From Acidobacteriota bacterium (GTDB taxonomy: Bacteria; Acidobacteriota; Blastocatellia; UBA7656), in the NCBI GenBank assembly GCA_040755335.1, contig JBFMAU010000001.1, positions 1 through 59,080 of the forward strand: DNA of 59,080 bases. Direction: 5' to 3'. The notes under the pieces were generated by a model that did not search any database, was not told the origin of the DNA, and saw only the letters and a list, made by a program, of their open reading frames with translations. Of this stretch, positions 1 through 59,080 are shown in pieces. Position numbers and translations under genes: made by a program. How positions within the stretch are numbered: the stretch's first letter is position 1; each line of letters begins with the position of its first letter.

Positions 1-335
1 ATGACGCCAAAGTTAGAGGCGCCGGATTTCGAGTTCAAACAGAGGACAGGAAGTTCAGAGAATATATCGAAACACACACTCCCATTCTTCAGATGGAGGG
101 AATTACGAAGATATACTTCGCTGTCATTAGCAGCACCTTCACCGAAGATGATTTATCGAGAGCATCCGAAATTGTGCGCGTCACAGCGGCGAAAGCCTGC
201 GTTTTCCTGCAAGCAGATGCTTTGGTTAATATGGTGGAAATGAAAGTGCGTGATCCTCTCAAGTTTGATTTAGAAAAAATCGAGCGCATTTTTCTTCACA
301 CCAAGATAGTCACTCCGAAAGACTTGCCAAAGTAA
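1..335 (+). CDS. 3'-terminal fragment of a gene entering from upstream; tentatively a FokI-like PD-(D/E)XK nuclease C-terminal domain
   Basis: Frame 3 is open from nt 3 to the TAA at 333-335, so the listed 93..335 ORF is only the part after an internal Met. The translation DAKVRGAGFRVQTEDRKFREYIE...KIYFAVISSTF...ACVFLQADALVNMVEMKV...LEKIERIF follows the order of FokI cleavage-domain elements as I remember them. The region looks A/T-richer than the rest of the window. Confidence 0.35.
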   Translation, partial: DAKVRGAGFRVQTEDRKFREYIETHTPILQMEGITKIYFAVISSTFTEDDLSRASEIVRVTAAKACVFLQADALVNMVEMKVRDPLKFDLEKIERIFLHTKIVTPKDLPK

Positions 336-561
336 GAACCAAACACACCTGAAACAAACAATACTATTGACCTCGACCACTCCTGTTCTTATACTCGCCG
401 CGTGGTGAAATGCAGTCGTTCGACCCGTTCAGACTGCGGATTCGAAGCCTTTTCGATCAACTTCTGCGTCTGTTTGTTCGCTCACGATCCACGACGCTCT
501 ACCCGGAACGGGTGATGATTTCCTGCCCCTATCCGCGCATCGACTTAATTCAGGAGCAGGC

Positions 562-2670
562 ATGTCGACTATTCGCAAAGCCGCATTCAATCCCGCTTCC
601 CTTAGCGTCATCCTCGTCGCGACATTATTCCTTGCATCATCTTATATTCGACCTGCTGCCGAGGCCGCAGGCACTCTCATCTCCGCGCCCGACCGCGTCG
701 ATATGGTCTATGACGATCAGCGCAGAATTCTATACATCACAAGCCAGGGGTCTGTGCTTCGCTACAGCCTCGACACCGACTCTTTTCTCAGCCCTTACAC
801 GCCGGGAGGCGACCTGGCAGGAATAGACATCTCGCCCGATGGCAAGATGCTCGCCGTCGCCGACCGCACTCGCACCGCGACGGATGTCTGGATTCATCTC
901 ATCGATCTTGAAACCGATGCGGTCACTCAGGCTCTCTTCGCTCGCGCCGACGGAGAAGGCGGCACATTCTCGGTCGCCTTCGGCAGCGACGGCAATCTGC
1001 TCATCACATCCATCTTCGAAGGATCGGGAACGGTTCCATTGCGCAAATATAATCCTCAGACCGGAGAATCAACCAAAATAGCCGACATCGAAATGAAGTC
1101 TATGGTGACGAGCAGCGGCGACTGGAACGTGATAGCTCTGGCCGAGGCCAACAACCCCGACGGGCCTTTCGGAAGATATCAAGTCGGCGGGCAGTTGCTC
1201 CGCAAGATCGGAAGCGATGGCACCAGACGGTTCAATTATGAAATCGGAGCGAACCGCGACGCCTCGCAGTATGCCGTCATAACCGTCGATACGAGCTACA
1301 TAGTCGATTCGGATCTCGTCAAGCAGAACAACATCGGAGAATCTCCTTCGTCCCGCCCCGTGGGCGTCGTCTATCACCCGGCTGAAGGTATAGTCTATTT
1401 CGCATGGGCCGGAACCACCGAAGTGCGCGCACTCAATACCAACACCTTCAGCGTGCTTGCCGTCCATAATTTTCAAAACAACTTCGGCGCTCCTTCGTCA
1501 GCCTTTCAGGAAGGAAGGTTGAAGATTTCGGGAGACGGTTCGATTCTGTTTGCAACCGTCGCAGGAGGCGTGCGCTACGTCCGCAATTACGCCCCTCTGA
1601 CAGCAGGCGATCAGATGGTCGTGGTAGCCAAAAACGGCTACAAGATAATCACGCTTTCAGGAAGCGTCGGCAACAATGGGCAACTCAAATACAGAGTGCT
1701 GACCGACCCGCAGCACGGATCGTTGAGCGGCGAGGTTCCTGAACTTACATACACGTCCGCGCCCGATTACACAGGCCCGGACAGCTTCACCTTCGAGGTC
1801 AGCTATGGAAGAGCAACGGCCAAAGCAACAGTGACTCTTGATGTCACTGACATCAACGCTCCGCCTCAGGCTATCGGCAGGAACATCACTATAGACGAGG
1901 ATGCGGCGATTTTCGTCCTCCTCGATGGCCGAGACCCGGAAAACGATCCGATGACATACCATATCATCACGCAACCGGCTCACGGGCAGGTGAGCGGGAA
2001 CGGCCCTACGATCATCTATGCTCCTGAGCCGAACTACAGCGGACAGGACAAATTCGAATTCAGAGTGAGCGACGGATTGAACGAAAGCAACAAGGCTACG
2101 ATCGCTATCACCATCAAACCTGTCAACGATCCGCCTGTAGCTGATCCTCAGACCTTGACGCTTGACGAAGACACCGCAAAACAGATCGATCCCAAAGGCT
2201 CGGACGTTGATCGCGATCCGCTCACTTTCGCCATCGCTTCCAACCCGCAGCATGGCACGTTGACCAACTCGCTGTCGGGTTGGGTTTATACACCCGATCC
2301 GAATTACAGCGGCGAAGACTCGTTCACGTTCAAAGCCAACGACAGAAAAGCTGACAGCCTGCCTGCGACAATCATGTTGGTAGTCAATCCGGTCAATGAC
2401 AAACCTGTGGCTGTGAATGATTCGGCTTCGACCAAAAAGAAAAAGACCGTGACGATAAACGCGCTTGCCAACGATTCCGATATCGACGGGGACACTCTTG
2501 CGATCACGTCAACGACGCAAGGCGCTAGAGGAAAAGTCGAAGTCGTCGGGTCGCAGATCAAATACAAACCCAAAACCAAATTCAACGGCACGGACACTTT
2601 CACCTACACCATAACAGACGGTCGCGGAGGCACGGCCACAGCGACTGTGACAGTGACGGTGAAAAAATAG
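562..2670 (+). CDS. Exported repeat protein: N-terminal beta-propeller-like region plus tandem cadherin-like/VCBS-type Ig repeats
   Basis: 702-aa ORF with a hydrophobic signal-like N-terminus (SVILVATLFLASS). The C-terminal half has four ~95-aa modules with the recurring motifs Y(T/A)P(D/E)PNYSGxDSFTF and VND(P/K)PVA. The last module contains NALANDSDIDGDTL. Confidence 0.8.
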   Translation: MSTIRKAAFNPASLSVILVATLFLASSYIRPAAEAAGTLISAPDRVDMVYDDQRRILYITSQGSVLRYSLDTDSFLSPYTPGGDLAGIDISPDGKMLAVADRTRTATDVWIHLIDLETDAVTQALFARADGEGGTFSVAFGSDGNLLITSIFEGSGTVPLRKYNPQTGESTKIADIEMKSMVTSSGDWNVIALAEANNPDGPFGRYQVGGQLLRKIGSDGTRRFNYEIGANRDASQYAVITVDTSYIVDSDLVKQNNIGESPSSRPVGVVYHPAEGIVYFAWAGTTEVRALNTNTFSVLAVHNFQNNFGAPSSAFQEGRLKISGDGSILFATVAGGVRYVRNYAPLTAGDQMVVVAKNGYKIITLSGSVGNNGQLKYRVLTDPQHGSLSGEVPELTYTSAPDYTGPDSFTFEVSYGRATAKATVTLDVTDINAPPQAIGRNITIDEDAAIFVLLDGRDPENDPMTYHIITQPAHGQVSGNGPTIIYAPEPNYSGQDKFEFRVSDGLNESNKATIAITIKPVNDPPVADPQTLTLDEDTAKQIDPKGSDVDRDPLTFAIASNPQHGTLTNSLSGWVYTPDPNYSGEDSFTFKANDRKADSLPATIMLVVNPVNDKPVAVNDSASTKKKKTVTINALANDSDIDGDTLAITSTTQGARGKVEVVGSQIKYKPKTKFNGTDTFTYTITDGRGGTATATVTVTVKK

Positions 2671-2682
2671 TCTGTCGGATTC

Positions 2683-2716
2683 AGAGCGCGGAATGGAACT
2701 TTGCATTCCGCGCTCT
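2683..2716 (+). terminator. Hairpin after the repeat-protein gene (13-bp stem AGAGCGCGGAATG / CATTCCGCGCTCT)
   Basis: Perfect inverted repeat starting 13 nt after the TAG at 2668-2670. No clear U-run follows, so it could be a weak terminator or an mRNA-stabilising hairpin. Confidence 0.45.
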
Positions 2717-2805
2717 CTGGACTCTCTGGCTTTCTACGGCTACATTTTCATTTCTCAAAGCCGCTGTCTCAGTGGAACAGCAAGCACAATCGAAGAGGTT
2801 CGCTG

Positions 2806-4179
2806 ATGAAAAAAGCTGTTCTGATTTTCGCCCTCCTGTCTCTGCTCGCTTCCGCGAGCGGGCAAAACAATAAACCCGCGGGAAGCGCGCTCAACCCGAC
2901 TATACAGAAAATCGCCCGCGAAATCTCCGCCGCAAATATCGAAGCCATAATCAGGAAGCTTGTGGGCTTTCACACTCGGCATACGCTTTCGGAAACTGAA
3001 AGCGAAACGCGGGGGATAGGCGCGGCGCGGCGATGGATCAAATCCGAACTCGAACGCTACAGCCGGGAAGCGGGCGGGCGGCTTCAGGTCGAATTCGATG
3101 AGTTCACTCAACCGGCAGGCGGGCGCATCCCCCGACCCACTCAAATCGTCAACGTAGTCACCACGCTTCCCGGCTCTCAGGCTGAATCGAAAGATCGAAT
3201 CTATGTCGTCAGCGGCCACTACGATTCGCGCGCTTCCAACGGCGCAGATGCCACGAGCGCGGCTCCCGGAGCCAACGACGACGCATCAGGCACAGCCGCC
3301 GTTATGGAGATGGCTCGCGTGATGTCGAAATATCAATTCGACGCGACGCTCGTCTTTATGGCCGTGGCCGCAGAGGAGCAGGGACTAAACGGCTCGACCC
3401 ATTGGGCCGAGATGGCGCGTCAGAAAAAGCTCAACATCGCCGGAATGATCACCAATGACATAGTTGGCAACTCTCGCGCTGAGGATGGAACTGTCGATGA
3501 CAAGCAGGTGAGGTTGTTTGCCGAAGGCGTCCCTCCCATGCGAGAGATGACCGACGAATGGCGCGCGCTCCTTCAGACGGGCGGAGAAAACGACGGCCCT
3601 ACTCGTCAGCTTGCGCGCTACATAAAAGAGATCGGCGAGCGCTATGTGCCGCAGATGAAGGTCAACATCATTTATCGCAAGGACAGATATCTTCGCGGAG
3701 GCGATCATTCGCCGTTTCTTGAGAGGGGATTTGCGGCTGTGCGAATGACAGAGCCTAATGAAGACTATCGCCGTCAGCACCAGAACGTCCGCAAGGAAAA
3801 CGGCATACAGTATGGCGACCTTCCTGAGTTCGTCGATTTCAATTACGTGGCTCAGGTGACTCGGATAAACGCCGTCTCGCTTGCAAGCCTCGCGCTCGCG
3901 CCCGCCTCTCCCGCCAATGTTCAGATGGAACTGAGGCTGGAAAACGACACCACGATTCGATGGGAAGCCAACAAAGAGCCTGACATCGCAGGCTATCAGA
4001 TAGTATGGCGAGAGACGACCGCGCCTTTCTGGCAGAATAAAATTTTCGTCGGCAACGTCACGCGCTACACGTTCAAAAAAATCTCGAAGGACAATTATCT
4101 GTTCGGGGTTCAGGCCGTAGATAAGGATGGCAACGCGAGCGTAGCCGTTTATCCGCGACCCGCGCGACGCGAGCGTTGA
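2806..4179 (+). CDS. Exported M28-family zinc aminopeptidase with a C-terminal FN3-like domain
   Basis: I moved the start to the ATG at 2806 (MKKAVLIFALLSLLASASG signal peptide). M28 metal-ligand motifs are present: SGHYDS, GANDDASGTAAVMEMARV, AAEEQGLNGS, GGDHSPF. Confidence 0.85.
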   Translation: MKKAVLIFALLSLLASASGQNNKPAGSALNPTIQKIAREISAANIEAIIRKLVGFHTRHTLSETESETRGIGAARRWIKSELERYSREAGGRLQVEFDEFTQPAGGRIPRPTQIVNVVTTLPGSQAESKDRIYVVSGHYDSRASNGADATSAAPGANDDASGTAAVMEMARVMSKYQFDATLVFMAVAAEEQGLNGSTHWAEMARQKKLNIAGMITNDIVGNSRAEDGTVDDKQVRLFAEGVPPMREMTDEWRALLQTGGENDGPTRQLARYIKEIGERYVPQMKVNIIYRKDRYLRGGDHSPFLERGFAAVRMTEPNEDYRRQHQNVRKENGIQYGDLPEFVDFNYVAQVTRINAVSLASLALAPASPANVQMELRLENDTTIRWEANKEPDIAGYQIVWRETTAPFWQNKIFVGNVTRYTFKKISKDNYLFGVQAVDKDGNASVAVYPRPARRER

Positions 4180-4316
4180 AGAGATGAAAGGGACTGGCTT
4201 TCAAAATGCGTTTGTCCAGTAAACCCTTATGACTCGATACAGCCGCTTCCGGGAAGCGTCTTGTGACGACGCACAGGCCGTTGCTCTCATTTGCTATCGC
4301 TGTCGAGGCTACAGAC

Positions 4317-6236
4317 ATGAACCTGACTTTACGAGCGATCAAAGCTGTCGCAATCGTCGCTGCCGTCTTCTTAGCGCTCGCCATGCACGGGCCGCGCGCT
4401 GGTAAAAACATCGACACAAAAACCGATCACATAAAAAGCGGTGCGGTTCAGCCTGCTCTTGCTCGCGACATCTCTCGACCGCTCTGGTCGCTGGCAGATT
4501 CCGACGGAGAAACGAATGGCGGCGCGAACCACTCGTCTGACTCTGTTCGCCATTCGCTGCTCGCCGTTCCTTTACGGATGCCGGATGGCGAAGGCGGCGA
4601 AACCGAGCAGCAGAGTCCCGCGGCTCCGATCACGCCGCCTGTGATTACGATCCCCGCAGGCGCGGAGAAGGTCGAACAGAAGTTTCAGGGCGCTCGTCCG
4701 GGCGCGTCACTCGTCGAAAGCTTCGATGGGCTTGGCGTCGGGTTTGAAGGTCCGCAGGGCGCTGCCGCTTTGCGCAACCCGTCCGACAACAGTCTTGCGG
4801 TCGGGCCAAATCACATTTTCCAGATCGTCAATTCGCGAATGGCGATCTACACAAAGAAAGGCAGACAGTTTGCCACGACGGGCAAAGTTCTGTACGGGCC
4901 TGTCCCGACCAACACTGTCTTCAAAGGCTTCGGCGGCGCGTGCGAGGCTATCAATAACGGCGATGCTGTCGTGCGTTATGACCAGCTTGCTGATCGCTGG
5001 CTCGTAGTGATGCCGACCTTTCGCCGCGGGCTAGTCCGTCCAGACCAGCCGCAACCCGGACGAGATGGCGACCCCGCTCAGGTGAGCGTGCCGGGTCAGG
5101 CGGGCCAACCGGGTCAGGCCGCTCGACTCTTTGTGCCTGCGCCCAGCCCTCCCATTCAAGCCGGACAACCGCCCCAGCGCGGGCCGCGCCCGCAACAACC
5201 CGGCCCGCAGGGGCCTTACTCGATGTGCTATGCGGTCAGCACTGGCCCTGATCCGTTCGGGCCTTACTACAGATATGAATTCCTGCGTCCGCTCTTCCCG
5301 GATTATCCGCGACCGGCGATCTGGCCTGATGGCTACTACATCCCAACCAGCACTGGCGACGAAGTGATTCAAAAACATGCGTGCGTCGCGGATCGCGCCA
5401 GGATGCTCAGGGGCGAGCCTGCCACCGAGCAGTGCGTCGTTATCGACGGCGCGAATTTCCTCAACAACGCGGATGTCGATGGCAAGAGACTTCCGCCTCC
5501 CGGCGCTCCGAACATTATGATGGCAGCGGGCGGCACACAACTGAAAAAGGTTTTCGAGGATGATGAAATCTTCGTCTGGAAGTTCCACGTTGACTGGAAG
5601 AATCCGGCAAACACGAAAATCACTGGCCCGGAGAAGATCGCCGTAGCTCCATATCGTTACTTGTGCGACGGGCAGCTTACGAACTGCGTGCCGCAGCCGG
5701 GAACGCAAGCGCGGCTCGACGCGCAGGGCGACAAGATCATGGCGCGGTTGGTCTATCGCAGGATCGGCAACCGCGAGTCAATCGTGGCAGTTCATTCGGT
5801 CAACACTTCAGCCGGAGCAGGCGGCGTGCGATGGTATGAGTTCCGCGTCAATAAAGACCGGAGCATCCGACTGCATCAACAGGGTACATACACGCCCGAC
5901 GGTTTTTATCGGTGGATGGCCAGTCCGGCCATTGATGGGCTGGGCAATATCGGCATAGGGTACTCGTTTGGCGGGACTCCGAATTTCGCTGGCCAGCGAT
6001 TCGCGGGTCGAGCGGCCAATGATCCTCCCGGCCAGTTGACGCTTCGCGAGACGGTGCTGGTTGAAGGCGAAGGAGCGCAGAATGCGATGCGCTGGGAGGA
6101 CTACACACAGACGGCCATCGACCCGACGGACGACTGCACGATCTGGTACGTCGGCGACTACATCAGGAAAGGCGCGACGAGCTACTCGACCCGCATAGGC
6201 GCGTTTCGCCTTCCCGGCTGCCGAGGCAGGCGTTGA
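4317..6236 (+). CDS. Exported protein of unknown function with an internal Pro/Gln/Gly-rich low-complexity insert
   Basis: Long ORF; the likely start is the ATG at 4317 (MNLTLRAIKAVAIVAAVFLALA signal/anchor). I recognise no catalytic motif. The PQ-rich segment is at about 5035-5215. Confidence 0.6.
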   Translation: MNLTLRAIKAVAIVAAVFLALAMHGPRAGKNIDTKTDHIKSGAVQPALARDISRPLWSLADSDGETNGGANHSSDSVRHSLLAVPLRMPDGEGGETEQQSPAAPITPPVITIPAGAEKVEQKFQGARPGASLVESFDGLGVGFEGPQGAAALRNPSDNSLAVGPNHIFQIVNSRMAIYTKKGRQFATTGKVLYGPVPTNTVFKGFGGACEAINNGDAVVRYDQLADRWLVVMPTFRRGLVRPDQPQPGRDGDPAQVSVPGQAGQPGQAARLFVPAPSPPIQAGQPPQRGPRPQQPGPQGPYSMCYAVSTGPDPFGPYYRYEFLRPLFPDYPRPAIWPDGYYIPTSTGDEVIQKHACVADRARMLRGEPATEQCVVIDGANFLNNADVDGKRLPPPGAPNIMMAAGGTQLKKVFEDDEIFVWKFHVDWKNPANTKITGPEKIAVAPYRYLCDGQLTNCVPQPGTQARLDAQGDKIMARLVYRRIGNRESIVAVHSVNTSAGAGGVRWYEFRVNKDRSIRLHQQGTYTPDGFYRWMASPAIDGLGNIGIGYSFGGTPNFAGQRFAGRAANDPPGQLTLRETVLVEGEGAQNAMRWEDYTQTAIDPTDDCTIWYVGDYIRKGATSYSTRIGAFRLPGCRGRR

Positions 6237-6335
6237 CAGGGCAGACGCAAGCGGAATGTGTTGAAGAGGTGAATAGGTGAATAAGTGATTTGAGGGTTGC
6301 TTGCTGATCAGGCTGCTACTCGTTTCTCCAACCAC

Positions 6336-7187
6336 TCAATCCGCAATTTTTCCCCGTGCATATATCGGCATCGTCGGCTGCAATGATCCGCCCCGCGGCT
6401 CAAGCGTCACGGCAGCGGCGATGAGATGATCGATATTCGAAGGGATATCCAGCACCCCGTAGCCGTGTCCCGTCTGATCTGATTCGATCACGCCCGCGCT
6501 CACTTTCGCCTTGGGAGTGATGAACCATAGCTGATAGACCTTCCCTTCGGGCGCGGGAGGCATATCCATCGTCACCGCCCAGCGACGGTTGCCAGTGTCC
6601 CAGTAAATCCGCGCGGAAGAGGACCGCCCTTCGAGTTTTATTACGCGAGAGCCGGGAGTCACGAGAATTTGATTGATCTGCTCCATCTCCGCCACTCTTC
6701 GACTTTCGGCATCGATGCCTGATCTGAGACCTTCGACTTCGTGATTGAAGGCGGCCAGTTGTTCCTGCATACGTCTCACCGTCTGTCCGGAACGCCGCCA
6801 TGACTCGAACGAAACGAGAGCCAGTATCGCAAACAACGTGGCAAGCGCCCACTGAAGAAAATCCGCGCGCAAAAGGAATCGCCTCTCTGATCCTCGCTTC
6901 TGAATGAGGACAGTTTTTTCTATGAGAGATGAATCCGCCGCCGCGGAGCTTTCCGATTCTATGCGCTCAATCAACAGGAAGCGAGCTTCCCGGCGAGGCG
7001 TGACCGCAGGAGCGAGGAGACCCAAAGCCCCCACCACCATATCGAATTCTTTCAGTTCTTCGGAGCATACCTGACACCCTTCGAATAAGTGATCTTCGAA
7101 TGCGTTTGCTTCGCGCTGGCTCATCGCGCCGAGCGCGTACAACGCGGCGCGCTCTGTTATGTTGTCGTCTGAAGTCTGATGCTTCAT
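6336..7187 (-). CDS. Anti-sigma factor, RskA-like (zf-HC2 N-terminus, one TM segment, anti-sigma-K C-terminal domain)
   Basis: HLFEGCQVC (H-x3-C-x2-C) motif. TM segment FLQWALATLFAILALVSF. C-terminal YQLWFITPKAKVSAGVI...AVTLEPRGGSLQPT is typical of RskA. The start overlaps the sigma-factor stop at 7187. Confidence 0.8.
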   Translation of the reverse strand: MKHQTSDDNITERAALYALGAMSQREANAFEDHLFEGCQVCSEELKEFDMVVGALGLLAPAVTPRREARFLLIERIESESSAAADSSLIEKTVLIQKRGSERRFLLRADFLQWALATLFAILALVSFESWRRSGQTVRRMQEQLAAFNHEVEGLRSGIDAESRRVAEMEQINQILVTPGSRVIKLEGRSSSARIYWDTGNRRWAVTMDMPPAPEGKVYQLWFITPKAKVSAGVIESDQTGHGYGVLDIPSNIDHLIAAAVTLEPRGGSLQPTMPIYARGKIAD

Positions 7188-7828
7188 CAGTGTTTCTCCA
7201 ATAGCGGCTCAAGCATCCTGCGGAGCTTCACCATGCCAAGCCGCGTGCGCGTCTTTACTGTGCCGAGGGGCTGATTGAGTCTTGCGGCGATCTCGCTGTG
7301 GCTCAGACCTGCGTAGTAAGCCAGTTCTATGACCTCTCTTTGTTCCGGGGAGAGAGCGTCCAGAGCGGAACGCACCAGACGCCTGCGCTCTGAAAAAACG
7401 AGCGCGTCTTCAGGGTTCGATTCGCGGGACTGAAACTCGGCGGCCGTTTCGATATCTTCTCTGCGCTCGACCGCCGCGCTTTCCGAGCGCAGCCGATTGA
7501 GGGCGCGACTGCGGGCTATGACGAGCAGCCACGAAAGCGCCGCGCCGCGCTCAGGGTCATAGAGCGCGGCCTGTCGCCATACCTGAGTGTAGACATCGAG
7601 CAGTATCTCTTCTGAGGCCGAAGCGTCGCGCAGTATGCGCACTATCAATCCGAATATGAGCCGCTTCGTCGTGTCGTAGAGAGCCGCCAGAGCCTGTTGA
7701 TCTCCTTCAGCCACTCGACCGATGAGCGAGGCCCAATCCTGATCGCGCATGGCATCTGTGGGGCGACCTGAAACCGGGACTGCCGTTTCGCTCAATGCGC
7801 CGTCATCTTCTATAATGTCCGACTCCAT
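7187..7828 (-). CDS. ECF-type RNA polymerase sigma-70 family factor (SigK-like)
   Basis: Region 2 (LIFGLIVRILRDASASEEILLDVYTQVWRQAALYD) and region 4 (LSPEQREVIELAYYAGLSHSEIAARLNQPLGTVKTRTRLG) are recognisable. It is coupled to the downstream anti-sigma gene. Confidence 0.88.
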   Translation of the reverse strand: MESDIIEDDGALSETAVPVSGRPTDAMRDQDWASLIGRVAEGDQQALAALYDTTKRLIFGLIVRILRDASASEEILLDVYTQVWRQAALYDPERGAALSWLLVIARSRALNRLRSESAAVERREDIETAAEFQSRESNPEDALVFSERRRLVRSALDALSPEQREVIELAYYAGLSHSEIAARLNQPLGTVKTRTRLGMVKLRRMLEPLLEKH

Positions 7829-8181
7829 TTCTCATCTGTCCACTGGTATCAGGCTCGTTCAGTGCAGTGCGCTCGCCCGATTAAAAAACTTCCGCCCGAC
7901 TCCAAAGCGCTCTTCTATCGCGCAAGTATTCGGGAATCAAATACTGGCCAGACGCGCGGATACCTTCATCGGGGAGTAATGGAGCAGGCTTTGGGTTTCG
8001 CTCAAATTAAGAATACAGGCTGGGCGACGGCAATGGATTCGTCCGCAAAAAAGTTTTTGAAAGCAAATCCAATCCGCGGATGCGCCTGTAATGATTTGAC
8101 GACAACAACGCAAAACACAGGCGTGGTAGGCTGAATAATCCCCAGAAAAAATTCTTGTCAAAGAAGCGGAAGGAGTAGTGT

Positions 8182-9645
8182 ATGCATAAACGGTTCAAAG
8201 CCACTCGGCGCGTCATCGCGCTCGCTCTGCTTGTCTTCATCTCCGGCGTAATCATCGCGCAGCGACCCTCTCTGGCATCCTCCCACATGGATGCTCCACT
8301 GATAACGCTGGACCCGGCGGCCAATACGACCGACGTTTACGCTTTCGTTCAGGATGAAAGCAGCGGCCCTGTGCTGGTCACGGCCCTCGGCGTATACCCG
8401 CACCAGGAGCCGGGCATCGGCCCCAACAAATACAACTTCGATGATGATGTTCTCTACGAGATTCACGTCTCGACGGGCGATGACCTTCGCATCGGACGCG
8501 CCACCTTCAGCTATCAATTCAGATTCAACACGACGTTCAAGAATCAAAGAACGATCCTGCAATCCTACCTCGGTGTGATCAATAACGTGGGAGATGCCGG
8601 ACAGAATCTCGTTCAGACCTACACGATCACAAAGGTTGATCGCAGAACGGGCAAAAGCACGCTGCTCGGCGCGGGCATCTGCCCGCCGAACAATCAGGGC
8701 AACGCCACGCCTTTTTATAATCAGGGGGACAATGGCGAAAACCTGGCCAAAGACGGAGTGGCTACCGAGGCGGAACTTGATCGCTACACCCGACAGACGA
8801 TCTTCTCCCTGAGAAACGGTTACATCGCCTTTGCGGGTCAGCGCGATGACGGGTTCTATGCAGACATTCAGTCTGTGTTCGACCTTCTGCGACTGCGCAA
8901 TCCGGGCAAGGACTCGCAGGGCGGATTCAATCTTCACCTGATGGCGCTGGCCATTCCTCTGAGCGAACTGGGCGGCCCGATGCAGGTAGCCGGGGTCTAT
9001 GCCACGACCAGCCGCAGGGCCATCAGGATATTGAACGCGGGCAAGAGCGGAGTTTTTAACGACGGGCCATTCGTTCAGGTCGCCCGACAGGGAAATCCGT
9101 TGTTCAACGAAGGACTGGTAGCCATAGAGGATAAAGATCGCTACAGCAGATCATCGCCCGTCGTAGATTCGACGGTGTTCCGCAAATACGCGCTCAACCC
9201 TGAACTGGCCAGACTTATCAACGCGCTGGTCTTCAAGACTCCCGTCGCGCCCGAAACAAACCGCACCGATATCGCCGGAATTTTCATCCCCGACATGATC
9301 AAAGTCGACCTCTCGACAGGCCCGTGCAGACTTGCAGGAGGCGGCCCCAATCATCCGACCAACCCCGATGATGCGGGCTTTTCGCGCCTGAGCATCTTCG
9401 GCGGAGACACGCTCATCAGCCGACTTACAGGAAGAGCCGTCCCCGGCGGATGGCCCAATGGAAGGCGCTTCGGCGATGACGTGCTGGATATAGCTGTGAC
9501 GGCTCTCATCAGCGACCTGCGCCCCACGCCGCCGATCATACGAGGGCCTGCGGGCGACGGAGTCGATCAAAACGATATGGCTTTCAACAAGGTCTTCCCT
9601 TACGAATCGACCCCGCAAAACGGGCGCAACCATACTCATCCGTAG
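8182..9645 (+). CDS. DUF4331 domain-containing exported protein
   Basis: Signal peptide followed by SSHMDAPLITLDPAANTTDVYAF, the characteristic DUF4331 N-terminal motif (SSHREAP...D.YAF). Confidence 0.75.
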   Translation: MHKRFKATRRVIALALLVFISGVIIAQRPSLASSHMDAPLITLDPAANTTDVYAFVQDESSGPVLVTALGVYPHQEPGIGPNKYNFDDDVLYEIHVSTGDDLRIGRATFSYQFRFNTTFKNQRTILQSYLGVINNVGDAGQNLVQTYTITKVDRRTGKSTLLGAGICPPNNQGNATPFYNQGDNGENLAKDGVATEAELDRYTRQTIFSLRNGYIAFAGQRDDGFYADIQSVFDLLRLRNPGKDSQGGFNLHLMALAIPLSELGGPMQVAGVYATTSRRAIRILNAGKSGVFNDGPFVQVARQGNPLFNEGLVAIEDKDRYSRSSPVVDSTVFRKYALNPELARLINALVFKTPVAPETNRTDIAGIFIPDMIKVDLSTGPCRLAGGGPNHPTNPDDAGFSRLSIFGGDTLISRLTGRAVPGGWPNGRRFGDDVLDIAVTALISDLRPTPPIIRGPAGDGVDQNDMAFNKVFPYESTPQNGRNHTHP

Positions 9646-9718
9646 CGCCTTGAGCAACACGGCTTCATCAATCCTGTGATCGATGAAGAATCTCTCTTTT
9701 CTTTCTCGCACCACTTCA

Positions 9719-9745
9719 GGGGCCGGAGACCCGGCCCCTTTTTTT
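9719..9745 (+). terminator. Rho-independent terminator (GGGGCCGG-agac-CCGGCCCC + T7)
   Basis: Perfect 8-bp GC stem, 4-nt loop and a TTTTTTT run, located between the DUF4331 and TPR genes. Confidence 0.8.
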
Positions 9746-9752
9746 GATCGCC

Positions 9753-11075
9753 ATGAATAAAAAACTTTTCATTCTCGTCGCAGCAATAATCATCCTTGCA
9801 TCGCTCGCTTTTCTCTTCATCAAGCGAGACCCTGCGCAGGCCGTAGCCTCGCCCGTCGAGAGCGATGCTCACGCCACGATTGCCGACCTTCAGATTCGGC
9901 GGGCCGAAACGATCATCCGTCTTTCACCCTCACAGCCGGATGGGTATAACCTGCTGGCGCTGGCTTATATTCAGAAGGCTCGCGAGACGGGAGACTTCAG
10001 CTTCAATCTGAGAGCGGAAGCGGCTCTCAAACGCTCTATGGAAATAGCCCCCGATAATTTCGACGCGCTGAAACTGCAAGCCGTTTTTCTAATCGCCTCT
10101 CATCGTTTCTCTGAAGCCCTCGACTGGGCGCGACGCGCTCAGGCCATAGAGCCGGAAAGCCCCGACATCTACGGCGCGATGACAGACGCGATGATCGAGC
10201 TTGGAGATTATCAGGAGGCGTTCGACGCGGCTCAACGGATGATCGATCTCAGACCCGACAGCGCATCTTTCGCGAGAGCTTCCTTCGTGCGCGCGCTCAA
10301 TGGCCGCATAGCGGGCGCGATTGAAGCTATGCGCGTGGCCATTCGCGCCGCGCCGACGCGCGATGCGGAATCTCTCGCGTGGCTGCGAGTTCAGATGGGA
10401 AAGCTGTTGATGAGCGCGGGCAAACTCAAAGAAGCGGAAGAGCAGTTCGATCTCGCTTTGGAAGCGTTTCCATCTCATCACCTCGCGCTTGCGGCAAAGG
10501 CGCGAGCCAGACAGGCGGCAGGCGATCTTCAGGCGGCAATCGATTTCTACGAAAAATCTCAGGAGCGCGCCCCGCTTGCCGACACCGCCACGGCTCTGGG
10601 CGATCTGCACGCGAAGTTGAATCATCGGGACGAGGCGAAGCGACAGTATGAGCTTGTCGAGTTGATCGAAAATCCTTCATCAAACGCGAGCGACCTCAGA
10701 CAGTTGGCGCTCTTCTGGGCTGACCGCGATACGAGACTCGATGAAGCCCTTGAGATAGCGCGCCGCGCTCGCTCCAAACAATCAGACATCTACACCTGCG
10801 ACCTGCTCGCGTGGTGTTTGTTCAAAAAAGGCGCGCTCGCCCAGGCCAGAGCCGCTATCATCGAGGCGATGAGGCTGGGAACTAAGGATGCGCGAATTTA
10901 CTATCATGCAGGGATGATCTTCGACTCTCTGGGTGAGAGTCAAAAGGCGCGGAAGTATTTGAAAGCGGCTCTCGATATCAACGCGACTTTCGACAACAGC
11001 AATTCTTCTTTCGGCCCGCTTCAGCGAGATATTATACTCAGAACCCTCGAAGCCGGACGCGCAAGCCGGGACTGA
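9753..11075 (+). CDS. TPR-repeat protein with an N-terminal membrane anchor/signal
   Basis: ATG at 9753 (MNKKLFILVAAIIILASLAF). The rest of the ORF consists of repeated 34-aa A/L/Y-rich helical units (e.g. YNLLALAYIQKARETGD, ALKLQAVFLIASHRFSEAL). Confidence 0.8.
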   Translation: MNKKLFILVAAIIILASLAFLFIKRDPAQAVASPVESDAHATIADLQIRRAETIIRLSPSQPDGYNLLALAYIQKARETGDFSFNLRAEAALKRSMEIAPDNFDALKLQAVFLIASHRFSEALDWARRAQAIEPESPDIYGAMTDAMIELGDYQEAFDAAQRMIDLRPDSASFARASFVRALNGRIAGAIEAMRVAIRAAPTRDAESLAWLRVQMGKLLMSAGKLKEAEEQFDLALEAFPSHHLALAAKARARQAAGDLQAAIDFYEKSQERAPLADTATALGDLHAKLNHRDEAKRQYELVELIENPSSNASDLRQLALFWADRDTRLDEALEIARRARSKQSDIYTCDLLAWCLFKKGALAQARAAIIEAMRLGTKDARIYYHAGMIFDSLGESQKARKYLKAALDINATFDNSNSSFGPLQRDIILRTLEAGRASRD

Positions 11076-11297
11076 CCGCAGAGCCTTTATTCGGATCAAC
11101 TGAAATAACGCCCTCCTCTCAATCAGGCGCGCAGTCCTGACAGATCGACTAATAAACAGCATAAGTCTTTCGAATTTTACACAGCGCAGACCTGACTGTT
11201 ATTCTGTCAGCCGCCTTGACGCGAGCGCGATGGATCATTAAATTCCCATGCTTTGAATCCAAATGCGCAGCCAGGGAAAAACTTTGAGACACTACCG

Positions 11298-11975
11298 ATG
11301 AGCAAACTGAAAACGCTTTATCAATCCTCTCTCGGAAAAAAATACATCATGGCGCTGACGGGGCTGGGCCTGTTCGTCTTCGTCATCATTCACATGCTGG
11401 GCAACCTGCAAATTTTTCTCGGCCCTGATTCAATAAACTCTTACGCAGAGTTTCTCAAATCGAAACCCGCCCTGCTGTGGACTGTGCGCGGGGGGCTGCT
11501 CACGTTGGCCCTGCTGCATATTACTTCAGCCATTCAACTGGTATTGATAAATCGTCGCGCGCGGCCCGTCGGTTACTCGACGGACAAAATCGTGGCCGCA
11601 AGCCTCGCCGCCCGCACAATAATCGTGAGCGGATTGATAATCCTGATGTTCATCATCTATCACCTGCTGCACTTCACTGCGGGCGCGGTCGATTCCAGAT
11701 TTCTCAGGTACGAAGATTATCTCGGACGGCATGATGTCTACCGCATGATGATCGAAGGATTTTCAAATCCGTTCGCGTCGGCTTTCTACATAGTCTCGAT
11801 GGGGCTGCTGTGCCTTCATCTGAGCCATGGGGTGAGCAGCACCTTTCAGTCGCTCGGACTCAAGCGTCGCGCCTACGTCGATGCCATTGATCGGGCGGCC
11901 AGCGTTTCGGCTGTGGTGATTTTTCTCGGCAACTGCGCGATCCCCATCGCCGTGCTGGCAGGATTGGTTAAGTAA
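11298..11975 (+). CDS. sdhC: Succinate dehydrogenase cytochrome b558 subunit (Bacillus-type, 5 TM)
   Basis: ATG at 11298. Multi-TM protein with conserved His residues ([27 protein letters not shown]). It lies directly upstream of sdhA and sdhB. Confidence 0.85.
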
Positions 11976-12057
11976 GGGAGTATGGGTGTATGGATGTATG
12001 GGAGTAAGGGAGTGTGGGAGAAACTTATGACTCCCTTACTCCCACACTCCCACACTC
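11976..12057. repeat. Intercistronic hairpin built from 7-8-nt tandem repeats (GGGAGTRW units versus CTCCCACA/CTCCCTTA units)
   Basis: Left arm GGGAGTAAGGGAGTGTGGGAG, loop aaacttatga, right arm CTCCCTTACTCCCACACTCCCACACTC. It fills the sdhC-sdhA spacer. Confidence 0.85.
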
Positions 12058-12070
12058 TTTGTACTGAGTT

Positions 12071-13987
12071 ATGACGATAAAACTCGAATCGAAAATTCCG
12101 TCAGGGCCGCTTTCGCAAAAGTGGACCAAATACAGACAGGAAGTCAAACTGGTCAATCCGGCCAACAAGCGAAAGTTTCTCGTGATAGTCGTCGGCTCAG
12201 GGCTTGCCGGAGCTTCGGCTGCCGCGACTCTCGCAGAGCTTGGCTATAACGTCGCGTGTTTCTGCTTTCAGGACAGCCCCCGCCGCGCGCACTCCATAGC
12301 CGCGCAGGGGGGAATAAACGCCGCAAAAAATTATCGCAACGACGGCGACAGCGTTTATCGACTCTTCTATGACACGATCAAGGGAGGCGATTTTCGCGCC
12401 CGCGAAGCCAACGTCCATCGATTGGCCGAAGTCAGCGTAAACATAATCGATCAGTGCGTGGCCCAGGGCGTTCCCTTTGCGCGAGAGTACGGCGGACTGC
12501 TGGATAATCGCTCGTTCGGAGGCGCACAGGTCTCGCGCACTTTTTACGCTCGCGGGCAGACGGGACAACAGTTGCTTCTCGGCGCGTATCAGGCTCTCTC
12601 TCGTCAAATATCGCTCGGCACGGTGAAGATGTATCCGCGAACGGAGATGCTCGATCTGGTAGTCATCGACGGACATGCGAAAGGGATAATCACGCGCGAT
12701 CTGGTGACGGGCAAAATCCACGCGCACGCCGGAGACGCCGTCGTCCTTGCGACAGGCGGGTATGGAAATGTGTTTTATCTCTCGACCAACGCGCAGGGGT
12801 CGAATGTGACGGCGACCTGGCGCGCTCATAAAAAAGGCGCGGCGTTTGCCAATCCCTGCTACACACAGATTCACCCGACCTGCATACCCGTTACGGGCGA
12901 CCATCAGTCCAAGCTCACTTTGATGTCGGAATCTCTCCGCAACGACGGGCGCGTGTGGGTTCCCAAAAAAGCAGGCGACGTGCGTCAGCCGCAGGATATC
13001 CCTGAAGAAGACCGCGATTACTATCTTGAAAGAAAATATCCGAGCTACGGCAATCTCGCACCGCGCGATATTTCTTCGAGAGCGGCCAAGCAGGTCTGCG
13101 ACGAAGGGCGCGGAGTTGGACCGGGCGGGCGCGGAGTCTATCTCGATTTCGGAGACGCGATTCGCCGCCTTGGCAAAGAGAAGATCGAAGAGCGATACGG
13201 TAACCTCTTCGATATGTACGAGCGCATCACGGGCGAAAACGCTTACGAGCGACCTATGCGAATCTACCCGGCTGTTCATTACACGATGGGCGGATTGTGG
13301 GTCGATTACACGTTGATGAGCAATCTGCCGGGGCTGTTTGTTATTGGAGAGGCGAATTTTTCCGATCACGGCGCGAATCGATTGGGCGCAAGCGCGCTGA
13401 TGCAAGGACTCGCCGACGGCTACTTCATCCTGCCTTACACGATTGGAGAGTATTTCGCTTCGCAGCCTAAAGTTCTTCCCTCGACCGATCACGAGGAATT
13501 CAAAAAGGCCGAAGAAGAAGTCACATCAAGCACGAAGAAGTTGCTTTCGGTGAAAGGCAAGCGCACGGTGACGGAATTTCATCGCGAGCTTGGCAAGCTG
13601 ATGTGGGACAACTGCGGCATGGCGCGGACCGCCGCGAGCCTCAAAGAAGCTCTGGAAAAAATTCCAGCCATACGCGAAGAGTTTCATCAGAACGTCAACG
13701 TGCTGGGCGAACCGACGGAACTCAATCAACATCTGGAACGCGCGGGAAGGGTGGCCGATTTTATGGAGTTCGCCGAACTGCTCACCCTTGACGCGCTTCA
13801 CAGGGAAGAATCATGCGGAGGCCATTTCCGCGAGGAGTATCAGACGGAAGACGGCGAGGCGAAGCGCGACGATGAAAAGTTTTCTTATGCCGCCTGCTGG
13901 GAATATAAGAAGGGCGAGCCGCCTGTTATGCACGAAGAGCCGCTCGTCTATGAAGAAGTCAGAATGAGTCAGAGAAGTTATAAATGA
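12071..13987 (+). CDS. sdhA: Succinate dehydrogenase / fumarate reductase flavoprotein subunit
   Basis: 638 aa with an FAD-binding N-terminus ([12 protein letters not shown]), the [11 protein letters not shown] His-FAD motif region, and catalytic HPT and RL motifs. Confidence 0.95.
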
Positions 13988-14060
13988 GAGTCGAGAGTCT
14001 GGGGTCGAGAGTCTGGAGTCAGAATGCCGTACTCCAGACTCCAGACTCCAGACTCCAGAC
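13988..14060. repeat. Intercistronic hairpin built from GGAGTCT/GAGAGTC heptamer arrays and their complement (ACTCCAG)n
   Basis: GAGTCGAGAGTCTGGGGTCGAGAGTCTGGAGTC - loop - ACTCCAGACTCCAGACTCCAGACTCCAGAC. It lies between the sdhA stop and the sdhB start. Confidence 0.85.
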
Positions 14061-14074
14061 TTGAGGAGCGAAGG

Positions 14075-14821
14075 ATGGATTTGACATTGAAAGTCTGGCG
14101 ACAGAAAGACGTTTCTTCGTCGGGCCGCTTCGTCGAGTACAAGACGAGGAACATAAGCAAAGAGATGTCTTTTCTGGAAATGCTCGATGTCGTAAACGAA
14201 GAGCTTGTCGCCAAGGGCGAAGACCCGATTGCTTTCGATCACGACTGCCGCGAGGGTATATGCGGAATGTGCGGGATGGTCATCAACGGATCGCCTCATG
14301 GGCCGTGGGATGCGACCACCACATGCCAGTTGCACATGCGAGCTTTCAAGGACGGCGATGTGATAACCATAGAGCCGTGGAGGGCCGGAGCTTTTCCGGT
14401 CATCAGAGATTTGGTTGTTGATCGTTCCGCGTTTGATCGAATAATTCAGGCGGGCGGATTCATATCGGTTTCGACGGGCGGAGCGCCCGATGGCAACGCG
14501 ATCCCGATTCCTAAAGATGACGCCGACCTTGCTATGGACGCCGCGCAATGCATAGGCTGCGGCGCGTGCGTCGCGGCGTGCAAGAACGCTTCGGCCATGC
14601 TGTTTGTCGCGGCCAAGGTTTCTCATCTCGGCATACTGCCGCAGGGCCGTGTGGAACAGGACAAGAGGGTATTGAATATGGTCAGGGCGATGGACGCGGA
14701 AGGATTCGGCAACTGCACCAACATAGGCTCGTGCGAAGCGGTTTGCCCGAAAGAAATAAGCGTCGATTTTATAGGCCGAATGAATCGCGACTATCGCCGC
14801 GCGCTGCTCAAAGGCAAATAA
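14075..14821 (+). CDS. sdhB: Succinate dehydrogenase iron-sulfur subunit
   Basis: ATG at 14075 preceded by GAGGAGCGAAGG. Cys clusters [21 protein letters not shown] and [12 protein letters not shown]. Confidence 0.93.
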
Positions 14822-14834
14822 ATCGATTCGTCAG

Positions 14835-14880
14835 AGCCGCAGAGAAATTTTCTTCGCAGGATTTCTCTCTGCGGCTTTTG
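14835..14880 (+). terminator. Rho-independent terminator of sdhCAB
   Basis: AGCCGCAGAGAAAT ... ATTTCTCTCTGCGGCT stem followed by TTTTGCTTTC, starting 14 nt after the sdhB stop. Confidence 0.75.
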
Positions 14881-14925
14881 CTTTCAGGATTGTTGCGAAA
14901 TCGCTCGACAACAAAAGACGAGACC

Positions 14926-15030
14926 GGGGAGCGCGCTCGGCCTTCGCGCTTGCTTGCGGAGTCAGGATTTGAGGGTTTTCTGTAGGCTTTACGGTTGAAG
15001 TCCGGCGTGCGAGCCGCACGCGCTCCCAGG
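14926..15030 (+). repeat. ~105-bp palindromic-ended dispersed element, family C (copy 1)
   Basis: The ends GGGAGCGCGCT ... ACGCGCTCCC are inverted. The core GCTTGCTTGCGGAGTCAGGATTTGAGGGTTTTCT matches the reverse complement of 43730-43830. Spurious ORFs through both copies end in LLAESGF(E/Q)GFL. Confidence 0.85.
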
Positions 15031-15095
15031 ACAAATTCGATAGGTTGTTTCGCCTGCTGAGGAGTGATAAGTTGAAGCCTACAGCGAGGTCAAGT

Positions 15096-15776
15096 ATGAG
15101 TACGGACGCACAGGATCAGGCGACGGCGGTTTATTACCCTGAGACGGACGGCAAACCGATGGGCGAAACCGAACTGCACGTTCAACTGATCACCGATCTG
15201 AGATTCGCCCTGAGAGAATTTTTCCGCGACCGCAAAGATATTCACGTCGGCAGCAATCTGCTGCTTTATTACGAAGAGGGCAATCCGCGAAAGTTCATCG
15301 TCCCCGATGTCTTCGTCGCCCGCGTCAGAAAAACTCCTCCGCGCCGCGTGTATAAAATGTGGGAAGAAGGCCGCGCGCCGAGTGTGGTGATAGAGGTGTC
15401 CTCACGCGAGACGTGGCTTGCGGACGTGCAGAGAAAGTGGCAGTTGTACGAGCGTCTGGGCGTCAGCGAATACTTCATCTTCGATCCCGAATACAGCTAT
15501 CAGGAACAGCCTTTGCTCGCATATCGATTGCAGGAGGGCCAGCTTCTTCAGCTTGAAGTCATCGGCGGGCGAATCAGTAGCGAAGAGCTTGGGCTGGAAC
15601 TCGTCGACACGGGAGAGACGCTACGATTATTCAATCCGGCGACGAATCAATTCCTGATGACGCAGGATGAAATGACAGATGCTCTTCAGGCGGAGGCCGA
15701 AGCTCGCAGGCAGGCAGAAGATGAAGTAGCGCGATTGCGCGATGAGATAGAACGTCTCCGGGGCGGCGCGGAATAG
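15096..15776 (+). CDS. Uma2-family (DUF820) PD-(D/E)XK endonuclease-like protein
   Basis: ATG at 15096. Motifs YYPETDGKPMGETELH, VPDVFV and PSVVIEVSS are typical of Uma2. The C-terminus is a charged coiled-coil tail (EAEARRQAEDEVARLRDEIERLR). Confidence 0.8.
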   Translation: MSTDAQDQATAVYYPETDGKPMGETELHVQLITDLRFALREFFRDRKDIHVGSNLLLYYEEGNPRKFIVPDVFVARVRKTPPRRVYKMWEEGRAPSVVIEVSSRETWLADVQRKWQLYERLGVSEYFIFDPEYSYQEQPLLAYRLQEGQLLQLEVIGGRISSEELGLELVDTGETLRLFNPATNQFLMTQDEMTDALQAEAEARRQAEDEVARLRDEIERLRGGAE

Positions 15777-15994
15777 TCAGGGCGCGATTTCAGGGTGATC
15801 GCTTCAAACGGCTCGCAGGAGTCGAGGGTTGTTGTTTGTCTGTTGCAGAACTCATCTGTGCATACTCGGTCAGCCTGACAGTCGCCTTTTGATTGCATCT
15901 GGGCAACCTTTGACTTTGCCTCGCGCATCACGCCGATGGCTGCGCATCAGGCAGTCATTCACGAACCGCTCATAAAAACTCCGGAGGAACAAGG

Positions 15995-16357
15995 ATGAAA
16001 AAAAGACTGGCCAGTCTTCTGCTGGCGCTGTCTCTGGCGGGAGTGACGGTCCCGACAGCGACGGCCCAGGATAGAGGTTTCATCAAACGAAGCAAAAACG
16101 GGGTCAAGGTGGGTGATAGTCGAATCACCCTCTTCGACGGCCCAGGCATAGTCAACTATGAACACAAACACGAGTGGATGTCAGGGCCGGGAGGAGCCGC
16201 GATAGTCATCGGCACGGGAGCCGGGGCGGGCGCGGCTACAGGCTATCTGGTGAGTCGCAACAAAAAAGGAGCCATCATAGGAGCCGCCGTCGGCGCAGGC
16301 GCGGCTACGGGGCTGTGGCTCTACAAAAACCGCCGTCACAAACACAAAATCTTTTGA
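15995..16357 (+). CDS. Small exported glycine-zipper protein
   Basis: Signal peptide MKKRLASLLLALSLAGVTVPTATA. The C-terminal half has GxxxG-type glycine zippers (GTGAGAGAATGY, GAAVGAGAATG). A strong terminator follows. Confidence 0.7.
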   Translation: MKKRLASLLLALSLAGVTVPTATAQDRGFIKRSKNGVKVGDSRITLFDGPGIVNYEHKHEWMSGPGGAAIVIGTGAGAGAATGYLVSRNKKGAIIGAAVGAGAATGLWLYKNRRHKHKIF

Positions 16358-16383
16358 CTTTCAATGGATCGAATTCACTCGGA

Positions 16384-16409
16384 GGGCGGAGATGTCTCCG
16401 CCCTTTTTT
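16384..16409 (+). terminator. Rho-independent terminator (GGGCGGAG-atgt-CTCCGCCC + T6)
   Basis: Perfect GC stem followed by TTTTTT, 27 nt after the stop at 16357. Confidence 0.8.
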
Positions 16410-16575
16410 CATAAGCTTTGAAAATTTTTTCTTCACCCCTGCGCGTATTCACGCAGAAGAGTGCGCAACCTTCCGCATCGCGCTTCTGTAATCGCTCATA
16501 ATCTCGAATTTCTGCCGGGAACACCGCTTGCCTCATCGAGTGTTTCAACTCAAACCAAACGGAGCGCCGTCTTGT

Positions 16576-17949
16576 ATGAAGACGATCATAGAACCGTTCA
16601 GAGTCAAGGTAGTAGAGCCGATCAGAATGACCACGCGCGCGGAACGCGAGGGCTATCTCAAGGAGGCCTTTTACAATCTCTTTCTCATAAACGCCGAAAA
16701 TGTTCTGATCGATCTTCTGACCGATAGCGGGACTGCCGCGATGAGTTCCGAACAATGGGCGGCGATGATGCGCGGAGATGAATCCTATGCCGGAAGCACG
16801 AGCTTCTATCGGTTCGAGAAGAGCGTGCGTGATATCTTCGGATTCCGCCACGTCATCCCCGCGCATCAGGGACGCGCAGCCGAAAGGATTCTCTTTTCGG
16901 TTATGTGCAGGCCAAATCAGATAGTCCCCAACAACACGCACTTCGACACGACTCGCGCGAACGTAGAACACGTCGGCGCGAGGGCCGTCGATCTGCCCTC
17001 GCCGGAATTTTATCGTCCCTCCATCGCTCATCCGTTCAAAGGCAATATGGACACAGACGCGCTCAAACTTTTGATCAGGCGCGAAGGGGCCGAAAAAATT
17101 CCGCTCGTTATGCTCACCGTTACGAACAACTCAGGCGGCGGCCAGCCGGTTTCTATGGCGAACATCCGCGAGGTCAAATCCGTCTGCGCGAAGTATGGCA
17201 TTCCGCTTTATATCGATGCGTGTCGCTTCGCCGAAAACGCCTACTTCATCAAGCTGCGCGAAGAAGGCTACAGTGAAAAATCAGTCGCCGAGATTGCGCG
17301 CGAGATGTTTTCCCTTGCTGACGGCTGCACGATGTCGGCCAAGAAAAACGGGCTTGCCAACATCGGCGGATTCCTTTGCACGAATGACGACAGAATGGCG
17401 CAGCAGGAAAAAGACCTGCTCATACTGACCGAAGGCTTTCCGACCTACGGCGGGATGGCCGGACGCGACCTCGAAGCGATAGCCGTGGGGTTGGAGGAGG
17501 TGCTGCACGAAGATTATCTGCAATATCGCCATGCGTCGGTTCGCTATCTCGGTCGCCACATCGCCGACAGAGGAGTTCCCATAGTCGAGCCTCCCGGCGG
17601 ACACGCTATCTACATCGATGCGGCGGCGATGCTCTCTCACATCCCTCCGCTTCAGTTTCCTGGACAGGCATTGGCGGTGGAGTTGTACCGCGAAGCAGGG
17701 ATACGCTCATGCGAGATAGGATCGGTCATGCACGCGAGGAGGGACGCTGAAACAGGAAGCGAGGTACCAGCTTCTATGGAACTGGTGCGGCTCGCCATCC
17801 CTCAGCGCGCTTACACGCAAAGCCATATCGATTATGTGATAGAGGCGATCATGGATGTCTATCATCGCCGTCTCTCGATACCGGGCTATCGAATAATTTA
17901 TCAGGCTCCGTTTCTGCGCCACTTCACGGCGCGCTTTGAGCCTTGTTGA
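16576..17949 (+). CDS. Beta-eliminating lyase: tryptophanase / tyrosine phenol-lyase family (PLP)
   Basis: ATG at 16576. End-to-end resemblance to TnaA/TPL: EPFRVKVVEP, IDLLTDSGT, MMRGDESYAGS, PAHQGR, GGQPVSMAN, FAENAYFIK, the SAKK PLP lysine, FPTYGG, RLAIPQRAYTQSH. I cannot decide the Trp versus Tyr substrate by eye. Confidence 0.9.
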   Translation: MKTIIEPFRVKVVEPIRMTTRAEREGYLKEAFYNLFLINAENVLIDLLTDSGTAAMSSEQWAAMMRGDESYAGSTSFYRFEKSVRDIFGFRHVIPAHQGRAAERILFSVMCRPNQIVPNNTHFDTTRANVEHVGARAVDLPSPEFYRPSIAHPFKGNMDTDALKLLIRREGAEKIPLVMLTVTNNSGGGQPVSMANIREVKSVCAKYGIPLYIDACRFAENAYFIKLREEGYSEKSVAEIAREMFSLADGCTMSAKKNGLANIGGFLCTNDDRMAQQEKDLLILTEGFPTYGGMAGRDLEAIAVGLEEVLHEDYLQYRHASVRYLGRHIADRGVPIVEPPGGHAIYIDAAAMLSHIPPLQFPGQALAVELYREAGIRSCEIGSVMHARRDAETGSEVPASMELVRLAIPQRAYTQSHIDYVIEAIMDVYHRRLSIPGYRIIYQAPFLRHFTARFEPC

Positions 17950-17962
17950 TGGAGGATGAAAA

Positions 17963-18541
17963 ATGGCTGTCACTATCGGAGGAAAAGCGGAAAACGATTA
18001 CACGAACCCGCTCGGTATGTTGAGCGACTGCCATCGCCGCATCGAGCGATTTCTCCGCACTCTGATCACAGTTACAGATCAGGCGCGAGGCAGAGAGTTG
18101 AGCCGAGAAGAGCGCGACGCTCTGGAGACGGCGCTCAGATATTTTCGCGAAGCGGCGCCGCGTCACACCGAAGATGAAGAAGAATCGCTCTTTCCGCGAA
18201 TGCGCGCCTGCCCGCAGGCAGCAGCGACGCTTGAACGCCTCGACGCTCTGCATACAGATCACGAAGTGGCCGACTCACTGCACGAGGAAGCGGACTTGCT
18301 CGGACGAGAGTGGCTGACCGAAGGGAGTCTTTCAACTGAATCTGTTCGCCGCCTGATCGAAGCCCTCAAAGAATTGCGCGCCATCTATGAACGGCACATC
18401 GCGGAAGAAGACACCAGGATTTTCCCTCTCGCCGCAGAGATTCTTCCGCGAGACGCGATAGAAGCTCTTGCGCGAGAGATGGCCTCGCGGCGTTCGGTCG
18501 CGCTGGACGGTCGTCTGCGCGCGGCTGGATGGAATCCCTGA
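17963..18541 (+). CDS. Hemerythrin (HHE cation-binding) domain protein
   Basis: His/Glu ligand pattern DCHRRIERF, HTEDEEESLFP, LHTDHEV, HIAEEDTRIFP. Confidence 0.75.
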   Translation: MAVTIGGKAENDYTNPLGMLSDCHRRIERFLRTLITVTDQARGRELSREERDALETALRYFREAAPRHTEDEEESLFPRMRACPQAAATLERLDALHTDHEVADSLHEEADLLGREWLTEGSLSTESVRRLIEALKELRAIYERHIAEEDTRIFPLAAEILPRDAIEALAREMASRRSVALDGRLRAAGWNP

Positions 18542-18567
18542 AGAAGCAAGCTGGTCTCCTTTCAGAA

Positions 18568-18601
18568 GGGTCTGACGCTGCGGCATCAGACCCTATTTTT
18601 T
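18568..18601 (+). terminator. Rho-independent terminator between convergent genes (GGGTCTGA ... TCAGACCC + TATTTTTT)
   Basis: 8-bp stem, 10-nt loop and a T-run. It lies between the hemerythrin stop (18541) and the dehydratase stop (18604). Confidence 0.7.
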
Positions 18602-18603
18602 CT

Positions 18604-19530
18604 TCAGGCCAGTATGCTTCGATAAACTTCAGGGTCTACGTTTCCGCCGCTGATGACGCAGCAAACAGACCGGTCTCGGAAAAATTCAGGCTCGGTCATC
18701 AACGCGCCTATGGAGAGTGCGCCCGTGGGTTCCGTTTTTAGATTGGCCAGAAGAAACAACACCCGCACGCCTTCGATTATCTTCTCTTCCGTCACTTCGA
18801 TTATGCGACTGATTCCGTCTTTGAGAATCTCCCAGTTGTGATGGCCTATGCTTACAGTCCGCGTGCCGTCTGCGATGGTTTGAGGCTCCGCTTCGTTTGC
18901 GACTATGCGGCCTTCGCGCAAAGAGCGAGCCGCGTCATTTGCGATGAGCGGCTCCGCGCCTATGACCTCAGTGTCGCGGCCCGAAGCGCGCACGGCTTTG
19001 ATTAGTCCTGACGTGAGTCCGCCGCCTCCTACGGGCGCGATGATGAAATCGAAACTTCGCGACATCGAGCAGAGTTCTTCGCCGAGGCTGGCGTTGCCTT
19101 CTATGACTAAAGGGTCGTCGTAGGCGCTTGCGATGTATGCGTCGGGGTAGAGATCGGAAAGCTCGCCCACGCGCGCGGCGCGGCTTTTGATGCGAACATC
19201 GACGAGATCGGCCTGAGCGCCATATTCGCGCACGGCATCGATTTTCACCTGAGCGGAGTTGTGAGGCATCACGATGATGCACTCTTTGCCGAGCAACCCG
19301 CAGGCATAAGCCATGGCTTGCCCGTAGTTGCCGGAGGAAGCGGCAATGATTCGCCGATGGGGGACTTTCGACGCGAGGTTGTAAGCGGCTCGAAACTTGA
19401 AGCTGCCCGTATGCTGAAAAGTTTCGGTCGCTATAGTCACCCGCGCCCCCAGTTTTTTCGAGAGTCGTTCGGATTCGATTATGGTCGTCGGTCTGACGGC
19501 TTCGCGTAGAGGTTTTGGAGAGTGGCTCAT
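18604..19530 (-). CDS. PLP-dependent serine/threonine dehydratase family enzyme
   Basis: ETFQHTGSFKFRAAYN (PLP lysine motif), the GGGGL glycine loop (APVGGGGLTSG), and about 308 aa with no regulatory ACT domain. Confidence 0.85.
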   Translation of the reverse strand: MSHSPKPLREAVRPTTIIESERLSKKLGARVTIATETFQHTGSFKFRAAYNLASKVPHRRIIAASSGNYGQAMAYACGLLGKECIIVMPHNSAQVKIDAVREYGAQADLVDVRIKSRAARVGELSDLYPDAYIASAYDDPLVIEGNASLGEELCSMSRSFDFIIAPVGGGGLTSGLIKAVRASGRDTEVIGAEPLIANDAARSLREGRIVANEAEPQTIADGTRTVSIGHHNWEILKDGISRIIEVTEEKIIEGVRVLFLLANLKTEPTGALSIGALMTEPEFFRDRSVCCVISGGNVDPEVYRSILA

Positions 19531-19728
19531 AGAGTGGAACTATCTCAAAAGAAGCGGCGGGGTGACAAGCTTTCCTGAAACAGCAGGAAGAAATTCGCAG
19601 GCGGCGTGAAAACAAAACTGCTCCATGATTGACCTCCACAGTTTCAGTTGCAAAAACATGATGAAGGAAAAATCATGGAGCATCATCTTCAATACGGCTC
19701 TCCATTTCCGATAGCATTCGACTGAATG

Positions 19729-21948
19729 CTATCGCGAACGATACTGAAAGGTCACTCGCGTTTCTTCTTCAAGCACCAGCGGGCGGACGAATCTGTAAGA
19801 CTTGCCCGCGCGCGGCACATCGACCTGAACCGGAAGGATGCCTGCCACCTTCTTTTGAAGGCTGAAGACATTTTGCGAAGGCGCGTTTACTCTCGCTTCC
19901 AAAGCCTTGCGCGACTCCTCTTCTATCTTCCGCAGTTCACGCTCTGAATCTCGCCCGCCTGCCGTTACTGTCACTGTCTCCGCGGCGCTGCCCGCATTGA
20001 GCGACACGCCCAGTCGAGCCGAGCGGGATGAATCGAAATTCATCTCCTGCTGAAAGGACTTGAACCCCTGCGAGTCTACTCTGACTTGAACCGGGCCTGA
20101 TCGCATCCCTGATATCACCCATCGCCCTTCCGCATCGCTCGTGGTACTTCGTTGCAGTCCGGTTTGAGTGTCGGTGACAGTGACGGTCGCCCCCGAAATG
20201 ACTGCTCCCTGCTGGTCGATGACGATGCCTCCGATCTGTCCCGCCCTCAGACTCGCTATGTCGATCTCGCTTTGCGCCCAGATGCTTTGCTCGTCATCGG
20301 ACACTTCTCCGCCAGCGGCTAATGCGTCCTGCGCTCTTGCGGGAAAGAGGCTGGCCGTAAGCGCGTTGCCGCCGAATTGTTTCACTTCCAATCGATCAGG
20401 CAGAAAAACTTCCCACGTCACGAGGCTCACAGGCATATCGAGTTTCGGAACGCTCAGTTCATAAGCGCCGCTCTTCGCAAACGGCGCTCCCGCGCTCAGG
20501 TACACGAAAGAAACCGTGTATGCTCCCGACGGGCGAAAGCCTACGCGAAGCAGAGGGACGCGACTTCCGTCCGCGCCCTGCACAGGCTTCACCTTTTCCC
20601 CTGCGACTTCGGCAGACAACAGAGAGGCCCCCTGCGGCAGTTCCACTTTCACAAACGGTTGAGCATGATTTCTCACCCTCAACGTCACTTCCGTAAGCGA
20701 CTTCCCTTCGACGTTGAGCAGAGTGGTGATGGTCTCGCGCTCGGCTATCGCCGACAGCACCGCGCCATCAGGAAACTGATTCCATTCGAGCATCAGGCGC
20801 GGAGAGTCGCCCGGACGACGGTGATAACGAAACGCTGCCTGAAGCGGAAATCGAGAGAGGGATCGAGTGACCGCTCCGGCTTCGCGGACATCGATTCGTC
20901 TCAGCCCGCCGCTTTCCGCAGCGGTCAATTCTATCGTCCCTGCGCCTTCGACAAGCACTTCGCCCGTCTCGCCCTGCGCTCCCTTGAAGGAGATGAAAGG
21001 CGCGTCGAGTTTGTTCTCTTCGCTTCGCTTCTCGATGGCTATCAGGAATTGATGCGCGCGGCGCGATGGCTCTCGCACTTTCAAAACCATCTCGCCCGCC
21101 TCCACGCTGCTCGAATCCAGCGTGCTGCCCGACGCTTCAGTCACTTCGAAGCCTGCTGGCAGAGGCACTCTCAATTCCGCAGGCTCGCCCTGAATCACTC
21201 GAATGTCGCACAAAGCGGCGATTCTCAAATCAGAATCGCCAACGGATACGAGCGTTTTGACATCGGCTGTGAATCGCGCCTCGCGTTGCGAGACGGGAGC
21301 CGCGACTTCTCTCGTAGTCCACCACACCTTCGCCGCTTTGCCCGCTTCGAGCGTCGCCTCGATTACGGTGTGACCATTCGAAGACGCGCGAGATGTGACG
21401 AGTCCCGGCTCAACGCGCACATCGGCGTGATTGCCGGGTATGTCTAACACGAGCGACGAGCTTGCAGCCGCGGGGACGGGAAGAGTGAAGGACGCGCGCC
21501 CTGCATCTACGGTGAGAGCCGACGCCACGTTCAATGAAATCGCAAACGCTCCCGGCCCTGTCAGGACGGCTGTTTGTTTCTGCCCCTCCTGAACGAGCGG
21601 CAGAGGTTTTTGTTTCTGCTCGGCTTCGATGATGGTAAGCCCCGCGATGAGAGGGACCATCGTCGGGCCTTTCTGCAAAAGGCTGCCATCGATGTTCAAC
21701 GCGCCCGTCACTCGCTCTTCATCGACGCGAAGATTGAAAGCGGCGCGCGACAGGATGAATGGAAGCGGCGGCGCATCAGGAGACTTGGGTTTGCGCGCGG
21801 CCAGATCGAGCAGGCGGTTGTATTCGGCCAGCGTGAGCGTGACGGTTCCGGGCAAGCCCTGAGTCGAAATTCTTTGAACGGGCAAACTGCGCTCCTGCCC
21901 GCGGGCGACTACGGCTAAAAGCATAAGAGCGATAAAAGTCTTTTTCAT
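19729..21948 (-). CDS. Large secreted protein of unknown function with a CarboxypepD_reg-like domain near the C-terminus; paralog of the upstream gene
   Basis: Signal peptide MKKTFIALMLLAVVARG. The segment GGIVIDQQGAVISGATVTVTDTQTGLQRSTTSDAEGRWVISGM is a carboxypeptidase-regulatory-like fold motif. The N-terminal, middle and C-terminal blocks align with the 21945..23846 protein. Confidence 0.7.
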   Translation of the reverse strand: MKKTFIALMLLAVVARGQERSLPVQRISTQGLPGTVTLTLAEYNRLLDLAARKPKSPDAPPLPFILSRAAFNLRVDEERVTGALNIDGSLLQKGPTMVPLIAGLTIIEAEQKQKPLPLVQEGQKQTAVLTGPGAFAISLNVASALTVDAGRASFTLPVPAAASSSLVLDIPGNHADVRVEPGLVTSRASSNGHTVIEATLEAGKAAKVWWTTREVAAPVSQREARFTADVKTLVSVGDSDLRIAALCDIRVIQGEPAELRVPLPAGFEVTEASGSTLDSSSVEAGEMVLKVREPSRRAHQFLIAIEKRSEENKLDAPFISFKGAQGETGEVLVEGAGTIELTAAESGGLRRIDVREAGAVTRSLSRFPLQAAFRYHRRPGDSPRLMLEWNQFPDGAVLSAIAERETITTLLNVEGKSLTEVTLRVRNHAQPFVKVELPQGASLLSAEVAGEKVKPVQGADGSRVPLLRVGFRPSGAYTVSFVYLSAGAPFAKSGAYELSVPKLDMPVSLVTWEVFLPDRLEVKQFGGNALTASLFPARAQDALAAGGEVSDDEQSIWAQSEIDIASLRAGQIGGIVIDQQGAVISGATVTVTDTQTGLQRSTTSDAEGRWVISGMRSGPVQVRVDSQGFKSFQQEMNFDSSRSARLGVSLNAGSAAETVTVTAGGRDSERELRKIEEESRKALEARVNAPSQNVFSLQKKVAGILPVQVDVPRAGKSYRFVRPLVLEEETRVTFQYRSR

Positions 21949-23846
21949 TTTTCACCTCTCTTTCTGTCGCGCTGGAAATCCAGTTCCAGGACGGGAGTCT
22001 GATTTTCGCTCGTCAACTCGGACACCAGAAAAATCGAAGGGCCGAAATGAGGAAACGCGATGCTTACCGGCAGGTTTCGCGTCGGACGCGATGCGCGCGA
22101 TTGTTGAAGACGCTGAACCGCTTCCGATGCGACGGCTTTCTCTTCCACTGCGCCCGACGATGCCGTTCGCAGAGACGGCGATGCGGGCGGCGCGAACGTA
22201 GCGAGGCGGAAGCTTCCCGGCGCAGGCGTGAGTCGAAAGAGCGGCGAGTGATGAAGCAGCAGGCTCGATTTCGATATGGGCATATCGAGCGTCAGAAAAG
22301 AGAGCCGCGCCCTCCCCTTCCCGCTCCATGAGGGAACGCGATCAATATAAGCTACTTCGACGGCGAAGGCGGGCGACTCGTCTCCGGTCTTCATCTTTTC
22401 GAGAGGAATGAGCAGCGATCCGTCAGGCGCGCGCCCCGGTCGCAAAGGGCGGCCAGACACGGACACGCTCCAGAGCGTCGCGCCTGCGGGCAGATTGAAT
22501 TTGAGAAAGCTTCTCTGATTGTTTCTGACGGCCAGCCGCGCGGAAACCAGCATCTTGCCGTCTTCGGTTACGAGCGCGCGATAAGCGGCTTCTTCGACGT
22601 TGGCCGTAAGCACTGCCTGCGGCGTGTAGCGCGCGACCAGAAGCGAAAGCGAGCGAGTTGATTTGCCGTCAGCCGGTCGAAGACGAAATGCGACGAGCGA
22701 GGGCGATTGTCTGCTCGATATCAACTGGCCCAGATCAGCCGCTTCCGTTTCTTCCATGCCTGCGGCTTTGCGGTCTTTTATCTCACCCGCTCCAAGCACC
22801 TCGACTCCGACTCCTCCCATCTCACGCTCTGCCGCTGAGAGTCGAATGAGAGGGATATCGATTTGGCCTTCGCGGGCCAGTCTCATTTCTCCGCTCAGAG
22901 TGAATCGAGTCGACTGCTGCACAGATTCAAGAAAGATGACGATCAATTCATTGCTCGATACATACCAGTCGGCGACCATCGCGCCTGAAACCTGATCGAC
23001 GTTGAATTGCGCGGGCAATTGCAACCGGACATCTTTAGCCACGCCTTGCAGCGCTTCGATCTGAACTTCAGCGTTGATCTGCGTATTGTCTTCTCCGAGT
23101 CCGATGAGTTGAGTGAGCGCGGCGCGCAGGCGGAGCGATTGCACGGCTCGCAGGTCTTCGACTCTGCGCTTCCATGCAAAGGTTAAAGGTTCGCCTCCTC
23201 GCGCGTGCGCGACCCAGCGACTACCCGTCGCGGTGTCGGATCGATCAAGCAGAAGCCCGCCTGTGACTCTCACATCCACGCCGCGGTCTGACTTGGCCGC
23301 AAGCGTGACGACTGCGCGAGAGACTGCCGCTCTGCTTACGGGCAGGCGAAGCATTTCAGTTCCGGCGGTGGTTGAAACCGGCGCGACTATGCCGAGTGTG
23401 AGGACTGCGCGGCCCGCGCGGGAAAGGAGTAGATATTTTGTACTTGGCCCTTTTTCCGCCGCTGCGGTGACGAGAGAGACGGGCTGACCGTCGAGGCGCG
23501 CTTCGCTTATCATCAACCCGTCAGGCATAGCCACGCGCGCCCAGCCTTCTTTAATCACGTCTATCGTGAGGCGAGCTTCTCCTCTTGCGATTTCGCCTTC
23601 GACCCGAAGATCGTAATCGAGACGAGTGAGCGTGGCATCGAGCGGGGGAGGTTCGGGGTCAGGCTCGGTGGGGAAGGCCGCGCGTCGCAAAGCGCGATAG
23701 TCATCTACGGGAAGCACAACCCAGCCTTCGGTCGGATTTTGAGCCGGACATAAAGCGGCTGAGAGAATGAGAAAGGCTGTCACGCAGCCTAGTTTGGTCG
23801 GCAGACGTAGCGCCGACAGAGAGATTGTTGCGCGGATTTTTTTCAT
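21945..23846 (-). CDS. Large secreted protein of unknown function (paralog of 19729..21948)
   Basis: ATG at 23846 with an AAGGAG SD and a signal peptide. Its stop overlaps the next start as ATGA (21945-21948). Shared blocks include ARLAVRNNQRSFLKFNLPAGATLWS versus VTLRVRNHAQPFVKVELPQGASLLS, and LDMPIS versus LDMPVS. Confidence 0.7.
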   Translation of the reverse strand: MKKIRATISLSALRLPTKLGCVTAFLILSAALCPAQNPTEGWVVLPVDDYRALRRAAFPTEPDPEPPPLDATLTRLDYDLRVEGEIARGEARLTIDVIKEGWARVAMPDGLMISEARLDGQPVSLVTAAAEKGPSTKYLLLSRAGRAVLTLGIVAPVSTTAGTEMLRLPVSRAAVSRAVVTLAAKSDRGVDVRVTGGLLLDRSDTATGSRWVAHARGGEPLTFAWKRRVEDLRAVQSLRLRAALTQLIGLGEDNTQINAEVQIEALQGVAKDVRLQLPAQFNVDQVSGAMVADWYVSSNELIVIFLESVQQSTRFTLSGEMRLAREGQIDIPLIRLSAAEREMGGVGVEVLGAGEIKDRKAAGMEETEAADLGQLISSRQSPSLVAFRLRPADGKSTRSLSLLVARYTPQAVLTANVEEAAYRALVTEDGKMLVSARLAVRNNQRSFLKFNLPAGATLWSVSVSGRPLRPGRAPDGSLLIPLEKMKTGDESPAFAVEVAYIDRVPSWSGKGRARLSFLTLDMPISKSSLLLHHSPLFRLTPAPGSFRLATFAPPASPSLRTASSGAVEEKAVASEAVQRLQQSRASRPTRNLPVSIAFPHFGPSIFLVSELTSENQTPVLELDFQRDRKRGEK

Positions 23847-23918
23847 ACGGGTTTCTCCTTTGTTCGTCGTGAAGCAAACCGTTTCGTCGAGTGAGAAGCG
23901 ACGTTCTCATCAGAAAAA

Positions 23919-23993
23919 GTGGCGCAAGACTCGTCTTGCGTGTTCCCCGATTTTCATGCTTTCCAGTCATGCGCAATCCGTCAGATTGCGCCA
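23919..23993 (-). repeat. Double-hairpin element, family D (copy 1)
   Basis: GTGGCGCAAGAC-tcg-TCTTGCG ... GATTTTCATGCTTTCCAG ... ATGCGCAATC-cgtca-GATTGCGCCA. It lies 73 nt upstream of the 23846 start. Confidence 0.85.
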
Positions 23994-24015
23994 TATCAAA
24001 GACTCCTCAGAAAAG

Positions 24016-24094
24016 GTACAGTAGGCTGCCAGCCTGCTGATGCCTCAAATTTTCATGCTTTCAGGGCGCGGGCAGGCTGGCCGACGGTTGTACA
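24016..24094 (-). repeat. Hairpin element, family E (copy 1), presenting AATTTTCATGCTTTCAGG in its loop
   Basis: Outer TGTACA...TGTACA, stem CCAGCCTGC / GCAGGCTGG. The loop core is identical to the one at 33369-33386. Confidence 0.8.
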
Positions 24095-24609
24095 CAAACG
24101 ACTCCTTCGTTAAGAGTCGCGACGAGCGATATTTTCATGGGCTGGATTCGATTTACTGCTTGCCGCTTCATGCGGTCTAGTGGAAGGAACGACTCAGGCC
24201 ATGTCGTTTGCGCGAATCGAAGAGAGCGGGACTCGGCGGGCCGTCGAATGATCAGCCCTTCTTCCCCAGGCGGGTGAGAATAAAAATGGCTGGCTGATGT
24301 AAGAGCGTGTTGAGGAATGGCCGCTTGCCGCGAAGCGGCTCGAAGAAGGTAGCCAGATGTGAAACATCTGGAACCGCGGCGTCATCCCGCTCCGCGTTGG
24401 AGACGCGGCCAGATTCTGGCGCTCCGCGAGAGCGCGAAATCTGAATGCTTCGGACCAGACGTTGCACGTCTGGCTACCTTCGCACTGCGCCTTTGGCGCA
24501 AGATCTGAATTTCTCAACACACTCTGAGCGTTTGCCTGAGCCAGATGCTTTTCGTCACCAGTTTTGTCGACTCCCATCCCGATGAGAGTCGACAAGACTG
24601 TGCGAGCGT

Positions 24610-25665
24610 TCAAGGCGTCTGTTGCAGCTTGCCGCCTCTGGCCGAGAGCATGAGCTTTATCAACTCTTCAGTGACTTTCGGCTCAAGCCCTTCGGTGTGT
24701 CCCTTGTCGAGGCGAACTACATCGGCGACTATGCGTCCGTCCTTGCAATCGGGATAAACAGAAACGTGAGCCTTGCCCGGAGCGGGCAGGAGTCCCCAGC
24801 CCGGACGCAGCAGATTCAATCGCGTGCTGTCATAGACGTAGCCTGCCCTGGTATCGACTACATCCACTGGCGCGCGTCGCGGGCCGCAGGCATATTTCTT
24901 CGCCCACTCGGAAATCTCAGGCACGCCTTTGTCGTCCACCTCGCGCTGGCCCGTCGAGTAGATGAATGAAAAATCTACGGCGGGAAGCTCGCGCAAAGCA
25001 GCCATCGCCTGTGCCATCGCGCTGCTGCCGCCAGGAGGGGCGGCGGGAGCCGCGCCCGGAGCCGTCGGAGCGAAAGTCGCCGAGCGACCGGGATTGCCAC
25101 CCAACCGACCGCCCGACAGACTCAGCCAGCCATCGACTTTGCCTTTGAAAAAGTCTGTGCGGATCAATCGATTCGATGTCATCCCGCCCTGCGAGTGGCC
25201 GACGAGCCAGAAAGCTTTTATGTTCTCTCTGCCGATCTGCTCGATGACGAAAGTGACGATGTTCTGCAAATACTCATCGTCTGCCGCAGACCACGCTCGC
25301 GTCGGAGCGTTGGGAGTGGCGACGACTAAGCGATACTTGTTGACGTAATCGAGAAGCGGGAAGTAATGGCGTTGCCAGTTCCCATAAGAGCCGCCGCCGT
25401 GAAGGCTGAGTATGAAGGTGACTTTCTCGCCTTTCTTCAGATCGCACGGATAATCGAGAAAGTATGTGCGGCGCGTCTTCATCTCGACCACGTTTCCCTG
25501 ATTTACAACTGTGGCTCCCGAACATTCCCTGTCGGGGCAGTGCAGGTAAGCGGGGTCGGCGCAGGGCGCGCCCGGAAAACGAAAAGGTTGTTCCTGCGCT
25601 GTGGCTGATCCCGCCATAGCTATGATGATTGCCAACAGCTTTATCAACTTGAGAGACTCTTTCAT
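24610..25665 (-). CDS. Exported alpha/beta-hydrolase (esterase/depolymerase-like)
   Basis: ATG at 25665 with an AAGGAGG SD and signal peptide [23 protein letters not shown]. Nucleophile elbow LVGHSQGG, and an LSLHGGG oxyanion-type motif. Confidence 0.75.
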
Positions 25666-25686
25666 ACAGTTTCCTCCTTGGAAATC

Positions 25687-25750
25687 GTGGCGCAAGCTCG
25701 CGAGCTTGCGCCAGTACTTTCAGGACGCGCAATGTGACGGATTGTGCCAC
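25687..25750 (-). repeat. Double-hairpin element, family D (copy 3, shorter)
   Basis: GTGGCGCAAGCTCG/CGAGCTTGCGCCA is a perfect palindrome, followed by CTTTCAGG and then GCGCAATGtgacggATTGTGCC. It begins 22 nt upstream of the 25665 start. Confidence 0.8.
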
Positions 25751-25806
25751 ATCACATGAATTTTCGATGGGCGTCAGGTCTGCGACCTGCCAGCTTGTTT
25801 TCAACT

Positions 25807-27465
25807 CTACTCGTCACCGGGGAGAGGCGTTGTTCGATTGGCCTCGCCGCGTTTTTCCATAACCCGTCTGACCTCGCCCGTCGGATCATTCTCCACGCGA
25901 CAGGGCGTGTTGAAGATCATCACCGCGCGTTTGTCCGTCGTGTAAGCGGGCCAGACAGGCAGCCCCTTATGATTCGGATTGCCTGCGCGAGCCAGCGCGG
26001 CCCACGCTCCTGCGCTTGAGGCTTCGAGCCTCTTCATCTGCGCATTGATGGGGCCGACCATGCTCTGGCATTGATCGATGTGATTGAAGACGAATGGAAT
26101 CTCCATCGTGTGCGGCGCGCGCAAACTCATCACCGCAGTTTCCCACTCCCAGACATAAAGATAGGTCGGCGCTTTGCCCAGCGCCGCGCGCCGTTCGGCC
26201 AGTCGGATAGAATTCATCGCCGCGGCATCGCCCGTGATGTTAGTCGAGAGTTCATAGGGCGTCGCTTTCGGATAGCGTTTGCGATAGCTGGCGATGATTC
26301 GCTCGGCTTCATCGCCCAGCACGCGCCTGACGTTTTCCAGTAGCCCCGCTTCGTCCAGTTTGCCGTAGTCGGGTGAGTCTATTTCGTAGACCGTGCGTTC
26401 AGTCCTCGTGTAGCCTACGATCACCGGCACATCCGCCGAAAGCGGAGTCGCCACCGGGTCGAAGGGATTCGCGGGCAACACCCGACCATCGACGACTGTG
26501 CCGAAGCGCGCACGATTCCCTGCTTCCATCAATTTGTCGAGCGGAATCTGTTGAAGCTCGCGCCCCTGTCCCGGCTTCAGCCCAAGCTCTTTCAATAAAG
26601 TTTCCGTCGCCTTGTTGGCCGCCTCGCGCGTGCCGCCGCGCAATGCAGCGCCGCTTTGAATCACCGCGCTATGAAACAATCCTCTTGCTGAAGGCATCGC
26701 GAGCAATGTCGAAACCTTCGCGCCGCCGCCCGACTGGCCGAAGATCAACACGCGGTTCGGGTCTCCTCCGAATGCGCTGATGTTGTCGCGCACCCATCTG
26801 AGAGCCGCGACTAAATCCTGCTGTCCGACATTGGCAGAGTCGGCAAAATCCGCGCCGCCCAGTTCAGCCAGATACAGATAGCCCAGCGCATTCAAGCGAT
26901 GATTGACCGTCACCACGACGACATCCTGATGACGGGCCAGCCCTGCGCCGTCGTAGCCGATAGATCCGCCCGTACCCTGATCGAATCCGCCTCCATGAAA
27001 CCAGACCATCACGGGCCGCTTGCGCGCGTCGCCTAGTCCTCGCGTCCACACGTTGAGATAGAGACAATCCTCGCTGAAGTCGCCTCTGTTGGTAGGCCTC
27101 AGCACGCTGAAAAACTGGCGTTGCTTTTCGCCGCGCGGACGATTGGATTGCGGAGCGTAATGGCCGAACTCGAATGCATCTCGCACGCCTGTCCACGGTT
27201 CGGGAGCTTTGGGCGGCAGGAAACGATTCGCGCCTCCGGTAGGCGCGCCGTAAGGAATCCCTTTGAAGATGTGCAGTCCCCCAACTCTTCGCCCGCGCAC
27301 CTTGCCTGAGTTGATCGTGACGACAGGAGTCACGGCGTTCGACGTATCGGCACGCAGCAGGCCGGGAATAAAAATGCTCACCGTCGCCGCCTGCGCGGTC
27401 GTGATCAGAAAGGAGCGACGATTCATGCCATGGCTTTCGCTTCGTTGATTCTGCTTTGCATTCAT
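25807..27465 (-). CDS. Carboxylesterase type B (PnbA-like) with a twin-arginine signal
   Basis: [17 protein letters not shown] Tat-like motif. [17 protein letters not shown] nucleophile motif, and a YLNVW / WFHGGG oxyanion region. Confidence 0.88.
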
Positions 27466-27486
27466 AGTTCAATCCTCCTTCGAAAA

Positions 27487-27567
27487 GTCTGGAGTCGAGA
27501 GCCTGGAGTCTGGAGCCGGAAGCCAAATGTCGGAATAAAACCACTGACCACCGACCACTGACCACTG
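27487..27567. repeat. Two adjacent heptamer tandem arrays: (GGAGTCT/GAGAGCC)n and (CCACTGA/CCACCGA)x4
   Basis: GTCTGGAGTCGAGAGCCTGGAGTCTGGAGCC at 27487-27517 and CCACTGACCACCGACCACTGACCACTG at 27541-27567, in the spacer between two esterase-locus genes. Confidence 0.85.
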
Positions 27568-29223
27568 CTACTGCGGCGGTCGCGTCGGATCGACTTCAGA
27601 CGGTCGAGGCCGCTGAGGGACTGTGGCTGGAGCCGACTGAAGCTCTTTCATATCAGCCAGCATCAACTCACCTGTGAGTTGAGCAAAGGTCGCAACCTGA
27701 CGGCAGAAGTGACTTGCGTCGAAGCGATCAATGCGCGCCGAGGTAGCCCAGTAAGCTCCCATCGAACCCATTATGGAAAAGCCCGGTTTGTTGATTCGAT
27801 TCGCCAAACTTCCGAGTCCATACCATGTGCCTTGCGGTTTTCCATTCCTGCCCGCTCTTGCAGGCACGCGAATGAAAACGCCTTTCAGGCGGTTATCCTT
27901 GACGGCCTTGAGCGCCAGGGCCAGCATCTTGTCGTTGTTCGTCACCCAGAAGTTATGCAGGTCTGTGCGACCGCTCGGCACAAGCCTGCTGCCCTCTTCG
28001 CGGTATTCGATCTGGCCAAGATGCTCCATCCCCAAAACGGCGACGACTTTATCTTTGTAACCGGGATTCTTCGCCAGCCAGTCCTGCCCGGCGAAAGCCC
28101 GCTCGCCTCCCGGCATGTAGTGGCGGTTATCGATGAAAAACATGAGAGTGCGCGGGCGTTCGGCTCCAGGGATATTCGAAAAGTATTTCGCTATGGCCAG
28201 CAAACCGAAAGGCCCGTCGTCCTGCGAAATCGAAGGCCCGTCGCTGTGCGTCGTAAACATAATCATTTCGTCCTCGGGCGTGCCGTAGTTTTTACCCGGA
28301 AGATAACTGATCAACTGCCACGTTTCGGTCGGCGTGATTTCGGCTTGCAGGCGCAGGGTCGCTCGCGCCCCCCGTTTCGCATCTTCTATGACCTGCGCTC
28401 CGGCTTCGCGGTCGAGGTAGAGAGTCGGCGCGTTGTAAAGCTGCGGAACGGGGAATGTGTACACACCTGACATCAATTCATACCCGGCATCGAATACGAG
28501 AAGGATGCCCGCCGCTTTGCCCTGCACAGCCGCGCGTATGAGACCGCCCGCTTGAGGCAACTGCGCCCAGATGCGGGAACCGGCAACTTTGTAGTTGAGG
28601 TCTGGCGGAATGGGTTTGCCCGCAATGGGCCAGCTATCCTCCACAGCCGGATACTCGTAATCGTTGCCTAAAATATTTTCCTGCATCTCGCGAGAGAAGT
28701 CCGGCTGAAGGACGACAATCTTTCCTTCAATGTTTTCAGGCGGATTCTTTGCGTCGTAGTAGATCAAATCCGCCGTGATGCCTTCGGCAGCGGTCGAGCC
28801 GGAATAGCAGCCGTAGCTTGCGACTTTGATCTTGCGGCCATTCGAGACAAGCGACCAAAGCGAATCGTCGGGCCAATCGGAAGTGCGCCAGCGATTATAA
28901 GTGAAAGCGTTGTGCGTTATGTCGACCGCTCCGTACTGCTTCAGCTTTCGTTCGACAAACTCCATGTAATTTTCCCACGACGCATTGCCCGAAAGAGCAG
29001 GGCCGAGTTTGTCTTTGAGCGCATGCCATTCGCGCGCTTCCTTCGGTGTGATGACGAACGCTGCGTTGATCTGATTGAGCGGTTTTTTAGTCTTTGATTG
29101 CGCGGCGATCTGAAGCGCGATTGTCAGCGACACGACGAAGCAGAGCGCAAGCGTCGAAATTCGATTCGAGATCGAAAGATGTTTCTTCACGACCGTCTCT
29201 CCTTTCGCTTCGGTTCCTCTCAT
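27568..29223 (-). CDS. Exported M28-like / PA-domain protein (function uncertain)
   Basis: Signal-anchor ISTLALCFVVSLTIALQIAAQ. GKIVVLQPD is a PA-domain-like strand. THSDGPSISQDDGPFGLLAIAKYF aligns in pattern with the HxD...DDxxG metal motif of M28 peptidases (compare gene 2806..4179). Confidence 0.5.
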   Translation of the reverse strand: MRGTEAKGETVVKKHLSISNRISTLALCFVVSLTIALQIAAQSKTKKPLNQINAAFVITPKEAREWHALKDKLGPALSGNASWENYMEFVERKLKQYGAVDITHNAFTYNRWRTSDWPDDSLWSLVSNGRKIKVASYGCYSGSTAAEGITADLIYYDAKNPPENIEGKIVVLQPDFSREMQENILGNDYEYPAVEDSWPIAGKPIPPDLNYKVAGSRIWAQLPQAGGLIRAAVQGKAAGILLVFDAGYELMSGVYTFPVPQLYNAPTLYLDREAGAQVIEDAKRGARATLRLQAEITPTETWQLISYLPGKNYGTPEDEMIMFTTHSDGPSISQDDGPFGLLAIAKYFSNIPGAERPRTLMFFIDNRHYMPGGERAFAGQDWLAKNPGYKDKVVAVLGMEHLGQIEYREEGSRLVPSGRTDLHNFWVTNNDKMLALALKAVKDNRLKGVFIRVPARAGRNGKPQGTWYGLGSLANRINKPGFSIMGSMGAYWATSARIDRFDASHFCRQVATFAQLTGELMLADMKELQSAPATVPQRPRPSEVDPTRPPQ

Positions 29224-29284
29224 GGTAGTGATAAAAAGTAATGCTGAACTACGACGAATGCCAGTAGCTCCCAGCGACAGGTTT

Positions 29285-29347
29285 CCTCACCGCAGAGAGG
29301 GGTTCTCTGCGCTGTCTCTGCGCTCTCTGCGCCTCAGCGGTGAAAAG
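29285..29347. repeat. CGCAGAG/CTCTGCG palindromic REP-like element, family A (copy 1)
   Basis: TCACCGCAGAGAGG...CTCTGCGCTGTCTCTGCGCTCTCTGCGCCTCAGCGGTGA, with inverted ends TCACCGC / GCGGTGA. Confidence 0.85.
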
Positions 29348-29415
29348 GTTTTCATCTGCGCGAGCATTACTTTTTCCCGACCGTCTCTCTCGTTACATCC
29401 TTGTGAGTTCTCCGA

Positions 29416-30606
29416 TCATTTCTTCTTCTGCTTTGCCAGATATGATTTCGCCTGCTGAGAGACTATCTCCACGAGATTGCCCATCGCCAGATGAACATCG
29501 ATCAGGTGCAATCCCCAATCGGCCTGCACCTGCCCGCCCGTGACCACATCGCCCGTGATGTCATCCGTGCGCGGGTCTTTCGGGTCTGCGTGAACTTTGA
29601 CCGCCAGATACGAACCCTTTTCGTTCGACACGCATTCAGCAGTCAGCAGACCGGGAACGCTGACAAACGGAGTGCTGATCTTTTGCTCAGGCATAACCCA
29701 CGGCTTAGGCTCTGCCGATGATCCGAGGCTGCGACCGCCGGATGAGAGATACGCCTTGAGCGCGCCGCTGCCGCCGCCCAGCGCCGCAGGGTTCACGCAG
29801 GCAGTTTCCATATCTTTGTTCTGCACGCGAGCGAACCTGCTGTTGGCAGGAGGAGGGACGTTCTCGCGGAATGAAGCGTAAGCGATCACACAACCTGTCT
29901 GCGACGCCGACCGGCACAGCGGCACATTCTGAAATGCGCCTCCCACATCCTTGCCCTTTGGCACGGGCAGGTTCGTTCCCAGCAGCAAAGCCGAGATGAT
30001 GCGCGCCTGAATGGGTTTGCCATCGATTTCGTTTCGAATCAGTTGCGTCAACACGCCTGACCCCTGCGAATGGCCTATCAGCACCACGCCGCGACCCTCG
30101 TTGTCATGTTCGAGGTAATGCTTCCACGCATCGACCACGTCGTTGTAACCGAGCGCGCGATCAACCGCCATAGGGCGGCCCGCGATCCCTGCGCGCAGTG
30201 CGGTCAATGTCACCTGACGGTAGAGCGGCGCGAACGTGCGGCACTGCGAACCGAAACGCGCGAACTGCGCCCGGATGACGGCCAATTCTTCAGGCCCCGC
30301 GTTCATATCACTGTTGGGCGTCTGATCCATTGAGACAGTCGGGTAAACGTAGAAACAATCTATCGGCGCGTTGGGATTTGGCGACCACTTCTCGGTGGTA
30401 AGCTTGCCGCTGGCGTGAACTATGGTGGTCGTCAGATCGACCGCGCAGGCATCCTGACGGCCTGGACGACACAGCCACGCTTCGGCTTTGCTGTAATCAT
30501 TCTTCGCGGCTGCGGTGGAAGGAGTCGTCGTTTGAGCCAGAATGTTTTCACCAACAGAAAGGCTCGCTATCAGAGATAAAGCCGTAATGATGAAGCGTCG
30601 TAACAT
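29416..30606 (-). CDS. DUF3089-type exported alpha/beta-hydrolase
   Basis: Signal peptide. LCRPGRQDACA...DCFYVYPTV is typical of the DUF3089 N-terminus. Nucleophile elbow VLIGHSQGS. Confidence 0.75.
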   Translation of the reverse strand: MLRRFIITALSLIASLSVGENILAQTTTPSTAAAKNDYSKAEAWLCRPGRQDACAVDLTTTIVHASGKLTTEKWSPNPNAPIDCFYVYPTVSMDQTPNSDMNAGPEELAVIRAQFARFGSQCRTFAPLYRQVTLTALRAGIAGRPMAVDRALGYNDVVDAWKHYLEHDNEGRGVVLIGHSQGSGVLTQLIRNEIDGKPIQARIISALLLGTNLPVPKGKDVGGAFQNVPLCRSASQTGCVIAYASFRENVPPPANSRFARVQNKDMETACVNPAALGGGSGALKAYLSSGGRSLGSSAEPKPWVMPEQKISTPFVSVPGLLTAECVSNEKGSYLAVKVHADPKDPRTDDITGDVVTGGQVQADWGLHLIDVHLAMGNLVEIVSQQAKSYLAKQKKK

Positions 30607-30651
30607 GTTTTTCCTTTCCTCGTAGAGCTTGCGCTCCGTTAAATTAATCGA

Positions 30652-32217
30652 TCAGCGTCGCTGCTGAAATCGCTCGATGAAATCAAGCTGATCCTTGAGC
30701 AGATGATTTCGCAACTGAACCGCGTAGCCGAAATCAAGGTATGGCTCCGCCTCGCGCGTGTATGGAATCCACTTCGTCAGCCCCTTGCCGTTCGGGTCGC
30801 CCGTCGTCGCAAAATTCACCCAGTAACTCGACATCATATCGGCCAGACGGTGATCCGTCTCCTGATACGCCTGATTTCTAAGGCGGAGATTGTTGAAGAC
30901 GTAGATGATTTCCGCAGCGTGGTATGCGCCGAGTCGATTGCTGTTGGGATGAGGAGGGACGTGGCTGAAGAAATAAAGATAAGCCTTCGAGCGACCCGTG
31001 GCAGTCATTCGCGCCCACGTCCTCATCTGCAAAGTGAAAGCCGCATCGCGCAATCCGCCGAGATATGCCGCGGCGATATCCGCTTCGCTTTTGGCAGGGT
31101 AGAGCGCGTCGAATTCTTTCGCCATCTCGCCGTACTGCGCCTCGACTCGCTTGCGGTATTCATCCATCGTTTTCGGCACCATCGCAGGCGCAGTCAGCGT
31201 TGTCATCTCGTTTGCATTCGAGCCTACGATGACCGGCACATCATTTTGTTTTCCCTGCGCGAAAAGGTTGCGAATCTCATCTGTCAGAACCCACCCATCG
31301 ACGTTCGGCTGAGTTCGGAATTTTCTTCCTTCCGGGTCGTTGTTGAAGACATCGATTATTTTTTCAGCCGACATCGCGCGCAAAGCTTTAATCGAATCGG
31401 CACCTGCGGCTTTGGCGAAGGCCAAGCCTATTTTTTCCGCCGATGGGAGTCCGCCTCTGTCTTCTTTCAAATAAGTCCCTCGCCCGAATGAGCCGCCGCT
31501 CTGCCCTATCGCCCTGTGAAAAAGCCTTCGCGCCAGAGATGAGGCGACCAATGCATTGACGCTCCACGAGCCTGCTGATTCGCCGAAGATGGTCACGCGC
31601 GACGCATCGCCGCCGAAGCGAGCTATATTTTTCTGCACCCATTTCAAAGCGGCTATCTGATCCAGCACGCCGTAATTTCCCGATGAATGATTCGCTGATT
31701 CGGCTGTGAGTTCCGGGTGCGCCAGATAACCAAGCACGCCCAGGCGATAATTGATCGTCACCAGCACGACCCCCTTTTTCGCCAGAGCCGTCCCGTCGTA
31801 AATGCGATTCGATCCCGAGCCGCGAGTGAGCGCGCCCCCGTGAATCCATACCATAACGGGCCGTCGCTCTCCTTCTATGGCCGCAGTCCACACGTTGAGG
31901 TAGAGACAATTCTCGCTCTGTCGCTGCGGTGGCGAATAATACATAGACGACTGAGGGTAAGGAGCCTGCGGACACTCCGGGCCGAACGTGTCGCAGCGGC
32001 GGACGCCCGACCAGGCGACGACGGGCTGAGGCGGCTTCCATCTCAGATCGCCTGTGGGAGGAGCGGCGAAAGGGATGCCTTTGAAACAGCGGACGCCGTC
32101 CGTCGTCACGCCTGAGACAAGTCCGCCATCGACTTTGATGGCGTCGTTAGAGGCGAGAGTCGGGCCGGAAAACGCTAAGGCGAAGGCGAGTGCAAACACA
32201 GCAAGATTGCGCAACAT
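30652..32217 (-). CDS. Carboxylesterase type B (second copy)
   Basis: Signal peptide MLRNLAVFALAFALAFSG. Motifs CLYLNVW, WIHGGAL, FGGDASRVTIFGESAGS. Confidence 0.88.
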   Translation of the reverse strand: MLRNLAVFALAFALAFSGPTLASNDAIKVDGGLVSGVTTDGVRCFKGIPFAAPPTGDLRWKPPQPVVAWSGVRRCDTFGPECPQAPYPQSSMYYSPPQRQSENCLYLNVWTAAIEGERRPVMVWIHGGALTRGSGSNRIYDGTALAKKGVVLVTINYRLGVLGYLAHPELTAESANHSSGNYGVLDQIAALKWVQKNIARFGGDASRVTIFGESAGSWSVNALVASSLARRLFHRAIGQSGGSFGRGTYLKEDRGGLPSAEKIGLAFAKAAGADSIKALRAMSAEKIIDVFNNDPEGRKFRTQPNVDGWVLTDEIRNLFAQGKQNDVPVIVGSNANEMTTLTAPAMVPKTMDEYRKRVEAQYGEMAKEFDALYPAKSEADIAAAYLGGLRDAAFTLQMRTWARMTATGRSKAYLYFFSHVPPHPNSNRLGAYHAAEIIYVFNNLRLRNQAYQETDHRLADMMSSYWVNFATTGDPNGKGLTKWIPYTREAEPYLDFGYAVQLRNHLLKDQLDFIERFQQRR

Positions 32218-32330
32218 GGAAATCCTCTCCGGTATCGGGTTTGAGTTCGTGAGCAGCGCGAATTTTCATCCGCGCTATTCGTGAATACCTCTTTCAAGCC
32301 GCATCGGGTTACTTATTTCAGGAAAAATTT

Positions 32331-32406
32331 TTTGGAGTGGCGGCGACCTGTCGCAGCTTTTCTTCTGCGTAAGACCAAAGCGGGGACAAGTCCCCGCACT
32401 CCAAAG
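32331..32406. repeat. TTTGGAGTG...CACTCCAAA palindromic element, family B (copy 1)
   Basis: TTTGGAGTGGCGGCGACCTGTCGCAGC ... GCGGGGACAAGTCCCCGCACTCCAAA. Each arm is itself a small hairpin. Confidence 0.85.
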
Positions 32407-32436
32407 ACGTTCGACTTTGATCCGCACTATCTCCAC

Positions 32437-33315
32437 TCATTTCTTTGGGTCGTTGGCGTTGATGAATTTGACGACCGTTTCGAGATACTCCTGCGGCATG
32501 TATCCGGCCATAATAGCCGTCAGGTGCGACTTTCCAGGCAGCACGACGTTGGTGAAATTTCTCAACTCGCGATGCATCCGCACGGTTTTTGCCAGAGGCC
32601 GGTCGAATTCTCCATTGATGGCCATCACAGGAAACGTGATTTTCGTCAGATCGAGTTGCGGCCCTGCGGGCTGTGTGCGCGCAGCAGCAGCGAGCGCGGC
32701 GCGCTGTTGTTCCTGCCGCTGCTGTAACTGTTTGGCCAGTTCTTCGACTGTGATTCCAAGGTCCGCTGCGCGCTTGGCTCTCAGCCGTGCGCTCGCTTCG
32801 TCTTCCTGCGGGTCGCGCCCTTCTTTGTCTTTCGGGAGCTTCGCTCTCCATTCCGGGTCCGTCTCCTGAATGCCCGATCCGCCAAACCCGGCGGTGATGA
32901 AGCGATCCGGGATGAGGGCCATCAATCGCCCGACTATCCCGCCGCCCATGGAGTATCCGTGAAAGTGCGCTTTCTGAATCTTGAGATGATCCATCAACTC
33001 TATCACGTCCTCGGCCCGACCCGGCCCCATCGGCTGCGGCTTGTCGCTCCTTCCATGATTGCGGCAATCAATGGCTATGACCATGTGATTTTTCGCCAGA
33101 GCATCGGCGATTCCGTTTGAGAACCAGTTCCCTTCGGCGCTTCCCGTGTAGCCGTGAATCAGTATGACAGGCACTCCCTTGCCTTTGACCATGTAGTGAA
33201 TTTTTATCCCGTCCGAGGTCTTGAAGAAGTTATGCGAAGGCTTTTCCTGAGCCGGGATCGCGACTGCCGCAATTGCAACGAAGAGCGCGATTGAGAAAAT
33301 GTTTCGTCTCATCAT
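32437..33315 (-). CDS. Exported alpha/beta-hydrolase with a charged helical insert (lid)
   Basis: Signal peptide MMRRNIFSIALFVAIAAVAIPA. Motifs ILIHGYTGS and HFHGYSMGG (GxSxG). The insert is DKEGRDPQEDEASARLRAKRAADLGITVEELAKQLQQRQEQQRAAL. Confidence 0.8.
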   Translation of the reverse strand: MMRRNIFSIALFVAIAAVAIPAQEKPSHNFFKTSDGIKIHYMVKGKGVPVILIHGYTGSAEGNWFSNGIADALAKNHMVIAIDCRNHGRSDKPQPMGPGRAEDVIELMDHLKIQKAHFHGYSMGGGIVGRLMALIPDRFITAGFGGSGIQETDPEWRAKLPKDKEGRDPQEDEASARLRAKRAADLGITVEELAKQLQQRQEQQRAALAAAARTQPAGPQLDLTKITFPVMAINGEFDRPLAKTVRMHRELRNFTNVVLPGKSHLTAIMAGYMPQEYLETVVKFINANDPKK

Positions 33316-33336
33316 TTCATTCCACCTCCCAAAAAA

Positions 33337-33410
33337 TGTGCAGTAGGCTCGAAGCCTGCTGTTTATCTCATTTTCATGCTTTCAGGCAAACAGGCTACGA
33401 TTCCGCGTTG
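33337..33410 (-). repeat. Hairpin element, family E (copy 2)
   Basis: GTAGGCTCGAAGCCTGCTGTTTA - TCTCATTTTCATGCTTTCAGG - CAAACAGGCTAC. It lies between the TBDR stop and the 33315 start. Confidence 0.8.
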
Positions 33411-33453
33411 CCGGAGCGACGCAGAAACACTGCATCGCTCCGGGTTGAAGATA

Positions 33454-36400
33454 CTAGAAGCTGACCCTTGCGGCGAACTGAAAAGCGCGCGGGCCGCCTG
33501 ACCCGAAGACCGGATTGACGCGGCCTGTGGGCTGACCGAAGTTGAAGTTGGGATTGCGACCCGGCGTGCCTGCCGGATTGGCTGCGCTCGGCGGAGTGGG
33601 CCGAATGTATGCGTCGAGCGTGCCGCTGAAACCCGTCAGGTTCGCGATGTTGAAGGCGTTGAAAACTTCTCCGATCAAAGAGAGCCTGACTTTTTCGCCT
33701 ATGCGCACAACTCTAGTCAAACGGATATCGTGCGACATGAAACTGTCATCATGGGCGAACTTATCCGGCAACACGATGAACGGGAAGGGAGTGCCAAGGG
33801 CATCGCGGTTCGCGCGATTTCGGATGTCGCGGACGAAGGTATCGGGCGGAGCCGGGAAATTGGCATTGTACTCGGCCACCAGCCGACGAATATCATCGGC
33901 ATCCAGATCATAGCCGAATGAACTGACATCGGTTCCGGGAAGCCGGAAAACGAACGTGCCGTCGCCCTCAGGATCGAGAATGCCCAGAGTGACCGAGGTC
34001 GGAGTCCCTGTTCGCATATCGACTATCGTCGAAACTTGCCAGTCGTTGAGCAAGCCTCGCAAGAATCTGTTATCGCCCTTGTATTTCGGCAACTCCCAGA
34101 TGGCATTGCCCGTGAAGCGATGTCTCGGATTGCCGCCGCTTATGCCGTGACCTTCGTGAAGGCCGTCGTTGTTGGAGATGCCTGTAAAGGTCGTGTAGCG
34201 CGAAAGCGCGTAAGACCCGCCGAGCGTGAATCCATTGGAGAAGCGTTTATCGACCTTGAGTTGCAAAGCGGTGTAGCGCGAGAGTATTCCCGGCAATCCG
34301 TATTGAATCGGGCCGAGCGAGCATTGCGCCCTTGGGTCGAAACGATTGGCCGCAGTGCAGGCCGGTATTACGGGGTTGCGAATGGGAACAGCCGTACCGC
34401 TGGGGAGAATGGTCTGATAGCTGAATCTGTTCCATCGATTCAGGTCGGGGAAGAACAACTCGAAGGCTCCGAATCCGACCCCTCGTCGCTGGACGAAATC
34501 AGCCGAAACCGAGAGGTTGCGTATGATCTCGCGTTGCAGGCCGACATTGAACTGGAGGGTGTAGGGCGTGCGCGAAGAGTCGCTGTTGTAGATCGCATCC
34601 AGATTTCCCGCGCCCGCGACGGTCTTGGAAATATTGACGCCGCGCAGCGAGAGGTCTTGCCCGTTGAATTGCGAGTAGAAAGCCTCTAGCTGCGCTCTCG
34701 CGTTGGCCAGGTAGTTGAGCATATCGAGCAGGCTGAAGGCAGTCGGAGTGGTGAAGCTCAAACATCCTGCCGCGGGATTGGCCGCCACGCTGCCGCAGCG
34801 CGTCAGGCTTTCCGGGTTCTGCAAGGCCGCGCCCGATAGAGACTGCAATCCGTTGCCTGCCGGACCGAAGAGTATCCGCTGGTTGAGATTGAAGAATCCC
34901 ACATTGGGCGAGATGTGGTGAAGTGACGCGCTGGCGCGGATGACCGTCTTTTCATCTTTGCCCACCGCCCACGCAAAACCAACTGCCGGATCGAAGTTCC
35001 CGTACTGCTGTTTCGGCCCTTCGAGATTATCTCCGAGCAGTGGCCGCAGGTAATCGGTGTTAAGGTCGATGTCGTGGTAGAAGACGTTGCTCTCATACGA
35101 CCAGCCCAGTCCGTAGTTGAGTGTGAAGCCCTTGAAGATCTGCCACGCATCCTGAGCGTAGAAGCGGACGTGGTGGTTGCTCGTGGCTTTTTCGTAGTTA
35201 TAGGGCGCTGGCTGTCCGGGGTCTCCTATTCCGATTGTGAGCGTGCCGTTGAGCGGGAGTTGCAGGAGATCCGTAAACGGCACAGGCTGACCTGTCGGGA
35301 CTTTCAGGCTCGCGGGGAGCGCGGCAAACAGCGCGGCATTGGACGCAACCTGAGTCGGACTGAAGGCCGAAAATCCTCCTGCCGCCTGACGGTTCCATGT
35401 GCCATGCCCGTAGGTGTATTCATAGTTGCCGCCGAAGCGAATGCGATGCGCGCCCTTCGTCCAGTTCACGTTGTCCGTCCACTGGAAAGTGCGCGGGTGA
35501 CGATCCTGCGAGACATTGACGTTGGTTCCTACCTGAAGCCCGCCGAAAAAGGAAATGAGCGGGCCGCCCAGTCCGAAGCACAGGCGAGGATCGCCACTCA
35601 CACGTTCGCATTCCTCCTCGGTGGGAGGACGAAGCCGGCTTCTGAAATAGGAATAGGAGAAGCGGAAATCGTTCACCAGTCGGGGAGTGAACACGCTGGT
35701 TAGGCCCATCTGTGTCTGATAGGAGAAATTGCTCGAAGCGATCCACGTAGACTCCAGATTGGTGCCGGAGATGCTGTCATTGGAGTCTATATTGCTTCGG
35801 AGAAAAGCCGTGTGCTTATCGTTGACCGTGTAATCGACGCGCACGCCGAACAGATCGCCTTCCAGCGGTTGCTGCGCGATGTGATTGAATCCGAACAGCA
35901 CCGGATCGGTGAAATTGATCGTGCGCGCTCCAACCTGATCATTGCGTTCGTAGTTGGTGAAGAAGAAGAGCCGGTCTTTTTTGATCGGCCCGCCGAAAGT
36001 GGCTCCATACTGCTTGCGGACGAAGAAAGGATCCTGTAATCGCTCGCAAAGCGCCGGATTGGCGCACAGCGGATTGAAGGCAGTCGGGTCATCGGGACGG
36101 CGGAAGCCCGGAAACGCGGATATGTTGTGGTCGCGATAAAAGAAGAAACCGCTCCCATGAAATTCATTGCCGCCCGTCCGCGATACGATGTTGACCGCCC
36201 CGGCTGAAACCGTTCCCGACGAGAGATCGAACCCGAGAGTGCTGATCTGAAATTCCTGCACCGTCTCGGCGGAAAAGTTCTGCGATGTGCCACCGGTTAT
36301 CCGGTCATTGACCCTCGCTCCATCGACCGATATGACGGTCATCTGCTGAGGAGCGCCGCCGACTGAAATCTGGAAAAAGTTGTTCGGATTCCCGGCGCCG

Positions 36401-36927
36401 GAATTCGGGTTGTAAGTCACGTTGACGCCGGGTTCGAGCAAAGCGATAGACAAAAAGCTCCGCCCGTTGAGAGGAAGATTTTCGACTCGCTCTCGATTGA
36501 TGACCCCTCCGACCACAGTATCGGTGGTGTTGATGATCGGAGCATCAGGCGTCACATCGACTACTTCGCTGGTCGTGCCGACCTCCATAGAGAAATCGCT
36601 CGAAGCTGTGTTGCCGACTTCGACGGACACGGTTTGGGTTTGAGTCTTGAACCCGTCGGCTTCGGCTTTGACCTCATAAGCGCCAGGCAATAGGTTCTCG
36701 AATACGAAGTTTCCTTCGCTCCCGGCCTTGAGTTTTCTCAAAGCGCCGGTCGCTTTGTTGGTAGCCGTTATATTGGCGCTGGTGACTACGGCATCGTTTT
36801 GATCCTTCACCATGCCTTTGATAGCTCCGGTCGCATTTTGAGCCAGCGCCGAAGTTCCCATGCTCATCAGCAATACGGACAAGGCAAGGGCGACTGCGCG
36901 CTGCAGGTAGTTGTGCTTGGACTGCAT
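33454..36927 (-). CDS. TonB-dependent outer-membrane receptor with an N-terminal CarboxypepD_reg domain
   Basis: ATG at 36927 with an AAAGGAGG SD and signal peptide ...MSMGTSALA. GAIKGMVKDQNDAVVTSANITATNKATG...GNFVFENLLPGAYEVK is the CarboxypepD_reg domain. A plug-like region (NGRSFLSIALLEPGV) follows. The barrel ends in the terminal AARVSF (aromatic C-terminus). Confidence 0.88.
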   Translation of the reverse strand: MQSKHNYLQRAVALALSVLLMSMGTSALAQNATGAIKGMVKDQNDAVVTSANITATNKATGALRKLKAGSEGNFVFENLLPGAYEVKAEADGFKTQTQTVSVEVGNTASSDFSMEVGTTSEVVDVTPDAPIINTTDTVVGGVINRERVENLPLNGRSFLSIALLEPGVNVTYNPNSGAGNPNNFFQISVGGAPQQMTVISVDGARVNDRITGGTSQNFSAETVQEFQISTLGFDLSSGTVSAGAVNIVSRTGGNEFHGSGFFFYRDHNISAFPGFRRPDDPTAFNPLCANPALCERLQDPFFVRKQYGATFGGPIKKDRLFFFTNYERNDQVGARTINFTDPVLFGFNHIAQQPLEGDLFGVRVDYTVNDKHTAFLRSNIDSNDSISGTNLESTWIASSNFSYQTQMGLTSVFTPRLVNDFRFSYSYFRSRLRPPTEEECERVSGDPRLCFGLGGPLISFFGGLQVGTNVNVSQDRHPRTFQWTDNVNWTKGAHRIRFGGNYEYTYGHGTWNRQAAGGFSAFSPTQVASNAALFAALPASLKVPTGQPVPFTDLLQLPLNGTLTIGIGDPGQPAPYNYEKATSNHHVRFYAQDAWQIFKGFTLNYGLGWSYESNVFYHDIDLNTDYLRPLLGDNLEGPKQQYGNFDPAVGFAWAVGKDEKTVIRASASLHHISPNVGFFNLNQRILFGPAGNGLQSLSGAALQNPESLTRCGSVAANPAAGCLSFTTPTAFSLLDMLNYLANARAQLEAFYSQFNGQDLSLRGVNISKTVAGAGNLDAIYNSDSSRTPYTLQFNVGLQREIIRNLSVSADFVQRRGVGFGAFELFFPDLNRWNRFSYQTILPSGTAVPIRNPVIPACTAANRFDPRAQCSLGPIQYGLPGILSRYTALQLKVDKRFSNGFTLGGSYALSRYTTFTGISNNDGLHEGHGISGGNPRHRFTGNAIWELPKYKGDNRFLRGLLNDWQVSTIVDMRTGTPTSVTLGILDPEGDGTFVFRLPGTDVSSFGYDLDADDIRRLVAEYNANFPAPPDTFVRDIRNRANRDALGTPFPFIVLPDKFAHDDSFMSHDIRLTRVVRIGEKVRLSLIGEVFNAFNIANLTGFSGTLDAYIRPTPPSAANPAGTPGRNPNFNFGQPTGRVNPVFGSGGPRAFQFAARVSF

Positions 36928-37551
36928 ACACTTTCCTCCTTTTGGCTGCACCATTGGAGAATGATGCGGTGATGTTTGTAGGGCAGGCACGGGCCTGCTC
37001 GCAAACCTACCGAGAGAGGGTGAGCGGAATGATCCTTCCTCTCCATCGAATGGAGGCGAAGCAGTGTGTGAGTGTGTATGCTCCGGTCTCCATCATCCCA
37101 CCCAGGCTGCACATCGAACACGGTCGCTCACTCAGTTTGGTTATAAGTAGAGCGAAAACTGAATCAGAGCGCGCAAATTAGTACAGTATGCGAGCGGAAG
37201 AAATGTGACGGAAACTTCGAAACTGCCATCGAAGCCTTTCTAAGCCAGCACTCTATGCGGATGGTGTTAGTTGTGTCAGAAACAAGACCGGAAAATGTCA
37301 AAGCGAATTTGATGACGAACAAAATCGGATCGCGCAATCTGGAAATCGCGGTTGTCGGATTCGATCCACCACCAATTTCCAGGCAGCGCAACGGGAAGAT
37401 AGTTTCTTCTCGCCGCTTCGATAATCCTCAATGCGCCCGGTATGATCGATGCCATCATTATCCCCAACGGCTTCGAAGCGGGCGCAATCGGATATCGTCA
37501 GCGGAGCCGGATTCTAACATACCTACCGACCGGTCGGCAATACACTTGACC

Positions 37552-37585
37552 TAAAAAATCCGCGGCTGATCTTCTCAGCCGCGGA
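37552..37585 (-). terminator. Rho-independent terminator after the Mo-hydroxylase genes
   Basis: On the minus strand: TCCGCGGCTGA-gaaga-TCAGCCGCGGA followed by TTTTTT. It lies 24 nt downstream of the stop at 37609. Confidence 0.8.
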
Positions 37586-37608
37586 CTGCGCGTTGTTTCG
37601 CGACTCGA

Positions 37609-39837
37609 TCACACGAGCTTATGCTTTCGGAGCGGCAACTCTCTGATGCGCTTCCCCGAAGCGGCGAATACGGCGTTGCAGATAGCGGGCGGAATGGGAG
37701 GCACTCCCGGCTCGCCCACCCCGGCGGGCGGCGCGTCGCTCGAAACTATATGCACGCGCGTCTCAAGGGGAGCCTCGTCGATTCGCGCCACACGATAATC
37801 GTGAAAGTTGGACTGTTGTATCTCTCCTGCGGCAGCCGTGATCTCGCCCATCAGCGCAATGCTTGCTCCAAAGACCGCCGCCCCCTCGAACTGCGCCCTC
37901 ACGCGATCAGGATTGATCACCCGTCCGGCATCTACAGCCACATCGACGCGCGGTATGCGAATCTTCCCCGTCGAATCGATTTCGACCTCGGCCACCACGG
38001 CGACATAAGTCAGAAAACTGTAATGCGCGGCTACGCCGAGCGCGCGCCCTTTCGCAGCTTTCTTCTTAGCCCAACCCGATTCTCTTGCCGCTATTTCGAT
38101 CACGTTGCGCAAGCGCCCCGTCTCAAGCGGATACTTTTCCGCCAGCCTTCCGCGCGCGGCCACATCGACACGTCGAGGCTGACCAACAAGATCGAGCAGA
38201 TACTCCACTCTGTCGCGCCCCGAAAGATGCGCCAGTTCATCGACGAAAGAATGAATGGCGAAGGCGTGCTGGATGTTGGCCACAGAGCGCAGCCATCCTA
38301 TGCGCACGTGATGGCGGGCCGGCCCATTCTCCGCCCTATGGTTAGGGATATCGAACGGTAGGTTAGTCCACCCCATTCCTAATTCGCCTCCGCTGGCCGA
38401 AGCCGTCGCAGGATTGAACGTCGACATCATCGATGGAAACGCGCACCGCTGAAGCCAGGCAGTCGGGCGGCCCTTTTCATCGAGAGCCGCTTTCATATAC
38501 ATGGCCGAAACCGTGTGATAATAATCGAAGCGAATATCGTCTTCGCGCGTCCACGTTACCTTTACCGGTTTGCCTACAGTCTTCGATAGCAGCGCCGCTT
38601 CCGCGACATAATCAGGTTTGGACTTGCGCCCGAATCCTCCGCCTAAAAGAGTGACATGGCACTCGACATTTTTCTTGTCTATGCCGAGCGCGGCGGCAAC
38701 CGTGTCCTGCACGGCCTGCGGATTCTGAGTGGCGGCATAGATCAACGCTTTGCCATCTTTGAAGTGAGCAACAGCCGCGGGCGGTTCCATAGGCGCGTGC
38801 GCAAGATGAGGAACATAGTATTCGGCCTCGTGCGTCTTGCCTCCCTTTGCGAACTCCGCGTCCACATCGCCCACATTGCGCGCGGCTCTTTGCGGCTTGC
38901 GGACGGTCTCAATCAACTGTTGTTTGTAGCTCGCTGAATCATAGCTGGCATTCTCACCCGGTTCCCATTCGACCTTGAGACGTTCGCGGCCCTGCATCGC
39001 AGACCATGTGTTAGAGGCGATGACGGCCACGCCGCCCAGAGCCTTGAATCCATGCGGAGGAGTAAATCCTTCGATCACTACCGTCCGCTCGACGCCCGGC
39101 ACTTTGCGCGTTTCCTGATCGTCGAAACTTTTCATCCGCCCGCCAAGCACAGGCGACCGCTCAATCGAGGCATAGACCATCCCCGCCATCTGCGCATCAA
39201 TGCCGAATATGCCTCTTCCTGAGCATAAATCTTCGCGGTCGACTATCGGCACGTCTTTGCCTATGTAGCGATACTGGTCTTTGGATTTGAAACTCAACTC
39301 TTCTCTACGGGGCGCGGTCTGCTGCGCCGCAAGCTGCGCGAGTTCTCCATAACCAAGTTTTCGCCCGCTGCCCGCATGCACGACCACGTGATTCTGCGCT
39401 TTGCATTCTGCCATCGGCACGCCCCATTTTGCCGCCGCCGCTCTTTCGAGCATCAATCGGGCCGCGGCTCCCGCTTCTCGCATAGCGTCGTAAAAATCTC
39501 GTATCGAGCATGAGCCGTCCGTGTTTTGCGAGCCGTATTTGGCATCGCCTATGGCCTGCTCGACCCGGACTCGCTTCCAGTCCGCGTCTAACTCTTCGGC
39601 GACGATGGTCGGCAGGACTGATCTTATGCCCGTTCCCATCTCCGAACGATGAGCCACTATTATCACAGTGCCGTCAGTCTCCACTCCGAGATAAACGCTC
39701 GGATGCCACGCGGCTTTATCGATGTCGATAGCGGTCATCGCTTCGACGGGAAGGACTCGCGCGGCCAGCACAAAAGCCGAGGCAGAGAACATGCTGCCGA
39801 GAAAGGCGCGACGATTTATGACTTCGACTCTATTCAT
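37609..39837 (-). CDS. Molybdopterin-binding large subunit of an IorB / aldehyde-oxidase-type hydroxylase, Tat-exported
   Basis: The ATG at 39837 overlaps the upstream stop (ATGA). Tat motif [19 protein letters not shown]. The sequence has the length and motifs of the isoquinoline 1-oxidoreductase beta / membrane aldehyde dehydrogenase large subunit family. Confidence 0.85.
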
Positions 39838-40295
39838 TTCTTCACCTCCGCTGCCAGTTTGATCGCCTGTCTTATTCGCTGATAGGTTCCACACCGACAG
39901 ATGTTGCCGCGCATCGCCGCGTCTATGTCAGAGTCCGTCGGTTTGGGTTTTTGACGAAGCAGCGCGGCGGCCTGCATGATCTGTCCGCTCTGACAATAGC
40001 CGCACTGCGAGACGTTGACCTCAATCCATGCCTGCTGCAACGGATGGCTTCGGTCGGCGGAGAGACCTTCGATAGTGATGATCTTTTTGCCGACGGCGCT
40101 TGAAACCGGCGTGACGCATGAGCGGACGGCCTGACCGTTTATATGAACGGTGCAGGCTCCGCACTGAGCCATGCCGCAGCCGAACTTTGTGCCTGTAAGA
40201 CCAAGTGTGTCGCGCAGCACCCACAGCAGAGGCATGTCGGGGCTGACTTCGACCGATTGTTCCTTTCCGTTGACGTTGATTTTGATGGCAGTCAT
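39834..40295 (-). CDS. (2Fe-2S)-binding small subunit (IorA-like)
   Basis: 153 aa with [11 protein letters not shown] and [10 protein letters not shown]...CRCGTY cluster motifs. Confidence 0.9.
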
Positions 40296-40445
40296 TCGCG
40301 TCCTCCTTGATAAAAATATTTCAGATCGCCGTTTATGAATCGCCCGATTTCAAGACTTCCGATGCAGTCGGGTTTTGCGGGCGGGAAGGCTAATGGCTTT
40401 CGAGGCTCTTCACATCGCCTTTCAGGCATGACAGCGCGAGGCGAC

Positions 40446-40524
40446 TTCACCGCAGAGACGCGGAGACGCAGAGGTTGCGCAGAGAAAACTCTGCGAGGTC
40501 TCTGCGCCTCTGTGTCTCTGCGGT
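40446..40524. repeat. CGCAGAG/CTCTGCG palindromic REP-like element, family A (copy 2)
   Basis: TTCACCGCAGAGACGCGGAGACGCAGAGGTTGCGCAGAG-aaaa-CTCTGCGAGGTCTCTGCGCCTCTGTGTCTCTGCGGT. Confidence 0.85.
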
Positions 40525-40711
40525 TTATAGCCCACGGCTGTTTATACATTCGAAGCTTCCTGTAGAATCCACAAAGAGGCATCAGCAAAACTGTTCTCTT
40601 CGAGCTTTCCTCGCGCAGCCATCGGCTTTCGCGTTTTTGCCGCGTAGGTGTGAATGGTATAACGGATGGTGTGCAATCGTCAGTCGTACTTTTCAAAAGT
40701 TGATCAGTTCT

Positions 40712-42778
40712 TCACGGCAAGCGCAGCGCGATTAGCTGAGGCGTATTGGTCGCCACCGTCAGCGCGATGTATTGCTTGCCGCCAAGCATATAAGTCATCG
40801 GCGTGCTTATCGCGCTTGCGGGCAGAGAGACCCACGCAACGGCTTTGCCTGTCGCCTTGTCGTAAGCCACAAGCTTAGGCCCTTCGCCGTCTGATTCCGT
40901 CACCGCTCCGTCCATAGCCTGAATCAAAAGCGTCTTGGTCACGAGCGGCCCTCTCGCTCCGCCTCCGCCCAGTGGAGGCAACTTCACGCCCTTGAGCGCA
41001 GGGTGATTGCGAATGCGCGATGCTCCAATACCTATGGGCGTCATCCAGACGTGTTCGCCTTTGTTCAAATCAATGGCAGTCATTCGCGTGTACGGCGGTT
41101 TGAAGAGCGGCAACCCCTGCGGGCCGCGAGGCACTTCGCCCCCAACCTTGTGAGTGTAGCGCACAGTTCCGCCCTTTGCCGTGTCAGGAGTGTAAAAGTG
41201 AATGGTCGATGTTCCGTTGCGCGATGGAACATAGAGAATACCCGTCTCAGGATCGACGGCTGCTCCCTGCCAGTTCGCTCCGCCCGCTTCACCCGGTCTC
41301 GAAATCGTCCCCTTCGTGCCGCCTTCGATATCGAGCGAGGGCGGAGTGAACAACGGCCCTACGCGAAACTTCTTTAGCGTCTGCATAGCCTCTGCGCGAA
41401 GTTCAGGAGTGAAATCGATCAGATCGTCAACTGATACGCCCTGATATTCGAAAGGCGCGGGCCGCGTGGGAAAAGGCTGAGTCGGTGAGGCGCGCTCGCC
41501 AGGAACATCGGATGGGGGAACTGCGCGCTCTTCGATAGGCCAGACAGGTTTTCCCGTCACTCGATCAAAGACGAAACAGAAACCCTGCTTGGTCACTTGC
41601 GCGACCGCTTTGATGCGCTTTCCATCTACGGTGATATCGACGAGATTCGGCGCAGCAGGATTGTCATAATCCCAAAGCCCGTGATGAACCGTCTGAAAAT
41701 GCCAGACGCGACGGCCCGTCTCCACATCGAGGCAGATGAGGCTTTCGGCGAAGAGATTGTTTCCCAGTCGATGCCCGCCGTAAAAATCATTCGTCGGCGT
41801 CCCCGTTGGCAGATAAACATATCCAAGCTCATCATCCGCGCTCATCATCGACCAGACATTCGTGTTGCCCGTGTATCGCCACGAATCCTGCTCCCACGTC
41901 TCGACGCCGAATTCGCCTTCGCGCGGGACGGTGTGAAAAATCCATTTCAGTTTGCCTGTCACGACATCGAACGCCTGCACATCACCGGGCGGAGCCTCTT
42001 TCGTTATGCGGCGGTCTGAAATGGCGGAACCTACGATGACCGTGTTGCGACACACAACGGGCGGAGAGGTCACGGAATAAGTGAGCGCGTTGAGGTAGTC
42101 GCGATCTTTGCGTGAGGCGCGCGGAATATGTTTCATCAGATCGACGCGCCCTTCTTCCCCGAAGTCCTTACAGGGCCTTCCGGTCTTCGCATCGACTGCG
42201 ATCAGGTAGCCGTCGCCCGTTCCCCAGAGGATTCTCGCCTGCCTGCCGTCGCTCCAGTAAGCCGCCCCCCGATGATTCCACTGAAAGCTCATCGTGGGCG
42301 TTCCCGTCTCATAGCTTTTTGGATTGTAGACCCAGACGGTTTCGCCCGTAGCCGCATCAACGCCTACGGCCTGAGACAGAGGAGTAACGAGATAAAGCAT
42401 TCCGCCGACCATCAGGGGAGTGGCTTTGAGCGCATCGTTCCACGGAGGGCGTTTTTCTCGCCATCGAGCCGGATTATCTTTTTGAAGGTCTTCGAATATG
42501 TTGTCTGCTTTCGTCCACCATTCGCCGCCGGAAACATTTTTGCTCAAGGTTTCATCGACCGTCTTCCACGCCCATGCGATTTGCAGCTTTGAAAAGTTGT
42601 CGCGGTTGATCTGATCGAGAGGAGAGTATTTCGCGCTGGTGTTATCTCCGCCGTAAGCGGGCCACTCGCCCGTTGGTTTGCCGTTCTCGGCAAGGCTCGA
42701 AATACCGGAGAGAGCAAGCGCGAGGCAACCAAGCGCAGCCCATTGACAGATTCGGCGAAAGGTCGTTCGATGATTCAT
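40712..42778 (-). CDS. Soluble (signal-peptide) PQQ-dependent dehydrogenase of the glucose/quinate/shikimate family
   Basis: Start at codon 11 ([30 protein letters not shown]). Motifs [13 protein letters not shown] and [17 protein letters not shown] (the mGDH-type signature), plus repeated beta-propeller W-motifs. It lacks the N-terminal 5-TM anchor of membrane GDH. Confidence 0.85.
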
Positions 42779-42828
42779 CTTGCAGCGTCCGGCAATTCGG
42801 TTCCTCACTCACGCCCTCCATCTCAGGT

Positions 42829-43263
42829 TCACTTACTTGGTTGTTTAGGGCCGAGGCTTCGAAGGAAGTTGATCACATGCCACATCTGTTTTTCCGTGAG
42901 GCGATCCTTGTAGCTTTCCATGTCGGCGCTCGTTCCGTCGCGTATGACGACGAATATCTCGCCGTCGCTCGATCCGTGATCCCACACTTCATCGACGAGA
43001 TTTGAGGGCGTCCCTCCCGCAAGCGCCATCCCCCCGTCTCCCTTTGCCTGCGGGCCGTGACACGAAGCGCAATGTCGCAGATAAATTTTGCGGCCCTCTT
43101 CAATCGAAGCTGCGTCGACAGGAACAGGGTTTTTGATCTTCTGCGCCTCCGGGTGACGATGCGGCTCGACGGGGTGCGATTGCTGCCCCGCAATCACCCC
43201 GGCCATCGCGAAAACACTCAACACCATAATCAACCAGCGCCGCATCACGTTCCTCCTATTCAT
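42829..43263 (-). CDS. Exported class I c-type cytochrome
   Basis: Signal peptide, CASCHG heme motif, downstream Met ([10 protein letters not shown]). Confidence 0.85.
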
Positions 43264-43717
43264 CAGATACGTCGAAATTCTCGATCAGATATTCCGCCTC
43301 CCTCTCTCTCAGATGCACGAACACTTCATGCACGAGATTGACCGCCTTGTTCACTCCGTAAGCCCATTGATTATTTTTTATCCTGAGAGCGAGAGAAACC
43401 CGTCCGCCTCGATTATTGCAAACGATCTCGGCGCGCTTCGCGTCGACGCGACGATGCGGGGGCAACTCTTCGTCGTATCGCTGCCGCAAAAATTTTTTCA
43501 AATCCCGGTACATCGCCGAGCGCGCCGCGACATTCGGCAGAAGGTTTTTGAATCTCAACTCCCGCTTTTCAGCGTCAACAACGAACTCAACCGGACGCGG
43601 CGTCAGCCAGACGAAAGAAAAAACTCCCGTCCTGATCTCGCTCAGTCCGCGAAACACTCCCCGGTCTGCATAAACCTGAAGCGCGTCTCTTACGATCTTC
43701 AAAGATTTCTTTGCCAT
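43256..43717 (-). CDS. Hypothetical protein (no signal peptide, no recognisable domain)
   Basis: 153-aa ORF with protein-like composition. It overlaps the cytochrome c start by 8 nt. Confidence 0.55.
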
Positions 43718-43729
43718 CGTGATTAACCT

Positions 43730-43830
43730 GGGAGCGCACGCATCTTGCGTGCTGGGCCTGCGAAATTGAATCTATAGAAAGCCCTGAAATCCTGACTCCG
43801 CAAGCAAGCACGCTGGAAGCGTGCGCCCCC
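43730..43830 (-). repeat. ~100-bp palindromic-ended dispersed element, family C (copy 2, inverted relative to copy 1)
   Basis: Ends GGGAGCGCACGC ... GCGTGCGCCCCC. The core AGAAAGCCCTGAAATCCTGACTCCGCAAGCAAGC is the reverse complement of the copy-1 core. Confidence 0.85.
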
Positions 43831-43839
43831 AGAGACGAA

Positions 43840-45780
43840 TCAGTGATAATAAGACATGCATCCCGGCTCGGTCTTTCCGAGAAACCCCGGTGGATTTTCG
43901 CGCAGCCAGAATTCTTTCTTCGCCTGACAATTTATCACCGAAGGCCGACTTTCCCTGACCGCGATTTGATAACACCTTTCGAGCGCAGGTCGAAAATCCT
44001 CAGCCCTCGTGACGTATTCGCCATGCGCGCCGAGAGCTTCGCCGACTTTATCGTAGCGGACGTTTTCCTGAAACAGGTGCATGCTCAACGTGACCGGATT
44101 CGCTCGATTGCCGTTCCACGTTCCCCATGCGTTGTTGTTGTAAACGATCACTATCACAGGCAATCGATACTTCGAGAGTGTCTCCATCTCCATAGCCGTA
44201 TATCCGAATCCGGCATCGCCCGTCACGCACACTATGGGATGACCCTGATATGGTTTCTGCACGCTGATCCCATGTCGAACCGCAGCCGCCACTCCTATCG
44301 AATATCCCACATCAGGCCCGATGGCTCCGTACTGATACGCGCCGTTCATGATCTGTCCCGGTCGATATCCGCGAAGCCATCGCCTCACGTAACGAGCTAT
44401 CCCATATCCGCCTGATACGACGGTCGTCTGCTCTTTTGGAATCTTTCCGCGATAGAGGAAATCGCCCAACTCTTTTGCTATCACTGCCGGATGAACAGCA
44501 TCCGTGTAGCCGAGTCCTTGTTTGTAAATCACATCGAGTTCGTCCTCGAATTTCTTTCGCGCCGCCGCTATCTCTGCAATCCATGCATCATGCTTCATCG
44601 CGGGCATCTCGCCAGAAAGGGCTTCCAGAGCCGCGCGCTCGCAACTCACGATTCCGATATCGATGGGCAGATTGCGCCCTATGTCTTCCGCCTCGGGGTC
44701 TATGCGAATGTATTTGGCGTCAGGCCCGAAAGCGAATTCGCCAATGGTCGGCATGCAGTATTGACCGACGAGCAGAACCACATCCGCGCTTGCAAGCGCA
44801 GAGGGCGCGGCATTGGCCGACAGTGGAGAAGCGTCGGAGAATTGTCCTTTCATCGCGCCGGATTCGACGACAGGTATCTGCGCTTTTTCCGCCAGACTCT
44901 TCAATGCATCCCACGCGCGACTGTAAAAGACTCCGTTGCTCGAAACGATCATAGGTCGCTCGGCCTGCTTGAGCATCTCGACTGCCGCTCGAATGTCTTT
45001 CGGAGCGGGGTGAGGCTTCGCTTCCGTTCGATACCTCGACTTGTCGTAGTAATAATTCAGATCAGCCGCCGTCTTGAACTGCGCGCGATAGACCTCACTC
45101 GGAAAATCTATGTGAACCGGACGCGGCACGCCCGACCTCAATTGCCGGAATGCGTAAGCGGTGTACTCGGAAATGCGCGAGGGGATGATGAGCCGTTTGC
45201 CATACTTTTTCAATCCTTCTGTGGCGGGTTGTTGATACTGAAGCTGAATCCCCGATTCGGTGTCTTCCTGTTGAATCGACATGTTCGAAGCGAGAACGAG
45301 AAGAGGAGTGCGCGCGGCGTTGGCAGCGGCGATAGCGCATATCATATCCGAGAATCCCGGCCCTTCGGTTCCTGATGTTGCGGCTATCTCTCCGGTCACG
45401 CGGATGAAAGCGTCTGCGGCGTGACACATCGCTCCTTCGTGTCTGCCCGAGTAAGCGGGTATGCCTTCCTGCGCAATGGCGTTTATGACGTTGTAATTTC
45501 CCGGACAGCAAAATAACGCGGCCAGACCTTCTTCTTTGCACATGCGGGCGAAGACCTGCGCGCCGGTCATCGGAAAATTGGCTTTCACGGGCGCGGCTTT
45601 TGCTGCGAGCGCGAACTCATCGGGAATCTTTATGGGTCGCGCTGCGTCCGATGAGTCAGAAGCCGAAGCTTTGCCTGCGCCAAGAGAGGCCGCCGCGCCT
45701 GCGGTGATGGCTGCTTTGGCGATGAAGTTTCTTCTTGAGAGATTCGCCTCGCTCTGTTTCGAACCTTTAGACTTTCCCAT
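43840..45780 (-). CDS. Thiamine-diphosphate-dependent enzyme (acetolactate synthase / benzoylformate decarboxylase superfamily) carrying a twin-arginine signal peptide
   Basis: N-terminus ...[28 protein letters not shown] (S-R-R-x-F-I-K Tat motif + h-region + AxA). [13 protein letters not shown] carries the catalytic Glu. The ThDP motif is [33 protein letters not shown]. Confidence 0.85.
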
Positions 45781-45847
45781 AAAGCTCCCCCATGAAAAAT
45801 GAAGACGCCGGATGCTGGATCGGATTTTGTTTCAGTGTACGAAACAA

Positions 45848-45918
45848 ATTTGGAGTGCGGTGACTTGTCACCGCTTTTCATTCAAACAAAAGCTGCGACA
45901 AGTCGCAGCACTCCAAAA
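45848..45918. repeat. TTTGGAGTG...CACTCCAAA palindromic element, family B (copy 2)
   Basis: TTTGGAGTGCGGTGACTTGTCACCGC ... GCTGCGACAAGTCGCAGCACTCCAAAA. Confidence 0.85.
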
Positions 45919-45961
45919 ACTCTCCTTTCTCATCCCGCGCATTCAATCGAATACCTCTGGC

Positions 45962-46513
45962 TTATGACGCAGGTTTCGCATCGACCTTTTGAAACCACGG
46001 ATTGCCGAAATTCGTCCACGGCCCGCCGTCGACCGATATTTGAACCTGCAAGCGATAGTAGGCCGGAGACAGCATCAGCGTCTTGCCCTTGAGTTTTATC
46101 GTCCTGCCATTTTTTTTGATAGGCGCGCTCTCCCAGTGAATGGTGTAATACCCGCCGAGGTCGCCTCCAATAGGGCCGGTCTTTGTCACCGTCACGCCGA
46201 AGAGTCCGGTCTCCTGACGTGTGACGATCTTTTCTTTTTCGTTATAAGATATCTTCGCGCGTCCCTTGAAAGCTCCCACTGGCCCTGTGCCTTCTATGTC
46301 GCTTTCATAAGTTGCCGCTTGAATTTTCCTGTATGTTTCTTTGCCTTTGATCTTGCCCGCAGGGCCGAGAGGCGATTCAGGCACGTTCCATTCGAATGTC
46401 CACGCGCCGAGAAAATAATCCATATCGGGCGGAGGCATAGGATCGTTCGGGTCGGTCGGACGACTCTGGGGTTGTTGCGATAAAACGAGGGCTAGTAAGA
46501 GTGCGATTATCAT
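45962..46513 (-). CDS. Small exported protein of unknown function (possibly DUF1579-like)
   Basis: ATG at 46513 ([14 protein letters not shown]). [13 protein letters not shown] resembles the DUF1579 N-terminal motif, but the match is weak. Confidence 0.55.
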
Positions 46514-46520
46514 TGTCTTT

Positions 46521-46581
46521 CGTCCGTTGTCCGTTGTCTGTTGTCCGTTGTAACAAACGACTGACAACTGACAACGGACAA
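46521..46581. repeat. Hairpin built from heptamer tandem repeats (TCCGTTG)x4 and their complement (CAACGGA/CAACTGA)
   Basis: CGTCCGTTGTCCGTTGTCTGTTGTCCGTTGT-aacaaacgac-TGACAACTGACAACGGACAA. Confidence 0.85.
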
Positions 46582-46588
46582 ATAACAG

Positions 46589-48034
46589 CTATTGCTTTTT
46601 AGCCACTTCTTTCGTCAGGTCTTTGCTATCGACGGTGTACTCGAACCACGGTATGAACATCTCGTCCCAACTCTGTTCGCTCCAGAAGACTTCCTTGTTG
46701 GGCGCGGGATTGTATCGATTTTTGATCGAGTTATCGTAGTGAGCGACGGCCACGAGTCGGCTGCCCGCGGGAATTTTCAACGGACGTTCAAGCTCATAAT
46801 GCAACTGCCAGTTGAAATCGAATCGAGGCACATCGAGGAGTATCTGCTGGCGACCGTCGGGCCAGATGAGCGTGTAGCGGACATCCTTGCCGCGCAGGTG
46901 CATGTGCGGAGCGAAGGCATAAAGTGTGATCGCCTCTTTGATCGTCACTTCGCCGCTTATCTCCCAGTTATCCGCGTTGGGCGGAATGTTGGGGATGCGG
47001 CCTCGCACCTTGACTTCCTTGCCGTTGACCATGCGGGTCTCGACGAGTTCCTTGCCGCCGATGAATATTCGGTCAGTCACTCCCTTGGTCAGCACTTCGT
47101 GGGTTACGCGAGTTTTCGAAAACCAGAGTCCGAGCATCGAGCGATCTTTTTCGGGGCGACCCGTGGGCTGATAGTGCATGTTGAATTGAAAATACATGCC
47201 GGGAAGCACTCGCTTGGCCGTTCCGGGGAAATGCCGCTCGAAGCCTTTGCCGGGAGCCTGTCCGACAAGCTTGAACGCGCCTGCGCGAGTGAAGGAATCC
47301 TGACTCTGAAAAACTTCGCGCGATCCGCCATCACGCGGCGCGGCTCCTTCGCTCAATCCCCCTGTCTCTCTGGCCGACCGATTATCAACCGGAGTCGCGG
47401 AGCCGTCTCTCACCGCGCGACCGTTGACGAGTTTGCTTCCTTCAGGCAATCGCACCACGTTGGCGATAGAGTGATGCACGACTGCTGAGTTTCCCGGACG
47501 CAACTCCACGGTTTCCACCCATCGCTCTTCAGTGAAGGGAACAGGCACATAGAAATTCTGCATGGGCAATTCGCCTTCGGCAGGCACTTCGAATTCTACG
47601 GGCATGGGTATGATCAAATCCGGCTCGCCGAACGTCCAACCGGGAGTGAATCGGGGCAGAGGCGGCAGATCGGAATCTCGCCCTTTCGGCGCTCCCGCAT
47701 CTACCCATGCGACTATGGTGTCGATTTCAGCTTGAGTGAGCCGCCGGTCGTTGTGGAACTTGAGAGTCGAGGTATGAGGATCGGCATACCACGGCGGCAT
47801 AGTGCGTTCAAGCACTTCTTCCTTTATGGCTTTGCTCCAAGGGCGCACTTCCGCGAAGGAGGTGAGCGGCATGGGAGCGACTTCGCCCGCGCGGTGACAG
47901 GTGGCGCACTTGTTGAAGATGATCGGCGCGACATCCTTTGCGAAAGTGGGCGCTGCGGGTTTGTCGGCGCTGCTTGTGTTTATGAAAGTCGCAGCAGCAG
48001 CAAAGGCGATAGCGGTCGTGAGCCAGCGTTTCAT
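46589..48034 (-). CDS. Exported heme-c domain fused to a PHM/DBH-like binuclear copper monooxygenase core (paralog 1)
   Basis: ATG at 48034 with a GGGAGGAG SD, followed by a signal peptide. [15 protein letters not shown] is the CxxCH heme motif. The copper ligand pattern is [18 protein letters not shown] and WDEMF, in the order and approximate spacing of the PHM CuH (HH, H) and CuM (HxH, M) sites. Confidence 0.7.
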
Positions 48035-48054
48035 CTCTCTCCTCCCTCTCAGAT

Positions 48055-48125
48055 GTGGCGCAAGTCGAGCTTGCGTGGCCCGAATTTTCACACCTTCAGC
48101 ATGCGCAATCTGACAGATTGCGCCA
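48055..48125 (-). repeat. Double-hairpin element, family D (copy 2)
   Basis: GTGGCGCAAGtcgagCTTGCG ... GAATTTTCACACCTTCAGC ... ATGCGCAATC-tgaca-GATTGCGCCA. It fills the spacer between the two monooxygenase genes. Confidence 0.85.
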
Positions 48126-48128
48126 CTG

Positions 48129-49427
48129 CTATTTGGAACCGGCTTTCGCGTTGAGCCGGAGGTCCTGTTTGTCGAGCGTATAATCGAGATAGCCGATCAT
48201 CATCTCCTCCCAGGTCTGCGGCCCCCACTCTACGAGCTTCGTCGGATCGGGATTGAATTTGTTCTTTGCCGAGTTATCGAAGTGCGCCACGCATTCCAAT
48301 CGACTGCCCTTAGGCGCGGCCACAGGCTCTTTGAAGAAATAAGTCTGTTGCCAGTTGAAGTCCCATCGCGGAACTGAAAGAAGCAGTTTCGATGCGCCGT
48401 CCGGGTAGACCAGCCGAAAGGAAAAATCCTTGCCTCGCATGTGCATGTGCGGATGCAGGCTGTCGATGTGACTGTCTTCCTTGAAGGTGAAAGAAGATTT
48501 CACCTCGTAATTCGGATCGCCGGGAGGGATGGCCAGAGAGCGTGCGAAAGCTCCCGCCGTGATGACGCGCTTCTCGACCGCCGCTCGCGAGAATATCAGC
48601 CCGACGCTTGAGCGGTCTGTGCCTGCGACGCCGTTTGTGGTGTAGTGAACCTGAAATACAAGCACGGAGCCTTTCTTGATGAGCTTGGCCTGACCGGGAT
48701 GCAGAATCAGAGGCGCTTCGCCCGGAGCCCAGCCCACGAGTCTGCCATCGGAATCGCCTGCTCGCGCGCCCTCTCCTCCACCCTGCTGGCGCGAGGCTGC
48801 CAGTCTTTCAGGCGTGATTTCTCCTGCTGGCGGCAACTGTCCCTGACCGGGATAGCGGACATCGACGATGATGTGATGGACGAGTTGGCGATTGCCCTGT
48901 CGAATCTCGGCAAACTGCACATACTTGTCTTCGGTGAAGTTGGTAGGCACGGCGAAATACTTATAAGGGATCACTCCTTCAGCCGGAACCGAGTATTCTT
49001 CGGTCATCGATAAAACCACATCGGGTTTGCCTATAGTCCATCCTTCGGTGAATTTGGGAAGAGGCGGAAGGTCGCGCGGGTCGCCTTCGATAGCGCCGCC
49101 GTTGACCCAGGCAGTGATCGTATCTATCTGCTTTTGCGATAAACGACAATCATTCGAAAATTCGGTATGCTGCTGGTCGGCAAACCAGGGGGGCATCCTT
49201 CGTTCGGCCACGACTTCGCGAATCGATTTAGCCCACGGGCGGACTTCCTTGTAGGTGACGAGCGACATAGGCGCTACTTCGCCCGCGCGGTGACAGGTGA
49301 TGCAGTTGTTATAGAGTATCGGCGCGACATCTTTGGTGAAAGTCATTCGTGTGTCGCTGCTGTTTGTCAGGCCGGTCGCCAGCAACACGCAAGCGAAAGC
49401 GCAGGCGAGGCCGAATAGTCGTTTCAT
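48129..49427 (-). CDS. Exported heme-c domain fused to a PHM/DBH-like copper monooxygenase core (paralog 2)
   Basis: Signal peptide, then [15 protein letters not shown]. Copper ligand pattern [23 protein letters not shown]. It is collinear with paralog 1. Confidence 0.7.
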
Positions 49428-49706
49428 CCTGAAGTCCTCCCAAAACGAGCGTTTGATTTAGTCCACTGAAATGATTGCTATGCCGGTTGCGGATGGAAGA
49501 ACCGACTGAGGAACCGGGCCTCAGGCCTCGGGTTGCTCTTTCTTCGATCAGCGATTCAAAGCTGACCTGTCGCGCTCAGGGAAGATGCTTATGATCCCCC
49601 GCTATGACTTCAATATCATTTCCAAAGCTTATAGCACAGCTTGCAATCAACGCCAAGTCAATTTCGTTTATTGCAACCCCTGCTATCGCACACGAAGCAA
49701 CAGGGA

Positions 49707-50195
49707 TCAGAAAAGGATCGAACGAACGCGCTGGCGCAAACGATCAAGTTCGTCTGCGTTGTGTTGAAGCAGATCGTGTCCCCATCCCGATGTCGTATAG
49801 GTTTCTTCCCGGCACTCCTTTGCCAACACTGAACCTATAGTTTCGTAAGAGCCAAGCTTGGCTTTCTTGAGGTCTTCGGGGTTAGTCAGCGTGCCGAGGA
49901 CAAAAACTCTATCAGCCAAATCTTCGGGAATGAATTTTTTCCCAAACCTTAGTTTGAACTCCACCTTGCCGTCGAAGTCGATCAACAGAACCATGAATCG
50001 ATCAGGATAGCGATTCATTTCAGCGATGTGATCTGACTTGAAAAGCTCGAATACTTTCTTCCAACCGCGAGCCACCGGAAGCACACGCATTTGATTCTGT
50101 TGGTCAACACTCAGGAGAAAGCTGATTGCCAATTCGCTGTCAGCAGCGTCTTCGGGCAGCACCAAAACATGCGGTAGATTCTTGTTGATGCTCAT
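49707..50195 (-). CDS. Small acidic-motif protein, possible minimal Toprim/RloB-like partner of the upstream ATPase
   Basis: 162 aa. Its start overlaps the ATPase stop by 4 nt. HVLVLPE(15)DAADSE and VLLID(73)FD(75)G mimic the Toprim Glu ... DxD pattern. The codon usage is A/T-richer than in neighbouring genes. Confidence 0.5.
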   Translation of the reverse strand: MSINKNLPHVLVLPEDAADSELAISFLLSVDQQNQMRVLPVARGWKKVFELFKSDHIAEMNRYPDRFMVLLIDFDGKVEFKLRFGKKFIPEDLADRVFVLGTLTNPEDLKKAKLGSYETIGSVLAKECREETYTTSGWGHDLLQHNADELDRLRQRVRSILF

Positions 50196-51337
50196 GGTTC
50201 GACATCGCCGCGAATCAGCGCGTTGATCAGATCTCCGCTGATTTGAAGTTCATTGATAGGTCGAATGATCGTAGGTTCAAAATGGTTTCTCCTGTGAAGG
50301 TAAAGGATATTTTCACTGGAGAAATGCCGAACGGTCTCCTGATTATGCGAGGTTGCTATGAACTGGCCGCCCGACTGAAACGCTTTGCGAAGAGCCAGCA
50401 CAAAATGCCCGACTTCGTCTATGGCAAGATAATTGTCCGGCTCATCCCAGAAACAAAGCAGCGGCCCGTAAGCATCATTCGCGGCAAGCACCAAGGCGCA
50501 TATCATAAAACATTTCTCGCCGTCCGAGAGATCTTCGAACGGCAGGCTCATGCTTCCCTGCTCGGTTGAAAACTGGACTACAAGACTTCGATAATCTTTG
50601 CCTATCTCTGGATTCTTAATGTCCTTAAAGTCTCTTATCTCCTGCTTGAGATACTTGTCGATCTTGACGTAAGCGGCGGGCGCGTAGGCCAGCAGACCTG
50701 AAAACCATGCGCCAAAGTCTTTGACCTGTGTATCCGTATGCAACGTCTCTTGTGTGGATTCTCCTGTAATCAGACCAGGTATAGGTCGAAGGATAAGCAT
50801 ACGAGCGAGCCATTGCTTGAAAATGAACAGAGGGTCGTTCGGCGACTGTTCCTGAACTATCGGCAGAGCCACCAAGTGCCAGTCGATCAGGAACTTCGCC
50901 TCCCCCTCCCCTCTCGTTTTCGCAAGATGCACCTGCGCTTTTTCTCGCGTGTAGACAGGCTTGCCGTCAACAGCCAGTTTCTCTTCGAATACACGTAGTT
51001 CTTTAAATCCGCTGGGAAATTCAAAAGCGATAACGTACTCGTATATCTCGCCCTCCAATTCAACTTCGATCTCGAATCGCATAGGCACATCTGTGCGTCC
51101 GCGAGTGAAGTCTTTAGGCTTCGCAAGTTCGCTCACCCGGTTCGTGCCTCGCGCTATCTTCTGTAGAATCTCCAGCGCAAGTCCGACCGCCGTTTTTCCC
51201 GATCCGTTTTTTCCTATCAGCAGGACGGACGAATGGCCCGCGATTGGCAACTCGAAGTTTTCCAGACACCGGAAGTTGTGGACGTAAAATCGTCTTATCA
51301 CGAGGGGATGATACTGCGCTTTTGAAGGCAGGCTCAA
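50192..51337 (-). CDS. ABC/SMC-type (AAA_15/AAA_21-like) ATPase
   Basis: N-terminal FYVHNFRCLENF, Walker A GKNGSGKT (residues 42-49), LSDGEK signature-like motif, Walker B LLCFWDEPD, H-loop ATSHN. The start is a TTG at 51337 with no obvious SD, so the start is uncertain (an alternative GTG is at 51301). Confidence 0.8.
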   Translation of the reverse strand: MSLPSKAQYHPLVIRRFYVHNFRCLENFELPIAGHSSVLLIGKNGSGKTAVGLALEILQKIARGTNRVSELAKPKDFTRGRTDVPMRFEIEVELEGEIYEYVIAFEFPSGFKELRVFEEKLAVDGKPVYTREKAQVHLAKTRGEGEAKFLIDWHLVALPIVQEQSPNDPLFIFKQWLARMLILRPIPGLITGESTQETLHTDTQVKDFGAWFSGLLAYAPAAYVKIDKYLKQEIRDFKDIKNPEIGKDYRSLVVQFSTEQGSMSLPFEDLSDGEKCFMICALVLAANDAYGPLLCFWDEPDNYLAIDEVGHFVLALRKAFQSGGQFIATSHNQETVRHFSSENILYLHRRNHFEPTIIRPINELQISGDLINALIRGDVEP

Positions 51338-51381
51338 CTGAAATGTCGCATTTTCATGCGCGGACGAAAGGCTCTATCAAC

Positions 51382-51756
51382 TCACTCCACATCGCGCTTT
51401 CCCAATCGAGAGGCCAGCGCGACTCCTACGCCTATGATTCTCTCTGTCGCTTCCATTGGTCTCTGACCCGCCGGAGTCTCCAGCGATCCCGGCTCTGCGA
51501 TCAATCCTATCCGCGCGCTTCCTTCATGCTCGATCAGAACTATGTCGCCCGCGTCGGCCACATCCGCAGCGGTGAAAAATATCACGTCGCCTGCGAAGAG
51601 ATTCTTTTCGGGCCATGAACTGTTCACCCTCACGCATTCGTAATCGCCTTCCGCGAGTATTCCTGCCTCGACCAGAAGATCATCATCCGCCGCGTAGAGT
51701 TGAAGCCGCCTCTCGTCTTTTTCCATAAGCAGATTCAATTCGCCCGCGCGCGTCAA
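51382..51756 (-). CDS. S24 (LexA/UmuD)-like peptidase-fold protein without a DNA-binding domain (tentative)
   Basis: YECVRVNSSWPEKNLFAGDVIFFTAADVADAGDIVLIEHEGSARIGLI aligns in pattern with UmuD [47 protein letters not shown]. A Ser is retained, but the catalytic Lys position is not obviously conserved. The start overlaps the permease stop (51753-51756). Confidence 0.45.
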   Translation of the reverse strand: MTRAGELNLLMEKDERRLQLYAADDDLLVEAGILAEGDYECVRVNSSWPEKNLFAGDVIFFTAADVADAGDIVLIEHEGSARIGLIAEPGSLETPAGQRPMEATERIIGVGVALASRLGKRDVE

Positions 51757-53312
51757 CGTCCGAGCTTGACGGATAAAAACTCTCGCACCACTTCACGCGC
51801 GTCGCGCCCTTCGCCATCGACTGCGAGATTGAGCCGCCGCATCTCCGCGTCCGTTATCTTTCCCGCAAGAGAGTTGATCGCAGCCGCCACCTGCGGATGG
51901 CGTTGCAAAGTCTCGCGCCGAACAATCGCCGCAGCTTCATAAGGCGGGAAATATCGCTGGTCGTCCTGAAGCTGAACAAGACCGAGTTTATCGATCAATC
52001 CGTCGGTCGAATTGCCCGCGATCAAATCGACCTGACTTGATGCGAGCGCGCGATAGGAAAGCGATAAATCCATCTCGCGCGGCGCAGCCGCGAACTTCAA
52101 TCCGTAAGCCCGCGCAAAGCCCGCGTAGCCGTCTTCTCTCGACATGAAATCCTGCCCGAATCCGGCTCTCCACCGAGGAGCATACCTTGCCGCGTCCGAA
52201 ATAGTTTTGAGGTTGAGCCTTTCAGCTTCCGCGCCGCGCACGAGTATCGCAAAAGTGTTTTCAAATCCCAAAGGTTCCATCCATTCCAGACCGAACTCCG
52301 AGAGATATTCGCGTTTTACCTGATCGTAAACTTTTCGCGGATCGGTGATGGGCTGATGTTTGAGTATCGCCGTGAAAGCCGTGCCGGTGTATTCGACATA
52401 AACATCCATCTCGCCCGCTATCATCGCGCGATGGCAGAGGTCGCCTCCCAACTCGAATTTTCTCTCGACCTCCAACCCGGTTTTCATTTCGATCACCTGC
52501 GCGATCATCTCGCCCAGTATGACCTGTTCGGTGAAATCCTTCGAGCCGATGACTATGCGCTCTCTGTTTTTCGATAACACCCCGCTGCCCGCGATCACCA
52601 GTGCGGCGAGCGCAACGGCTCCTGTCGCAAGCGTGATCTTCGCCGTTTTCGCGGCTTTCGCTCTTCCGGGCGCGAGTTGCCTTTCGATCAAACCTAAAAA
52701 GAAATCCGCCGCGAGCGCCATCACTGCCGCAGGAATCGCGCCTGCAAGTATCAAAGTGTTATCGCTCATTCTCAGTCCGCGAAAGATGTATGTGCCGAGT
52801 CCGCCCGCGCCTATGGCCGCAGCTATGGTCGCCGTTCCTACGGAAATCACCGTAGCCACGCGAAGACCCGCAATGATGACGCTTGCGGCAAGCGGAAGCT
52901 CGACCTGCGCGAGCATCTGAGAGTCTGTCATCCCCATCCCGCGCGCAGCCTCGCGCACGCCCGCATCGACTCCCTGTATCCCTGTGAAGGTGTTTCTGAT
53001 GATTGGCAGAAGCGAATAAAGAAAGAGCGCGATCGTGGCAGGGACGCGGCCTATGCCGTAGGAGCCAAGCAGCGGAATTAAAAACCCGAACAGCGCGAGG
53101 CTCGGAACGGTTTGAAGAATGTTGGTTGCGGCAAGCACAGGCTTGCTCAACGCGGGTCGACGGGTGAGAAGTATGCCGACAGGGATGCCTACAGCCGCGG
53201 CGGCCAAGATGGAGACGGCGACGAGAAAAAGATGCTCAAGGGTGAGTTGCGCAACATCGCCGCGATTTTTTATAAGGAAGTTAAGGAAGTTTATGAGGTC
53301 AGTCATTATCAA
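51753..53312 (-). CDS. ABC transporter permease fused to a betaine-type (OpuBC/OpuCC, EgtU-like) substrate-binding domain
   Basis: 519 aa. The N-terminal ~210 aa form a multi-TM permease. The C-terminal ~300 aa form a periplasmic binding domain (IVIGSKDFTEQVILGEM...GTAFTAIL...ENTFAILVR), as in quaternary-amine SBPs. Confidence 0.85.
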   Translation of the reverse strand: MIMTDLINFLNFLIKNRGDVAQLTLEHLFLVAVSILAAAAVGIPVGILLTRRPALSKPVLAATNILQTVPSLALFGFLIPLLGSYGIGRVPATIALFLYSLLPIIRNTFTGIQGVDAGVREAARGMGMTDSQMLAQVELPLAASVIIAGLRVATVISVGTATIAAAIGAGGLGTYIFRGLRMSDNTLILAGAIPAAVMALAADFFLGLIERQLAPGRAKAAKTAKITLATGAVALAALVIAGSGVLSKNRERIVIGSKDFTEQVILGEMIAQVIEMKTGLEVERKFELGGDLCHRAMIAGEMDVYVEYTGTAFTAILKHQPITDPRKVYDQVKREYLSEFGLEWMEPLGFENTFAILVRGAEAERLNLKTISDAARYAPRWRAGFGQDFMSREDGYAGFARAYGLKFAAAPREMDLSLSYRALASSQVDLIAGNSTDGLIDKLGLVQLQDDQRYFPPYEAAAIVRRETLQRHPQVAAAINSLAGKITDAEMRRLNLAVDGEGRDAREVVREFLSVKLGR

Positions 53313-54043
53313 CCCATCGCTTCACAAAAAGCTCTCGCTTCCTCATTGTCAGAACGGGCGAACGCGGCAGGTTCCGATATCTCGACTAATCGACCATCCT
53401 TGAACAAGCCTATCCGGGAGGCGAGCGCGAACGCTTCGCGGACATCGTGCGTGACGAAGACAATCGTTTTGTGGAGCGAGCGCGAAAGCTGGGCAAATTC
53501 GCGTTGAAGCTCTGCGCGCGTCAGAGGATCAAGCGCGCCGAACGGCTCGTCCATCAAAATTATCGGCGGGTCTGCCGCAAGCGCGCGCGCAACGCCCACC
53601 CTCTGACGCTGGCCCCCGGAAAGCTCATGCGGATAGCGACGAGAGAACACAGCAGGGTCGAGTCCGACCATATTGAGAAGATCGCGGACGCGCTCGCCTG
53701 TTCTCGCTTCGTCCCAACCTTCGAGTCGCGGAACCACTGAAATATTTCTTTCGACCGTGAAATGCGGAAACAATCCCGTCTCCTGAATCACGTAGCCGAT
53801 GTGCCTGCGAAGTCGAATCGCATCCCATGCAGTCGTGGGTTTCTGCTCGACTCTCACTTCGCCCGCAGCCGGATCGAGCAGCCGGTTGATGAGCTTGAGA
53901 GTAGTCGTCTTTCCCGATCCGCTTCTTCCCAGAAGCACAAGGGTTTCGCCTCGCGCGATCTGAAAATTCAAACCTTCGACCATCGTCTTGCCGCTCGCGC
54001 GGGCGACCGTGTTGCGAAACTCAATGACCGAATCGCCTGTCAT
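53309..54043 (-). CDS. ABC transporter ATP-binding protein (quaternary-amine type, no CBS tail)
   Basis: Walker A GRSGSGKTT, Q-loop, LSGGQRQRVGVARAL, Walker B ILMDEPFGALD, H-loop THD. The 4-nt overlap with the permease gene is at 53309-53312. Confidence 0.9.
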   Translation of the reverse strand: MTGDSVIEFRNTVARASGKTMVEGLNFQIARGETLVLLGRSGSGKTTTLKLINRLLDPAAGEVRVEQKPTTAWDAIRLRRHIGYVIQETGLFPHFTVERNISVVPRLEGWDEARTGERVRDLLNMVGLDPAVFSRRYPHELSGGQRQRVGVARALAADPPIILMDEPFGALDPLTRAELQREFAQLSRSLHKTIVFVTHDVREAFALASRIGLFKDGRLVEISEPAAFARSDNEEARAFCEAMG

Positions 54044-54046
54044 CTC

Positions 54047-55045
54047 TCACCTGACCGCAAACAGATTGAAGCTGAACCGTCGAAGCGAATCTGTCCACGT
54101 CCTGTCGAGCGAAAAGTTTGATTCGCGCGCAAGAGCGGCTAATTGATCTGTGTCGTACTTGTAAGAATTTTCGGTGTGGATCGTTTCGCCTTCTTCGAAA
54201 TGAATCTCCACATCGAGCGAGCGTATGGCGATGGTCTGACGCGCGCGGCTCACGAGATACATCTCCATTCGCCCTTCGCTTTCGTTGTAGACGGCGCGAT
54301 GCTCGAATTTTTTAAGATCGAAATTCGCTCCAAGCTCGCGGTTGATCCTTACGAGCAGATTCAAATTGAATACGGCAGTGACTCCGAGCGGGTCGTCATA
54401 AGCTGGAACGAGAATGTCAGCCGTTTTTTTCAAATCCGCGCCGACGAGCAATCCGTCTCCGCTGTGAAGCGCTCTTCTGACGGCGCGCAGAAAAGCGAGA
54501 GATTCGTCGCGGTCAAAGTTGCCTATGTTCGATCCCAGAAACAAAGCCATCGCGCGCTCATCCGTCGCGCGCGGCTCTTCGCTCATCGCTTCGAGAGCGG
54601 TGAAGTAATCCGCAGCGTAAGCGGTGATGCGAAGGCGCGGATAGGTCTTGAGCAGTTCGCGGCTGCTTTCTGCTATGCTCGCGGGCGAGATGTCGATTGG
54701 CTCGTAGTGAAGCGCGCCCTGACGGGCGAGAAGCGCATCGATGAGATAACGGGTCTTTTCTGCGCTGCCGCTGCCCAACTCGATCAATCGCACAGGGCCG
54801 CGTATCGAAGCGGCTATCTCTTCCGCGTGATTGCGAAGTATCTCGCTTTCGGCGCGGGTGAGATAGTATTCCGGCAAGCGGCAGATGGCGACGAAGAGTT
54901 GAGAGCCGAGGTCATCGTAAAAATATTTCGGCAGCAGAGATTTTTTCTTCGACGAAAGGCCCGCCCTCACATCGTCGGCAAAAGAGTTTGCGCCCAAAGT
55001 GTGAGCAAGATTGTGAACTGTCAATCGGTCGCTGATCTCAGACAC
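54047..55045 (-). CDS. egtD: L-histidine N-alpha-methyltransferase (hercynine synthase, EgtD family)
   Basis: Near end-to-end resemblance to mycobacterial EgtD: DVRAGLSSKKKSLLPKYFYDDLGSQLF..LPEYYLTRAE, ELGSGSAEKT, FLGSNIGN, AYDDPLGVTAVFNLN, NRELGANFDLKKFEH, ENSYKY. GTG start at 55045. Confidence 0.9.
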   Translation of the reverse strand: MSEISDRLTVHNLAHTLGANSFADDVRAGLSSKKKSLLPKYFYDDLGSQLFVAICRLPEYYLTRAESEILRNHAEEIAASIRGPVRLIELGSGSAEKTRYLIDALLARQGALHYEPIDISPASIAESSRELLKTYPRLRITAYAADYFTALEAMSEEPRATDERAMALFLGSNIGNFDRDESLAFLRAVRRALHSGDGLLVGADLKKTADILVPAYDDPLGVTAVFNLNLLVRINRELGANFDLKKFEHRAVYNESEGRMEMYLVSRARQTIAIRSLDVEIHFEEGETIHTENSYKYDTDQLAALARESNFSLDRTWTDSLRRFSFNLFAVR

Positions 55046-55158
55046 TTGTGAATCCTTTTATTTTCATATTCGCGCTCGCCGCATCGATCATTGACAAGGC
55101 AATGGTATATTACTCCTTCCTTCGGTGACAAACTTTGACCGGACGAAGCGAGCATTGC

Positions 55159-55974
55159 ATGAAAAATACAAGACTTGCCCTTATCGGTTTTCCATTCGAC
55201 CGGTACTCCTCTTACCTGAGAGGCGCGGCTCAGGCTCCGCCTCTCATTCGTCAGGCGTTTCGCTGTCCCTCATCGAATATGTGGACTGAATCAGGAATCG
55301 ATTTGGAAAACGCTTTCTTCGACGCGGGCGATGTGGATTTCTCTTCCGTAGAAGCGTTCGCTCTCATCGAATCGGCGATCACAGATTTGCTCGATAGAAA
55401 CCTCGCGCCCATCTCTTTAGGCGGCGATCATTCGATCACGTATCCGATCATCCGCGCCTTTCGCAGAAAGTATCCGCGATTGAGCATACTGCATTTCGAC
55501 GCGCATTCGGATATCTACGACGTATTCGAGGGCAATCGCTTCTCTCACGCCTGCCCTTTCGCGCGCATCATGGAAGAAGGCTTGGTCGAAAGACTGGTTC
55601 AGGTAGGCATTCGCACGCTGAGTCGCCATCAACGAGAGCAGGTCGCGCGCTTCGGCGTAGAAGTTCACGAGATGAAAGACTGGCGCGACGATATCAAGCT
55701 GGAATTCGATTCGCCGCTCTACATTTCATTCGATATGGACGGACTCGACCCTGCGTGCAGCCCCGGAGTTTCGCACCCTGAACCGGGAGGACTGACTACC
55801 CGACAGGCCGTGGGCGTGATTCAATCCGTCAGGGCTTGCGTCGTCGGAGCCGATATAGTTGAATTCAATCCCGCGCGAGATGTGTCCGGGATAACCGCGA
55901 TGGCTTGCGCGAAACTTCTCAAAGAAATCGCCGCGCAAACGCTTGAGCAAGGCGAAGGAAAGGAAAAGGAATGA
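55159..55974 (+). CDS. Arginase-family ureohydrolase (agmatinase / formimidoylglutamase-like)
   Basis: ATG at 55159. Mn-ligand motifs LGGDHSITYP, FDAHSDIYD, SFDMDGLDPA and a downstream E. Confidence 0.85.
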   Translation: MKNTRLALIGFPFDRYSSYLRGAAQAPPLIRQAFRCPSSNMWTESGIDLENAFFDAGDVDFSSVEAFALIESAITDLLDRNLAPISLGGDHSITYPIIRAFRRKYPRLSILHFDAHSDIYDVFEGNRFSHACPFARIMEEGLVERLVQVGIRTLSRHQREQVARFGVEVHEMKDWRDDIKLEFDSPLYISFDMDGLDPACSPGVSHPEPGGLTTRQAVGVIQSVRACVVGADIVEFNPARDVSGITAMACAKLLKEIAAQTLEQGEGKEKE

Positions 55975-56900
55975 GCATAATGAGAAGCGTCCTGCTTGCA
56001 GGATCGCAAAGCGCGTGGCTGCGCAATCAGGCCCCGCGTTACCGTTTCGTGCGTCGCGCAGTGTCGCGATTTATGCCCGGTGAAAAAGTCGAAGACGCAA
56101 TCGAAGCCGCCCGCGCGCTCGTCGGCGAAAATATAGGAACCGTTTTCACTCACCTCGGAGAAAACATCGCTGACCGAAAAGAGTCGGAAGAAGTGGCCGA
56201 TCATTACCTTGAGGTGTTGGACAAAATAGCGGCGGCAAATTTATCGACTGAGATTTCAGTCAAGCTCACTCAACTGGGACTCGATCTGAGTGACGAGCTT
56301 TGTTATGAGAATCTGAAAAAGGTCATCACCCGCGAATCCGCTTCGCGCACGGTCTGGATAGATATGGAGCAGACCGATTATGTCGACCGCACGCTCGATA
56401 TTTATCGCCGCGCGAAATCGGATTTTCCGAACGTCGGCCTTTGTCTTCAGTCTTATCTTTATCGAACTGAAAAAGACCTCGATTCACTGATGCCGCTCAG
56501 TCCGGCTATCAGATTAGTGAAGGGCGCGTACAGAGAACCCGCTGACCGCGCCTATCCGCGCAAGCGAGACGTTGATGAAAATTATTTCAAGCTCACACAA
56601 AAACTTTTGAGCGAAGAGGCGCGAAGTCTGAATGTGCGCGCAGGCATCGCCACGCACGATGCGGAATTGATTCGACGAACGGAAGAGTTCGCGGCTAAGG
56701 AAGGCATCGCGAAAGACAAGGTGGAGTTTCAGATGCTTTATGGAATTCAGCGCGGCGCGCAGCAGCGATTGGCGAAGGATGGACACAGAATGATCGTGCT
56801 GATCTCTTACGGAGATTTCTGGTTCCCGTGGTACATGCGAAGACTGGCCGAGCGACCCGCCAACGTCTGGTTCGTCGTCAAGAATATGTTTTCAGGATAA
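55971..56900 (+). CDS. Proline dehydrogenase (monofunctional PutA-like)
   Basis: 309 aa, ATGA overlap with the ureohydrolase gene. Motifs VKLTQLG, RLVKGAY, ATHD, FQMLYGI. Confidence 0.85.
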   Translation: MSIMRSVLLAGSQSAWLRNQAPRYRFVRRAVSRFMPGEKVEDAIEAARALVGENIGTVFTHLGENIADRKESEEVADHYLEVLDKIAAANLSTEISVKLTQLGLDLSDELCYENLKKVITRESASRTVWIDMEQTDYVDRTLDIYRRAKSDFPNVGLCLQSYLYRTEKDLDSLMPLSPAIRLVKGAYREPADRAYPRKRDVDENYFKLTQKLLSEEARSLNVRAGIATHDAELIRRTEEFAAKEGIAKDKVEFQMLYGIQRGAQQRLAKDGHRMIVLISYGDFWFPWYMRRLAERPANVWFVVKNMFSG

Positions 56901-56977
56901 GCGAGCAGGGTTGAAAAAAATATCCGGTGGCGATGAAATATTGATGCTGGATCGAACGGTCTTATTCTGAGAGGTTC

Positions 56978-57066
56978 TTTCACCGCAGAGGCGCAGAGGA
57001 CACAGAGGTTACGCAGAGATTTCTTCTCCGCGCTCACTCAGCGTTCTCTGCGCCTCTGCGGTGAAT
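56978..57066. repeat. CGCAGAG/CTCTGCG palindromic REP-like element, family A (copy 3)
   Basis: TTTCACCGCAGAGGCGCAGAGGACACAGAGGTTACGCAGAG ... TTCTCTGCGCCTCTGCGGTGAA. Confidence 0.85.
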
Positions 57067-57166
57067 CTCACTCAAACAGTCGGGCATTACTTGTTCACCG
57101 CCACCAATTATCCTGCGCAAAACCCGGACTCGCTATCCGCGCCTGTGAGCAATCCATTGATCGCTC

Positions 57167-58405
57167 TCACCAGCGGCCCAGCAGTTTGCGTTTGTGGCTG
57201 TCTTTGAGATGCTCGCGGACTTTTTTCTCGTCCATCCATTCCGGGTGCGGAATCCGAACTTCGCTCGCCTCATCGACAAGCTCTTTGAGATGGCTGCTGA
57301 TGGCAGCCTCAGCCAGCAGGTATCCGTGATTCTCAAGCACACAGGCTTCGGCCTCAGAGAATGCGTCAAGGTCTGTGCGAATTTTTCTTATGACCTCATC
57401 TACAAGCGCCTCGGAGTAAGCCTCACTGCCGCCATCATAATGTTTGACCGCGCTGCCTATGCCCCAGTACGCGCCTTTGAAACTCTTGTTGATGAAACCC
57501 GCTATGAGCCATCGCTTGCGCAATGCCAAAGACTGTTTGCCCTGTATCTCGGTGTAACGCGACAGACGATAAAACAATCCTTTATCCGGCTCGAAATCGA
57601 ACACGGCACCGCCGTCTGAAACCAGAACATACTCGCTCGTCTTCCACACAGGCTCAAGTCCCAGATTGTCGTAGTTGCCTCCATCGGTCAGCCGCAACCC
57701 GCGGATTCTTTCATCGCGCTGTCCGCTTTGATCCTTTCCGCCTTTCAACAGAACGGGATCGATATTGATTGGCAGCGGATTGAACACGGGAGGAAAACAG
57801 GAGGAAGCCGCAATGGCTCGCGCTGCAAGCCATTCGTCAGGCGGATTCATATAGCCCGCTTCATAATCCCCCGCGCGAGTCCGCTCGAAAATCCAGTTGA
57901 CTCCATAAGCCATATCGGTCGCGCAAAAGATGAAGTTCTTCTCCTCGGGCAGTTCCTTCAGGTGGAGCGAGATCAAATCTTTTGCGTAGCGCGAAGCCAG
58001 CGCGCGGACGGCTGTGCTGCTCGTGAACCAGTTCCACGGAAGCAGTCGGCTCAGAATCGGAAAGGTGCGGATGTTTTTCGATGTGAATTGACGAAACGGC
58101 GCGGCCACGGTCTCTTCCCAGTCGGTGTAAACCCTCTCGCCCGACTCTTTGAGGCAGCGGGCGAGATGTCCAGCCAGAATGCTACCGCCCGACACGGACG
58201 AGAAAACATCCGTCTTGCGCAGGATGCCAGTTTCATTGAGCCTTCGGAGCGCGCCGAGATGAAACAGAGATGCGCGAAATCCTCCGCCCGACAAACACAG
58301 GGCTATCCCTGATCGTCTGGCTTGAGGAGTGTAGACATCAAGCGCGTGTTCGGTCGCCGTTTTTTCATCGACCGCCTTTGCCGCATCTTCAGGATATGCG
58401 CTCAT
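57167..58405 (-). CDS. Patatin-like phospholipase
   Basis: Oxyanion LSGGGFRASLFHLG, nucleophile SVSGGS (GxSxG), catalytic Asp TDGGNYDNLG. A C-terminal ~130-aa extension has no recognisable domain. Confidence 0.85.
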   Translation of the reverse strand: MSAYPEDAAKAVDEKTATEHALDVYTPQARRSGIALCLSGGGFRASLFHLGALRRLNETGILRKTDVFSSVSGGSILAGHLARCLKESGERVYTDWEETVAAPFRQFTSKNIRTFPILSRLLPWNWFTSSTAVRALASRYAKDLISLHLKELPEEKNFIFCATDMAYGVNWIFERTRAGDYEAGYMNPPDEWLAARAIAASSCFPPVFNPLPINIDPVLLKGGKDQSGQRDERIRGLRLTDGGNYDNLGLEPVWKTSEYVLVSDGGAVFDFEPDKGLFYRLSRYTEIQGKQSLALRKRWLIAGFINKSFKGAYWGIGSAVKHYDGGSEAYSEALVDEVIRKIRTDLDAFSEAEACVLENHGYLLAEAAISSHLKELVDEASEVRIPHPEWMDEKKVREHLKDSHKRKLLGRW

Positions 58406-58486
58406 AAATCACCTCAAAAGAAAATGGCAGATGTCAGAGTACAGGTGATCGAGCGATCTTATGCCCGGTTTTCGCAGGCCCGATGA

Positions 58487-59026
58487 TTATGGCTTTTTGA
58501 TCGCGCCTTCGACGGGACTCGCCGCGCCTTCGGTGTACTTCGCGCCGATCAGTTTATAAGTCTCCTCAGCGCGCTTGCGGAGCCTTTCAAGCCCTTCCTT
58601 GAAATCTTCTTCCTTTGCGTTTTCGTCGCAGAACCCGCAGCAGCTTTCAAACGTCAGATCGAATCTCTTCCACTGCTTCATCCCGCCCGGAGTTATCTGA
58701 TCCGTCACCGGACACCACACCGCGCTCATTGCCAGCATGAAGTTGTTTATGAATCGCTGCCGTCGAGCGGCTTCCGCATAGCGATCCGCGTCCTGAAAAA
58801 ATTTTTCCTTAGCGTCCGCCCTGCTTCCGCGATAGGTCACGCCCTTGTATTCCCACGTGGGGAGTTTTGCGTCCGAAGGCTCAAGATAAACGGGACACAA
58901 ATCCGTAGACTTCTGACGTTCGGAAATCTTCACCTTGTCGAGTTGAACCGCATCGGCAGGCAATTGAGCCAATGCTGGCGCGGCAAGAACGAAAATGACG
59001 AAAAGCGTTCGTGTTAAAAACTTCAT
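58487..59026 (-). CDS. Exported hypothetical protein
   Basis: ATG at 59026 (MKFLTRTLFVIFVLAAPALA signal peptide). Cys-containing (CPV, WCPV, CCGFCDE). No confident family assignment. Confidence 0.55.
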   Translation of the reverse strand: MKFLTRTLFVIFVLAAPALAQLPADAVQLDKVKISERQKSTDLCPVYLEPSDAKLPTWEYKGVTYRGSRADAKEKFFQDADRYAEAARRQRFINNFMLAMSAVWCPVTDQITPGGMKQWKRFDLTFESCCGFCDENAKEEDFKEGLERLRKRAEETYKLIGAKYTEGAASPVEGAIKKP

Positions 59027-59041
59027 CACTAATCCTCTCAA

Positions 59042-59074
59042 GAGTCCGGAGTCTGGAGTCTGGAGTCGAGAGTC
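59042..59074. repeat. GGAGTCT/GAGAGTC heptamer array (same family as 13988 and 27487), cut by the window end
   Basis: GAGTCCGGAGTCTGGAGTCTGGAGTCGAGAGTC. Confidence 0.8.
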
Positions 59075-59080
59075 AAAAGA

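Follow-up and report, generated by a model that had tools for sequence, protein, structure and literature searches.

The window, a 59,080-nt stretch of DNA from an Acidobacteriota bacterium, carries nine co-directional genes on its minus strand (37609–49427), and our gene calls agree with the coordinates given in the original prediction, which had read this array as a possible periplasmic oxidation pathway. In minus-strand order, the genes and their accompanying elements are:

48129–49427, minus: Cu1, predicted Sec-exported protein with a heme-c motif (CxxCH) and a PHM/DBH-like two-copper core (Cu2_monoox_C, 20.1 bits)
46589–48034, minus: Cu2, paralogue of Cu1 (~45% identity) with the same predicted architecture (Cu2_monoox_C, 27.6 bits)
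45962–46513, minus: small exported DUF1579-like (calycin-type) protein, third gene after the Cu1–Cu2 pair
45831–45961, minus: nested REP-like hairpin pair in a spacer (−54 kcal/mol, z = −5.3)
43840–45780, minus: putative ThDP-dependent enzyme with Tat signal (TPP_enzyme_N, M and C domains; Tat motif SRRNFI)
43718–43839, minus: REP/MITE-like long hairpin that separates the ThDP gene from the gene of its partner (−66 kcal/mol, z = −8.7)
43256–43717, minus: 153-aa protein without signal peptide, partner gene of the ThDP enzyme
42829–43263, minus: predicted Sec-exported monoheme class I cytochrome c (Pfam Cytochrom_C, Cytochrome_CBB3)
40712–42778, minus: putative soluble PQQ-type eight-bladed propeller dehydrogenase, 698-aa type (Pfam PQQ, 654 bits)
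40296–40711, minus: 416-nt spacer with REP-like palindrome (−74.6 kcal/mol, z = −7.8)
39834–40295, minus: putative IorA-type 2Fe-2S small subunit without signal peptide (Pfam Fer2, Fer2_2)
37609–39837, minus: putative IorB-type molybdopterin hydroxylase large subunit with Tat signal (Pfam MoCoBD_1, MoCoBD_2)
37557–37587, minus: intrinsic terminator at the array end (13-bp stem with 8 G-C pairs, then a U run)

As had been proposed, the array ends at a strong terminator (37557–37587, folding z = −4.5), and its spacers are either short or occupied by REP-like elements, with a long, stable hairpin in every longer one. Folding z-scores range from −5.3 to −8.7 in the spacers 46514–46588, 45831–45961, 43718–43839 and 40420–40560, and a hairpin at 48100–48125 is weaker (z = −2.0). 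Elements of the spacers at 48100, 45849–45909, 43772–43830 and 40432–40458 have further copies in the window, the 43718–43839 hairpin has an inverted copy at 14927–14985, and no second copy of the 46527–46581 hairpin was found within the window. The spacer elements are strain-specific, since the spacer between the PQQ and Fe-S genes measures 416 nt here and only ~80 nt in a genome of the same genus (G001). Given this short spacer in G001 and the absence of a Pfam match, a 134-aa ORF at 40292–40696 was judged spurious.

One arm of the nested pair at 45831–45961 resembles a terminator, a hairpin at 45892–45909 followed by a T run on the minus strand. It lies between the gene of the small exported protein and the ThDP gene, corrects the original description in this point, and counts against assuming co-transcription of the triad and the trio described below. 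The array contains neither a transporter nor a regulator, in agreement with the original prediction; the genes flanking it also code for exported enzymes.

Two gene modules and their predicted products

The ThDP-dependent enzyme matches the Pfam domains TPP_enzyme_N, M and C with 82, 87 and 78 bits, compared with cut-offs of 27, 30 and 22. We looked for the cofactor-activating Glu and the Mg-ThDP motif GDG-X(24–27)-NN, both of which the window enzyme possesses; E115 (in RHEGAM) and G521-D522-A523-G524...N548-N549-N550 are invariant in 17 orthologues. The best matches in the PDB (E = 1e-46 to 1e-34) belong to the branch of 8VZJ, 7PT1 and 2AG0, which points to a distant relationship with the oxalyl-CoA decarboxylase / 2-hydroxyacyl-CoA lyase / benzaldehyde lyase branch. 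No curated NCBIfam cut-off is reached (206 bits compared with 587), and the enzyme was rejected as an equivalog of oxalyl-CoA decarboxylase or 2-hydroxyacyl-CoA lyase (201 bits compared with 557 for PRK09259, 162 compared with 600 for NF058623). Its export via the Tat pathway, as originally proposed, is predicted from an N-terminal S/T-R-R-x-F-L/I motif that precedes a hydrophobic stretch and is kept among orthologues: it reads SRRNFI in the window and recurs in 68 of 72 orthologue ORFs; in the other four, the start of the ORF is over-extended. Orthologues from three acidobacterial classes share 71–95% identity.

The adjoining 153-aa protein, which had been listed as an unknown, cytoplasmic-looking protein, is no bystander but the obligate partner of this enzyme. 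Its gene is present in 54 of the 58 ThDP loci with enough flank. Every homologue that we could locate, except for a stop-interrupted fragment (G002:C114), has a ThDP orthologue or the 54% paralogue no more than ~1 kb away, or else sits on a short contig together with other genes of the cluster. The protein has no Pfam or NCBIfam match. For the fold, we required an α-β-β-β-α-β-β-α, CesT/SycE-like arrangement superposable on solved chaperones. The best Foldseek matches of its AF2 model (pLDDT 94) are the class I type III secretion chaperones ExsC, Spa15, InvB and SycH, all of them weak (E = 2e-3 to 1e-2, TM 0.37–0.59 among the top 13 matches). Structures of TorD, DmsD and NapD are absent among the 50 matches listed, and membership in the TorD/DmsD or NapD families was rejected on this ground and for want of a sequence match. 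The protein is a candidate export or maturation chaperone of the ThDP enzyme; alternatively, it may be a co-exported subunit.

The gene for cytochrome c overlaps the 153-aa gene by 8 nt; of 57 loci with sufficient flank, 52 have it next to the ThDP pair. The three genes stand side by side in almost all relatives, do so once more in a paralogous copy with 54% identity, and constitute an inseparable trio. The paralogous trio is intact in all seven genomes that have it, with a copper gene adjoining in four. In Vicinamibacterales and other lineages, the trio occurs without copper genes, and can therefore work alone.

The first three genes form a second inseparable module, a triad of Cu1, Cu2 and the DUF1579-like protein whose order is constant across relatives. 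Cu2, which likely starts at MKRWL, has an insertion of ~25 residues relative to Cu1. Of the two, only Cu2 (27.6 bits) exceeds the Pfam cut-off for Cu2_monoox_C (23 bits), with Cu1 (20.1 bits) below it; the N-terminal domain Cu2_monooxygen was undetected in both, and a profile search of PDB sequences did not find PHM. The CxxCH motif, M78, H184-H185, H261, H327-x-H329 and M409 are invariant in Cu1, with the same residues in Cu2, and the six residues H184, H185, H261, H327, H329 and M409 are invariant across 34 Cu1 and Cu2 sequences. At the level of sequence, this confirms the six-ligand pattern, with His-His and His as putative CuH and His-x-His and Met as putative CuM ligands. The AF2 model of Cu1 (pLDDT 78) matches human DBH (4zel, E = 8e-13) and PHM (3mll, 1phm; E = 2e-12, TM 0.64 normalised to the target, ~300 residues), and thereby confirms, as far as a model can, a PHM/DBH fold for the two-domain core. 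Of 18 orthologues of the small exported protein, 14 have a DUF1579 match, the best with E = 5e-7, and the window copy itself reaches only E = 0.043, pointing to a divergent member of this family.

Co-inheritance of the modules and the place of IorAB

In Blastocatellia, trio and triad share their history of gain, loss and duplication. Among 300 genomes of this class, 65 hold both the ThDP enzyme and Cu2, 7 only the former, 5 only the latter and 223 neither, a table whose significance is overstated, as the genomes are related and not independent. The Cu2 orthologues (74–94% identity) co-vary with the ThDP orthologue also within genera: of the 15 genomes in g14, trio and triad are present in the same 6, and the two agree within each of the likewise polymorphic genera g4, g5, g7, g20 and g34. 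On a shared contig, they are at most 13 kb apart in 35 of 36 genomes; the coupling also extends to 29 genomes that have them on separate contigs, and in G060 they are separated by 136 kb. A second, paralogous cluster in the source genome (C263) repeats the parts list with a calycin-like protein, a copper monooxygenase, a cytochrome c, a Tat-signal ThDP enzyme and a chaperone-like protein.

These data bear on the view that independent periplasmic enzymes have merely come together here, by chance or through regional clustering of genes for exported proteins. The REP-filled spacers, the order of the modules, which varies between genera, and the exported enzymes encoded on either side would suit it, but we consider it highly improbable in light of the co-occurrence across 300 genomes, the co-variation within genera, the repeated parts list and a linkage that persists despite rearrangement.

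To these six genes, the PQQ dehydrogenase adds a near-obligate seventh, which takes one of two forms that exclude each other. The 698-aa type has orthologues (75% identity or more) exclusively in genomes with the ThDP gene, of which G019 has a fragment, and in other genera, a cytochrome-fused 620-aa PQQ protein fills this place. Of the 30 genomes sampled that carry a ThDP orthologue or a remnant of one, among them the source genome G000, 7 have the 698-aa and 20 the 620-aa type, and none has both. PF01011 covers residues 49–681 of the window protein (654 bits), which scores 402 bits for TIGR03074 (cut-off 833). Neither pqqC nor pqqE was found above cut-off in G000, which is 98% complete, and the pqqC control matched none of 14 control genomes; the protein would accordingly need a scavenged cofactor, or may be inactive.

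The last two genes join by an ATGA overlap, the Fe-S gene being always directly upstream of the Mo gene. No CoxM-type gene for an FAD subunit adjoins them, and their domains point to an IorAB-type two-subunit molybdenum hydroxylase; the Tat signal that had been noted on the Mo subunit is present as NRRAFL, from which export is predicted. This enzyme is a neighbouring module rather than part of the core, and co-varies with neither trio nor triad. Its orthologues occur without a ThDP gene in G003, G005, G014, G020, G021, G035 and G056, and at least seven genomes have them with neither ThDP nor copper genes. Fe-S and Mo genes are nearby in just 1 of 32 well-flanked loci, and among the genera sampled, they lie within ~13 kb of ThDP or copper genes only in g1, g3 and g16. 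By synteny, IorAB belongs with a PQQ paralogue and the esterase locus that follows it downstream in the window: four genomes of two other genera have the order PQQ paralogue, Fe-S, Mo, α/β-hydrolase, carboxylesterase, in which the PQQ gene is a 56–64% paralogue of that in the window and not its orthologue. The succession of PQQ enzyme and IorAB behind the proposed oxidation of alcohol to aldehyde to acid is a conserved gene order in other genera, but there it involves the paralogue.

This evidence also weighs on the original idea of one operon and a single periplasmic pathway, in which hydroxylation, alcohol oxidation, C–C cleavage and aldehyde oxidation by IorAB would all be linked. In its favour, the nine genes run in one direction up to a single strong terminator, their order is the same in two genomes of the genus, G004 clusters the same nine with the copper triad again first, IorAB is within ~13 kb of the cluster in g16, and elsewhere, too, a PQQ gene and IorAB are conserved in this succession. 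We nevertheless find a single nine-gene operon quite unlikely, given the independent occurrence of IorAB, its rarity at these loci and its synteny with the PQQ paralogue and esterase genes, while the long spacer of 416 nt and the terminator-like hairpin within the array speak against one tight operon. Rather than one pathway of nine genes, the array is a composite. The functional link that had been drawn from proximity, with conservation in relatives as its proposed check, is backed in this way for the seven genes of Cu1, Cu2, the small protein, the ThDP enzyme, the 153-aa protein, cytochrome c and the PQQ dehydrogenase, which co-vary as a conserved set in soil Acidobacteriota; it is not supported for the Fe-S and Mo genes, which do not.

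Proposed system and its relation to known systems

We put a probability of roughly two in three on the reading that the array consists of a conserved seven-gene system for oxidation outside the cytoplasm and, next to it, an enzyme unrelated to that system. The seven-gene set, which is not described in the literature we searched and is uncharacterised so far, appears to send to the periplasm a ThDP enzyme and its cytochrome, along with two copper hydroxylases and a PQQ dehydrogenase. For the order of chemical steps, we infer the following. The ThDP enzyme would be loaded with its cofactor and folded in the cytoplasm, where the chaperone-fold partner may hold or proofread it before Tat export. 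The copper monooxygenases would take electrons via their own heme domains and hydroxylate a C–H bond in the same substrate class, the PQQ dehydrogenase would oxidize the resulting alcohol, and these two steps would make the carbonyl that the ThDP enzyme attacks. In the periplasm, the latter would cleave or decarboxylate a 2-oxo or α-hydroxy-carbonyl compound, and its carbanion-enamine intermediate would give two electrons to cytochrome c. Electrons from the two dehydrogenating steps may return via cytochrome c to the monooxygenases. IorAB, not a constant member, may oxidize aldehydes. Counted against this reading are the size of the copper family (20–30 copies per genome, most of them far from any ThDP gene), the trio without copper genes, the weak chaperone fold match and the pqqC and pqqE genes that were not found in G000.

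The trio, possibly with the PQQ enzyme, might instead stand outside the copper enzymes' substrate pathway and oxidize a cheap periplasmic carbonyl, its cytochrome c delivering two electrons per monooxygenase turnover. The heme c domain of the copper enzymes, the cytochrome gene encoded with the ThDP enzyme and the co-variation of trio and triad would fit such a role; neither ascorbate nor NAD(P)H is known from the periplasm, and in fungi, cellobiose dehydrogenase or PQQ pyranose dehydrogenase supplies lytic polysaccharide monooxygenases (LPMOs) in an analogous manner. Still, none of the 20–30 further copper paralogues in each genome has a donor dedicated to it in this way, other classes have the trio without copper genes, and both the orthologue-to-orthologue co-variation and the repeat in the paralogous cluster better fit a shared substrate, which makes a pure electron supply unlikely.

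The seven-gene system shares features with several known ones. Like the trio, torCAD-type operons keep together the genes of a cofactor-loaded twin-arginine enzyme, a dedicated cytochrome c and a small protein without signal. The trio differs in its cofactor, ThDP instead of molybdopterin, in its 153-aa partner, which has no sequence match to TorD, DmsD or NapD and a predicted fold like type III secretion chaperones, and in its electron flow, presumably from enzyme to cytochrome. With the oxalyl-CoA decarboxylase / 2-hydroxyacyl-CoA lyase / benzaldehyde lyase branch, the ThDP enzyme shares the three-domain fold, the catalytic Glu and GDG...NN. However, all characterised members of that branch reside in the cytoplasm or in peroxisomes, and the substrates of the closest ones are CoA thioesters, which one would not expect to find in the periplasm; the window enzyme has a Tat signal as well as cytochrome and chaperone-like partners.

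Periplasmic systems of PQQ alcohol dehydrogenase, cytochrome c550 and aldehyde dehydrogenase, such as the Pseudomonas ped/exa clusters and the membrane-bound ADH/ALDH of acetic acid bacteria, likewise combine a PQQ propeller dehydrogenase with a small cytochrome c, and a Mo/Fe-S enzyme of the aldehyde oxidase type follows the PQQ gene here and in four other genomes. By contrast, the window PQQ protein reaches no curated subfamily cut-off, the search of G000 gave neither pqqC nor pqqE, the constant partner of cytochrome c is the ThDP enzyme and not the PQQ enzyme, and IorAB is inconstant. A genetic or physical link between a copper oxygenase outside the cytoplasm and a dehydrogenase and cytochrome that could pass electrons back to it is also known from LPMOs, paired with cellobiose dehydrogenase or with PQQ pyranose dehydrogenase, and from particulate methane monooxygenase (pMMO), paired with methanol dehydrogenase and cytochrome cL; yet the copper enzyme families are unrelated, and none of these systems includes a ThDP enzyme. 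Finally, Cu1 and Cu2 resemble PHM and DBH in their predicted two-domain β-sandwich fold and their copper ligand pattern (HH, H, HxH, M), but they are bacterial and very divergent (15–19% identity), and an N-terminal c-type heme domain would replace the supply by ascorbate or cytochrome b561.

Genes and intergenic elements of the array

The window is one entire 59-kb contig from a 98%-complete source genome (G000) of 7.85 Mb in 808 contigs. Open reading frame listing together with Pfam and NCBIfam scans confirms the nine co-directional minus-strand genes at 37609-49427 on which the original prediction was built.

Genes of the array at 37609-49427, in minus-strand order
Cu1 and Cu2, minus: paralogous proteins, each with CxxCH and Cu2_monoox_C
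Small exported protein, minus: third gene of the array
ThDP enzyme, minus: Tat motif SRRNFI
153-aa protein, minus: without signal peptide and without family match
Monoheme cytochrome c, minus: 8-nt overlap with the 153-aa gene
PQQ propeller, minus: 654 bits
2Fe-2S subunit (Fe-S), minus: upstream partner of the MoCoBD gene
MoCoBD subunit (Mo), minus: Tat signal; ATGA-coupled to the 2Fe-2S gene

The strong terminator predicted at the end of the array is canonical (37557-37587), and the REP elements expected in its spacers are likewise present, with a long stable hairpin in every longer spacer. Folding z-scores range from -5.3 to -8.7 in four array spacers, and the hairpin in the short Cu1-Cu2 spacer reaches only -2.0. 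Four of the five spacer elements have further copies elsewhere in the window, and the PQQ-to-Fe-S spacer measures 416 nt here versus ~80 nt in a genome of the same genus (G001); these hairpin elements are strain-specific insertions. A 134-aa open reading frame at 40292-40696 was not accepted as a gene, since it matches no family and falls in the PQQ-to-Fe-S spacer, which contains a REP-like hairpin and shrinks to ~80 nt in G001. More generally, several REP/MITE-like families are scattered across the intergenic regions of the contig, and their presence varies between genomes of the genus.

Copies of REP/MITE-like palindromes in the window
23968-23993, 25724-25749, 48100-48125
14927-14985, 43772-43830
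32340-32405, 45849-45909
29272-29344, 40432-40520, 56979-57065

A terminator-like hairpin with a T run lies at 45892-45909, between the small gene and the ThDP gene. The sigma-54 motif TGGCAC-N5-TTGCW (up to 2 mismatches) has no match in the relevant spacers and 18 in the whole window, below the chance expectation of 25. A minus-strand sigma-70 scan found no promoter-like site upstream of the Cu1, ThDP or Fe-S gene, an uninformative result, as acidobacterial promoters may differ.

Linkage and co-occurrence of the array genes

Across 20 relatives and 80 named loci from a collection of species-representative genomes, the genes for the ThDP enzyme, the 153-aa protein and cytochrome c are nearly always neighbours, in that order (the trio). 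Among loci with enough flank, the 153-aa gene is found in 54 of 58 and the cytochrome gene in 52 of 57, and the adjacency spans Blastocatellia, Vicinamibacterales and a single Terriglobia record. The Cu1, Cu2 and small genes invariably form a triad, in Blastocatellia mostly at a distance of 2-13 kb from the trio. Which module comes first varies: the triad in the window, the trio in most genera.

Array genes at 32 loci with at least 8 kb on either side of the ThDP gene
Cu1: 18/32
Cu2 and small gene: 13/32
Any PQQ-type gene: 19/32
Fe-S and Mo genes: 1/32

ThDP and Cu2 orthologues in 300 Blastocatellia genomes, drawn evenly
Both: 65/300
ThDP only: 7/300
Cu2 only: 5/300
Neither: 223/300

Because related genomes are not independent, the Fisher value of the 300-genome table is not a probability, and the meaningful evidence of co-occurrence is repeated agreement within genera. 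Both modules occur in the same 6 of 15 genomes of genus g14, and ThDP and Cu2 also agree within the polymorphic genera g4, g5, g7, g20 and g34. Completeness is below 90% in five of the seven ThDP-only genomes, and ThDP remnants are found in two of the five Cu2-only genomes. Co-occurrence persists where the modules lie on different contigs (29 genomes) and where they are 136 kb apart (G060). The genomes in which homologues of the 153-aa protein were found are those that carry a ThDP orthologue or the 54% paralogue, except G022 (none found). Leaving aside one stop-interrupted fragment (G002, contig C114), each homologue lies ~1 kb or less from the ThDP gene or paralogue, or else shares a short contig with further genes of the cluster.

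As a separate observation, three cluster genes appear broken in one genome (G036, contig C8, 499492-506741): the ThDP gene contains an in-frame TGA and is in pieces, the partner gene is split and Cu2 is truncated. These apparent interruptions could reflect joint decay of the system or indel errors; we set the case aside as evidence of coupling, since the 10-contig assembly may carry such errors.

The PQQ dehydrogenase comes in two forms. Orthologues of the 698-aa protein of the window (at least 75% identity) were found in only six other sampled genomes, from genera g1, g3, g10 and g18; all six hold the ThDP gene (a fragment in G019), and their PQQ gene is located within the cluster or next to it. 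Other genera have an unrelated 620-aa protein in this position, in which an N-terminal cytochrome c domain is fused to a PQQ-like propeller. Of the 30 sampled genomes that carry a ThDP orthologue or a remnant of one (G000 among them), the 698-aa type is present in 7, the 620-aa type in 20 and both in none; 3 genomes (84-94% complete) have neither. Such mutually exclusive forms are the pattern of non-orthologous displacement, which makes a PQQ-type dehydrogenase the seventh, near-obligate part of the set.

The two last genes of the array, the IorAB pair of Fe-S and Mo, behave differently, and the proposal that all nine genes form one pathway is not borne out: Mo orthologues are present across most of the family, including seven genomes without ThDP or Cu genes, and genera g1, g3 and g16 are the only ones with IorAB at ~13 kb or less from ThDP or Cu genes. 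In four genomes of g14 and g5, the gene order is PQQ paralogue (56%), Fe-S, Mo, alpha/beta-hydrolase and carboxylesterase, and the esterase genes are the ones found after IorAB in both the window and G001; by this synteny, IorAB belongs with the PQQ paralogue and the esterase locus. The predicted oxidation from alcohol via aldehyde to acid fits this separate module of PQQ paralogue and IorAB; IorAB is only a neighbour of the seven-gene set. Extended runs of same-strand genes for exported redox proteins are mosaics in these genomes, and a pathway should be proposed for them only after they have been divided according to conservation.

The adjoining region of the window, downstream of IorAB (29416-36990), carries alpha/beta-hydrolase, carboxylesterase and DUF3089 genes that in other genera (loci L129-L132) are syntenic with PQQ paralogue-Fe-S-Mo. 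A TonB-dependent-receptor-like gene there (33454-36990) has no match in the G001 stretch examined and looks like an addition in this strain.

A second cluster in G000, on contig C263 (locus L121), repeats much of the set.

Paralogous cluster on C263, 1652-9541, all genes on one strand
Sigma-54 activator: two GAF domains
Calycin-like exported protein: 235 aa
Heme-Cu monooxygenase paralogue
Cytochrome c
Tat-signal ThDP paralogue: 54% identity
Paralogue of the 153-aa protein: overlaps the ThDP stop codon

The paralogous trio is complete in all seven genomes examined, with a Cu gene alongside in four of them. Retention of the same protein combination after duplication is hard to explain without a shared function. 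The cluster includes a sigma-54 activator; the sigma-54 motif has no match on C263. On another contig of G000 (C292, locus L128, 4833-8111), a 647-aa PQQ dehydrogenase gene is directly followed by a heme-Cu monooxygenase paralogue, with a convergent DUF2911 gene downstream; this is a further instance of a PQQ gene adjoining a Cu monooxygenase gene.

Three other genes recur near the modules in relatives and are missing from the array of the window. An exported two-domain VOC/glyoxalase-family protein with the N-terminal motif FHHVHLNS stands beside ThDP or Cu modules in 25 copies at 24 loci (L044, L046, L050, L051, L071, L072, L101 and others), mostly on the strand opposite the ThDP gene; its best match in G000 is 43% identical (contig C138). 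The gene of an apparently cytoplasmic luciferase-like monooxygenase, with a 68% homologue on contig C633 of G000, lies between the ThDP and partner genes at ten loci (L058, L074, L079, L080, L084, L086, L093-L095 and L097) and upstream of ThDP in L055. An MFS transporter is linked at six loci.

Properties of the encoded proteins

All three domains of the ThDP enzyme are present, along with its catalytic Glu and GDG...NN motif. The protein scores below every curated family cut-off; the best matches among solved structures are oxalyl-CoA decarboxylase, 2-hydroxyacyl-CoA lyase and benzaldehyde lyase. It is unusually conserved, with 71-95% identity across classes. In related ThDP enzymes, a C-terminal tail covers the active site; here the tail, GCMSY(Y/N)H (43840-43860 in the window), is invariant across 17 orthologues from several genera.

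Its 153-aa partner matches no Pfam or NCBIfam family and nothing significant among PDB sequences. At 90% identity its family comprises at least 1400 clusters, and at 50% identity there are 389 representatives; every source name shown among the best 120 matches is 'hypothetical protein'. The model is confident (pLDDT 94), and in structure comparison class I type III secretion chaperones rank at the top; this weak match (E 2e-3, TM ~0.5) hints at a possible chaperone role.

The AlphaFold model of Cu1 (pLDDT 78) matches human dopamine beta-hydroxylase (DBH) and rat peptidylglycine alpha-hydroxylating monooxygenase (PHM) across the entire catalytic core (E ~1e-12, TM 0.64 normalised to target). 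The PHM match comes from the fold search only, as a profile search of PDB sequences with the Cu1/Cu2 alignment returned no PHM. All 34 Cu1/Cu2 sequences compared share the CxxCH motif, a candidate axial Met and the copper-ligand pattern HH/H/HxH/M without variation. Genomes of families f1 and f5 each give 20-30 matches to this heme-c-fused PHM-like family (28 in G000), and those of the other Blastocatellia families sampled give 0-2. The small protein, with no significant match among PDB sequences, is a divergent DUF1579 member.

At least seven PQQ-propeller genes are present in G000. Searches for pqqC and pqqE found nothing above curated cut-offs there, a result that does not show absence, as the pqqC control matched no control genome either; possibly the cell scavenges the cofactor, or the propellers carry none.

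Possible function and relation to known enzymes

Beyond the parts list, export signals, gene linkage, folds and ligand patterns established here, a mechanism can be proposed. The ThDP enzyme would fold and load its cofactor in the cytoplasm, escorted by the chaperone-like partner, and then be exported by Tat to cleave oxidatively or decarboxylate a carbonyl compound and hand the electrons to cytochrome c. In this enzyme class, one-electron acceptors are well established as oxidants of the ThDP-bound enamine. Both the copper monooxygenases and the PQQ dehydrogenase would act on the same substrate family: in the simplest version, they would install and then oxidise a hydroxyl next to a carbonyl, and the resulting acyloin, diketone or 2-oxo acid would be attacked by the ThDP enzyme. 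Electrons may go back to the monooxygenase heme domains.

Alternatively, the trio might serve only to supply electrons. Other classes have the trio by itself, and a ThDP gene is missing next to most copper paralogues. The coupling of trio and triad, specific at the level of orthologues, therefore favours a shared substrate pathway over pure electron supply and makes the latter the less favoured reading.

The shared pathway can be extended to a self-contained, redox-balanced periplasmic machine for C-C cleavage, which we consider improbable when taken as a whole. Here, the heme-fused PHM-like copper enzymes would hydroxylate an unactivated, alpha-carbonyl or alpha-amino C-H of an extracellular compound; one option would be hydroxylation of a glycine-type terminus with release of glyoxylate, which is PHM chemistry. 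The ThDP enzyme, as the first known periplasmic one, would oxidatively cleave the carbonyl product, and its two electrons would pass via the dedicated cytochrome c to the monooxygenase heme, so that the net requirement would be O2 only, without cytoplasmic reductant. The 153-aa protein would found a new Tat chaperone family on the type III secretion chaperone fold.

Parts of the cluster are found in Blastocatellia and further Acidobacteriota of soil; these bacteria are abundant, have for the most part not been cultured and are believed to process complex carbon in soil. Our literature searches covered ThDP enzymes that are periplasmic or exported by Tat, bacterial PHM homologues fused to heme, and periplasmic oxidation in Blastocatellia; they returned no account of a Tat-exported ThDP enzyme or of this cluster; the sole paper with all searched terms, on Nitrotoga (PMC6050957), is unrelated. 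Together, the list of seven genes, its repetition in the paralogous cluster and the interchangeability of the two PQQ forms offer a concrete and testable handle on the function of both the ThDP and the PHM/DBH-type families. A conserved Tat-exported ThDP enzyme with its own cytochrome c and chaperone-like partner would bring new cofactor chemistry to the periplasm, namely C-C cleavage and decarboxylation coupled to respiration; as far as we know, all characterised ThDP enzymes are intracellular. Likewise, we know of no characterised bacterial PHM/DBH-type monooxygenase, and the heme-c-fused family described here is tied to defined partner enzymes.

Follow-up and report, generated by a model that had tools for sequence, protein, structure and literature searches.

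A conserved three-gene module suggests an undescribed periplasmic thiamine-dependent enzyme system in soil Acidobacteria

Organisation of the locus

The window, by which we mean the whole stretch of DNA that was analysed, covers positions 1–59,080 of the forward strand of contig JBFMAU010000001.1 from an Acidobacteriota bacterium (GCA_040755335.1). It encodes a ThDP-dependent enzyme, a small basic protein and a c-type cytochrome, which are flanked by genes for secreted proteins.

45962..49427, minus strand, three secreted proteins with signal peptides, upstream of the ThDP gene
48129..49427 and 46589..48091, minus strand, two paralogues among these with a CxxCH haem motif, a Cu2_monoox_C-like domain (weak Pfam match) and MPPW motifs
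45962..46567, minus strand, 201-residue secreted protein, found in 26 of 62 close-branch loci
45892..45909, minus strand, terminator-like hairpin GCTGCGAC-TTGT-GTCGCAGC then TTTTGTTTG (consensus scan)
43840..45780, minus strand, ThDP-dependent enzyme precursor (open reading frame of 646 residues, mature form about 66 kDa)
43256..43717, minus strand, 153-residue basic protein with no signal peptide, conserved partner of the ThDP enzyme
42829..43263, minus strand, 144-residue monohaem c-type cytochrome with an N-terminal signal (CASCH haem motif of the CxxCH type; Pfam Cytochrom_C and Cytochrome_CBB3)
40712..42808, minus strand, 698-residue PQQ-dependent dehydrogenase with a signal peptide (Pfam PQQ, E = 3e-196)

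The genes for the 153-residue protein and the cytochrome overlap by 8 nt, and the PQQ dehydrogenase gene follows 20 nt downstream of the cytochrome gene. The hairpin separates the ThDP gene from the 201-residue gene, and a new transcription unit may begin there. This is only suggestive, as the count of terminator-like sequences in the region is close to that in shuffled sequence. The window also encodes a molybdenum hydroxylase subunit that bears its own Tat signal (INRRAFLG). The earlier note had placed the ThDP gene among periplasmic dehydrogenases. The neighbourhood is indeed one of periplasmic redox proteins, comprising the PQQ dehydrogenase, the cytochrome c, the Tat-bearing molybdenum hydroxylase and the haem proteins.

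The ThDP enzyme

The 646-residue protein matches three Pfam families, TPP_enzyme_N (residues 71–175), TPP_enzyme_M (263–388) and TPP_enzyme_C (466–618). All three matches exceed the gathering scores, so the PYR, middle and PP domains are present. The catalytic glutamate is Glu115, which is found in an RHE motif (segment 113–123). The cofactor motif was read directly from the sequence:

44131..44220, minus strand, ThDP-Mg binding motif GDAG-X23-NNN, residues 521–550

Glu115, GDAG (521–524) and NNN (548–550) are invariant in an alignment of 24 sequences (A1), and E115, D522 and N548 are conserved in the outgroups too. The protein thus has the features of the decarboxylase (POX/ALS-like) ThDP superfamily, namely three domains, a catalytic Glu and GDG-X24-27-NN. 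The earlier claim of a complete ThDP enzyme in this reading frame is borne out down to the exact ends of the ORF. The same note gave the cofactor spacing as GDAG-X26-NN and this needs correction: 23 residues separate GDAG from NNN, which is the canonical GDG-X24-NN spacing.

C81 and C92 are the only cysteines conserved universally in both branches of the family, an Fe-S cluster as an electron relay is therefore ruled out. The positions that correspond to the nucleotide site of AcHACL and OXC (N282, Q340, P362 and D366) are all invariant, and the middle domain may carry FAD, ADP or no cofactor. An AF2 model of the enzyme, for which 24 close homologues served as the alignment, reached a pLDDT of 55 and was too poor for use.

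The Tat signal and the linker

The N-terminus of the precursor has the following features:

45785..45791, minus strand, Shine-Dalgarno-like GGGGGAG, 4 nt upstream of the ATG at 45780 (read from the sequence)
45661..45780, minus strand, predicted twin-arginine signal peptide, residues 1–40 (TIGR01409; motif statistics in 130 relatives)
45730..45735, minus strand, codons of the two arginines of the Tat signal (R16 and R17)
45571..45660, minus strand, conserved linker of the mature N-terminus, residues 41–70 (P-I-K-I-P-D-E-F ... F-P)

The Tat motif of the window's protein is S15-R-R-N-F-I-A-K, the consensus being S/T-R-R-x-F-L-K. The TIGR01409 model (TAT_signal_seq) matches residues 14–40 with 20.8 bits, above its curated cut-off of 16.7, and cleavage is predicted at A38-S39-A40 / S41. 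Among 130 relatives, the motif begins with S or T in 129 and contains R-R-x-F in all, followed by one of I, L, M or V. Their h-regions carry no charge, are typically 16 residues long (median) and are weakly hydrophobic, with a mean Kyte-Doolittle value of 1.24. The h-region ends in a basic residue in 59 of the 130 (K37 in the window), and a small-x-small cleavage site is found in 128. One protein of the divergent branch has a precomputed match to PF10518 (TAT_signal).

A linker of 30 residues joins the signal to the catalytic body. Its I-P-x-E-F motif is kept across the whole clade. A1 shows no variation at I50, P53, F69 and P70, two of which (I50 and F69) are specific to the clade. When the motif was compared with the presence of the gene for the 153-residue protein, loci that seemingly have no such gene retained it too. 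The linker is absent from the cytoplasmic outgroups, which begin at the position of residue 71.

The canonical Tat signal described in the earlier note holds up: the protein has the S-R-R-N-F-I motif, a weakly hydrophobic h-region, the A-S-A site and a model score above the cut-off. That note had allowed that the true start might lie downstream of the RR motif, or that homologues might lack the signal, and neither is the case. The RR motif and the linker are kept as protein in 117 of 120 close homologues (the remaining three are truncated gene calls), and in the divergent branch 71 of the 72 N-terminally complete ORFs have the RR motif. The two arginines, R16 and R17, belong to a set of 86 residues that are kept in 95% or more of the clade and in 15% or less of the outgroups. 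From these features export of the ThDP enzyme through the Tat pathway is strongly predicted, and we consider an exported ThDP enzyme highly probable.

Distribution of the family

The Tat signal characterises a whole clade: about 200 relatives with a complete N-terminus, from two branches, have it. The limits of this clade are sharp. Over the catalytic body, sequences are at least 50% identical within it and at most 34% identical to the outgroups, and the scores of representative sequences (894, 655 and 603 bits) then fall to 239 bits or less. The nearest outgroups, at no more than 34% identity, have no N-terminal extension and begin directly at the ThDP domain. The ThDP family is found at 260 loci in species-representative genomes and in thousands of metagenome proteins. 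Its hosts are soil Acidobacteria belonging to the Blastocatellia, Vicinamibacteria, Bryobacteraceae and Terriglobia.

The conserved three-gene module

The ThDP enzyme (T), the 153-residue protein (U) and the monohaem cytochrome c (C, about 145 residues across loci) form a module that is present at about 100 loci in three gene orders. In the close branch, 62 loci have enough flanking sequence; the cytochrome gene is adjacent in 59, the 153-residue gene in 57, and the order T-U-C with both partners occurs in 56. The 80 loci of the divergent branch have the orders C-T-U (49 loci), U-C-T (5) and T-U-C (3). The other loci, most of them on short contigs, have an incomplete set (T-U, C-T or T alone). 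U-C-T is also the order at locus L164. The cytochrome gene is downstream in only 6 of 51 divergent loci, and clustering of the flanking ORFs places it immediately upstream. It is adjacent to the enzyme gene in 38 of 39 divergent loci, and this adjacency is found in 97 of 101 loci overall, rearrangements notwithstanding.

The 153-residue gene adjoins the ThDP gene in nearly all divergent loci with enough flank, where its ORF often overlaps the end of the ThDP gene, starting 3 to 22 nt ahead of the ThDP stop codon when the earliest available start codon is taken. Nine divergent loci seemed to have lost this gene; the cause was ORF starts called too far upstream. No fused cytochrome-ThDP protein was found among 102 ThDP reading frames. 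We regard it as very probable that the three genes form a functional module. As judged from sequence, the module suggests an undescribed periplasmic thiamine-dependent enzyme system, its export and activity being predicted.

The other neighbours of the ThDP gene are less constant, and most of the recurrent ones carry signal peptides. A PQQ dehydrogenase is a frequent but non-universal neighbour. PQQ dehydrogenases of one type or another lie within 10 kb of the ThDP gene in 35 of 62 close-branch loci, one of these neighbours is itself a quinohaemoprotein, and other beta-propeller dehydrogenase types recur in the divergent branch. The cytochrome could serve nearby PQQ or other dehydrogenases instead of the ThDP enzyme, a point that counts against a redox reading. 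The upstream secreted genes accompany the module in roughly half of the close-branch loci, and Cu432-like proteins occur in 34 of these 62 loci. Further accessory genes encode DUF1080/3-keto-disaccharide-hydrolase-like proteins, a GMC oxidoreductase with a Tat small subunit, VOC/glyoxalase-like and luciferase-like proteins and outer-membrane proteins of the TonB type. The sets differ between the branches, and no universal clue to the substrate emerged from the accessory genes.

The 153-residue partner protein

Pfam, NCBIfam, PDB-sequence and profile searches with the 153-residue protein returned no family match. It has 302 homologues, which are all acidobacterial and all annotated as hypothetical, and the median pI of the family is 9.7. 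An AF2 model of the protein has a pLDDT of 92.5. The best PDB matches of this model in Foldseek are the type III secretion chaperones ExsC, Spa15, InvB and SycH. The resemblance is weak, with E about 2e-3 and TM about 0.5, and extends to DNA-binding 'double-wing' domains. A reading as a chaperone of the type III secretion kind is further weakened because the protein is basic, whereas those chaperones are acidic.

No likeness to TorD, DmsD or NapD was found by sequence or fold. The lack of family membership makes it less likely that the protein is a TorD or NapD, it does not make it less likely that it works like one. From its synteny and fold, the protein may be a chaperone for export or maturation in the cytoplasm, or else a hitch-hiking subunit.

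Proposed function and alternatives

We propose, with somewhat better than even confidence, that the ThDP enzyme is the catalytic component of a conserved periplasmic three-gene module, and that it is exported by Tat and delivers electrons to its own cytochrome c. The Tat pathway carries folded, cofactor-loaded proteins. The enzyme would accordingly fold, dimerise and bind ThDP-Mg2+ in the cytoplasm, it would then be exported through its S-R-R-N-F-I signal and be cleaved after A-S-A40. At about 132 kDa, the ThDP dimer approaches the largest sizes known for Tat cargo, a point against the proposal. The 153-residue protein, which has no signal and is often translationally coupled, may assist as a cytoplasmic maturation or export chaperone or leave with the enzyme as a small subunit, as its synteny and fold suggest. 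In the periplasm, family chemistry would have the enzyme form a ThDP carbanion/enamine by decarboxylation of a 2-oxo acid, or alternatively by C-C cleavage beside the carbonyl of an alpha-hydroxy-ketone or alpha-diketone. The substrate may be imported or made by the neighbouring periplasmic dehydrogenases. Judging from synteny, the intermediate would finally be oxidised to a carboxylic acid, with electrons passing to the monohaem cytochrome c and on to the respiratory chain.

Direct redox coupling of the enzyme to the cytochrome, for which synteny is the evidence, we consider evenly balanced. We know of no precedent in this fold family for the transfer of electrons from ThDP to haem without a flavin or Fe-S relay. 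The earlier note had suggested a periplasmic ThDP decarboxylase or carboligase. The predicted periplasmic location stands, as the Tat signal is clade-wide; a plain decarboxylase or carboligase does not fit as well, because the invariant partner is a dedicated cytochrome c and the dehydrogenases vary between loci, which points to an oxidative role. The 153-residue protein is the other invariant partner. A more far-reaching proposal, which we hold tentatively and at somewhat less than even probability, is that this is the first extracytoplasmic ThDP family, a ThDP:cytochrome c oxidoreductase, possibly flavin-free, with a 153-residue export chaperone of a new kind. Candidate substrates would be 2-oxo acids (oxalate, glyoxylate or a keto-sugar acid) or an alpha-hydroxy-carbonyl compound, whose ThDP-bound carbanion would be oxidised directly onto the dedicated cytochrome.

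In two alternatives the enzyme would not be released into the periplasm. The start codon may have been mis-called, so that translation begins at M71 and yields an ordinary cytoplasmic protein resembling acetolactate synthase. M71 is the next in-frame methionine and is the exact beginning of the ThDP domain, aligning with position 1 of the Pfam TPP_enzyme_N model. We give this very little credence, residues 1–70 being conserved as protein in two branches down to 50% identity with the invariant positions RR, F19, I50, P53, F69 and P70. A Shine-Dalgarno-like sequence precedes the upstream ATG, and the independent gene calls of homologues, of about 650 residues each, all contain the extension. It is also improbable, though less so, that the protein is translated in full and is not released, the N-terminus being an uncleaved membrane anchor or a Tat-like sequence with another role, and that the enzyme acts in or at the cytoplasm. 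The weak hydrophobicity of the h-region would suit this, as would the cytoplasmic location of ThDP and of typical 2-oxo-acid substrates. Against it stand the complete consensus S-R-R-x-F-[ILMV], the near-universal cleavage site and frequent basic c-region residue, a score above the cut-off of the curated Tat model and the signal peptides that most of the recurrent neighbours carry. The conserved partner is moreover a c-type cytochrome, and c-type cytochromes mature only outside the cytoplasm.

A third alternative accepts export and disputes the redox chemistry: the enzyme would be periplasmic and non-oxidative, a ThDP lyase, decarboxylase or carboligase that splits or joins carbonyl compounds with no net transfer of electrons, and the cytochrome c would be the acceptor for PQQ, GMC or molybdenum dehydrogenases that handle its substrates. 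Such an arrangement would resemble the periplasmic operon of PVA dehydrogenase, oxidised-PVA hydrolase and cytochrome c. The families nearest to the enzyme (OXC, HACL, BAL and formolase) are non-redox and have the GD(A/S/G)xFG motif in common with it, and the PQQ and other beta-propeller dehydrogenases described above, with the quinohaemoprotein among them, are consistent with it. The cytochrome nevertheless stays beside the ThDP gene through three gene orders, and each type of dehydrogenase is limited to about half of the loci at most, the types differing between the branches. Some loci, L003 and L164 for example, contain the triad while their flanks are free of dehydrogenase genes. We therefore consider a non-oxidative enzyme unlikely on balance, if a good deal less so than an enzyme retained in the cytoplasm.

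To our knowledge every characterised ThDP enzyme of this fold is found in the cytoplasm or in an organelle matrix, and a full-text literature search found no report of a periplasmic or Tat-dependent ThDP enzyme. If the predicted export is true, ThDP would join molybdopterin, Fe-S clusters, Ni-Fe centres, copper, flavin, NADP and cobalamin as a cofactor carried by Tat. If the coupling to the cytochrome is also true, the module would provide a new extracytoplasmic route for oxidative C-C cleavage or decarboxylation. Such periplasmic, energy-conserving breaking of C-C bonds would tie carbon turnover to respiration in soil Acidobacteria, which are abundant and poorly cultured. The large family concerned is currently mis-named 'acetolactate synthase-like'.

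Comparison with known systems

The ThDP enzyme passes no equivalog model. It scores far below the cut-offs of the models for oxalyl-CoA decarboxylase (NF006721, 201.4 bits against 557; TIGR03254, 186.6 against 739.4), 2-hydroxyacyl-CoA lyase (NF058623, 162.5 against 600) and acetolactate synthase (TIGR00118, 169.4 against 538), as it does for all other acetolactate synthase models. By these comparisons the public label of its homologues, 'acetolactate synthase large subunit-like', is not supported. The best NCBIfam matches are PRK05858 and OXC, and the best sequence matches are OXC and HACL proteins (PDB 8VZJ, 7PT1-4, 2Q27 and 2C31), with phmmer E-values of 1e-45 to 1e-44 over residues 61–620. 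At the level of sequence, the enzyme belongs with the non-flavin OXC/HACL/BAL group, judging from its GDAGFGYT motif and its best PDB and NCBIfam matches, and this counts against the redox reading.

The likeness to OXC and HACL includes the three-domain architecture, the catalytic Glu, the GD(x)xFG...NN motif and an active-site glutamine (Q128 of AcHACL, Q179 here). The 'GGH' of these enzymes is replaced by 'CPGNY'. At about 25% identity, where positions are approximate, the acid/base residue E493 of AcHACL (PDB 7PT1) corresponds to the invariant Trp555, and the CoA ligands Q255, R273, S274, R362 and R417 correspond to G308, P326, S/G327, K410 and R466. CoA-dependent chemistry is therefore unlikely, since only two of the five mapped ligands are retained and a tryptophan takes the place of the acid/base residue. 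OXC and HACL are cytoplasmic or peroxisomal and require CoA thioesters, whereas the enzyme described here has a Tat signal, a 30-residue linker and two partners, the cytochrome c and the 153-residue protein.

Benzaldehyde lyase (BAL, PDB 2AG0), which was compared alongside formolase, is a CoA-independent lyase and carboligase for alpha-hydroxy-ketones with a cofactor-free middle domain. It is 27% identical to the enzyme over the whole catalytic body. Gln113 of BAL corresponds to Q179, and the W-G that follows NN to W552-G553. His29, whose role we take to be catalytic, is replaced by the invariant Tyr96, so that of the pair His29 and Gln113, which characterises benzaldehyde lyases, the glutamine alone is kept. 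Ala28 is replaced by Asn95, His415 by Tyr484 and Ala480/Thr481 by Thr554/Trp555. BAL is cytoplasmic and has no redox partner.

PoxB and pyruvate oxidase (PDB 3EY9 and 1POX) belong to the same fold superfamily and are much more distant (E = 1e-15 to 1e-20). Enzymes of the PoxB type oxidise hydroxyethyl-ThDP and pass the electrons to the respiratory chain, which makes them a functional analogy for an oxidative role. They differ in using an FAD relay and quinone or O2 as acceptor, and in working on the cytoplasmic side.

A parallel to the module as a whole is torCAD, which encodes a cytochrome c (TorC), a Tat-exported enzyme (TorA) and a chaperone (TorD). The three proposed roles are alike, the gene order is the same in 49 of 80 divergent loci, and the cofactor would likewise be loaded before export. 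The cofactor of TorA is molybdopterin rather than ThDP, TorC is a pentahaem protein whereas the cytochrome here is small and monohaem, and TorD has no sequence or fold similarity to the 153-residue protein. In the acidobacterial module, electrons would run from the substrate to the cytochrome.

Signal peptide and domain architecture

A complete ThDP enzyme, whose Tat signal is found across its clade, is invariantly linked to a secreted cytochrome c and a small protein without a signal. The three genes (T, U and C in order of listing) lie in the window as follows.

Genes of the ThDP module
43840..45780, minus strand: ThDP enzyme (T), ORF of 646 aa, Pfam domains at residues 71-175, 263-388 and 466-618
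43256..43717, minus strand: 153-aa ORF (U), 122 nt after the ThDP gene
42829..43263, minus strand: monohaem c-type cytochrome of 144 aa (C), CASCH, signal peptide, 8-nt overlap with the 153-aa ORF

The enzyme contains the three domains of the decarboxylase (POX/ALS-like) ThDP superfamily. An earlier note, made from the sequence alone, had placed this ORF correctly and had recognised its catalytic Glu, which is E115. The GDAG...NN cofactor motif it reported is present, but the spacing is not X26; it reads GDAG(521-524)-X23-NNN(548-550), the canonical GDG-X24-NN. The ATG is preceded, at a distance of 4 nt, by an SD-like GGGGGAG.

The Tat signal claimed in that note is borne out by full Tat anatomy. 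A polar, positively charged n-region is followed by the twin-arginine segment S15-R-R-N-F-I-A-K, a 14-residue h-region rich in Ala, Gly and Thr, and a c-region with Lys37 and then A38-S39-A40 before S41. The curated model TIGR01409 (TAT_signal_seq) scores residues 14-40 at 20.8 bits, above its cut-off of 16.7. The next in-frame Met, M71, is where the ThDP domain starts, so a mis-called start is the obvious alternative. This start downstream of the RR, which the earlier note had considered, is excluded by conservation of the N-terminal extension in homologues. Among the 120 nearest proteins in the database (~650 aa, 76-94% identity), 117 have S/T-RR-x-F, and the other three are truncated gene calls. 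Of 130 relatives, all have F at +2 and 129 have S or T just before RR; the h-region (median 16 residues, mean Kyte-Doolittle 1.24) ends in a basic residue in 59 and is followed by a small-x-small site in 128.

Clade boundary and distribution

With the enzyme as query, HMMER was run exhaustively over 1.84 billion cluster representatives. Full-length clade representatives score 894, 655 and 603 bits, with alignments starting at query residues 10-19; beyond the clade, cluster representatives reach at most 239 bits and at most 34% identity. Outgroup proteins are 540-600 aa long and align from residue 71-73, with the ThDP domain at their very start; these nearest relatives, which have no N-terminal extension, are cytoplasmic. 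Identity and clade-specific residues were taken from an alignment of 237 clade members with 27 outgroups. Over the catalytic body, clade members share at least 50% identity with one another and at most 34% with outgroups; the 86 residues that are conserved in at least 95% of the clade and at most 15% of outgroups include R16 and R17. This sharp boundary, together with the clade-specific arginines, makes the signal a defining trait of a distinct ThDP clade; the RR runs throughout it, where the earlier note had allowed for homologues lacking the signal.

The window's own (close) branch comprises 260 loci among species-representative genomes, from Blastocatellia, Vicinamibacteria and related acidobacterial MAGs; the closest locus (94%) is labelled Chloracidobacterium sp. 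UBA7656. A divergent branch, 50-66% identical to it, is found in Bryobacteraceae, Acidoferrales, Acidobacteriia and some Planctomycetota-labelled MAGs. The RR motif is present in 71/72 of its N-terminally complete ORFs, typically as P-S-R-R-G-L-F or S-S-R-R-D-F-L, and one protein has a precomputed Pfam TAT_signal match. Some hosts carry both branches in one genome (P0501 and L021, on 3,285,244-bp contigs of the same MAG).

Two gene copies, L066 and L072, occur in one MAG (SMAG_U1379). Near copies L072 and L061 neither a cytochrome gene nor a 153-aa gene is detectable, and paralogues in one genome may therefore share a single set of partners. The representative-library protein P0125 (655 aa, 48% identity), a divergent clade member, has RHD in place of the catalytic RHE, AQYGG in place of GTEGPG, and F-P-E-E-I-F-L at the position of S-R-R-x-F-L in others. 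It could be a paralogue that is degenerate or not exported, or the product of an error in assembly or gene calling.

Active site

The closest solved structures by sequence are oxalyl-CoA decarboxylases and 2-hydroxyacyl-CoA lyases (E = 1e-45); further close structures are BbmA, benzaldehyde lyase (BAL) and formolase (27% identity), and glyoxylate carboligase. No NCBIfam equivalog model is approached (best 206 bits, cut-off 587), which leaves the public names 'acetolactate synthase-like' without support. Published residues of the 2-hydroxyacyl-CoA lyase AcHACL (PDB 7PT1; PMC8760513) were mapped onto the window enzyme via the HMMER alignment. Gln128 of the active site is retained (Q179), a clade-invariant Trp555 stands in place of the acid/base residue E493, and the clade has lost three of the five CoA ligands that were mapped. 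His29, Ala28 and His415 of BAL (PDB 2AG0) correspond to Tyr96, Asn95 and Tyr484, and the 'GGH' of the clade's relatives to an invariant C-P-G-N-Y. An invariant C-terminal His646 lies on a conserved tail. These replacements and lost ligands make the active site distinctive and CoA chemistry unlikely, which fits a compartment without CoA. The middle domain may carry FAD, ADP or no cofactor; the AF2 model of the enzyme, with a pLDDT of 55, is too poor for structural reading.

Conservation of the gene set

In 62 close-branch loci the downstream sequence extends for 3.5 kb or more; of these, 59 have the cytochrome, 57 the 153-aa gene, and 56 both in the order T-U-C. In the divergent branch the cytochrome homologue is directly upstream and the 153-aa homologue directly downstream of the ThDP gene (C-T-U) in 49 loci; U-C-T occurs in 5 and T-U-C in 3, and the other 23 have partial sets, mostly on short contigs. 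At one U-C-T locus, L164, the proteins are 41% and 40% identical to those of the window. Enzyme and cytochrome are adjacent in 97 of the 101 loci with enough flank. Because the genes have stayed neighbours across three rearrangements and over divergence to as little as 50% identity, they form a functional unit.

The 153-aa protein lacks a signal peptide, and searches of Pfam, NCBIfam and PDB sequences gave no match for it. Its 302 detectable homologues are all annotated hypothetical, those with a stated taxon are all acidobacterial, and many lie on contigs equal in size to those with ThDP homologues. The AlphaFold2 model is a confident alpha/beta fold (pLDDT 92.5), whose best PDB fold matches are the class I type III secretion chaperones ExsC, Spa15, InvB, SycH, SycT and SpcU, with weak scores (E = 2e-3, TM ~0.5); DNA-binding 'double-wing' domains are also among the matches. 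With a median pI of 9.7 the family is basic, unlike these chaperones. In the divergent branch the ORF often starts, at its first possible start codon, 3 to 22 nt before the ThDP stop, and the gene is probably translationally coupled to that of the enzyme. Such tight coupling speaks for a stoichiometric partner and against a regulator. We infer a dedicated cytoplasmic maturation or export chaperone, or a hitch-hiking subunit.

Other neighbouring genes

All other neighbours are frequent, none is universal, and their types differ between branches. They include several PQQ dehydrogenase types, haem/Cu2_monoox_C-like proteins, a 201-aa secreted protein, and VOC-like, luciferase-like, DUF1080 and TonB-type outer-membrane proteins. 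The setting among periplasmic dehydrogenases described earlier holds in the window, where a PQQ dehydrogenase gene follows the cytochrome gene by 20 nt, but is not universal.

Other features of the window
33454..36990, minus strand: CarboxypepD_reg and outer-membrane beta-barrel protein, 1178 aa, TonB-dependent-transporter-like, downstream of the redox cluster
37609..40295, minus strand: molybdenum hydroxylase pair, IorAB/PaoABC-like
39834..40295, minus strand: its [2Fe-2S] subunit, 153 aa, 61-nt overlap with the longest ORF of the 761-aa MoCo-binding subunit
45857..45909, opposite strands: two adjacent 7-bp-stem hairpins, intergenic, upstream of the ThDP gene
45962..46567, minus strand: 201-aa secreted protein, faint DUF1579 match, adjoining the next two
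46589..48091 and 48129..49427, minus strand: two paralogous secreted proteins, N-terminal CxxCH...MPPW haem-binding segment
49707..51337, minus strand: AAA_21/AAA_15 ATPase (381 aa, AbiEii-like matches) and 162-aa protein of no known family, 4-nt overlap

The CxxCH...MPPW paralogues match a C-terminal Cu2_monoox_C (PHM/DBH-like) domain weakly; with the 201-aa protein they stand beside the module, in either orientation, in about half of close-branch loci. The molybdenum hydroxylase pair is linked to it in only 3/62. The 761-aa subunit has its own Tat signal (INRRAFLG), which shows that Tat also serves other periplasmic redox enzymes of this organism. In 11/80 divergent loci (L115 5151..9050 and 10 others) the triad is followed, on its own strand, by a 1221-aa outer-membrane protein that is analogous to the 1178-aa protein but unrelated in sequence; these downstream proteins hint at substrate import across the outer membrane.

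A cytoplasmic luciferase-like (LLM-class) oxidoreductase gene lies between the ThDP and 153-aa genes, or just upstream, at 13/62 close-branch loci (L003 11948..12784, L001 6816..7673 and 11 others); its product has no signal peptide, although it is beside a putatively periplasmic module. A single locus (L002 6245..8436) has, just upstream of the ThDP gene, a GMC-family flavoprotein dehydrogenase that comes after a 168-aa protein with the twin-arginine motif RRKFLG; gluconate 2-dehydrogenase and glucoside 3-dehydrogenase are arranged in this way, and the neighbourhood is compatible with keto-sugar substrates. The ATPase and 162-aa protein may be a defence or toxin-antitoxin-like pair unrelated to the module. 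The terminator-like hairpins upstream of the ThDP gene, GCGGTGAC-TTGT-CACCGC and GCTGCGAC-TTGT-CGCAGC, each with a T-rich tail, could form a bidirectional terminator.

Proposed function

Full-text literature on Tat, periplasm or signal peptides with ThDP gave nothing relevant; most subscription journals lay outside the search, so this absence is no proof. The fold and the export route are known, and their combination is not described in the literature searched. The enzyme has two dedicated partners, one from a family without known function.

The Tat pathway exports folded, cofactor-loaded proteins, and in the decarboxylase-type fold ThDP is bound at the dimer interface. The enzyme would load ThDP and dimerise in the cytoplasm, possibly held there by the 153-aa protein, and would then be exported by Tat. 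In the periplasm it might decarboxylate a 2-oxo acid, or cleave an alpha-hydroxy- or alpha-dicarbonyl compound. The carbanion/enamine formed by ThDP enzymes can be protonated, ligated or oxidised, and c-type cytochromes mature only outside the cytoplasm; the dedicated cytochrome could take two electrons from the ThDP reaction. The main rival is an exported but non-oxidative enzyme, with a cytochrome that serves neighbouring dehydrogenases. The kinship of the clade with non-flavin lyases favours it, but the cytochrome gene goes with the ThDP gene and not with any dehydrogenase, and we think it the less likely of the two. An oxidative module of enzyme, 153-aa protein and cytochrome would have a parallel in torCAD, which has the same layout of cytochrome, Tat enzyme and small protein.

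Follow-up and report, generated by a model that had tools for sequence, protein, structure and literature searches.

What do two adjoining minus-strand genes of a soil Acidobacterium encode, when their products are predicted to join a c-type heme to a pair of copper sites otherwise familiar from PHM and DBH? Both genes lie in the window (the whole stretch of DNA analyzed, 59,080 nt) and are given here as ORFs:

48129..49427, minus strand: par2, 432 aa, a predicted secreted heme c and PHM/DBH-like two-copper protein of the QTWEEMM type
46589..48034, minus strand: par1, a 481-aa paralog of par2, of the SEQSWDEMF type

A BLASTP alignment of the two products gives 43% identity over 475 columns (E 2e-129), which makes them paralogs. 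The par2 start codon, ATG 49427, is preceded by the Shine-Dalgarno sequence GGGAGGA. The start previously assigned to par1, GTG 48091, was rejected and replaced by ATG 48034, most likely the true start because a Shine-Dalgarno sequence, GGGAGGAG, lies ~4 nt upstream of it and because a canonical signal peptide results. With this correction, both proteins begin with MKR and a hydrophobic signal sequence, in agreement with the signal peptides that the initial annotation had assigned to them; covalent attachment of heme c takes place outside the cytoplasm. We discarded the possibility that par2 is a lipoprotein, as there is no lipobox before Cys9. The par2 sequence is identical to an NCBI MAG protein (P0001) named “thiol-disulfide isomerase,” a name that we reject for both proteins, since neither has a thioredoxin-fold domain; Pfam searches of par1 and par2 gave no match to AhpC/TSA, Redoxin, or Thioredoxin.

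The initial annotation described a series of putative copper ligands, HH, H, HxH, and M, in both proteins, and we found every quoted motif at its translated coordinates:

48579..49055, minus strand: par2 predicted CuH domain, residues ~125-283 (hhalign to PHM, conservation)
48873..48878, minus strand: par2 HH, H184 and H185, aligned with PHM H107/H108
48645..48647, minus strand: par2 H261 of QVHY, aligned with PHM H172
48168..48578, minus strand: par2 predicted CuM domain, residues ~284-420 (Pfam below cutoff, hhalign, conservation)
48441..48449, minus strand: par2 HMH, H327 and H329, aligned with PHM H242/H244
48201..48203, minus strand: par2 M409 of EEMM, aligned with PHM M314
47471..47476, minus strand: par1 HH, H187/H188 (this and the next three by translation of exact coordinates)
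47174..47176, minus strand: par1 H287 of NMHY
46898..46906, minus strand: par1 HMH, H377/H379
46658..46660, minus strand: par1 M459 of DEMF

The measured par2 spacings are 76 (H185-H261), 66 (H261-H327), and 80 residues (H329-M409), close to the 75/68/78 first estimated; the PHM values are 64, 70, and 70. In a sample of 150 family representatives, no two of which share more than 50% identity, the CuH ligands are conserved in 148/149 (HH) and 149/150 (H261), and those of CuM in 148/149 (HxH) and 146/146 (Met).

We then compared the two proteins with known profiles. Against the Pfam model Cu2_monoox_C (PF03712), par1 scores 27.6 bits (E 2.3e-6), above the 23-bit cutoff, and par2 scores 20.1 bits, below it; the N-terminal domain model PF01082 gives 12.4 bits. 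Single-sequence phmmer and a shallow profile (A1) found no match in the PDB, where DBH and PHM were reached by the diverse family profile A2 only, with human DBH (4zel) at E 6.8e-11 and rat PHM at E 1.8e-8 and with the VHH, QVHY, and HxH motifs aligned. Aligning A2 by hhalign with residues 71-356 of rat PHM, in a sequence identical to 4e4z_A, gave a probability of 94.8 and an E value of 5e-8, and placed all six copper ligands in register, so that the equivalence with PHM H107/H108/H172 (CuH) and H242/H244/M314 (CuM) put forward at the outset was borne out, for par2 as well as for par1 (H187/H188/H287 and H377/H379/M459). The M314 of the PHM “DEM” motif falls on E408-M409 of par2 in this alignment, which covers the Met ligand; the alignment obtained with a profile of the C-terminal domain (A3) stopped short of it. 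The residues Y79 and Q170, which belong to the electron path of PHM, correspond in the family to Y155 (121/150) and Q259 (Q in 92/150, E in 29).

Structure prediction gave the same picture. The AlphaFold2 models, both cofactor-free, have a pLDDT of 90.7 and a pTM of 0.87 for par2, and of 88.8 and 0.86 for par1. In Foldseek searches of the PDB, the top 30-31 matches are all PHM or DBH (E 1e-14 to 1e-8, target-normalised TM at most 0.69), the best E values being 1e-14 for par2, whose top 31 matches all belong to this group, and 2e-12 (DBH) and 8e-12 (PHM) for par1. The next-best matches are worse in E value by at least 1e6-fold for par2 and ~500-fold for par1, such that the strong matches of both paralogs are to PHM/DBH only, and the models lie closest to the “closed” conformers 6ALA and 4ZEL_A. 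The strength of the Pfam, PDB-profile, hhalign, and Foldseek matches places the resemblance well outside chance. A different fold or ligands out of register, the outcomes that would have spoken against the initial annotation, appeared neither in the fold search nor in the profile alignment. Because four independent tests agree (Pfam, PDB profile search, profile alignment, and AlphaFold with Foldseek), the structural reading is supported: par1 and par2 are predicted to be Sec-exported proteins in which an N-terminal mono-heme c domain is fused to a two-domain core of the PHM/DBH type, with His3 ligands for CuH and His2Met ligands for CuM.

The heme domain was analyzed in the same way, and comprises the following features:

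49074..49343, minus strand: par2 predicted cytochrome c domain, residues 29-118 (CxxCH, MPPW, weak Pfam matches, three helices in the model)
49290..49304, minus strand: par2 CITCH (translation of exact coordinates)
49185..49196, minus strand: par2 MPPW with M78, candidate Met ligand (conservation)
47894..47908, minus strand: par1 CATCH (translation of exact coordinates)
47789..47800, minus strand: par1 MPPW (coordinates checked)

Pfam Cytochrome_CBB3 and Haem_bd match par2 weakly, the cytochrome models giving E ~0.02 and reaching cutoff in relatives, and the family profile matches the hydrazine synthase alpha chain (5c2v_A) and cytochrome c 4rlr in the PDB around CxxCH. The domain folds into three helices in the AlphaFold2 model of par2. 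A CxxCH motif accompanied by a candidate Met ligand in “APM” had been described for both proteins. The first part of this description stands, as CxxCH is retained in 142/142 aligned relatives among the 150 representatives. The second probably does not: the “APM” position, M54 in par2, is M in 75/150 and F in 69/150 relatives, and was rejected as heme ligand, whereas M78 is Met in all 148 relatives with a residue there (of 150) and the full MPPW is kept in 147-148/148. M78 is the domain's sole invariant Met, and no further His was recorded as invariant in it. Given that M78 is invariant and M54 alternates with Phe, the distal Met ligand of the heme is probably M78 of MPPW rather than M54.

The pair is not an isolated curiosity but belongs to a very large family, of which it represents a single locus. 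At 50% identity this family forms 21,508 clusters, from Acidobacteriota and Planctomycetota, and its members carry the database labels “thiol-disulfide isomerase,” “peroxiredoxin,” and “cytochrome c.” Tandem arrays are common, with 2 to 6 divergent paralogs each. A domain resembling AhpC/TSA (Redoxin) is attached to this core in 56 of the 150 representatives (37%) and in no fewer than 1421 relatives of the Planctomycetota type, and the thiol-disulfide isomerase or peroxiredoxin name probably stems from relatives of this kind. Carbohydrate-binding modules of the CBM48/AMPK1_CBM type are present in at least three relatives (P0165, P0381, and P0385), and GDSL/SGNH domains in two. To our knowledge, every biochemically studied PHM/DBH member is eukaryotic and ascorbate-dependent. 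In line with the earlier statement that no bacterial member had been characterized, the literature searched contained no report of a PHM-like or heme-fused member from bacteria, the PDB matches include no bacterial PHM-like chain, and NCBIfam has no model for the family.

We next examined the genomic neighborhood, in which three genes are of interest:

45962..46513, minus strand: secreted DUF1579-family protein, possibly a calycin-like beta-barrel, which follows the pair (BLAST cluster with neighbors elsewhere)
42829..43263, minus strand: soluble mono-heme cytochrome c, 144 aa (Pfam Cytochrome_CBB3 and Cytochrom_C, E ~1e-11)
40712..42808, minus strand: PQQ-dependent dehydrogenase, 698 aa (Pfam PQQ E 3e-196)

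The comparison covered 81 related loci, 80 of which were found via profile A1 and are biased to Acidobacteriota relatives sharing PHMHxRGKD or QTW[DE]EMM. The gene most closely tied to the pair encodes the DUF1579-family protein, with members of the same BLAST cluster in 14/81 loci and directly downstream of par2-par1 in L001 and in 9 of the 12 loci L002-L013. The DUF1579 assignment comes from Pfam matches in 8 of 15 neighbor homologues (best E 7e-6); the calycin and lipocalin matches are weak and limited to single members. The cytochrome c and the PQQ-dependent dehydrogenase share a same-strand gene run with par1 and par2, and we consider them as a candidate external electron donor and a candidate upstream electron source, respectively. 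In 5 related loci, a mono-heme cytochrome c gene adjoins the pair, and the order of the genes differs from that of the window. PQQ dehydrogenases of the beta-propeller type were seen close to family members in 17/81 loci, some of them in Vicinamibacterales, and at least one of these enzymes carries a cytochrome c domain at its N terminus. The recurrent neighbors across the 81 loci are dehydrogenases, hydrolases, and the DUF1579-family protein. They are not conserved family-wide, nor did any informative conserved partner emerge from the genes surrounding two Planctomycetota relatives. A search of the 59,080-nt window against Rfam gave no match.

Based on this architecture, we propose a reading that we hold to be rather probable, namely that par1 and par2 are periplasmic redox enzymes with three cofactors, in which electrons would pass from a cytochrome via heme c to CuH and CuM and on to O2, leading to hydroxylation of a C-H bond. 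In par2, the heme would be held by thioethers to Cys42 and Cys45, with His46 as proximal and Met78 as distal ligand; CuH, with H184, H185, and H261, would be the electron-transfer copper, and CuM, with H327, H329, and M409, the copper that activates O2. A one-electron periplasmic donor, for which the soluble cytochrome c of this gene run and a PQQ dehydrogenase with its own cytochrome are candidates, would reduce the heme, and the flow from heme to CuH to CuM would replace the ascorbate of the eukaryotic enzymes. CuM would then bind O2 and hydroxylate a substrate other than a glycine-extended peptide. We infer the occupancy by heme and copper, the His/Met ligation by M78, and the route and direction of electrons; the heme may act as built-in electron donor, and monooxygenation of a substrate is assumed by analogy.

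The same cofactors could also serve a cytochrome c:O2 or cytochrome c:H2O2 oxidoreductase, which would act in the periplasm as an oxidase or peroxidase, clearing oxygen species or disposing of electrons, and would hydroxylate no organic substrate; we regard this as unlikely, albeit worth serious consideration. The peroxiredoxin-fold domain fused in many relatives could point to peroxide or thiol chemistry, no substrate-specific neighbor is conserved family-wide, and the residues strictly conserved around the CuM domain (R331, W359-Q360, Y363, D384-N385-S386, and N389) suggest one common small ligand and not a range of organic substrates. However, par1 and par2 are without the AhpC/TSA domain, and where it occurs it has no CxxC motif and an atypical Cys pattern, so that a peroxidase role of that domain is only putative. 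Moreover, a His2Met CuM together with a His3 CuH is the hallmark of the C-H hydroxylating PHM, DBH, and TBM enzymes, and arrays of 2 to 6 divergent paralogs are more readily explained by substrate diversification than by one detoxifying activity.

It is highly improbable that the proteins are reductases acting on nitrite, NO, N2O, or a comparable inorganic oxyanion or gas, with electrons reaching a catalytic copper from the heme. A tethered cytochrome c and two coppers ~11 A apart recall the cytochrome c-fused copper nitrite reductases (three-domain NirK, e.g., of Ralstonia pickettii), in which a tethered mono-heme cytochrome c feeds a periplasmic two-copper enzyme, a design shared with par1 and par2, and PHM crystals bind nitrite and azide (PDB titles 3mib, 3mlk, and 3mll). 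The NirK proteins differ from par1 and par2 in their cupredoxin fold, in their T1/T2 copper sites, and in performing reductase rather than oxygenase chemistry. Against such a role, par1 and par2 are not homologous to the cupredoxin-type nitrite reductases and lack a type-1 Cys ligand, and the annotated region of the window contains no denitrification genes; the hosts named in the record titles are mostly aerobic soil heterotrophs.

There is even less reason to expect true PHM equivalents, i.e., peptidylglycine alpha-hydroxylases amidating secreted bacterial peptides, despite a fold and six ligands as in PHM. In PHM, the carboxylate and backbone of the peptidylglycine substrate are held by R240, N316, and Y318. 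Of these three positions, only that of Y318 is still aromatic in the family; R240 is replaced by H in par2, by A in par1, and by M/F/T/L in relatives, and N316 by I/V/L. Because the R240 and N316 positions are hydrophobic or variable, glycine-extended peptides are an unlikely substrate, and peptidylglycine was rejected as such. No PAL-like lyase or peptide precursor was found among the ten recurrent neighbor families scanned in the 81 loci. Least probable of all are copper-free binding or scaffold proteins with an electron-transfer heme only, for although PNGase F-type proteins have the same fold without copper, and PNGF-II is a weak Foldseek match to par1 (E 3e-5), PNGase F scores at least seven orders of magnitude worse than PHM/DBH, and the six ligand positions are near invariant in the 150 representatives (at most 50% identity), which would be unexpected in a metal-free scaffold.

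The putative heme-coupled monooxygenases share with PHM (a domain of PAM; 1PHM, 1OPM, and 1SDW) the two-domain beta-sandwich core, the six ligands, the “DEM” motif, and equivalents of Y79 and Q170. They differ from it in being bacterial and periplasmic, in their N-terminal c-type cytochrome domain, in a sequence identity of ~18%, in the lack of conserved R240 and N316 and of any PAL partner found, and in their presumed reductant, a cytochrome instead of ascorbate. The same ligand set is found in DBH, tyramine beta-monooxygenase, and MOXD1 (4ZEL), with DBH as the top profile match and the top fold match of par1. These eukaryotic proteins also have an extra N-terminal domain, DOMON, in place of which par1 and par2 have a heme c domain of unrelated fold; par1 and par2 have no dimerisation domain.

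Fungal LPMOs, which receive electrons from cellobiose dehydrogenase or PQQ-pyranose dehydrogenase via the heme domain of the dehydrogenase, offer another parallel, given the PQQ dehydrogenases near family members, one or more of which have a cytochrome c domain, and the CBM of some relatives; LPMOs themselves are mononuclear histidine-brace enzymes of another fold. More tentatively, one may picture a very large class of periplasmic oxygenases, expanded in Acidobacteriota and Planctomycetota and counting more than 20,000 clusters at 50% identity, whose two-copper centre would be wired via the fused heme c to the respiratory or periplasmic cytochrome pool, and which would draw on PQQ or other dehydrogenases for the electrons needed to hydroxylate recalcitrant organic matter in the environment. 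Such a class would be the bacterial PHM-fold counterpart of the fungal dehydrogenase-cytochrome-LPMO system, and maybe the prokaryotic stock of the eukaryotic ascorbate-dependent PHM/DBH enzymes.

The animal PHM/DBH enzymes amidate peptide hormones and make noradrenaline, and are of medical importance; their mechanism is disputed between long-range electron transfer across ~11 A of solvent and an open-to-closed change to a binuclear state. A bacterial branch with covalent heme would offer a built-in, spectroscopically visible donor with which to measure transfer from heme to CuH to CuM, and possibly, if well expressed, an easier source of protein for structures and mutagenesis. The family could also give access to new C-H oxidation chemistry in two soil and aquatic phyla that are among the most abundant and the least understood, bears on the origin of the eukaryotic neuropeptide and catecholamine enzymes, and, read as PHM/DBH-like, would correct thousands of annotations.

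Finally, par1 is set apart from par2 by two inserts:

47282..47377, minus strand: par1 insert 1, a disordered low-complexity loop after the HH strand, 32 residues (220-251), pLDDT <50
47003..47071, minus strand: par1 insert 2, an ordered beta-hairpin of ~23 residues at the start of the CuM domain, facing a 24-residue gap in par2

The single insert reported after the HH motif is indeed there, overlapping the first large par2 gap of the BLASTP alignment at the C-terminal end of this gap, but the count was too low, as a second insert precedes the CuM ligands. In the model, this second insert forms strands 322-325, 331-336, and 339-344 with a pLDDT >90; GKEL/GREL segments resembling it are present in other representatives, and it is typical of the par1-type subfamily.

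The initial annotation had described par1 and par2 as neighbouring paralogs in which a heme c domain is fused to a PHM/DBH-like two-copper core, and translation confirmed the coordinates and recovered all of the motifs that it quoted. The two genes are as follows:

48129..49427, minus strand: par2, ORF of 432 aa
46589..48034, minus strand: par1, 481 aa, ORF open to 48091, start set at ATG 48034

We placed the par1 start at ATG 48034 because GGGAGGAG lies ~4 nt upstream and a canonical signal peptide begins there, which makes GTG 48091 an unlikely start; the par2 ATG is preceded by GGGAGGA. When all six reading frames of the window were searched with the profile, no family copies other than these two were found; they share 43% identity over 475 columns (E 2e-129). 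Paralog alignment and AlphaFold2 models show that the insert after the HH strand, previously taken to distinguish the paralogs, is indeed present in par1 as a disordered loop of 32 residues, but it is not the sole difference, as par1 also has an ordered beta-hairpin inserted before the CuM domain.

The predicted copper monooxygenase and cytochrome domains were only partly recovered by Pfam: Cu2_monoox_C scores 27.6 bits on par1 (cutoff 23), while par2 falls below the cutoff (20.1 bits) and the N-terminal PHM, cytochrome c and Haem_bd models score weakly. No NCBIfam model matches either paralog, and PDB searches with a single sequence and a shallow profile returned no match. Using A2, a profile of 52 diverse members of the bacterial family to which par1 and par2 belong, we found matches in the PDB to human dopamine beta-hydroxylase (4zel, E 6.8e-11) and rat PHM (E 1.8e-8), in which the VHH, QVHY and PHMHLRG motifs of the family fall on the corresponding PHM/DBH motifs. 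In addition, the N-terminal part of A2 matches the hydrazine synthase alpha chain (5c2v_A) and a mono-heme cytochrome c around CxxCH. Alignment of A2 with PHM by hhalign (PDB chain 4e4z_A residues 27-312, identity-checked as PAM residues 71-356) gave a probability of 94.8 and E 5e-8 over 240 columns, with six of six copper ligands in register, in agreement with the earlier proposal that the HH/H/HxH/M series corresponds to the PHM sites CuH (His3) and CuM (His2Met).

Searched exhaustively by profile, 1.84 billion representatives, each standing for a 50%-identity cluster, yielded 21,508 proteins at E <= 1e-3, 14,546 at <= 1e-10 and 5,343 at <= 1e-30. Residue conservation was counted in the best 150 of these 21,508, aligned to the family HMM.

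Putative metal-site residues (par2 numbering), PHM equivalents by hhalign, and conservation in the best 150 of 21,508 representatives
H184, H185; PHM H107/H108; 148/149
H261; PHM H172; 149/150
H327, H329; PHM H242/H244; 148/149
M409; PHM M314, "DEM" in both; E408-M409 kept in 146/146
CxxCH; heme c domain; 142/142
M78 (MPPW); heme c domain; 148/148

M54, in the "APM" motif, had been put forward as the heme Met ligand, which is probably wrong: its position holds Met in 75 of the same proteins and Phe in 69, whereas M78 is Met throughout, making M78 the better candidate for the distal ligand on sequence grounds. Also in this set, the equivalent of PHM Y79 (Y155) is kept in 121 of 150, and that of Q170 (Q259) is Q in 92 and E in 29. 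The PHM substrate anchors are lost in the family, with M/F/T/L at the R240 position and I/V/L at that of N316; the Y318 position, which is aromatic, is the sole anchor position so retained. Family-specific near-invariant residues surround the CuM domain (R331, F357, W359-Q360, Y363, D384-N385-S386, N389 and N392-P393).

The AlphaFold2 models, both of high confidence (par2, pLDDT 90.7, pTM 0.87; par1, pLDDT 88.8, pTM 0.86), bear out the PHM/DBH fold for both paralogs, with no other fold ranking above it in Foldseek searches of the PDB. The top 31 matches of par2 consist of PHM and DBH entries alone (E 1e-14 to 2e-10), ahead of generic jelly rolls at E > 1e-6; for par1, PHM/DBH entries fill the top 30 places (E 2e-12 to 6e-8), and PNGase F-II, a copper-free protein within the PHM fold superfamily, ranks after them. 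In par2, the signal peptide precedes a heme c domain of three helices (~29-118), a CuH beta-sandwich (~125-283) and a CuM beta-sandwich (~284-420). By profile match, fold and the ligands of both copper sites, par1 and par2 are members of the PHM/DBH superfamily. What is new relative to its characterised enzymes, and sets the two proteins apart from them, is the c-type cytochrome fusion, the periplasmic location and the bacterial host. No bacterial PHM-like structure is among the PDB matches of either model, and we found no description of such members in the searchable full-text literature, although subscription-only literature, outside this scope, may hold a prior mention; two recent PAM/PHM reviews, searched by term, lack "bacteria", "bacterial" and "prokaryot". 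As far as these sources reach, they agree with the earlier statement that no characterised bacterial member is known.

The par2 record in its NCBI Acidobacteriota MAG is named "thiol-disulfide isomerase", and close homologues, from Blastocatellia and other Acidobacteriota, are named likewise or "cytochrome c" or "hypothetical protein". The isomerase and peroxiredoxin names in the databases probably arose because an N-terminal AhpC/TSA-Redoxin-type domain occurs in relatives; by family, par1 and par2 themselves are neither thiol-disulfide isomerases nor peroxiredoxins. Among the best 150 of 21,508, 56 have an N-terminal extension of >= 150 residues and 42 a C-terminal one of >= 60; the AhpC/TSA-Redoxin-type domain was found in 8 of 10 long representatives scanned. 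About a third of the family, outside the window, carries it (relatives P0135-P0269 and P0280-P0398). Its Cys pattern is atypical (G-[TS]-x-C-P-x-x-N and a distal "GC.I", without CxxC), and candidate roles are Sco-like copper delivery, peroxide handling or electron entry. At E <= 1e-10, no fewer than 1421 proteins fall into the fused subfamily; the few of them that are named come from Planctomycetota (Gemmataceae, Pirellulaceae) and bear the label "peroxiredoxin" or "redoxin domain-containing protein". C-terminal additions in relatives include EF-hands, ankyrin repeats, GDSL/SGNH hydrolase and CBM48/AMPK1_CBM; par1 and par2 have neither the AhpC/TSA-like domain nor any of these.

A scan of GTDB species genomes gave more than 600 matching stretches, a lower bound, of which the best 80 are nearly all Acidobacteriota (Blastocatellia, Bryobacterales, Vicinamibacterales, Terriglobia, Solibacter, Chloracidobacterium). 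Seven loci (L002, L009, L016, L041, L046, L068, L072) come from MAG records titled Clostridia, Heliomicrobium, Heliobacteriaceae or Saccharimonadales; their organisation is Blastocatellia-like, with 49-75% identity to par2, and errors of labelling or binning in these records are probable.

In the window, the pair is part of a long run of genes on one strand, for exported catabolic proteins, which continues downstream of it and looks like a locus for using an esterified or hydrophobic substrate. The run and its surroundings comprise:

49707..51337, minus strand: two genes immediately upstream of par2, overlapping by 4 nt, for a 381-aa AAA_21/AAA_15/SMC_N ATPase (best PADLOC match AbiLi, E 5e-20) and a 162-aa protein of no assigned family; they look like an Abi/defence-type module, which L001, the closest relative, has too
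~24600..49430, minus strand: the run, with a DUF1579-family secreted protein; a 153-aa protein without functional assignment; a soluble cytochrome c; a PQQ dehydrogenase; a 2Fe-2S and molybdopterin (MoCo) hydroxylase pair; a TonB-dependent-receptor-like protein with CarboxypepD_reg and an outer-membrane beta-barrel; several alpha/beta hydrolases; two COesterase carboxylesterases; DUF3089; and two uncharacterised proteins of 551 and 633 aa
43840..45780, minus strand: TPP enzyme of the run, 646 aa, three TPP domains, with an apparent twin-arginine export signal in a normally cytoplasmic family
45857..45909: two terminator-like hairpins between the DUF1579-like and TPP enzyme genes, GCGGTGAC..GTCACCGC then a T-run on the plus strand and GCTGCGAC..GTCGCAGC then a T-run on the minus strand

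Given these hairpins, par2, par1 and the DUF1579-like gene may be transcribed as a separate unit.

We clustered the ORFs of 81 listed related loci from the more than 600 stretches. The par2-type then par1-type order occurs in 10 (L001, L002, L004-L008, L010, L011, L013), followed in 8 by a DUF1579-like gene; such genes neighbour the family in 14 of the 81. PQQ beta-propeller dehydrogenases are neighbours in 17, including Vicinamibacterales, at least one having an N-terminal cytochrome c domain. The TPP enzyme, 153-aa protein and cytochrome c recur in 5-7 loci, in an order other than that of the window, the TPP enzyme gene adjoining the heme-copper pair in 7. An Amidohydro_2 neighbour is found in 11, mostly directly downstream, with VOC/glyoxalase next in 8. 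Together, these neighbours support periplasmic oxidative catabolism with cytochrome-linked dehydrogenases close by, and single out no substrate. In an alternative conserved module (L014, L016, L018-L020, L025, L072), the family gene is followed, at once or after one intervening ORF, by a ~506-aa Amidohydro_2 protein and then a ~327-aa glyoxalase/VOC-fold protein, often with a ~300-aa two-domain DUF1579-like protein last; these enzyme families suggest ring-cleavage or decarboxylation pathways. The two Planctomycetota contexts examined conserve no shared partner. Tandem arrays, of up to six copies, are found in 33 of the 81 loci. Arrays of three to six divergent members (L022, L023, L026, L036, L058, L062, L070, L074) occur in other Acidobacteriota, mainly Blastocatellia, with the par2-type copy third of four in L022, L023, L026, L058 and L062, and suggest heteromeric assemblies or successive reactions.

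In the best-supported model, par1 and par2 are periplasmic three-cofactor enzymes (heme, CuH and CuM). A one-electron donor, soluble cytochrome c or a quinohemoprotein dehydrogenase, would reduce the fused heme (His46/Met78), which would replace the ascorbate of the eukaryotic enzymes as reductant and pass electrons to CuH and thence to CuM, where O2 would be activated and a substrate hydroxylated. The data establish the fold, the ligand positions, their conservation, the export signal and the presence of donor genes close by; that the cofactors are bound, the path of the electrons, the chemistry and the substrate are inferred. The design resembles cytochrome c-fused copper nitrite reductases and the dehydrogenase-cytochrome-LPMO relay. 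The main rival, to which we give a small but real probability, is an oxidase or peroxidase that needs no organic substrate; it is suggested by the AhpC/TSA fusions and by the large number of residues invariant family-wide. A true peptide-amidating enzyme is unlikely because the substrate anchors are lost and PAL-like proteins are absent from the recurrent neighbour families scanned; on both counts par1 and par2 differ from PHM proper.

Both models superpose best in Foldseek on "closed" conformers of the eukaryotic enzymes, open and closed being assigned as in PMC6123673. For par2, the fits are:

6ALA chain A, H108A-PHM with citrate (closed): TM (target) 0.69, rmsd 5.8
other PHM entries, wild-type and open mutants: TM (target) 0.52-0.64, rmsd 6.5-8.7
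DBH 4ZEL chain A (closed): TM (query) 0.52
DBH 4ZEL chain B (open): TM (query) 0.44

This closed-conformer fit bears on a live question in the PHM field.

What the first reader, a model, noticed from the sequence alone, without database searches (positions are those of the whole stretch)
51753..55045. egtD in a tight operon with an EgtUV-like betaine-type ABC importer, and no egtB in the window
Seen in the sequence: a clear EgtD (histidine trimethylase) is followed after 3 nt by an ABC ATPase, then by a 4-nt-overlapping permease-SBP fusion.

Established: EgtD makes hercynine, and ergothioneine synthesis additionally needs EgtB/EgtE or EanB. The ergothioneine importers EgtUV of H. pylori and S. 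pneumoniae are exactly this permease-SBP fusion plus ATPase of the OpuB/OpuC class.

Inference: biosynthesis of a histidine betaine is genetically wired to an uptake system for a related compound. Possible explanations are hercynine or ergothioneine recapture, hercynine used as the end product or osmolyte, or import of a precursor. I see no sulfoxide synthase (DinB + FGE domains) anywhere in the 59 kb.
Basis: partly seen in the sequence, partly recalled or inferred. Interest (0 to 1): 0.6.

Follow-up and report, generated by a model that had tools for sequence, protein, structure and literature searches.

The report
EgtD operon with dedicated betaine-type importer
A soil acidobacterium encodes the enzyme that makes hercynine (precursor of the antioxidants ergothioneine and selenoneine) in one operon with an ATP-driven betaine-family uptake pump; the pump's unusual binding pocket never varies and it sits beside this enzyme in several phyla, so producers probably also take up a histidine betaine, which nobody has tested.

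Summary
On the minus strand lie egtD (54047-55045), a 244-aa ABC ATPase (53309-54043) and a permease-binding-domain fusion (51753-53312), tightly packed. There is no egtB in the window.

The genome does hold a type II (cysteine-using) egtB on contig C500 and a full senC-senA-senB selenoneine cluster on C94. It has only one egtD. Hercynine is therefore an intermediate here, not the end product.

The transporter has the EgtUV architecture but fails the published S. pneumoniae EgtU pocket signature: it has F, Y and F where EgtU has G244, F293 and Y337. It belongs to a single clade of 94 sequences from several phyla. In that clade the pocket is invariant: K242, D243, F244, D275, F341, D375, R379, N419.

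An EgtD-family gene lies beside the transporter in 66 of 79 loci, in three gene arrangements. In Blastocatellia, egtD, egtB and the transporter are present or missing together within five genera.

My best reading (0.55) is an importer for a histidine betaine, hercynine first, forming a make-or-take supply module. The main rival is an ordinary glycine-betaine importer. The substrate is untested.

A 2026 paper tabulates this co-localisation, and this scan has noted the same pairing on other genomes. I rate it a new variant of a known kind, of moderate interest.

The parts
54047..55045 (-). egtD, L-histidine N-alpha-methyltransferase (hercynine synthase), 332 aa. It is the only egtD in the genome.
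   Evidence: TIGR03438 359.6 bits against a cut-off of 290.9, and PF10017 at E 2e-111. It is the single match in the genome. It scores 226 bits against solved EgtD 7scf/4pim. The GTG start is preceded by AAGGA.
53309..54043 (-). ABC ATPase of the betaine/proline/choline (ProV/OpuBA) class, 244 aa. It is the nucleotide-binding domain only, with no CBS tail.
   Evidence: PF00005 at E 6.6e-36. TIGR01186 proV scores 262 bits over model positions 5-220 of 363. Walker A GRSGSGKT, signature LSGGQRQR and Walker B ILMDEP are read. The ATG lies 3 nt after the egtD stop.
52575..53312 (-). Permease half of the fusion protein (about residues 1-246), including a last hydrophobic helix at residues 228-246 that tethers the binding domain.
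   Evidence: BPD_transp_1 covers residues 42-213. Hydropathy peaks are listed. The start is either TTG at 53312 (4-nt overlap with the ATPase stop) or ATG at 53306 (2-nt gap, giving the 517-aa P0001).
51753..52565 (-). Substrate-binding domain of the fusion (about residues 250-519, plus the stop codon). It is of the OpuAC / cluster F-III type, with pocket K242 D243 F244 G274 D275 Y293 T296 F337 N339 F341 D375 R379 D381 N419 Y443 in S. pneumoniae EgtU numbering.
   Evidence: PF04069 at E 3.9e-62. PDB sequence matches score about 159-209 bits against the sensor scaffolds derived from a choline/betaine-binding protein, OpuBC/OpuCC, HpEgtU, SpEgtUC and AfProX. The pocket was read from MAFFT alignments. 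The AF2 model has pLDDT 92.3. Foldseek gives TM 0.91 to H. pylori EgtU apo 8dp6 and 0.88 to AfProX 3mam.
55102..55131 (-). Promoter-like site (TTGTCA, 18 nt, TACCAT) in the 89-nt gap between egtD and the divergent agmatinase gene.
   Evidence: Consensus scan, matching 9 of 12 positions. This is a pattern match only, not evidence of function.

Best explanation
The three genes form one transcription unit that couples hercynine synthesis (EgtD) to a binding-protein-dependent ABC importer of the quaternary-amine (OpuB/OpuC/ProX) class.

The importer belongs to a distinct cross-phylum clade with an invariant, aspartate-rich pocket. It most likely takes up a histidine betaine from outside the cell. 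My first choice is hercynine itself; second is ergothioneine or selenoneine.

The cell can then either make hercynine, at the cost of three S-adenosylmethionine per molecule, or take it up. It then feeds the unlinked type II EgtB (giving ergothioneine) and SenA (giving selenoneine).

Shown here: gene identities, tight packing, conservation of the pairing, the pocket residues, and the presence of egtB and senCAB elsewhere in the genome.

Inferred: co-transcription, the direction of transport (from the tethered binding domain), and the substrate.
For: 1. Linkage. In the own family, egtD lies upstream on the same strand within 6 kb of the transporter in 26 of 33 genomes. Either the ATPase alone or egtA plus the ATPase lies between them.

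2. Spread. In 79 related loci with 58-91% identity, an EgtD-family gene is in the flank in 66: 33 upstream on the same strand, 31 divergent, 2 downstream. These come from Blastocatellia, Terriglobia, Binatia, Chloroflexota, Limnocylindrales and Udaeobacter MAGs. Eight of the 13 without egtD are contigs cut just upstream.

3. Independent recruitment. Other betaine-type transporter lineages also sit in egtB/egtD clusters, including two fusions in the reverse order, binding domain then permease (L014, L015, L016).

4. Presence and absence. In 151 Blastocatellia genomes, 119 of the 120 with a transporter match have egtD. Fifteen of the 16 without egtD lack the transporter, and also lack egtB. Five genera (g24, g26, g36, g39, g40) hold genomes of both kinds.

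5. Pocket. The carboxylate clamp K242/T296/R379 is kept, so the ligand is a carboxylate betaine and not choline. D243, D275, D375, F341 and N419 are invariant in all 79 loci. The D243/D375 type is one clade of 94 tips with support 0.94 and no exceptions.

6. Position 243. This side chain lies closest to the thione sulfur in both solved EgtU complexes (I243 in Sp, P296 in Hp; 10.1101/2025.07.28.667264). Here it is an invariant aspartate. I infer that this fits an imidazole C-H/N-H edge better than a sulfur.

7. No CBS domains. The ATPase lacks the CBS domains that osmoregulated OpuA/OpuC/ProU ATPases carry (the role of CBS domains is from my own knowledge).

8. Shared partner. EgtD is the only partner common to ergothioneine-type neighbourhoods (EgtB) and selenoneine-type neighbourhoods (SenA, 495 bits in L060).
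Against: No binding or transport data exist for any member of this clade.

The three positions that Zhang et al. 2022 (PMC9732360) name as ergothioneine determinants read F244, Y293 and F337 here. That is exactly as in the glycine-betaine/proline-betaine binder AfProX.

The sister pocket type (N243/E375, also with F341/N419) occurs in 11 Acidobacteriota genomes that lack egtD. Nine of the ten N243/E375 genomes tested for EgtB had none; the eleventh, G251, was not listed among the N243/E375 genomes that were tested. The ancestral substrate is therefore probably a common betaine.

This is the only OpuAC-domain system in the genome, and no BCCT carrier is found, so it could simply be the cell's general betaine importer.

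Sequence and fold similarity do not separate EgtU from OpuB/OpuC/ProX.

The presence/absence counts are not corrected for shared ancestry. The D243 argument is reasoning from homologous structures, not a docking or a measurement.
Confidence: 0.55

Rival explanations
1. It is an ordinary compatible-solute importer for glycine betaine, proline betaine or similar. It sits beside egtD because betaine-type solutes are regulated together, or because imported methylated compounds relieve the methyl demand of EgtD. On this reading histidine betaines are not its substrate.
For: The pocket matches AfProX at K13, F15, Y63, T66, F107 and R149. The closest solved relatives are choline/betaine binders. It is the only OpuAC or BCCT system found in the genome. 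The sister pocket type occurs in genomes without egtD or egtB.
Against: The ATPase has no CBS osmosensing domain. Two of the four cage tyrosines are replaced (Y341F, Y419N). Three aspartates that AfProX lacks are invariant across phyla. The D243/D375 clade lies beside EgtD in 66 of 79 loci, whereas the N243/E375 type does so in 4 of 56 genomes. The transporter is lost together with egtD and egtB within five genera.
Confidence: 0.25
2. It recaptures only the end product, working like EgtUV. It re-imports ergothioneine (and selenoneine) that leaks or is secreted, and hercynine is not a substrate.
For: It has the same architecture as EgtUV, a permease-binding-domain fusion plus an ATPase. The distantly related H. 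pylori EgtU binds ergothioneine with a proline at position 243 and a glycine at 274, not the S. pneumoniae residues (10.1101/2025.07.28.667264), and Zhang et al. report that transporters outside the S. pneumoniae-like subcluster, which do not conserve its determinants, contribute to uptake there (PMC9732360). Some relatives embed the transporter in full egtB-egtD-egtA clusters.
Against: The residues that contact sulfur in both solved EgtUs are replaced by an invariant aspartate (243) and a glycine (274), and G244 is a phenylalanine. The constant neighbour is EgtD, not EgtB or SenA. In this genome egtB and senA are unlinked.
Confidence: 0.15
3. It imports a precursor that is not a betaine, such as histidine or partly methylated histidine, to feed EgtD.
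For: Co-expressing a substrate importer with the first enzyme of a pathway is a common design. One cage tyrosine is an asparagine, and three aspartates could hold a primary or secondary ammonium group. This is inference only.
Against: Three aromatic cage residues (Y293, F341, Y443) and N339 are kept as in quaternary-amine binders. All solved relatives bind quaternary amines or related cations. S. pneumoniae EgtUC binds histidine very weakly (PMC9732360).
Confidence: 0.04

Closest known systems
EgtUV / EgtU of Streptococcus pneumoniae (spd_1642-1643; PDB 7TXK/7TXL) and Listeria BilEB (4Z7E)
   Same: A type I ABC importer made of a permease-binding-domain fusion and a separate ATPase. The binding domain has the cluster F-III fold. 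The carboxylate clamp K242/T296/R379, N339, D381 and Y443 are kept.
   Different: About 32% identity. G244 is F, F293 is Y, Y337 is F, I243 is D, T274 is G, T275 is D, E375 is D, Y341 is F and Y419 is N. The Firmicutes described as carrying S. pneumoniae-type EgtU are taken to acquire ergothioneine from outside, whereas this clade sits beside egtD in producers (PMC9732360). It is not a member of the SpEgtU subcluster.
Helicobacter pylori EgtUV (binding domain 8DP6 apo, 8DP7 with ergothioneine)
   Same: Same architecture and fold: TM 0.91 to the apo form, 33-34% identity. Glycine at the position of T274, as here. H. pylori EgtU shows that the S. pneumoniae residues at positions 243 and 274 are not required to bind ergothioneine (10.1101/2025.07.28.667264; PMC9732360).
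   Different: Position 243 is proline in H. pylori and an invariant aspartate here. I could not retrieve the rest of the H. pylori pocket.
Archaeoglobus fulgidus ProX (1SW1/1SW2/3MAM), a glycine-betaine/proline-betaine binding protein
   Same: K13, F15, Y63, T66 and F107 are identical at the homologous positions, read from the AfProX sequence. R149 and the glycine before T/D275 correspond too (R149 numbering from memory). TM 0.88 to 3MAM. A 2026 survey labels such neighbours of ergothioneine genes 'PBP2_AfProX_like' (PMC13674229).
   Different: P14 is D, the threonine at the position of 275 is D, Y111 is F, Y190 is N and E145 is D. D109 is N. Here the domain is fused to the permease and linked to egtD.
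Bacillus subtilis OpuBC/OpuCC, and the choline/betaine-binding scaffold behind iNicSnFR/iAChSnFR (which I recall to be a Thermoanaerobacter OpuBC)
   Same: These are the best sequence and fold matches: 170-209 bits and TM up to 0.94.
   Different: According to PMC9732360, OpuBC and OpuCC orient the ligand through backbone hydrogen bonds rather than a conserved lysine. The sensor scaffold reads I, not K, at position 242 (engineered variant). They bind choline, carnitine and a broad range of betaines, and the Bacillus systems are osmoregulated (from my own knowledge).
Co-localisation of OpuB/AfProX-like ABC genes with sulfoxide/selenoxide synthase genes (Table 1 of PMC13674229, J Am Chem Soc 2026)
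   Same: The same association. An ABC ATPase lies within 5 kb of 13.6% of these synthase genes, and an 'OpuBB/PBP2_AfProX_like' permease within 5 kb of 5.4%.
   Different: There the genes are listed among housekeeping neighbours and not analysed. Here the partner is shown to be EgtD, and the transporter is shown to be one clade with an invariant pocket.

Membership tests
EgtD (L-histidine N-alpha-methyltransferase, TIGR03438 equivalog) | Score above the curated equivalog cut-off, with the full-length Methyltransf_33 domain | tested here: met
   359.6 bits against a cut-off of 290.9. PF10017 covers residues 22-329, profile positions 1-302 of 304.
EgtD (L-histidine N-alpha-methyltransferase, TIGR03438 equivalog) | Histidine-recognising residues of mycobacterial EgtD (Glu/Ser in the E-x-S motif, Met in the M-x-L motif, Asn in G-N, Tyr in A-Y-D-D) | tested here: inconclusive
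   The motifs EnS, MeMyL, iGNf, aYDDp and lpeYY align with those of 7scf. Which residues define histidine specificity is recalled from the literature, not checked here.
EgtD (L-histidine N-alpha-methyltransferase, TIGR03438 equivalog) | Produces hercynine from histidine and S-adenosylmethionine | not testable with these tools
   This needs an enzyme assay or LC-MS.
Quaternary-amine (OpuB/OpuC/ProU) type I ABC importer | An ATPase with Walker A, Walker B and signature motifs; a BPD_transp_1 permease; an OpuAC binding domain | tested here: met
   PF00005, PF00528 and PF04069 all score above their cut-offs. The motifs are read.
Quaternary-amine (OpuB/OpuC/ProU) type I ABC importer | Tandem CBS domains on the ATPase (the osmosensing members OpuA, OpuC, ProU) | tested here: not met
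   244 aa, no CBS match, and only positions 5-220 of the 363-position proV model are matched.
EgtU (ergothioneine-specific importer, S. pneumoniae type) | A permease-binding-domain fusion with a separate ATPase | tested here: met
   The same layout is seen in the L. salivarius EgtU homologue, which scores 312 bits against 7txl.
EgtU (ergothioneine-specific importer, S. pneumoniae type) | Invariant G244 and the F293/Y337 'Y-to-F switch' (PMC9732360) | tested here: not met
   F244, Y293 and F337 in the window and in all 79 related loci, except one locus with Y at position 244.
EgtU (ergothioneine-specific importer, S. pneumoniae type) | Sulfur-contacting I243 and T274, and E375 hydrogen-bonded to the ring nitrogen | tested here: not met
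   D243, G274 and D375.
EgtU (ergothioneine-specific importer, S. pneumoniae type) | Carboxylate clamp K242/T296/R379 and the aromatic cage F293/Y341/Y419/Y443 over N339 | tested here: inconclusive
   The clamp and N339 are kept. The cage reads Y, F, N, Y, so one aromatic side is lost.
EgtU (ergothioneine-specific importer, S. pneumoniae type) | High-affinity, selective binding of ergothioneine | not testable with these tools
   This needs ITC, DSF or uptake assays.
AfProX-type glycine-betaine/proline-betaine binding protein | A four-tyrosine box (Y63, Y111, Y190, Y214) with K13, T66, R149 and E145 | tested here: not met
   Y63, K13, T66, R149 and Y214 correspond. Y111 is F, Y190 is N and E145 is D. 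AfProX numbering beyond residue 131 comes partly from the literature and from the fragment at residues 172-194.
Complete ergothioneine pathway in this genome | EgtD together with a sulfoxide synthase | tested here: met
   EgtB at C500:804-2108 scores 578 bits against a cut-off of 360, and 531 bits against the type II EgtB of Chloracidobacterium. No egtA, egtC or dedicated egtE was found. That fits the cysteine-using type II route, which needs only a generic C-S lyase (this last point is from my own knowledge).

The most novel reading that the evidence does not exclude
The clade defined by D243, D275, D375, F341 and N419 is the first dedicated hercynine importer. Bacteria that make ergothioneine or selenoneine would then scavenge or exchange the shared intermediate hercynine, which is also what oxidised ergothioneine decays to. 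That would spare three S-adenosylmethionine per molecule. The egtD-transporter pair would be a 'make-or-take' hercynine supply module serving both EgtB and SenA.
Probability: 0.3. Interest if true: 0.7.

Novelty: new variant of a known kind. Interest (0 to 1): 0.5.

Why it matters
The known bacterial ergothioneine transporters were found in pathogens described as taking the compound up from outside rather than making it. Whether producers take histidine betaines back up, and whether hercynine is exchanged between microbes in soil, is unknown.

This work defines a specific, testable candidate. It is one transporter clade, found in at least five phylum-level groups, with an invariant pocket unlike both EgtU and ProX, and it is almost always encoded beside EgtD.

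If it binds hercynine or ergothioneine, three things would follow:
- The metabolic budget of ergothioneine and selenoneine producers would change.
- Genome annotation would gain a marker residue set; all these proteins are now named 'glycine betaine ABC transporter'.
- There would be a new binding scaffold for hercynine or ergothioneine sensors.

If it binds only glycine betaine, the linkage would point to a regulatory or methyl-economy tie between betaine uptake and hercynine synthesis.

Tried and rejected
- H. pylori EgtU pocket. I tried to read it residue by residue. Dumitrescu et al. 2022 (PMC9691600) is not held. In three PDB searches, 8dp6 never reached the five alignments that are printed. 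Only positions 243 and 274 are known, from the 2025 preprint.
- Supplements of PMC9732360. They hold no sequences.
- Sequence and fold similarity as a guide to substrate. They do not discriminate. EgtU, OpuBC/OpuCC, ProX and the sensor scaffolds all score within about 50 bits and 0.15 TM of each other, and the AF2 model is in the open form, so it simply favours apo structures.
- Hercynine as the end product. Rejected: egtB and senA are present.
- egtB just outside the window. Rejected as far as it can be seen. The window is the whole contig, and relatives with this gene order also keep the type II egtB on another contig.
- The 113-aa ORF downstream (51382-51723) as an operon member. Rejected: it is conserved only in the congener.
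- Riboswitch or other known RNA element. None reaches the Rfam gathering score anywhere in the window.
- A first extraction of binding domains took the wrong reading frame in 15 GC-rich loci. I redid it with frame choice by alignment score.

Full report
**What is there**

On the minus strand of the window lie three tightly packed genes.

- egtD, 54047-55045. It scores 359.6 bits on the EgtD equivalog model TIGR03438 (cut-off 290.9). It matches Methyltransf_33 end to end and scores 226 bits against solved mycobacterial EgtD.
- The ATPase, 53309-54043. It is a 244-aa ABC ATPase of the ProV/OpuBA class. It matches only the first 220 of 363 positions of the proV model and has no CBS domain.
- The fusion, 51753-53312. 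It is a 519-aa protein with a BPD_transp_1 permease (residues 42-213), a last hydrophobic helix (228-246) and an OpuAC binding domain (252-514).

The junctions read TGA-GAG-ATG between egtD and the ATPase. Between the ATPase and the fusion there is either a 4-nt overlap (TTG start) or a 2-nt gap (ATG start, which is the 517-aa public version P0001). A promoter-like site lies in the 89-nt gap to the divergent agmatinase gene. No known RNA element was found.

**The organism and the rest of the pathway**

The window is the whole of contig C1 of a 7.85-Mb metagenome-assembled genome. It has 808 contigs, 98% completeness and 5.4% contamination. Its closest protein relatives are named Blastocatellia / Acidobacteriota.

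No EgtB-like gene lies on C1. The genome does have one on C500 (804-2108), scoring 578 bits against a cut-off of 360. That protein scores 531 bits against the type II, cysteine-using EgtB of Chloracidobacterium thermophilum (6o6l, 6qki).

egtA, egtC and a dedicated egtE were not found. This fits the type II route.

Contig C94 carries, in a row:
- SelD/SenC, 333 bits;
- SenA, NF041186, 489 bits against a cut-off of 420;
- SenB, TIGR04348, 419 bits against a cut-off of 300.

This is a selenoneine cluster, and it also needs hercynine. The genome has a single egtD, the one in the window. The congener G129 has the same set. Hercynine is therefore an intermediate feeding two unlinked branches, not the end product.

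**Is the pairing more than chance?**

In a sample of 151 Blastocatellia genomes, 120 have a transporter match, 135 have egtD and 119 have both.

In the own family, egtD lies upstream on the same strand within 6 kb in 26 of 33 genomes:
- 11 have only the ATPase between egtD and the fusion;
- 14 have about 2.3 kb between them, which is a glutamate-cysteine ligase (egtA-like) plus the ATPase, with an egtB divergent from egtD, as in the two such loci inspected (L010/L031);
- 1 has about 6 kb between them.

In other families of the class both genes exist but are mostly unlinked. In Chloracidobacterium they lie on different chromosomes.

Fifteen of the 16 genomes without egtD also lack the transporter, and all 16 lack egtB. 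Five genera (g24, g26, g36, g39, g40) contain both kinds of genome, so the three features were gained or lost together repeatedly.

In 301 Acidobacteriota genomes, 64 of the 76 with the binding domain have egtD, against 68 of 225 without it. The odds ratio is 12, uncorrected for shared ancestry.

Other betaine-type transporter lineages are also built into egtB/egtD clusters, including two fusions in the reverse order, binding domain then permease (L014, L015, L016, L017).

**A defined clade with an invariant pocket**

I recovered the S. pneumoniae EgtUC sequence through a Ligilactobacillus homologue and half of AfProX. I then aligned them with the window protein.

The window protein keeps the carboxylate clamp (K242, T296, R379), together with N339, D381 and Y443. 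So its ligand should be a carboxylate betaine.

It fails every feature that Zhang et al. 2022 (PMC9732360) and Legg et al. 2025 (10.1101/2025.07.28.667264) tie to ergothioneine recognition: G244 is F, F293 is Y, Y337 is F, I243 is D, T274 is G and E375 is D. At positions 244, 293 and 337 it is identical to AfProX.

It also differs from AfProX in five places: Y111 is F, Y190 is N, E145 is D, P14 is D and T is D at position 275.

In 79 loci fetched from named genomes (58-91% identity), all of these pocket residues are invariant or nearly so. The loci come from Blastocatellia, Terriglobia, Binatia, 'Deltaproteobacteria', Chloroflexota, Limnocylindrales, Udaeobacter and Syntrophobacter MAGs. An EgtD-family gene lies in the flank of 66 of them.

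The EgtD-like genes next to the Binatia-type transporters score 285-297 bits on TIGR03438, right at the cut-off of 290.9. SenA lies nearby in some of those loci.

Across the phylum sample there are two pocket types:
- D243/D375: 15 genomes, all with egtD, 7 adjacent.
- N243/E375: 56 genomes, 45 with egtD, 4 adjacent, 11 without egtD. Nine of the ten of these tested for EgtB had none.

In a tree of 164 binding domains, the D243/D375 type is a single clade of 94 tips. Its support is 0.94, it has no exceptions, and it is nested inside the N243/E375 group. It splits into two subclades. The acidobacterial one has egtD on the same strand. The Binatia-type one has egtD divergent (31 of 34 tips; the other three are cut contigs).

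**How it most likely works**

A tethered binding domain on a type I ABC permease means import. This is from established knowledge of the family.

The lack of CBS domains argues against an osmotically gated system.

EgtD is the constant partner, whether the neighbourhood makes ergothioneine, selenoneine, or has neither synthase nearby. That points to the compound all these pathways share, hercynine, or to its close derivatives.

The side chain at position 243 is the one nearest the thione sulfur in both solved EgtU complexes. Here it is an invariant aspartate, with two further invariant aspartates around the ring site. I infer that this suits the N-H and C2-H edge of an imidazole or imidazolium better than a sulfur.

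I therefore read the operon as a make-or-take supply module for hercynine, with ergothioneine or selenoneine recapture as the second option. My confidence that the substrate is a histidine betaine is 0.55.

The main rival (0.25) is an ordinary glycine-betaine or proline-betaine importer. The evidence for it:
- the pocket is ProX-like at several positions;
- the sister type occurs without egtD;
- this is the only OpuAC or BCCT system in the genome.

Fold comparison cannot decide. The AF2 model (pLDDT 92.3) matches apo H. pylori EgtU at TM 0.91, AfProX at 0.88, OpuBC/OpuCC at up to 0.91, and ergothioneine-bound SpEgtUC at 0.77-0.79.

**Comparison with what is known, and novelty**

The architecture is that of EgtUV, but membership of the S. 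pneumoniae EgtU subcluster is ruled out by the tested determinants.

A 2026 survey already lists ABC ATPases and 'OpuBB/PBP2_AfProX_like' permeases among the genes found within 5 kb of sulfoxide and selenoxide synthase genes. The frequencies are 13.6% and 5.4%, and the survey treats them as housekeeping neighbours (PMC13674229). I found no paper in the held library that tests such a transporter.

This scan has noted the same pairing on other genomes many times (48 notes). Several follow-ups reached similar readings, including an unusual invariant pocket and a glycine-betaine-like pocket. I re-derived those points here independently on this window.

- the genome-wide pathway picture (type II EgtB plus SenCAB, with a single EgtD);
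- the repeated co-loss of egtD, egtB and the transporter within genera;
- the split into two pocket types with different linkage to egtD;
- the single origin of the aspartate-rich type.

It is a new variant of a known kind. It is worth a binding assay, but not yet a surprise.

**Limits**

- The substrate, co-transcription and the direction of transport are inferred.
- The H. pylori pocket could not be read beyond two positions.
- Counts across related genomes are not independent.
- The genome is a fragmented MAG, so 'not found' means not found in 98% of a bin.

Noticed in passing
G000 contig C94:953-4613 (L002): A complete selenoneine cluster in the same genome: SelD/SenC (953-1903, 333 bits), SenA (2287-3654, NF041186 489 bits against a cut-off of 420) and SenB (3651-4613, TIGR04348 419 bits against 300). 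By PDB sequence, the closest solved relative of the SenA is the ovoselenol enzyme OvsA (319 bits), ahead of SenA itself (251 bits).
   Followed up: partly
G000 contig C500:804-2108 (L001): The genome's egtB is a type II, cysteine-using enzyme, scoring 531 bits against Chloracidobacterium thermophilum EgtB (6o6l). It lies on a 5.4-kb contig next to a ketosteroid-isomerase-like ORF and a 746-aa open frame. No egtA, egtC or egtE equivalog was found in the genome.
   Followed up: partly
window 49707-51337, minus strand: Just downstream of the operon lies a 381-aa AAA_21/AAA_15 ATPase. It has weak matches to the defence ATPases AbiLi, mad3, AriA, GajA and PtuA. A 162-aa ORF without any family match overlaps it by 4 nt. 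This is a candidate two-gene defence module.
   Followed up: partly
window 51382-51723, minus strand: A 113-aa ORF starts 29 nt after the transporter stop. It has no family match. It is conserved at 88% only in the congener G129 and absent from all other related loci. An earlier first-reader note calls it S24/LexA-like.
   Followed up: partly
window 55135-56900, plus strand: Divergent from egtD lie an agmatinase (TIGR01230, 194 bits against a cut-off of 174) and a Thermus-type proline dehydrogenase. They overlap by 4 nt and look like an arginine/proline catabolic pair.
   Followed up: no
L014 (G083:C265) 3281-7927 and L015 (G143:C41) 5601-9984: Two Blastocatellia genomes carry a different transporter next to egtB-egtD. 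It is fused in the reverse order, binding domain then permease, and is 35-50% identical to the window protein. In L015, egtD is split into two overlapping ORFs (5601-6200 and 6191-6559), which suggests a frameshift or a pseudogene.
   Followed up: partly
L076 2685-3497, and similar ORFs in L078, L081, L085, L089, L101: In Binatia-type loci, a short protein of about 270 aa lies 1.5-2.5 kb from the EgtD-like gene. It carries only the C-terminal FGE-sulfatase-like part of EgtB/SenA (about 100-106 bits on the EgtB and SenA models). Its role is unknown.
   Followed up: no
Acidobacteriota genomes G361, G221, G353, G259, G242, G160, G154, G414, G322 (L105-L113): The sister pocket type (N243 or H243 with E375) occurs as ATPase-permease-binding protein operons in genomes in which no egtD or egtB was found. 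Some of these have separate genes rather than a fusion. They are useful natural controls for substrate tests.
   Followed up: partly
window 57167-58405 and 48129-49427, minus strand: A patatin-like phospholipase (412 aa), and a 432-aa protein with only a weak match to the C-terminal domain of copper type II monooxygenases (E 5e-4, below the cut-off).
   Followed up: no
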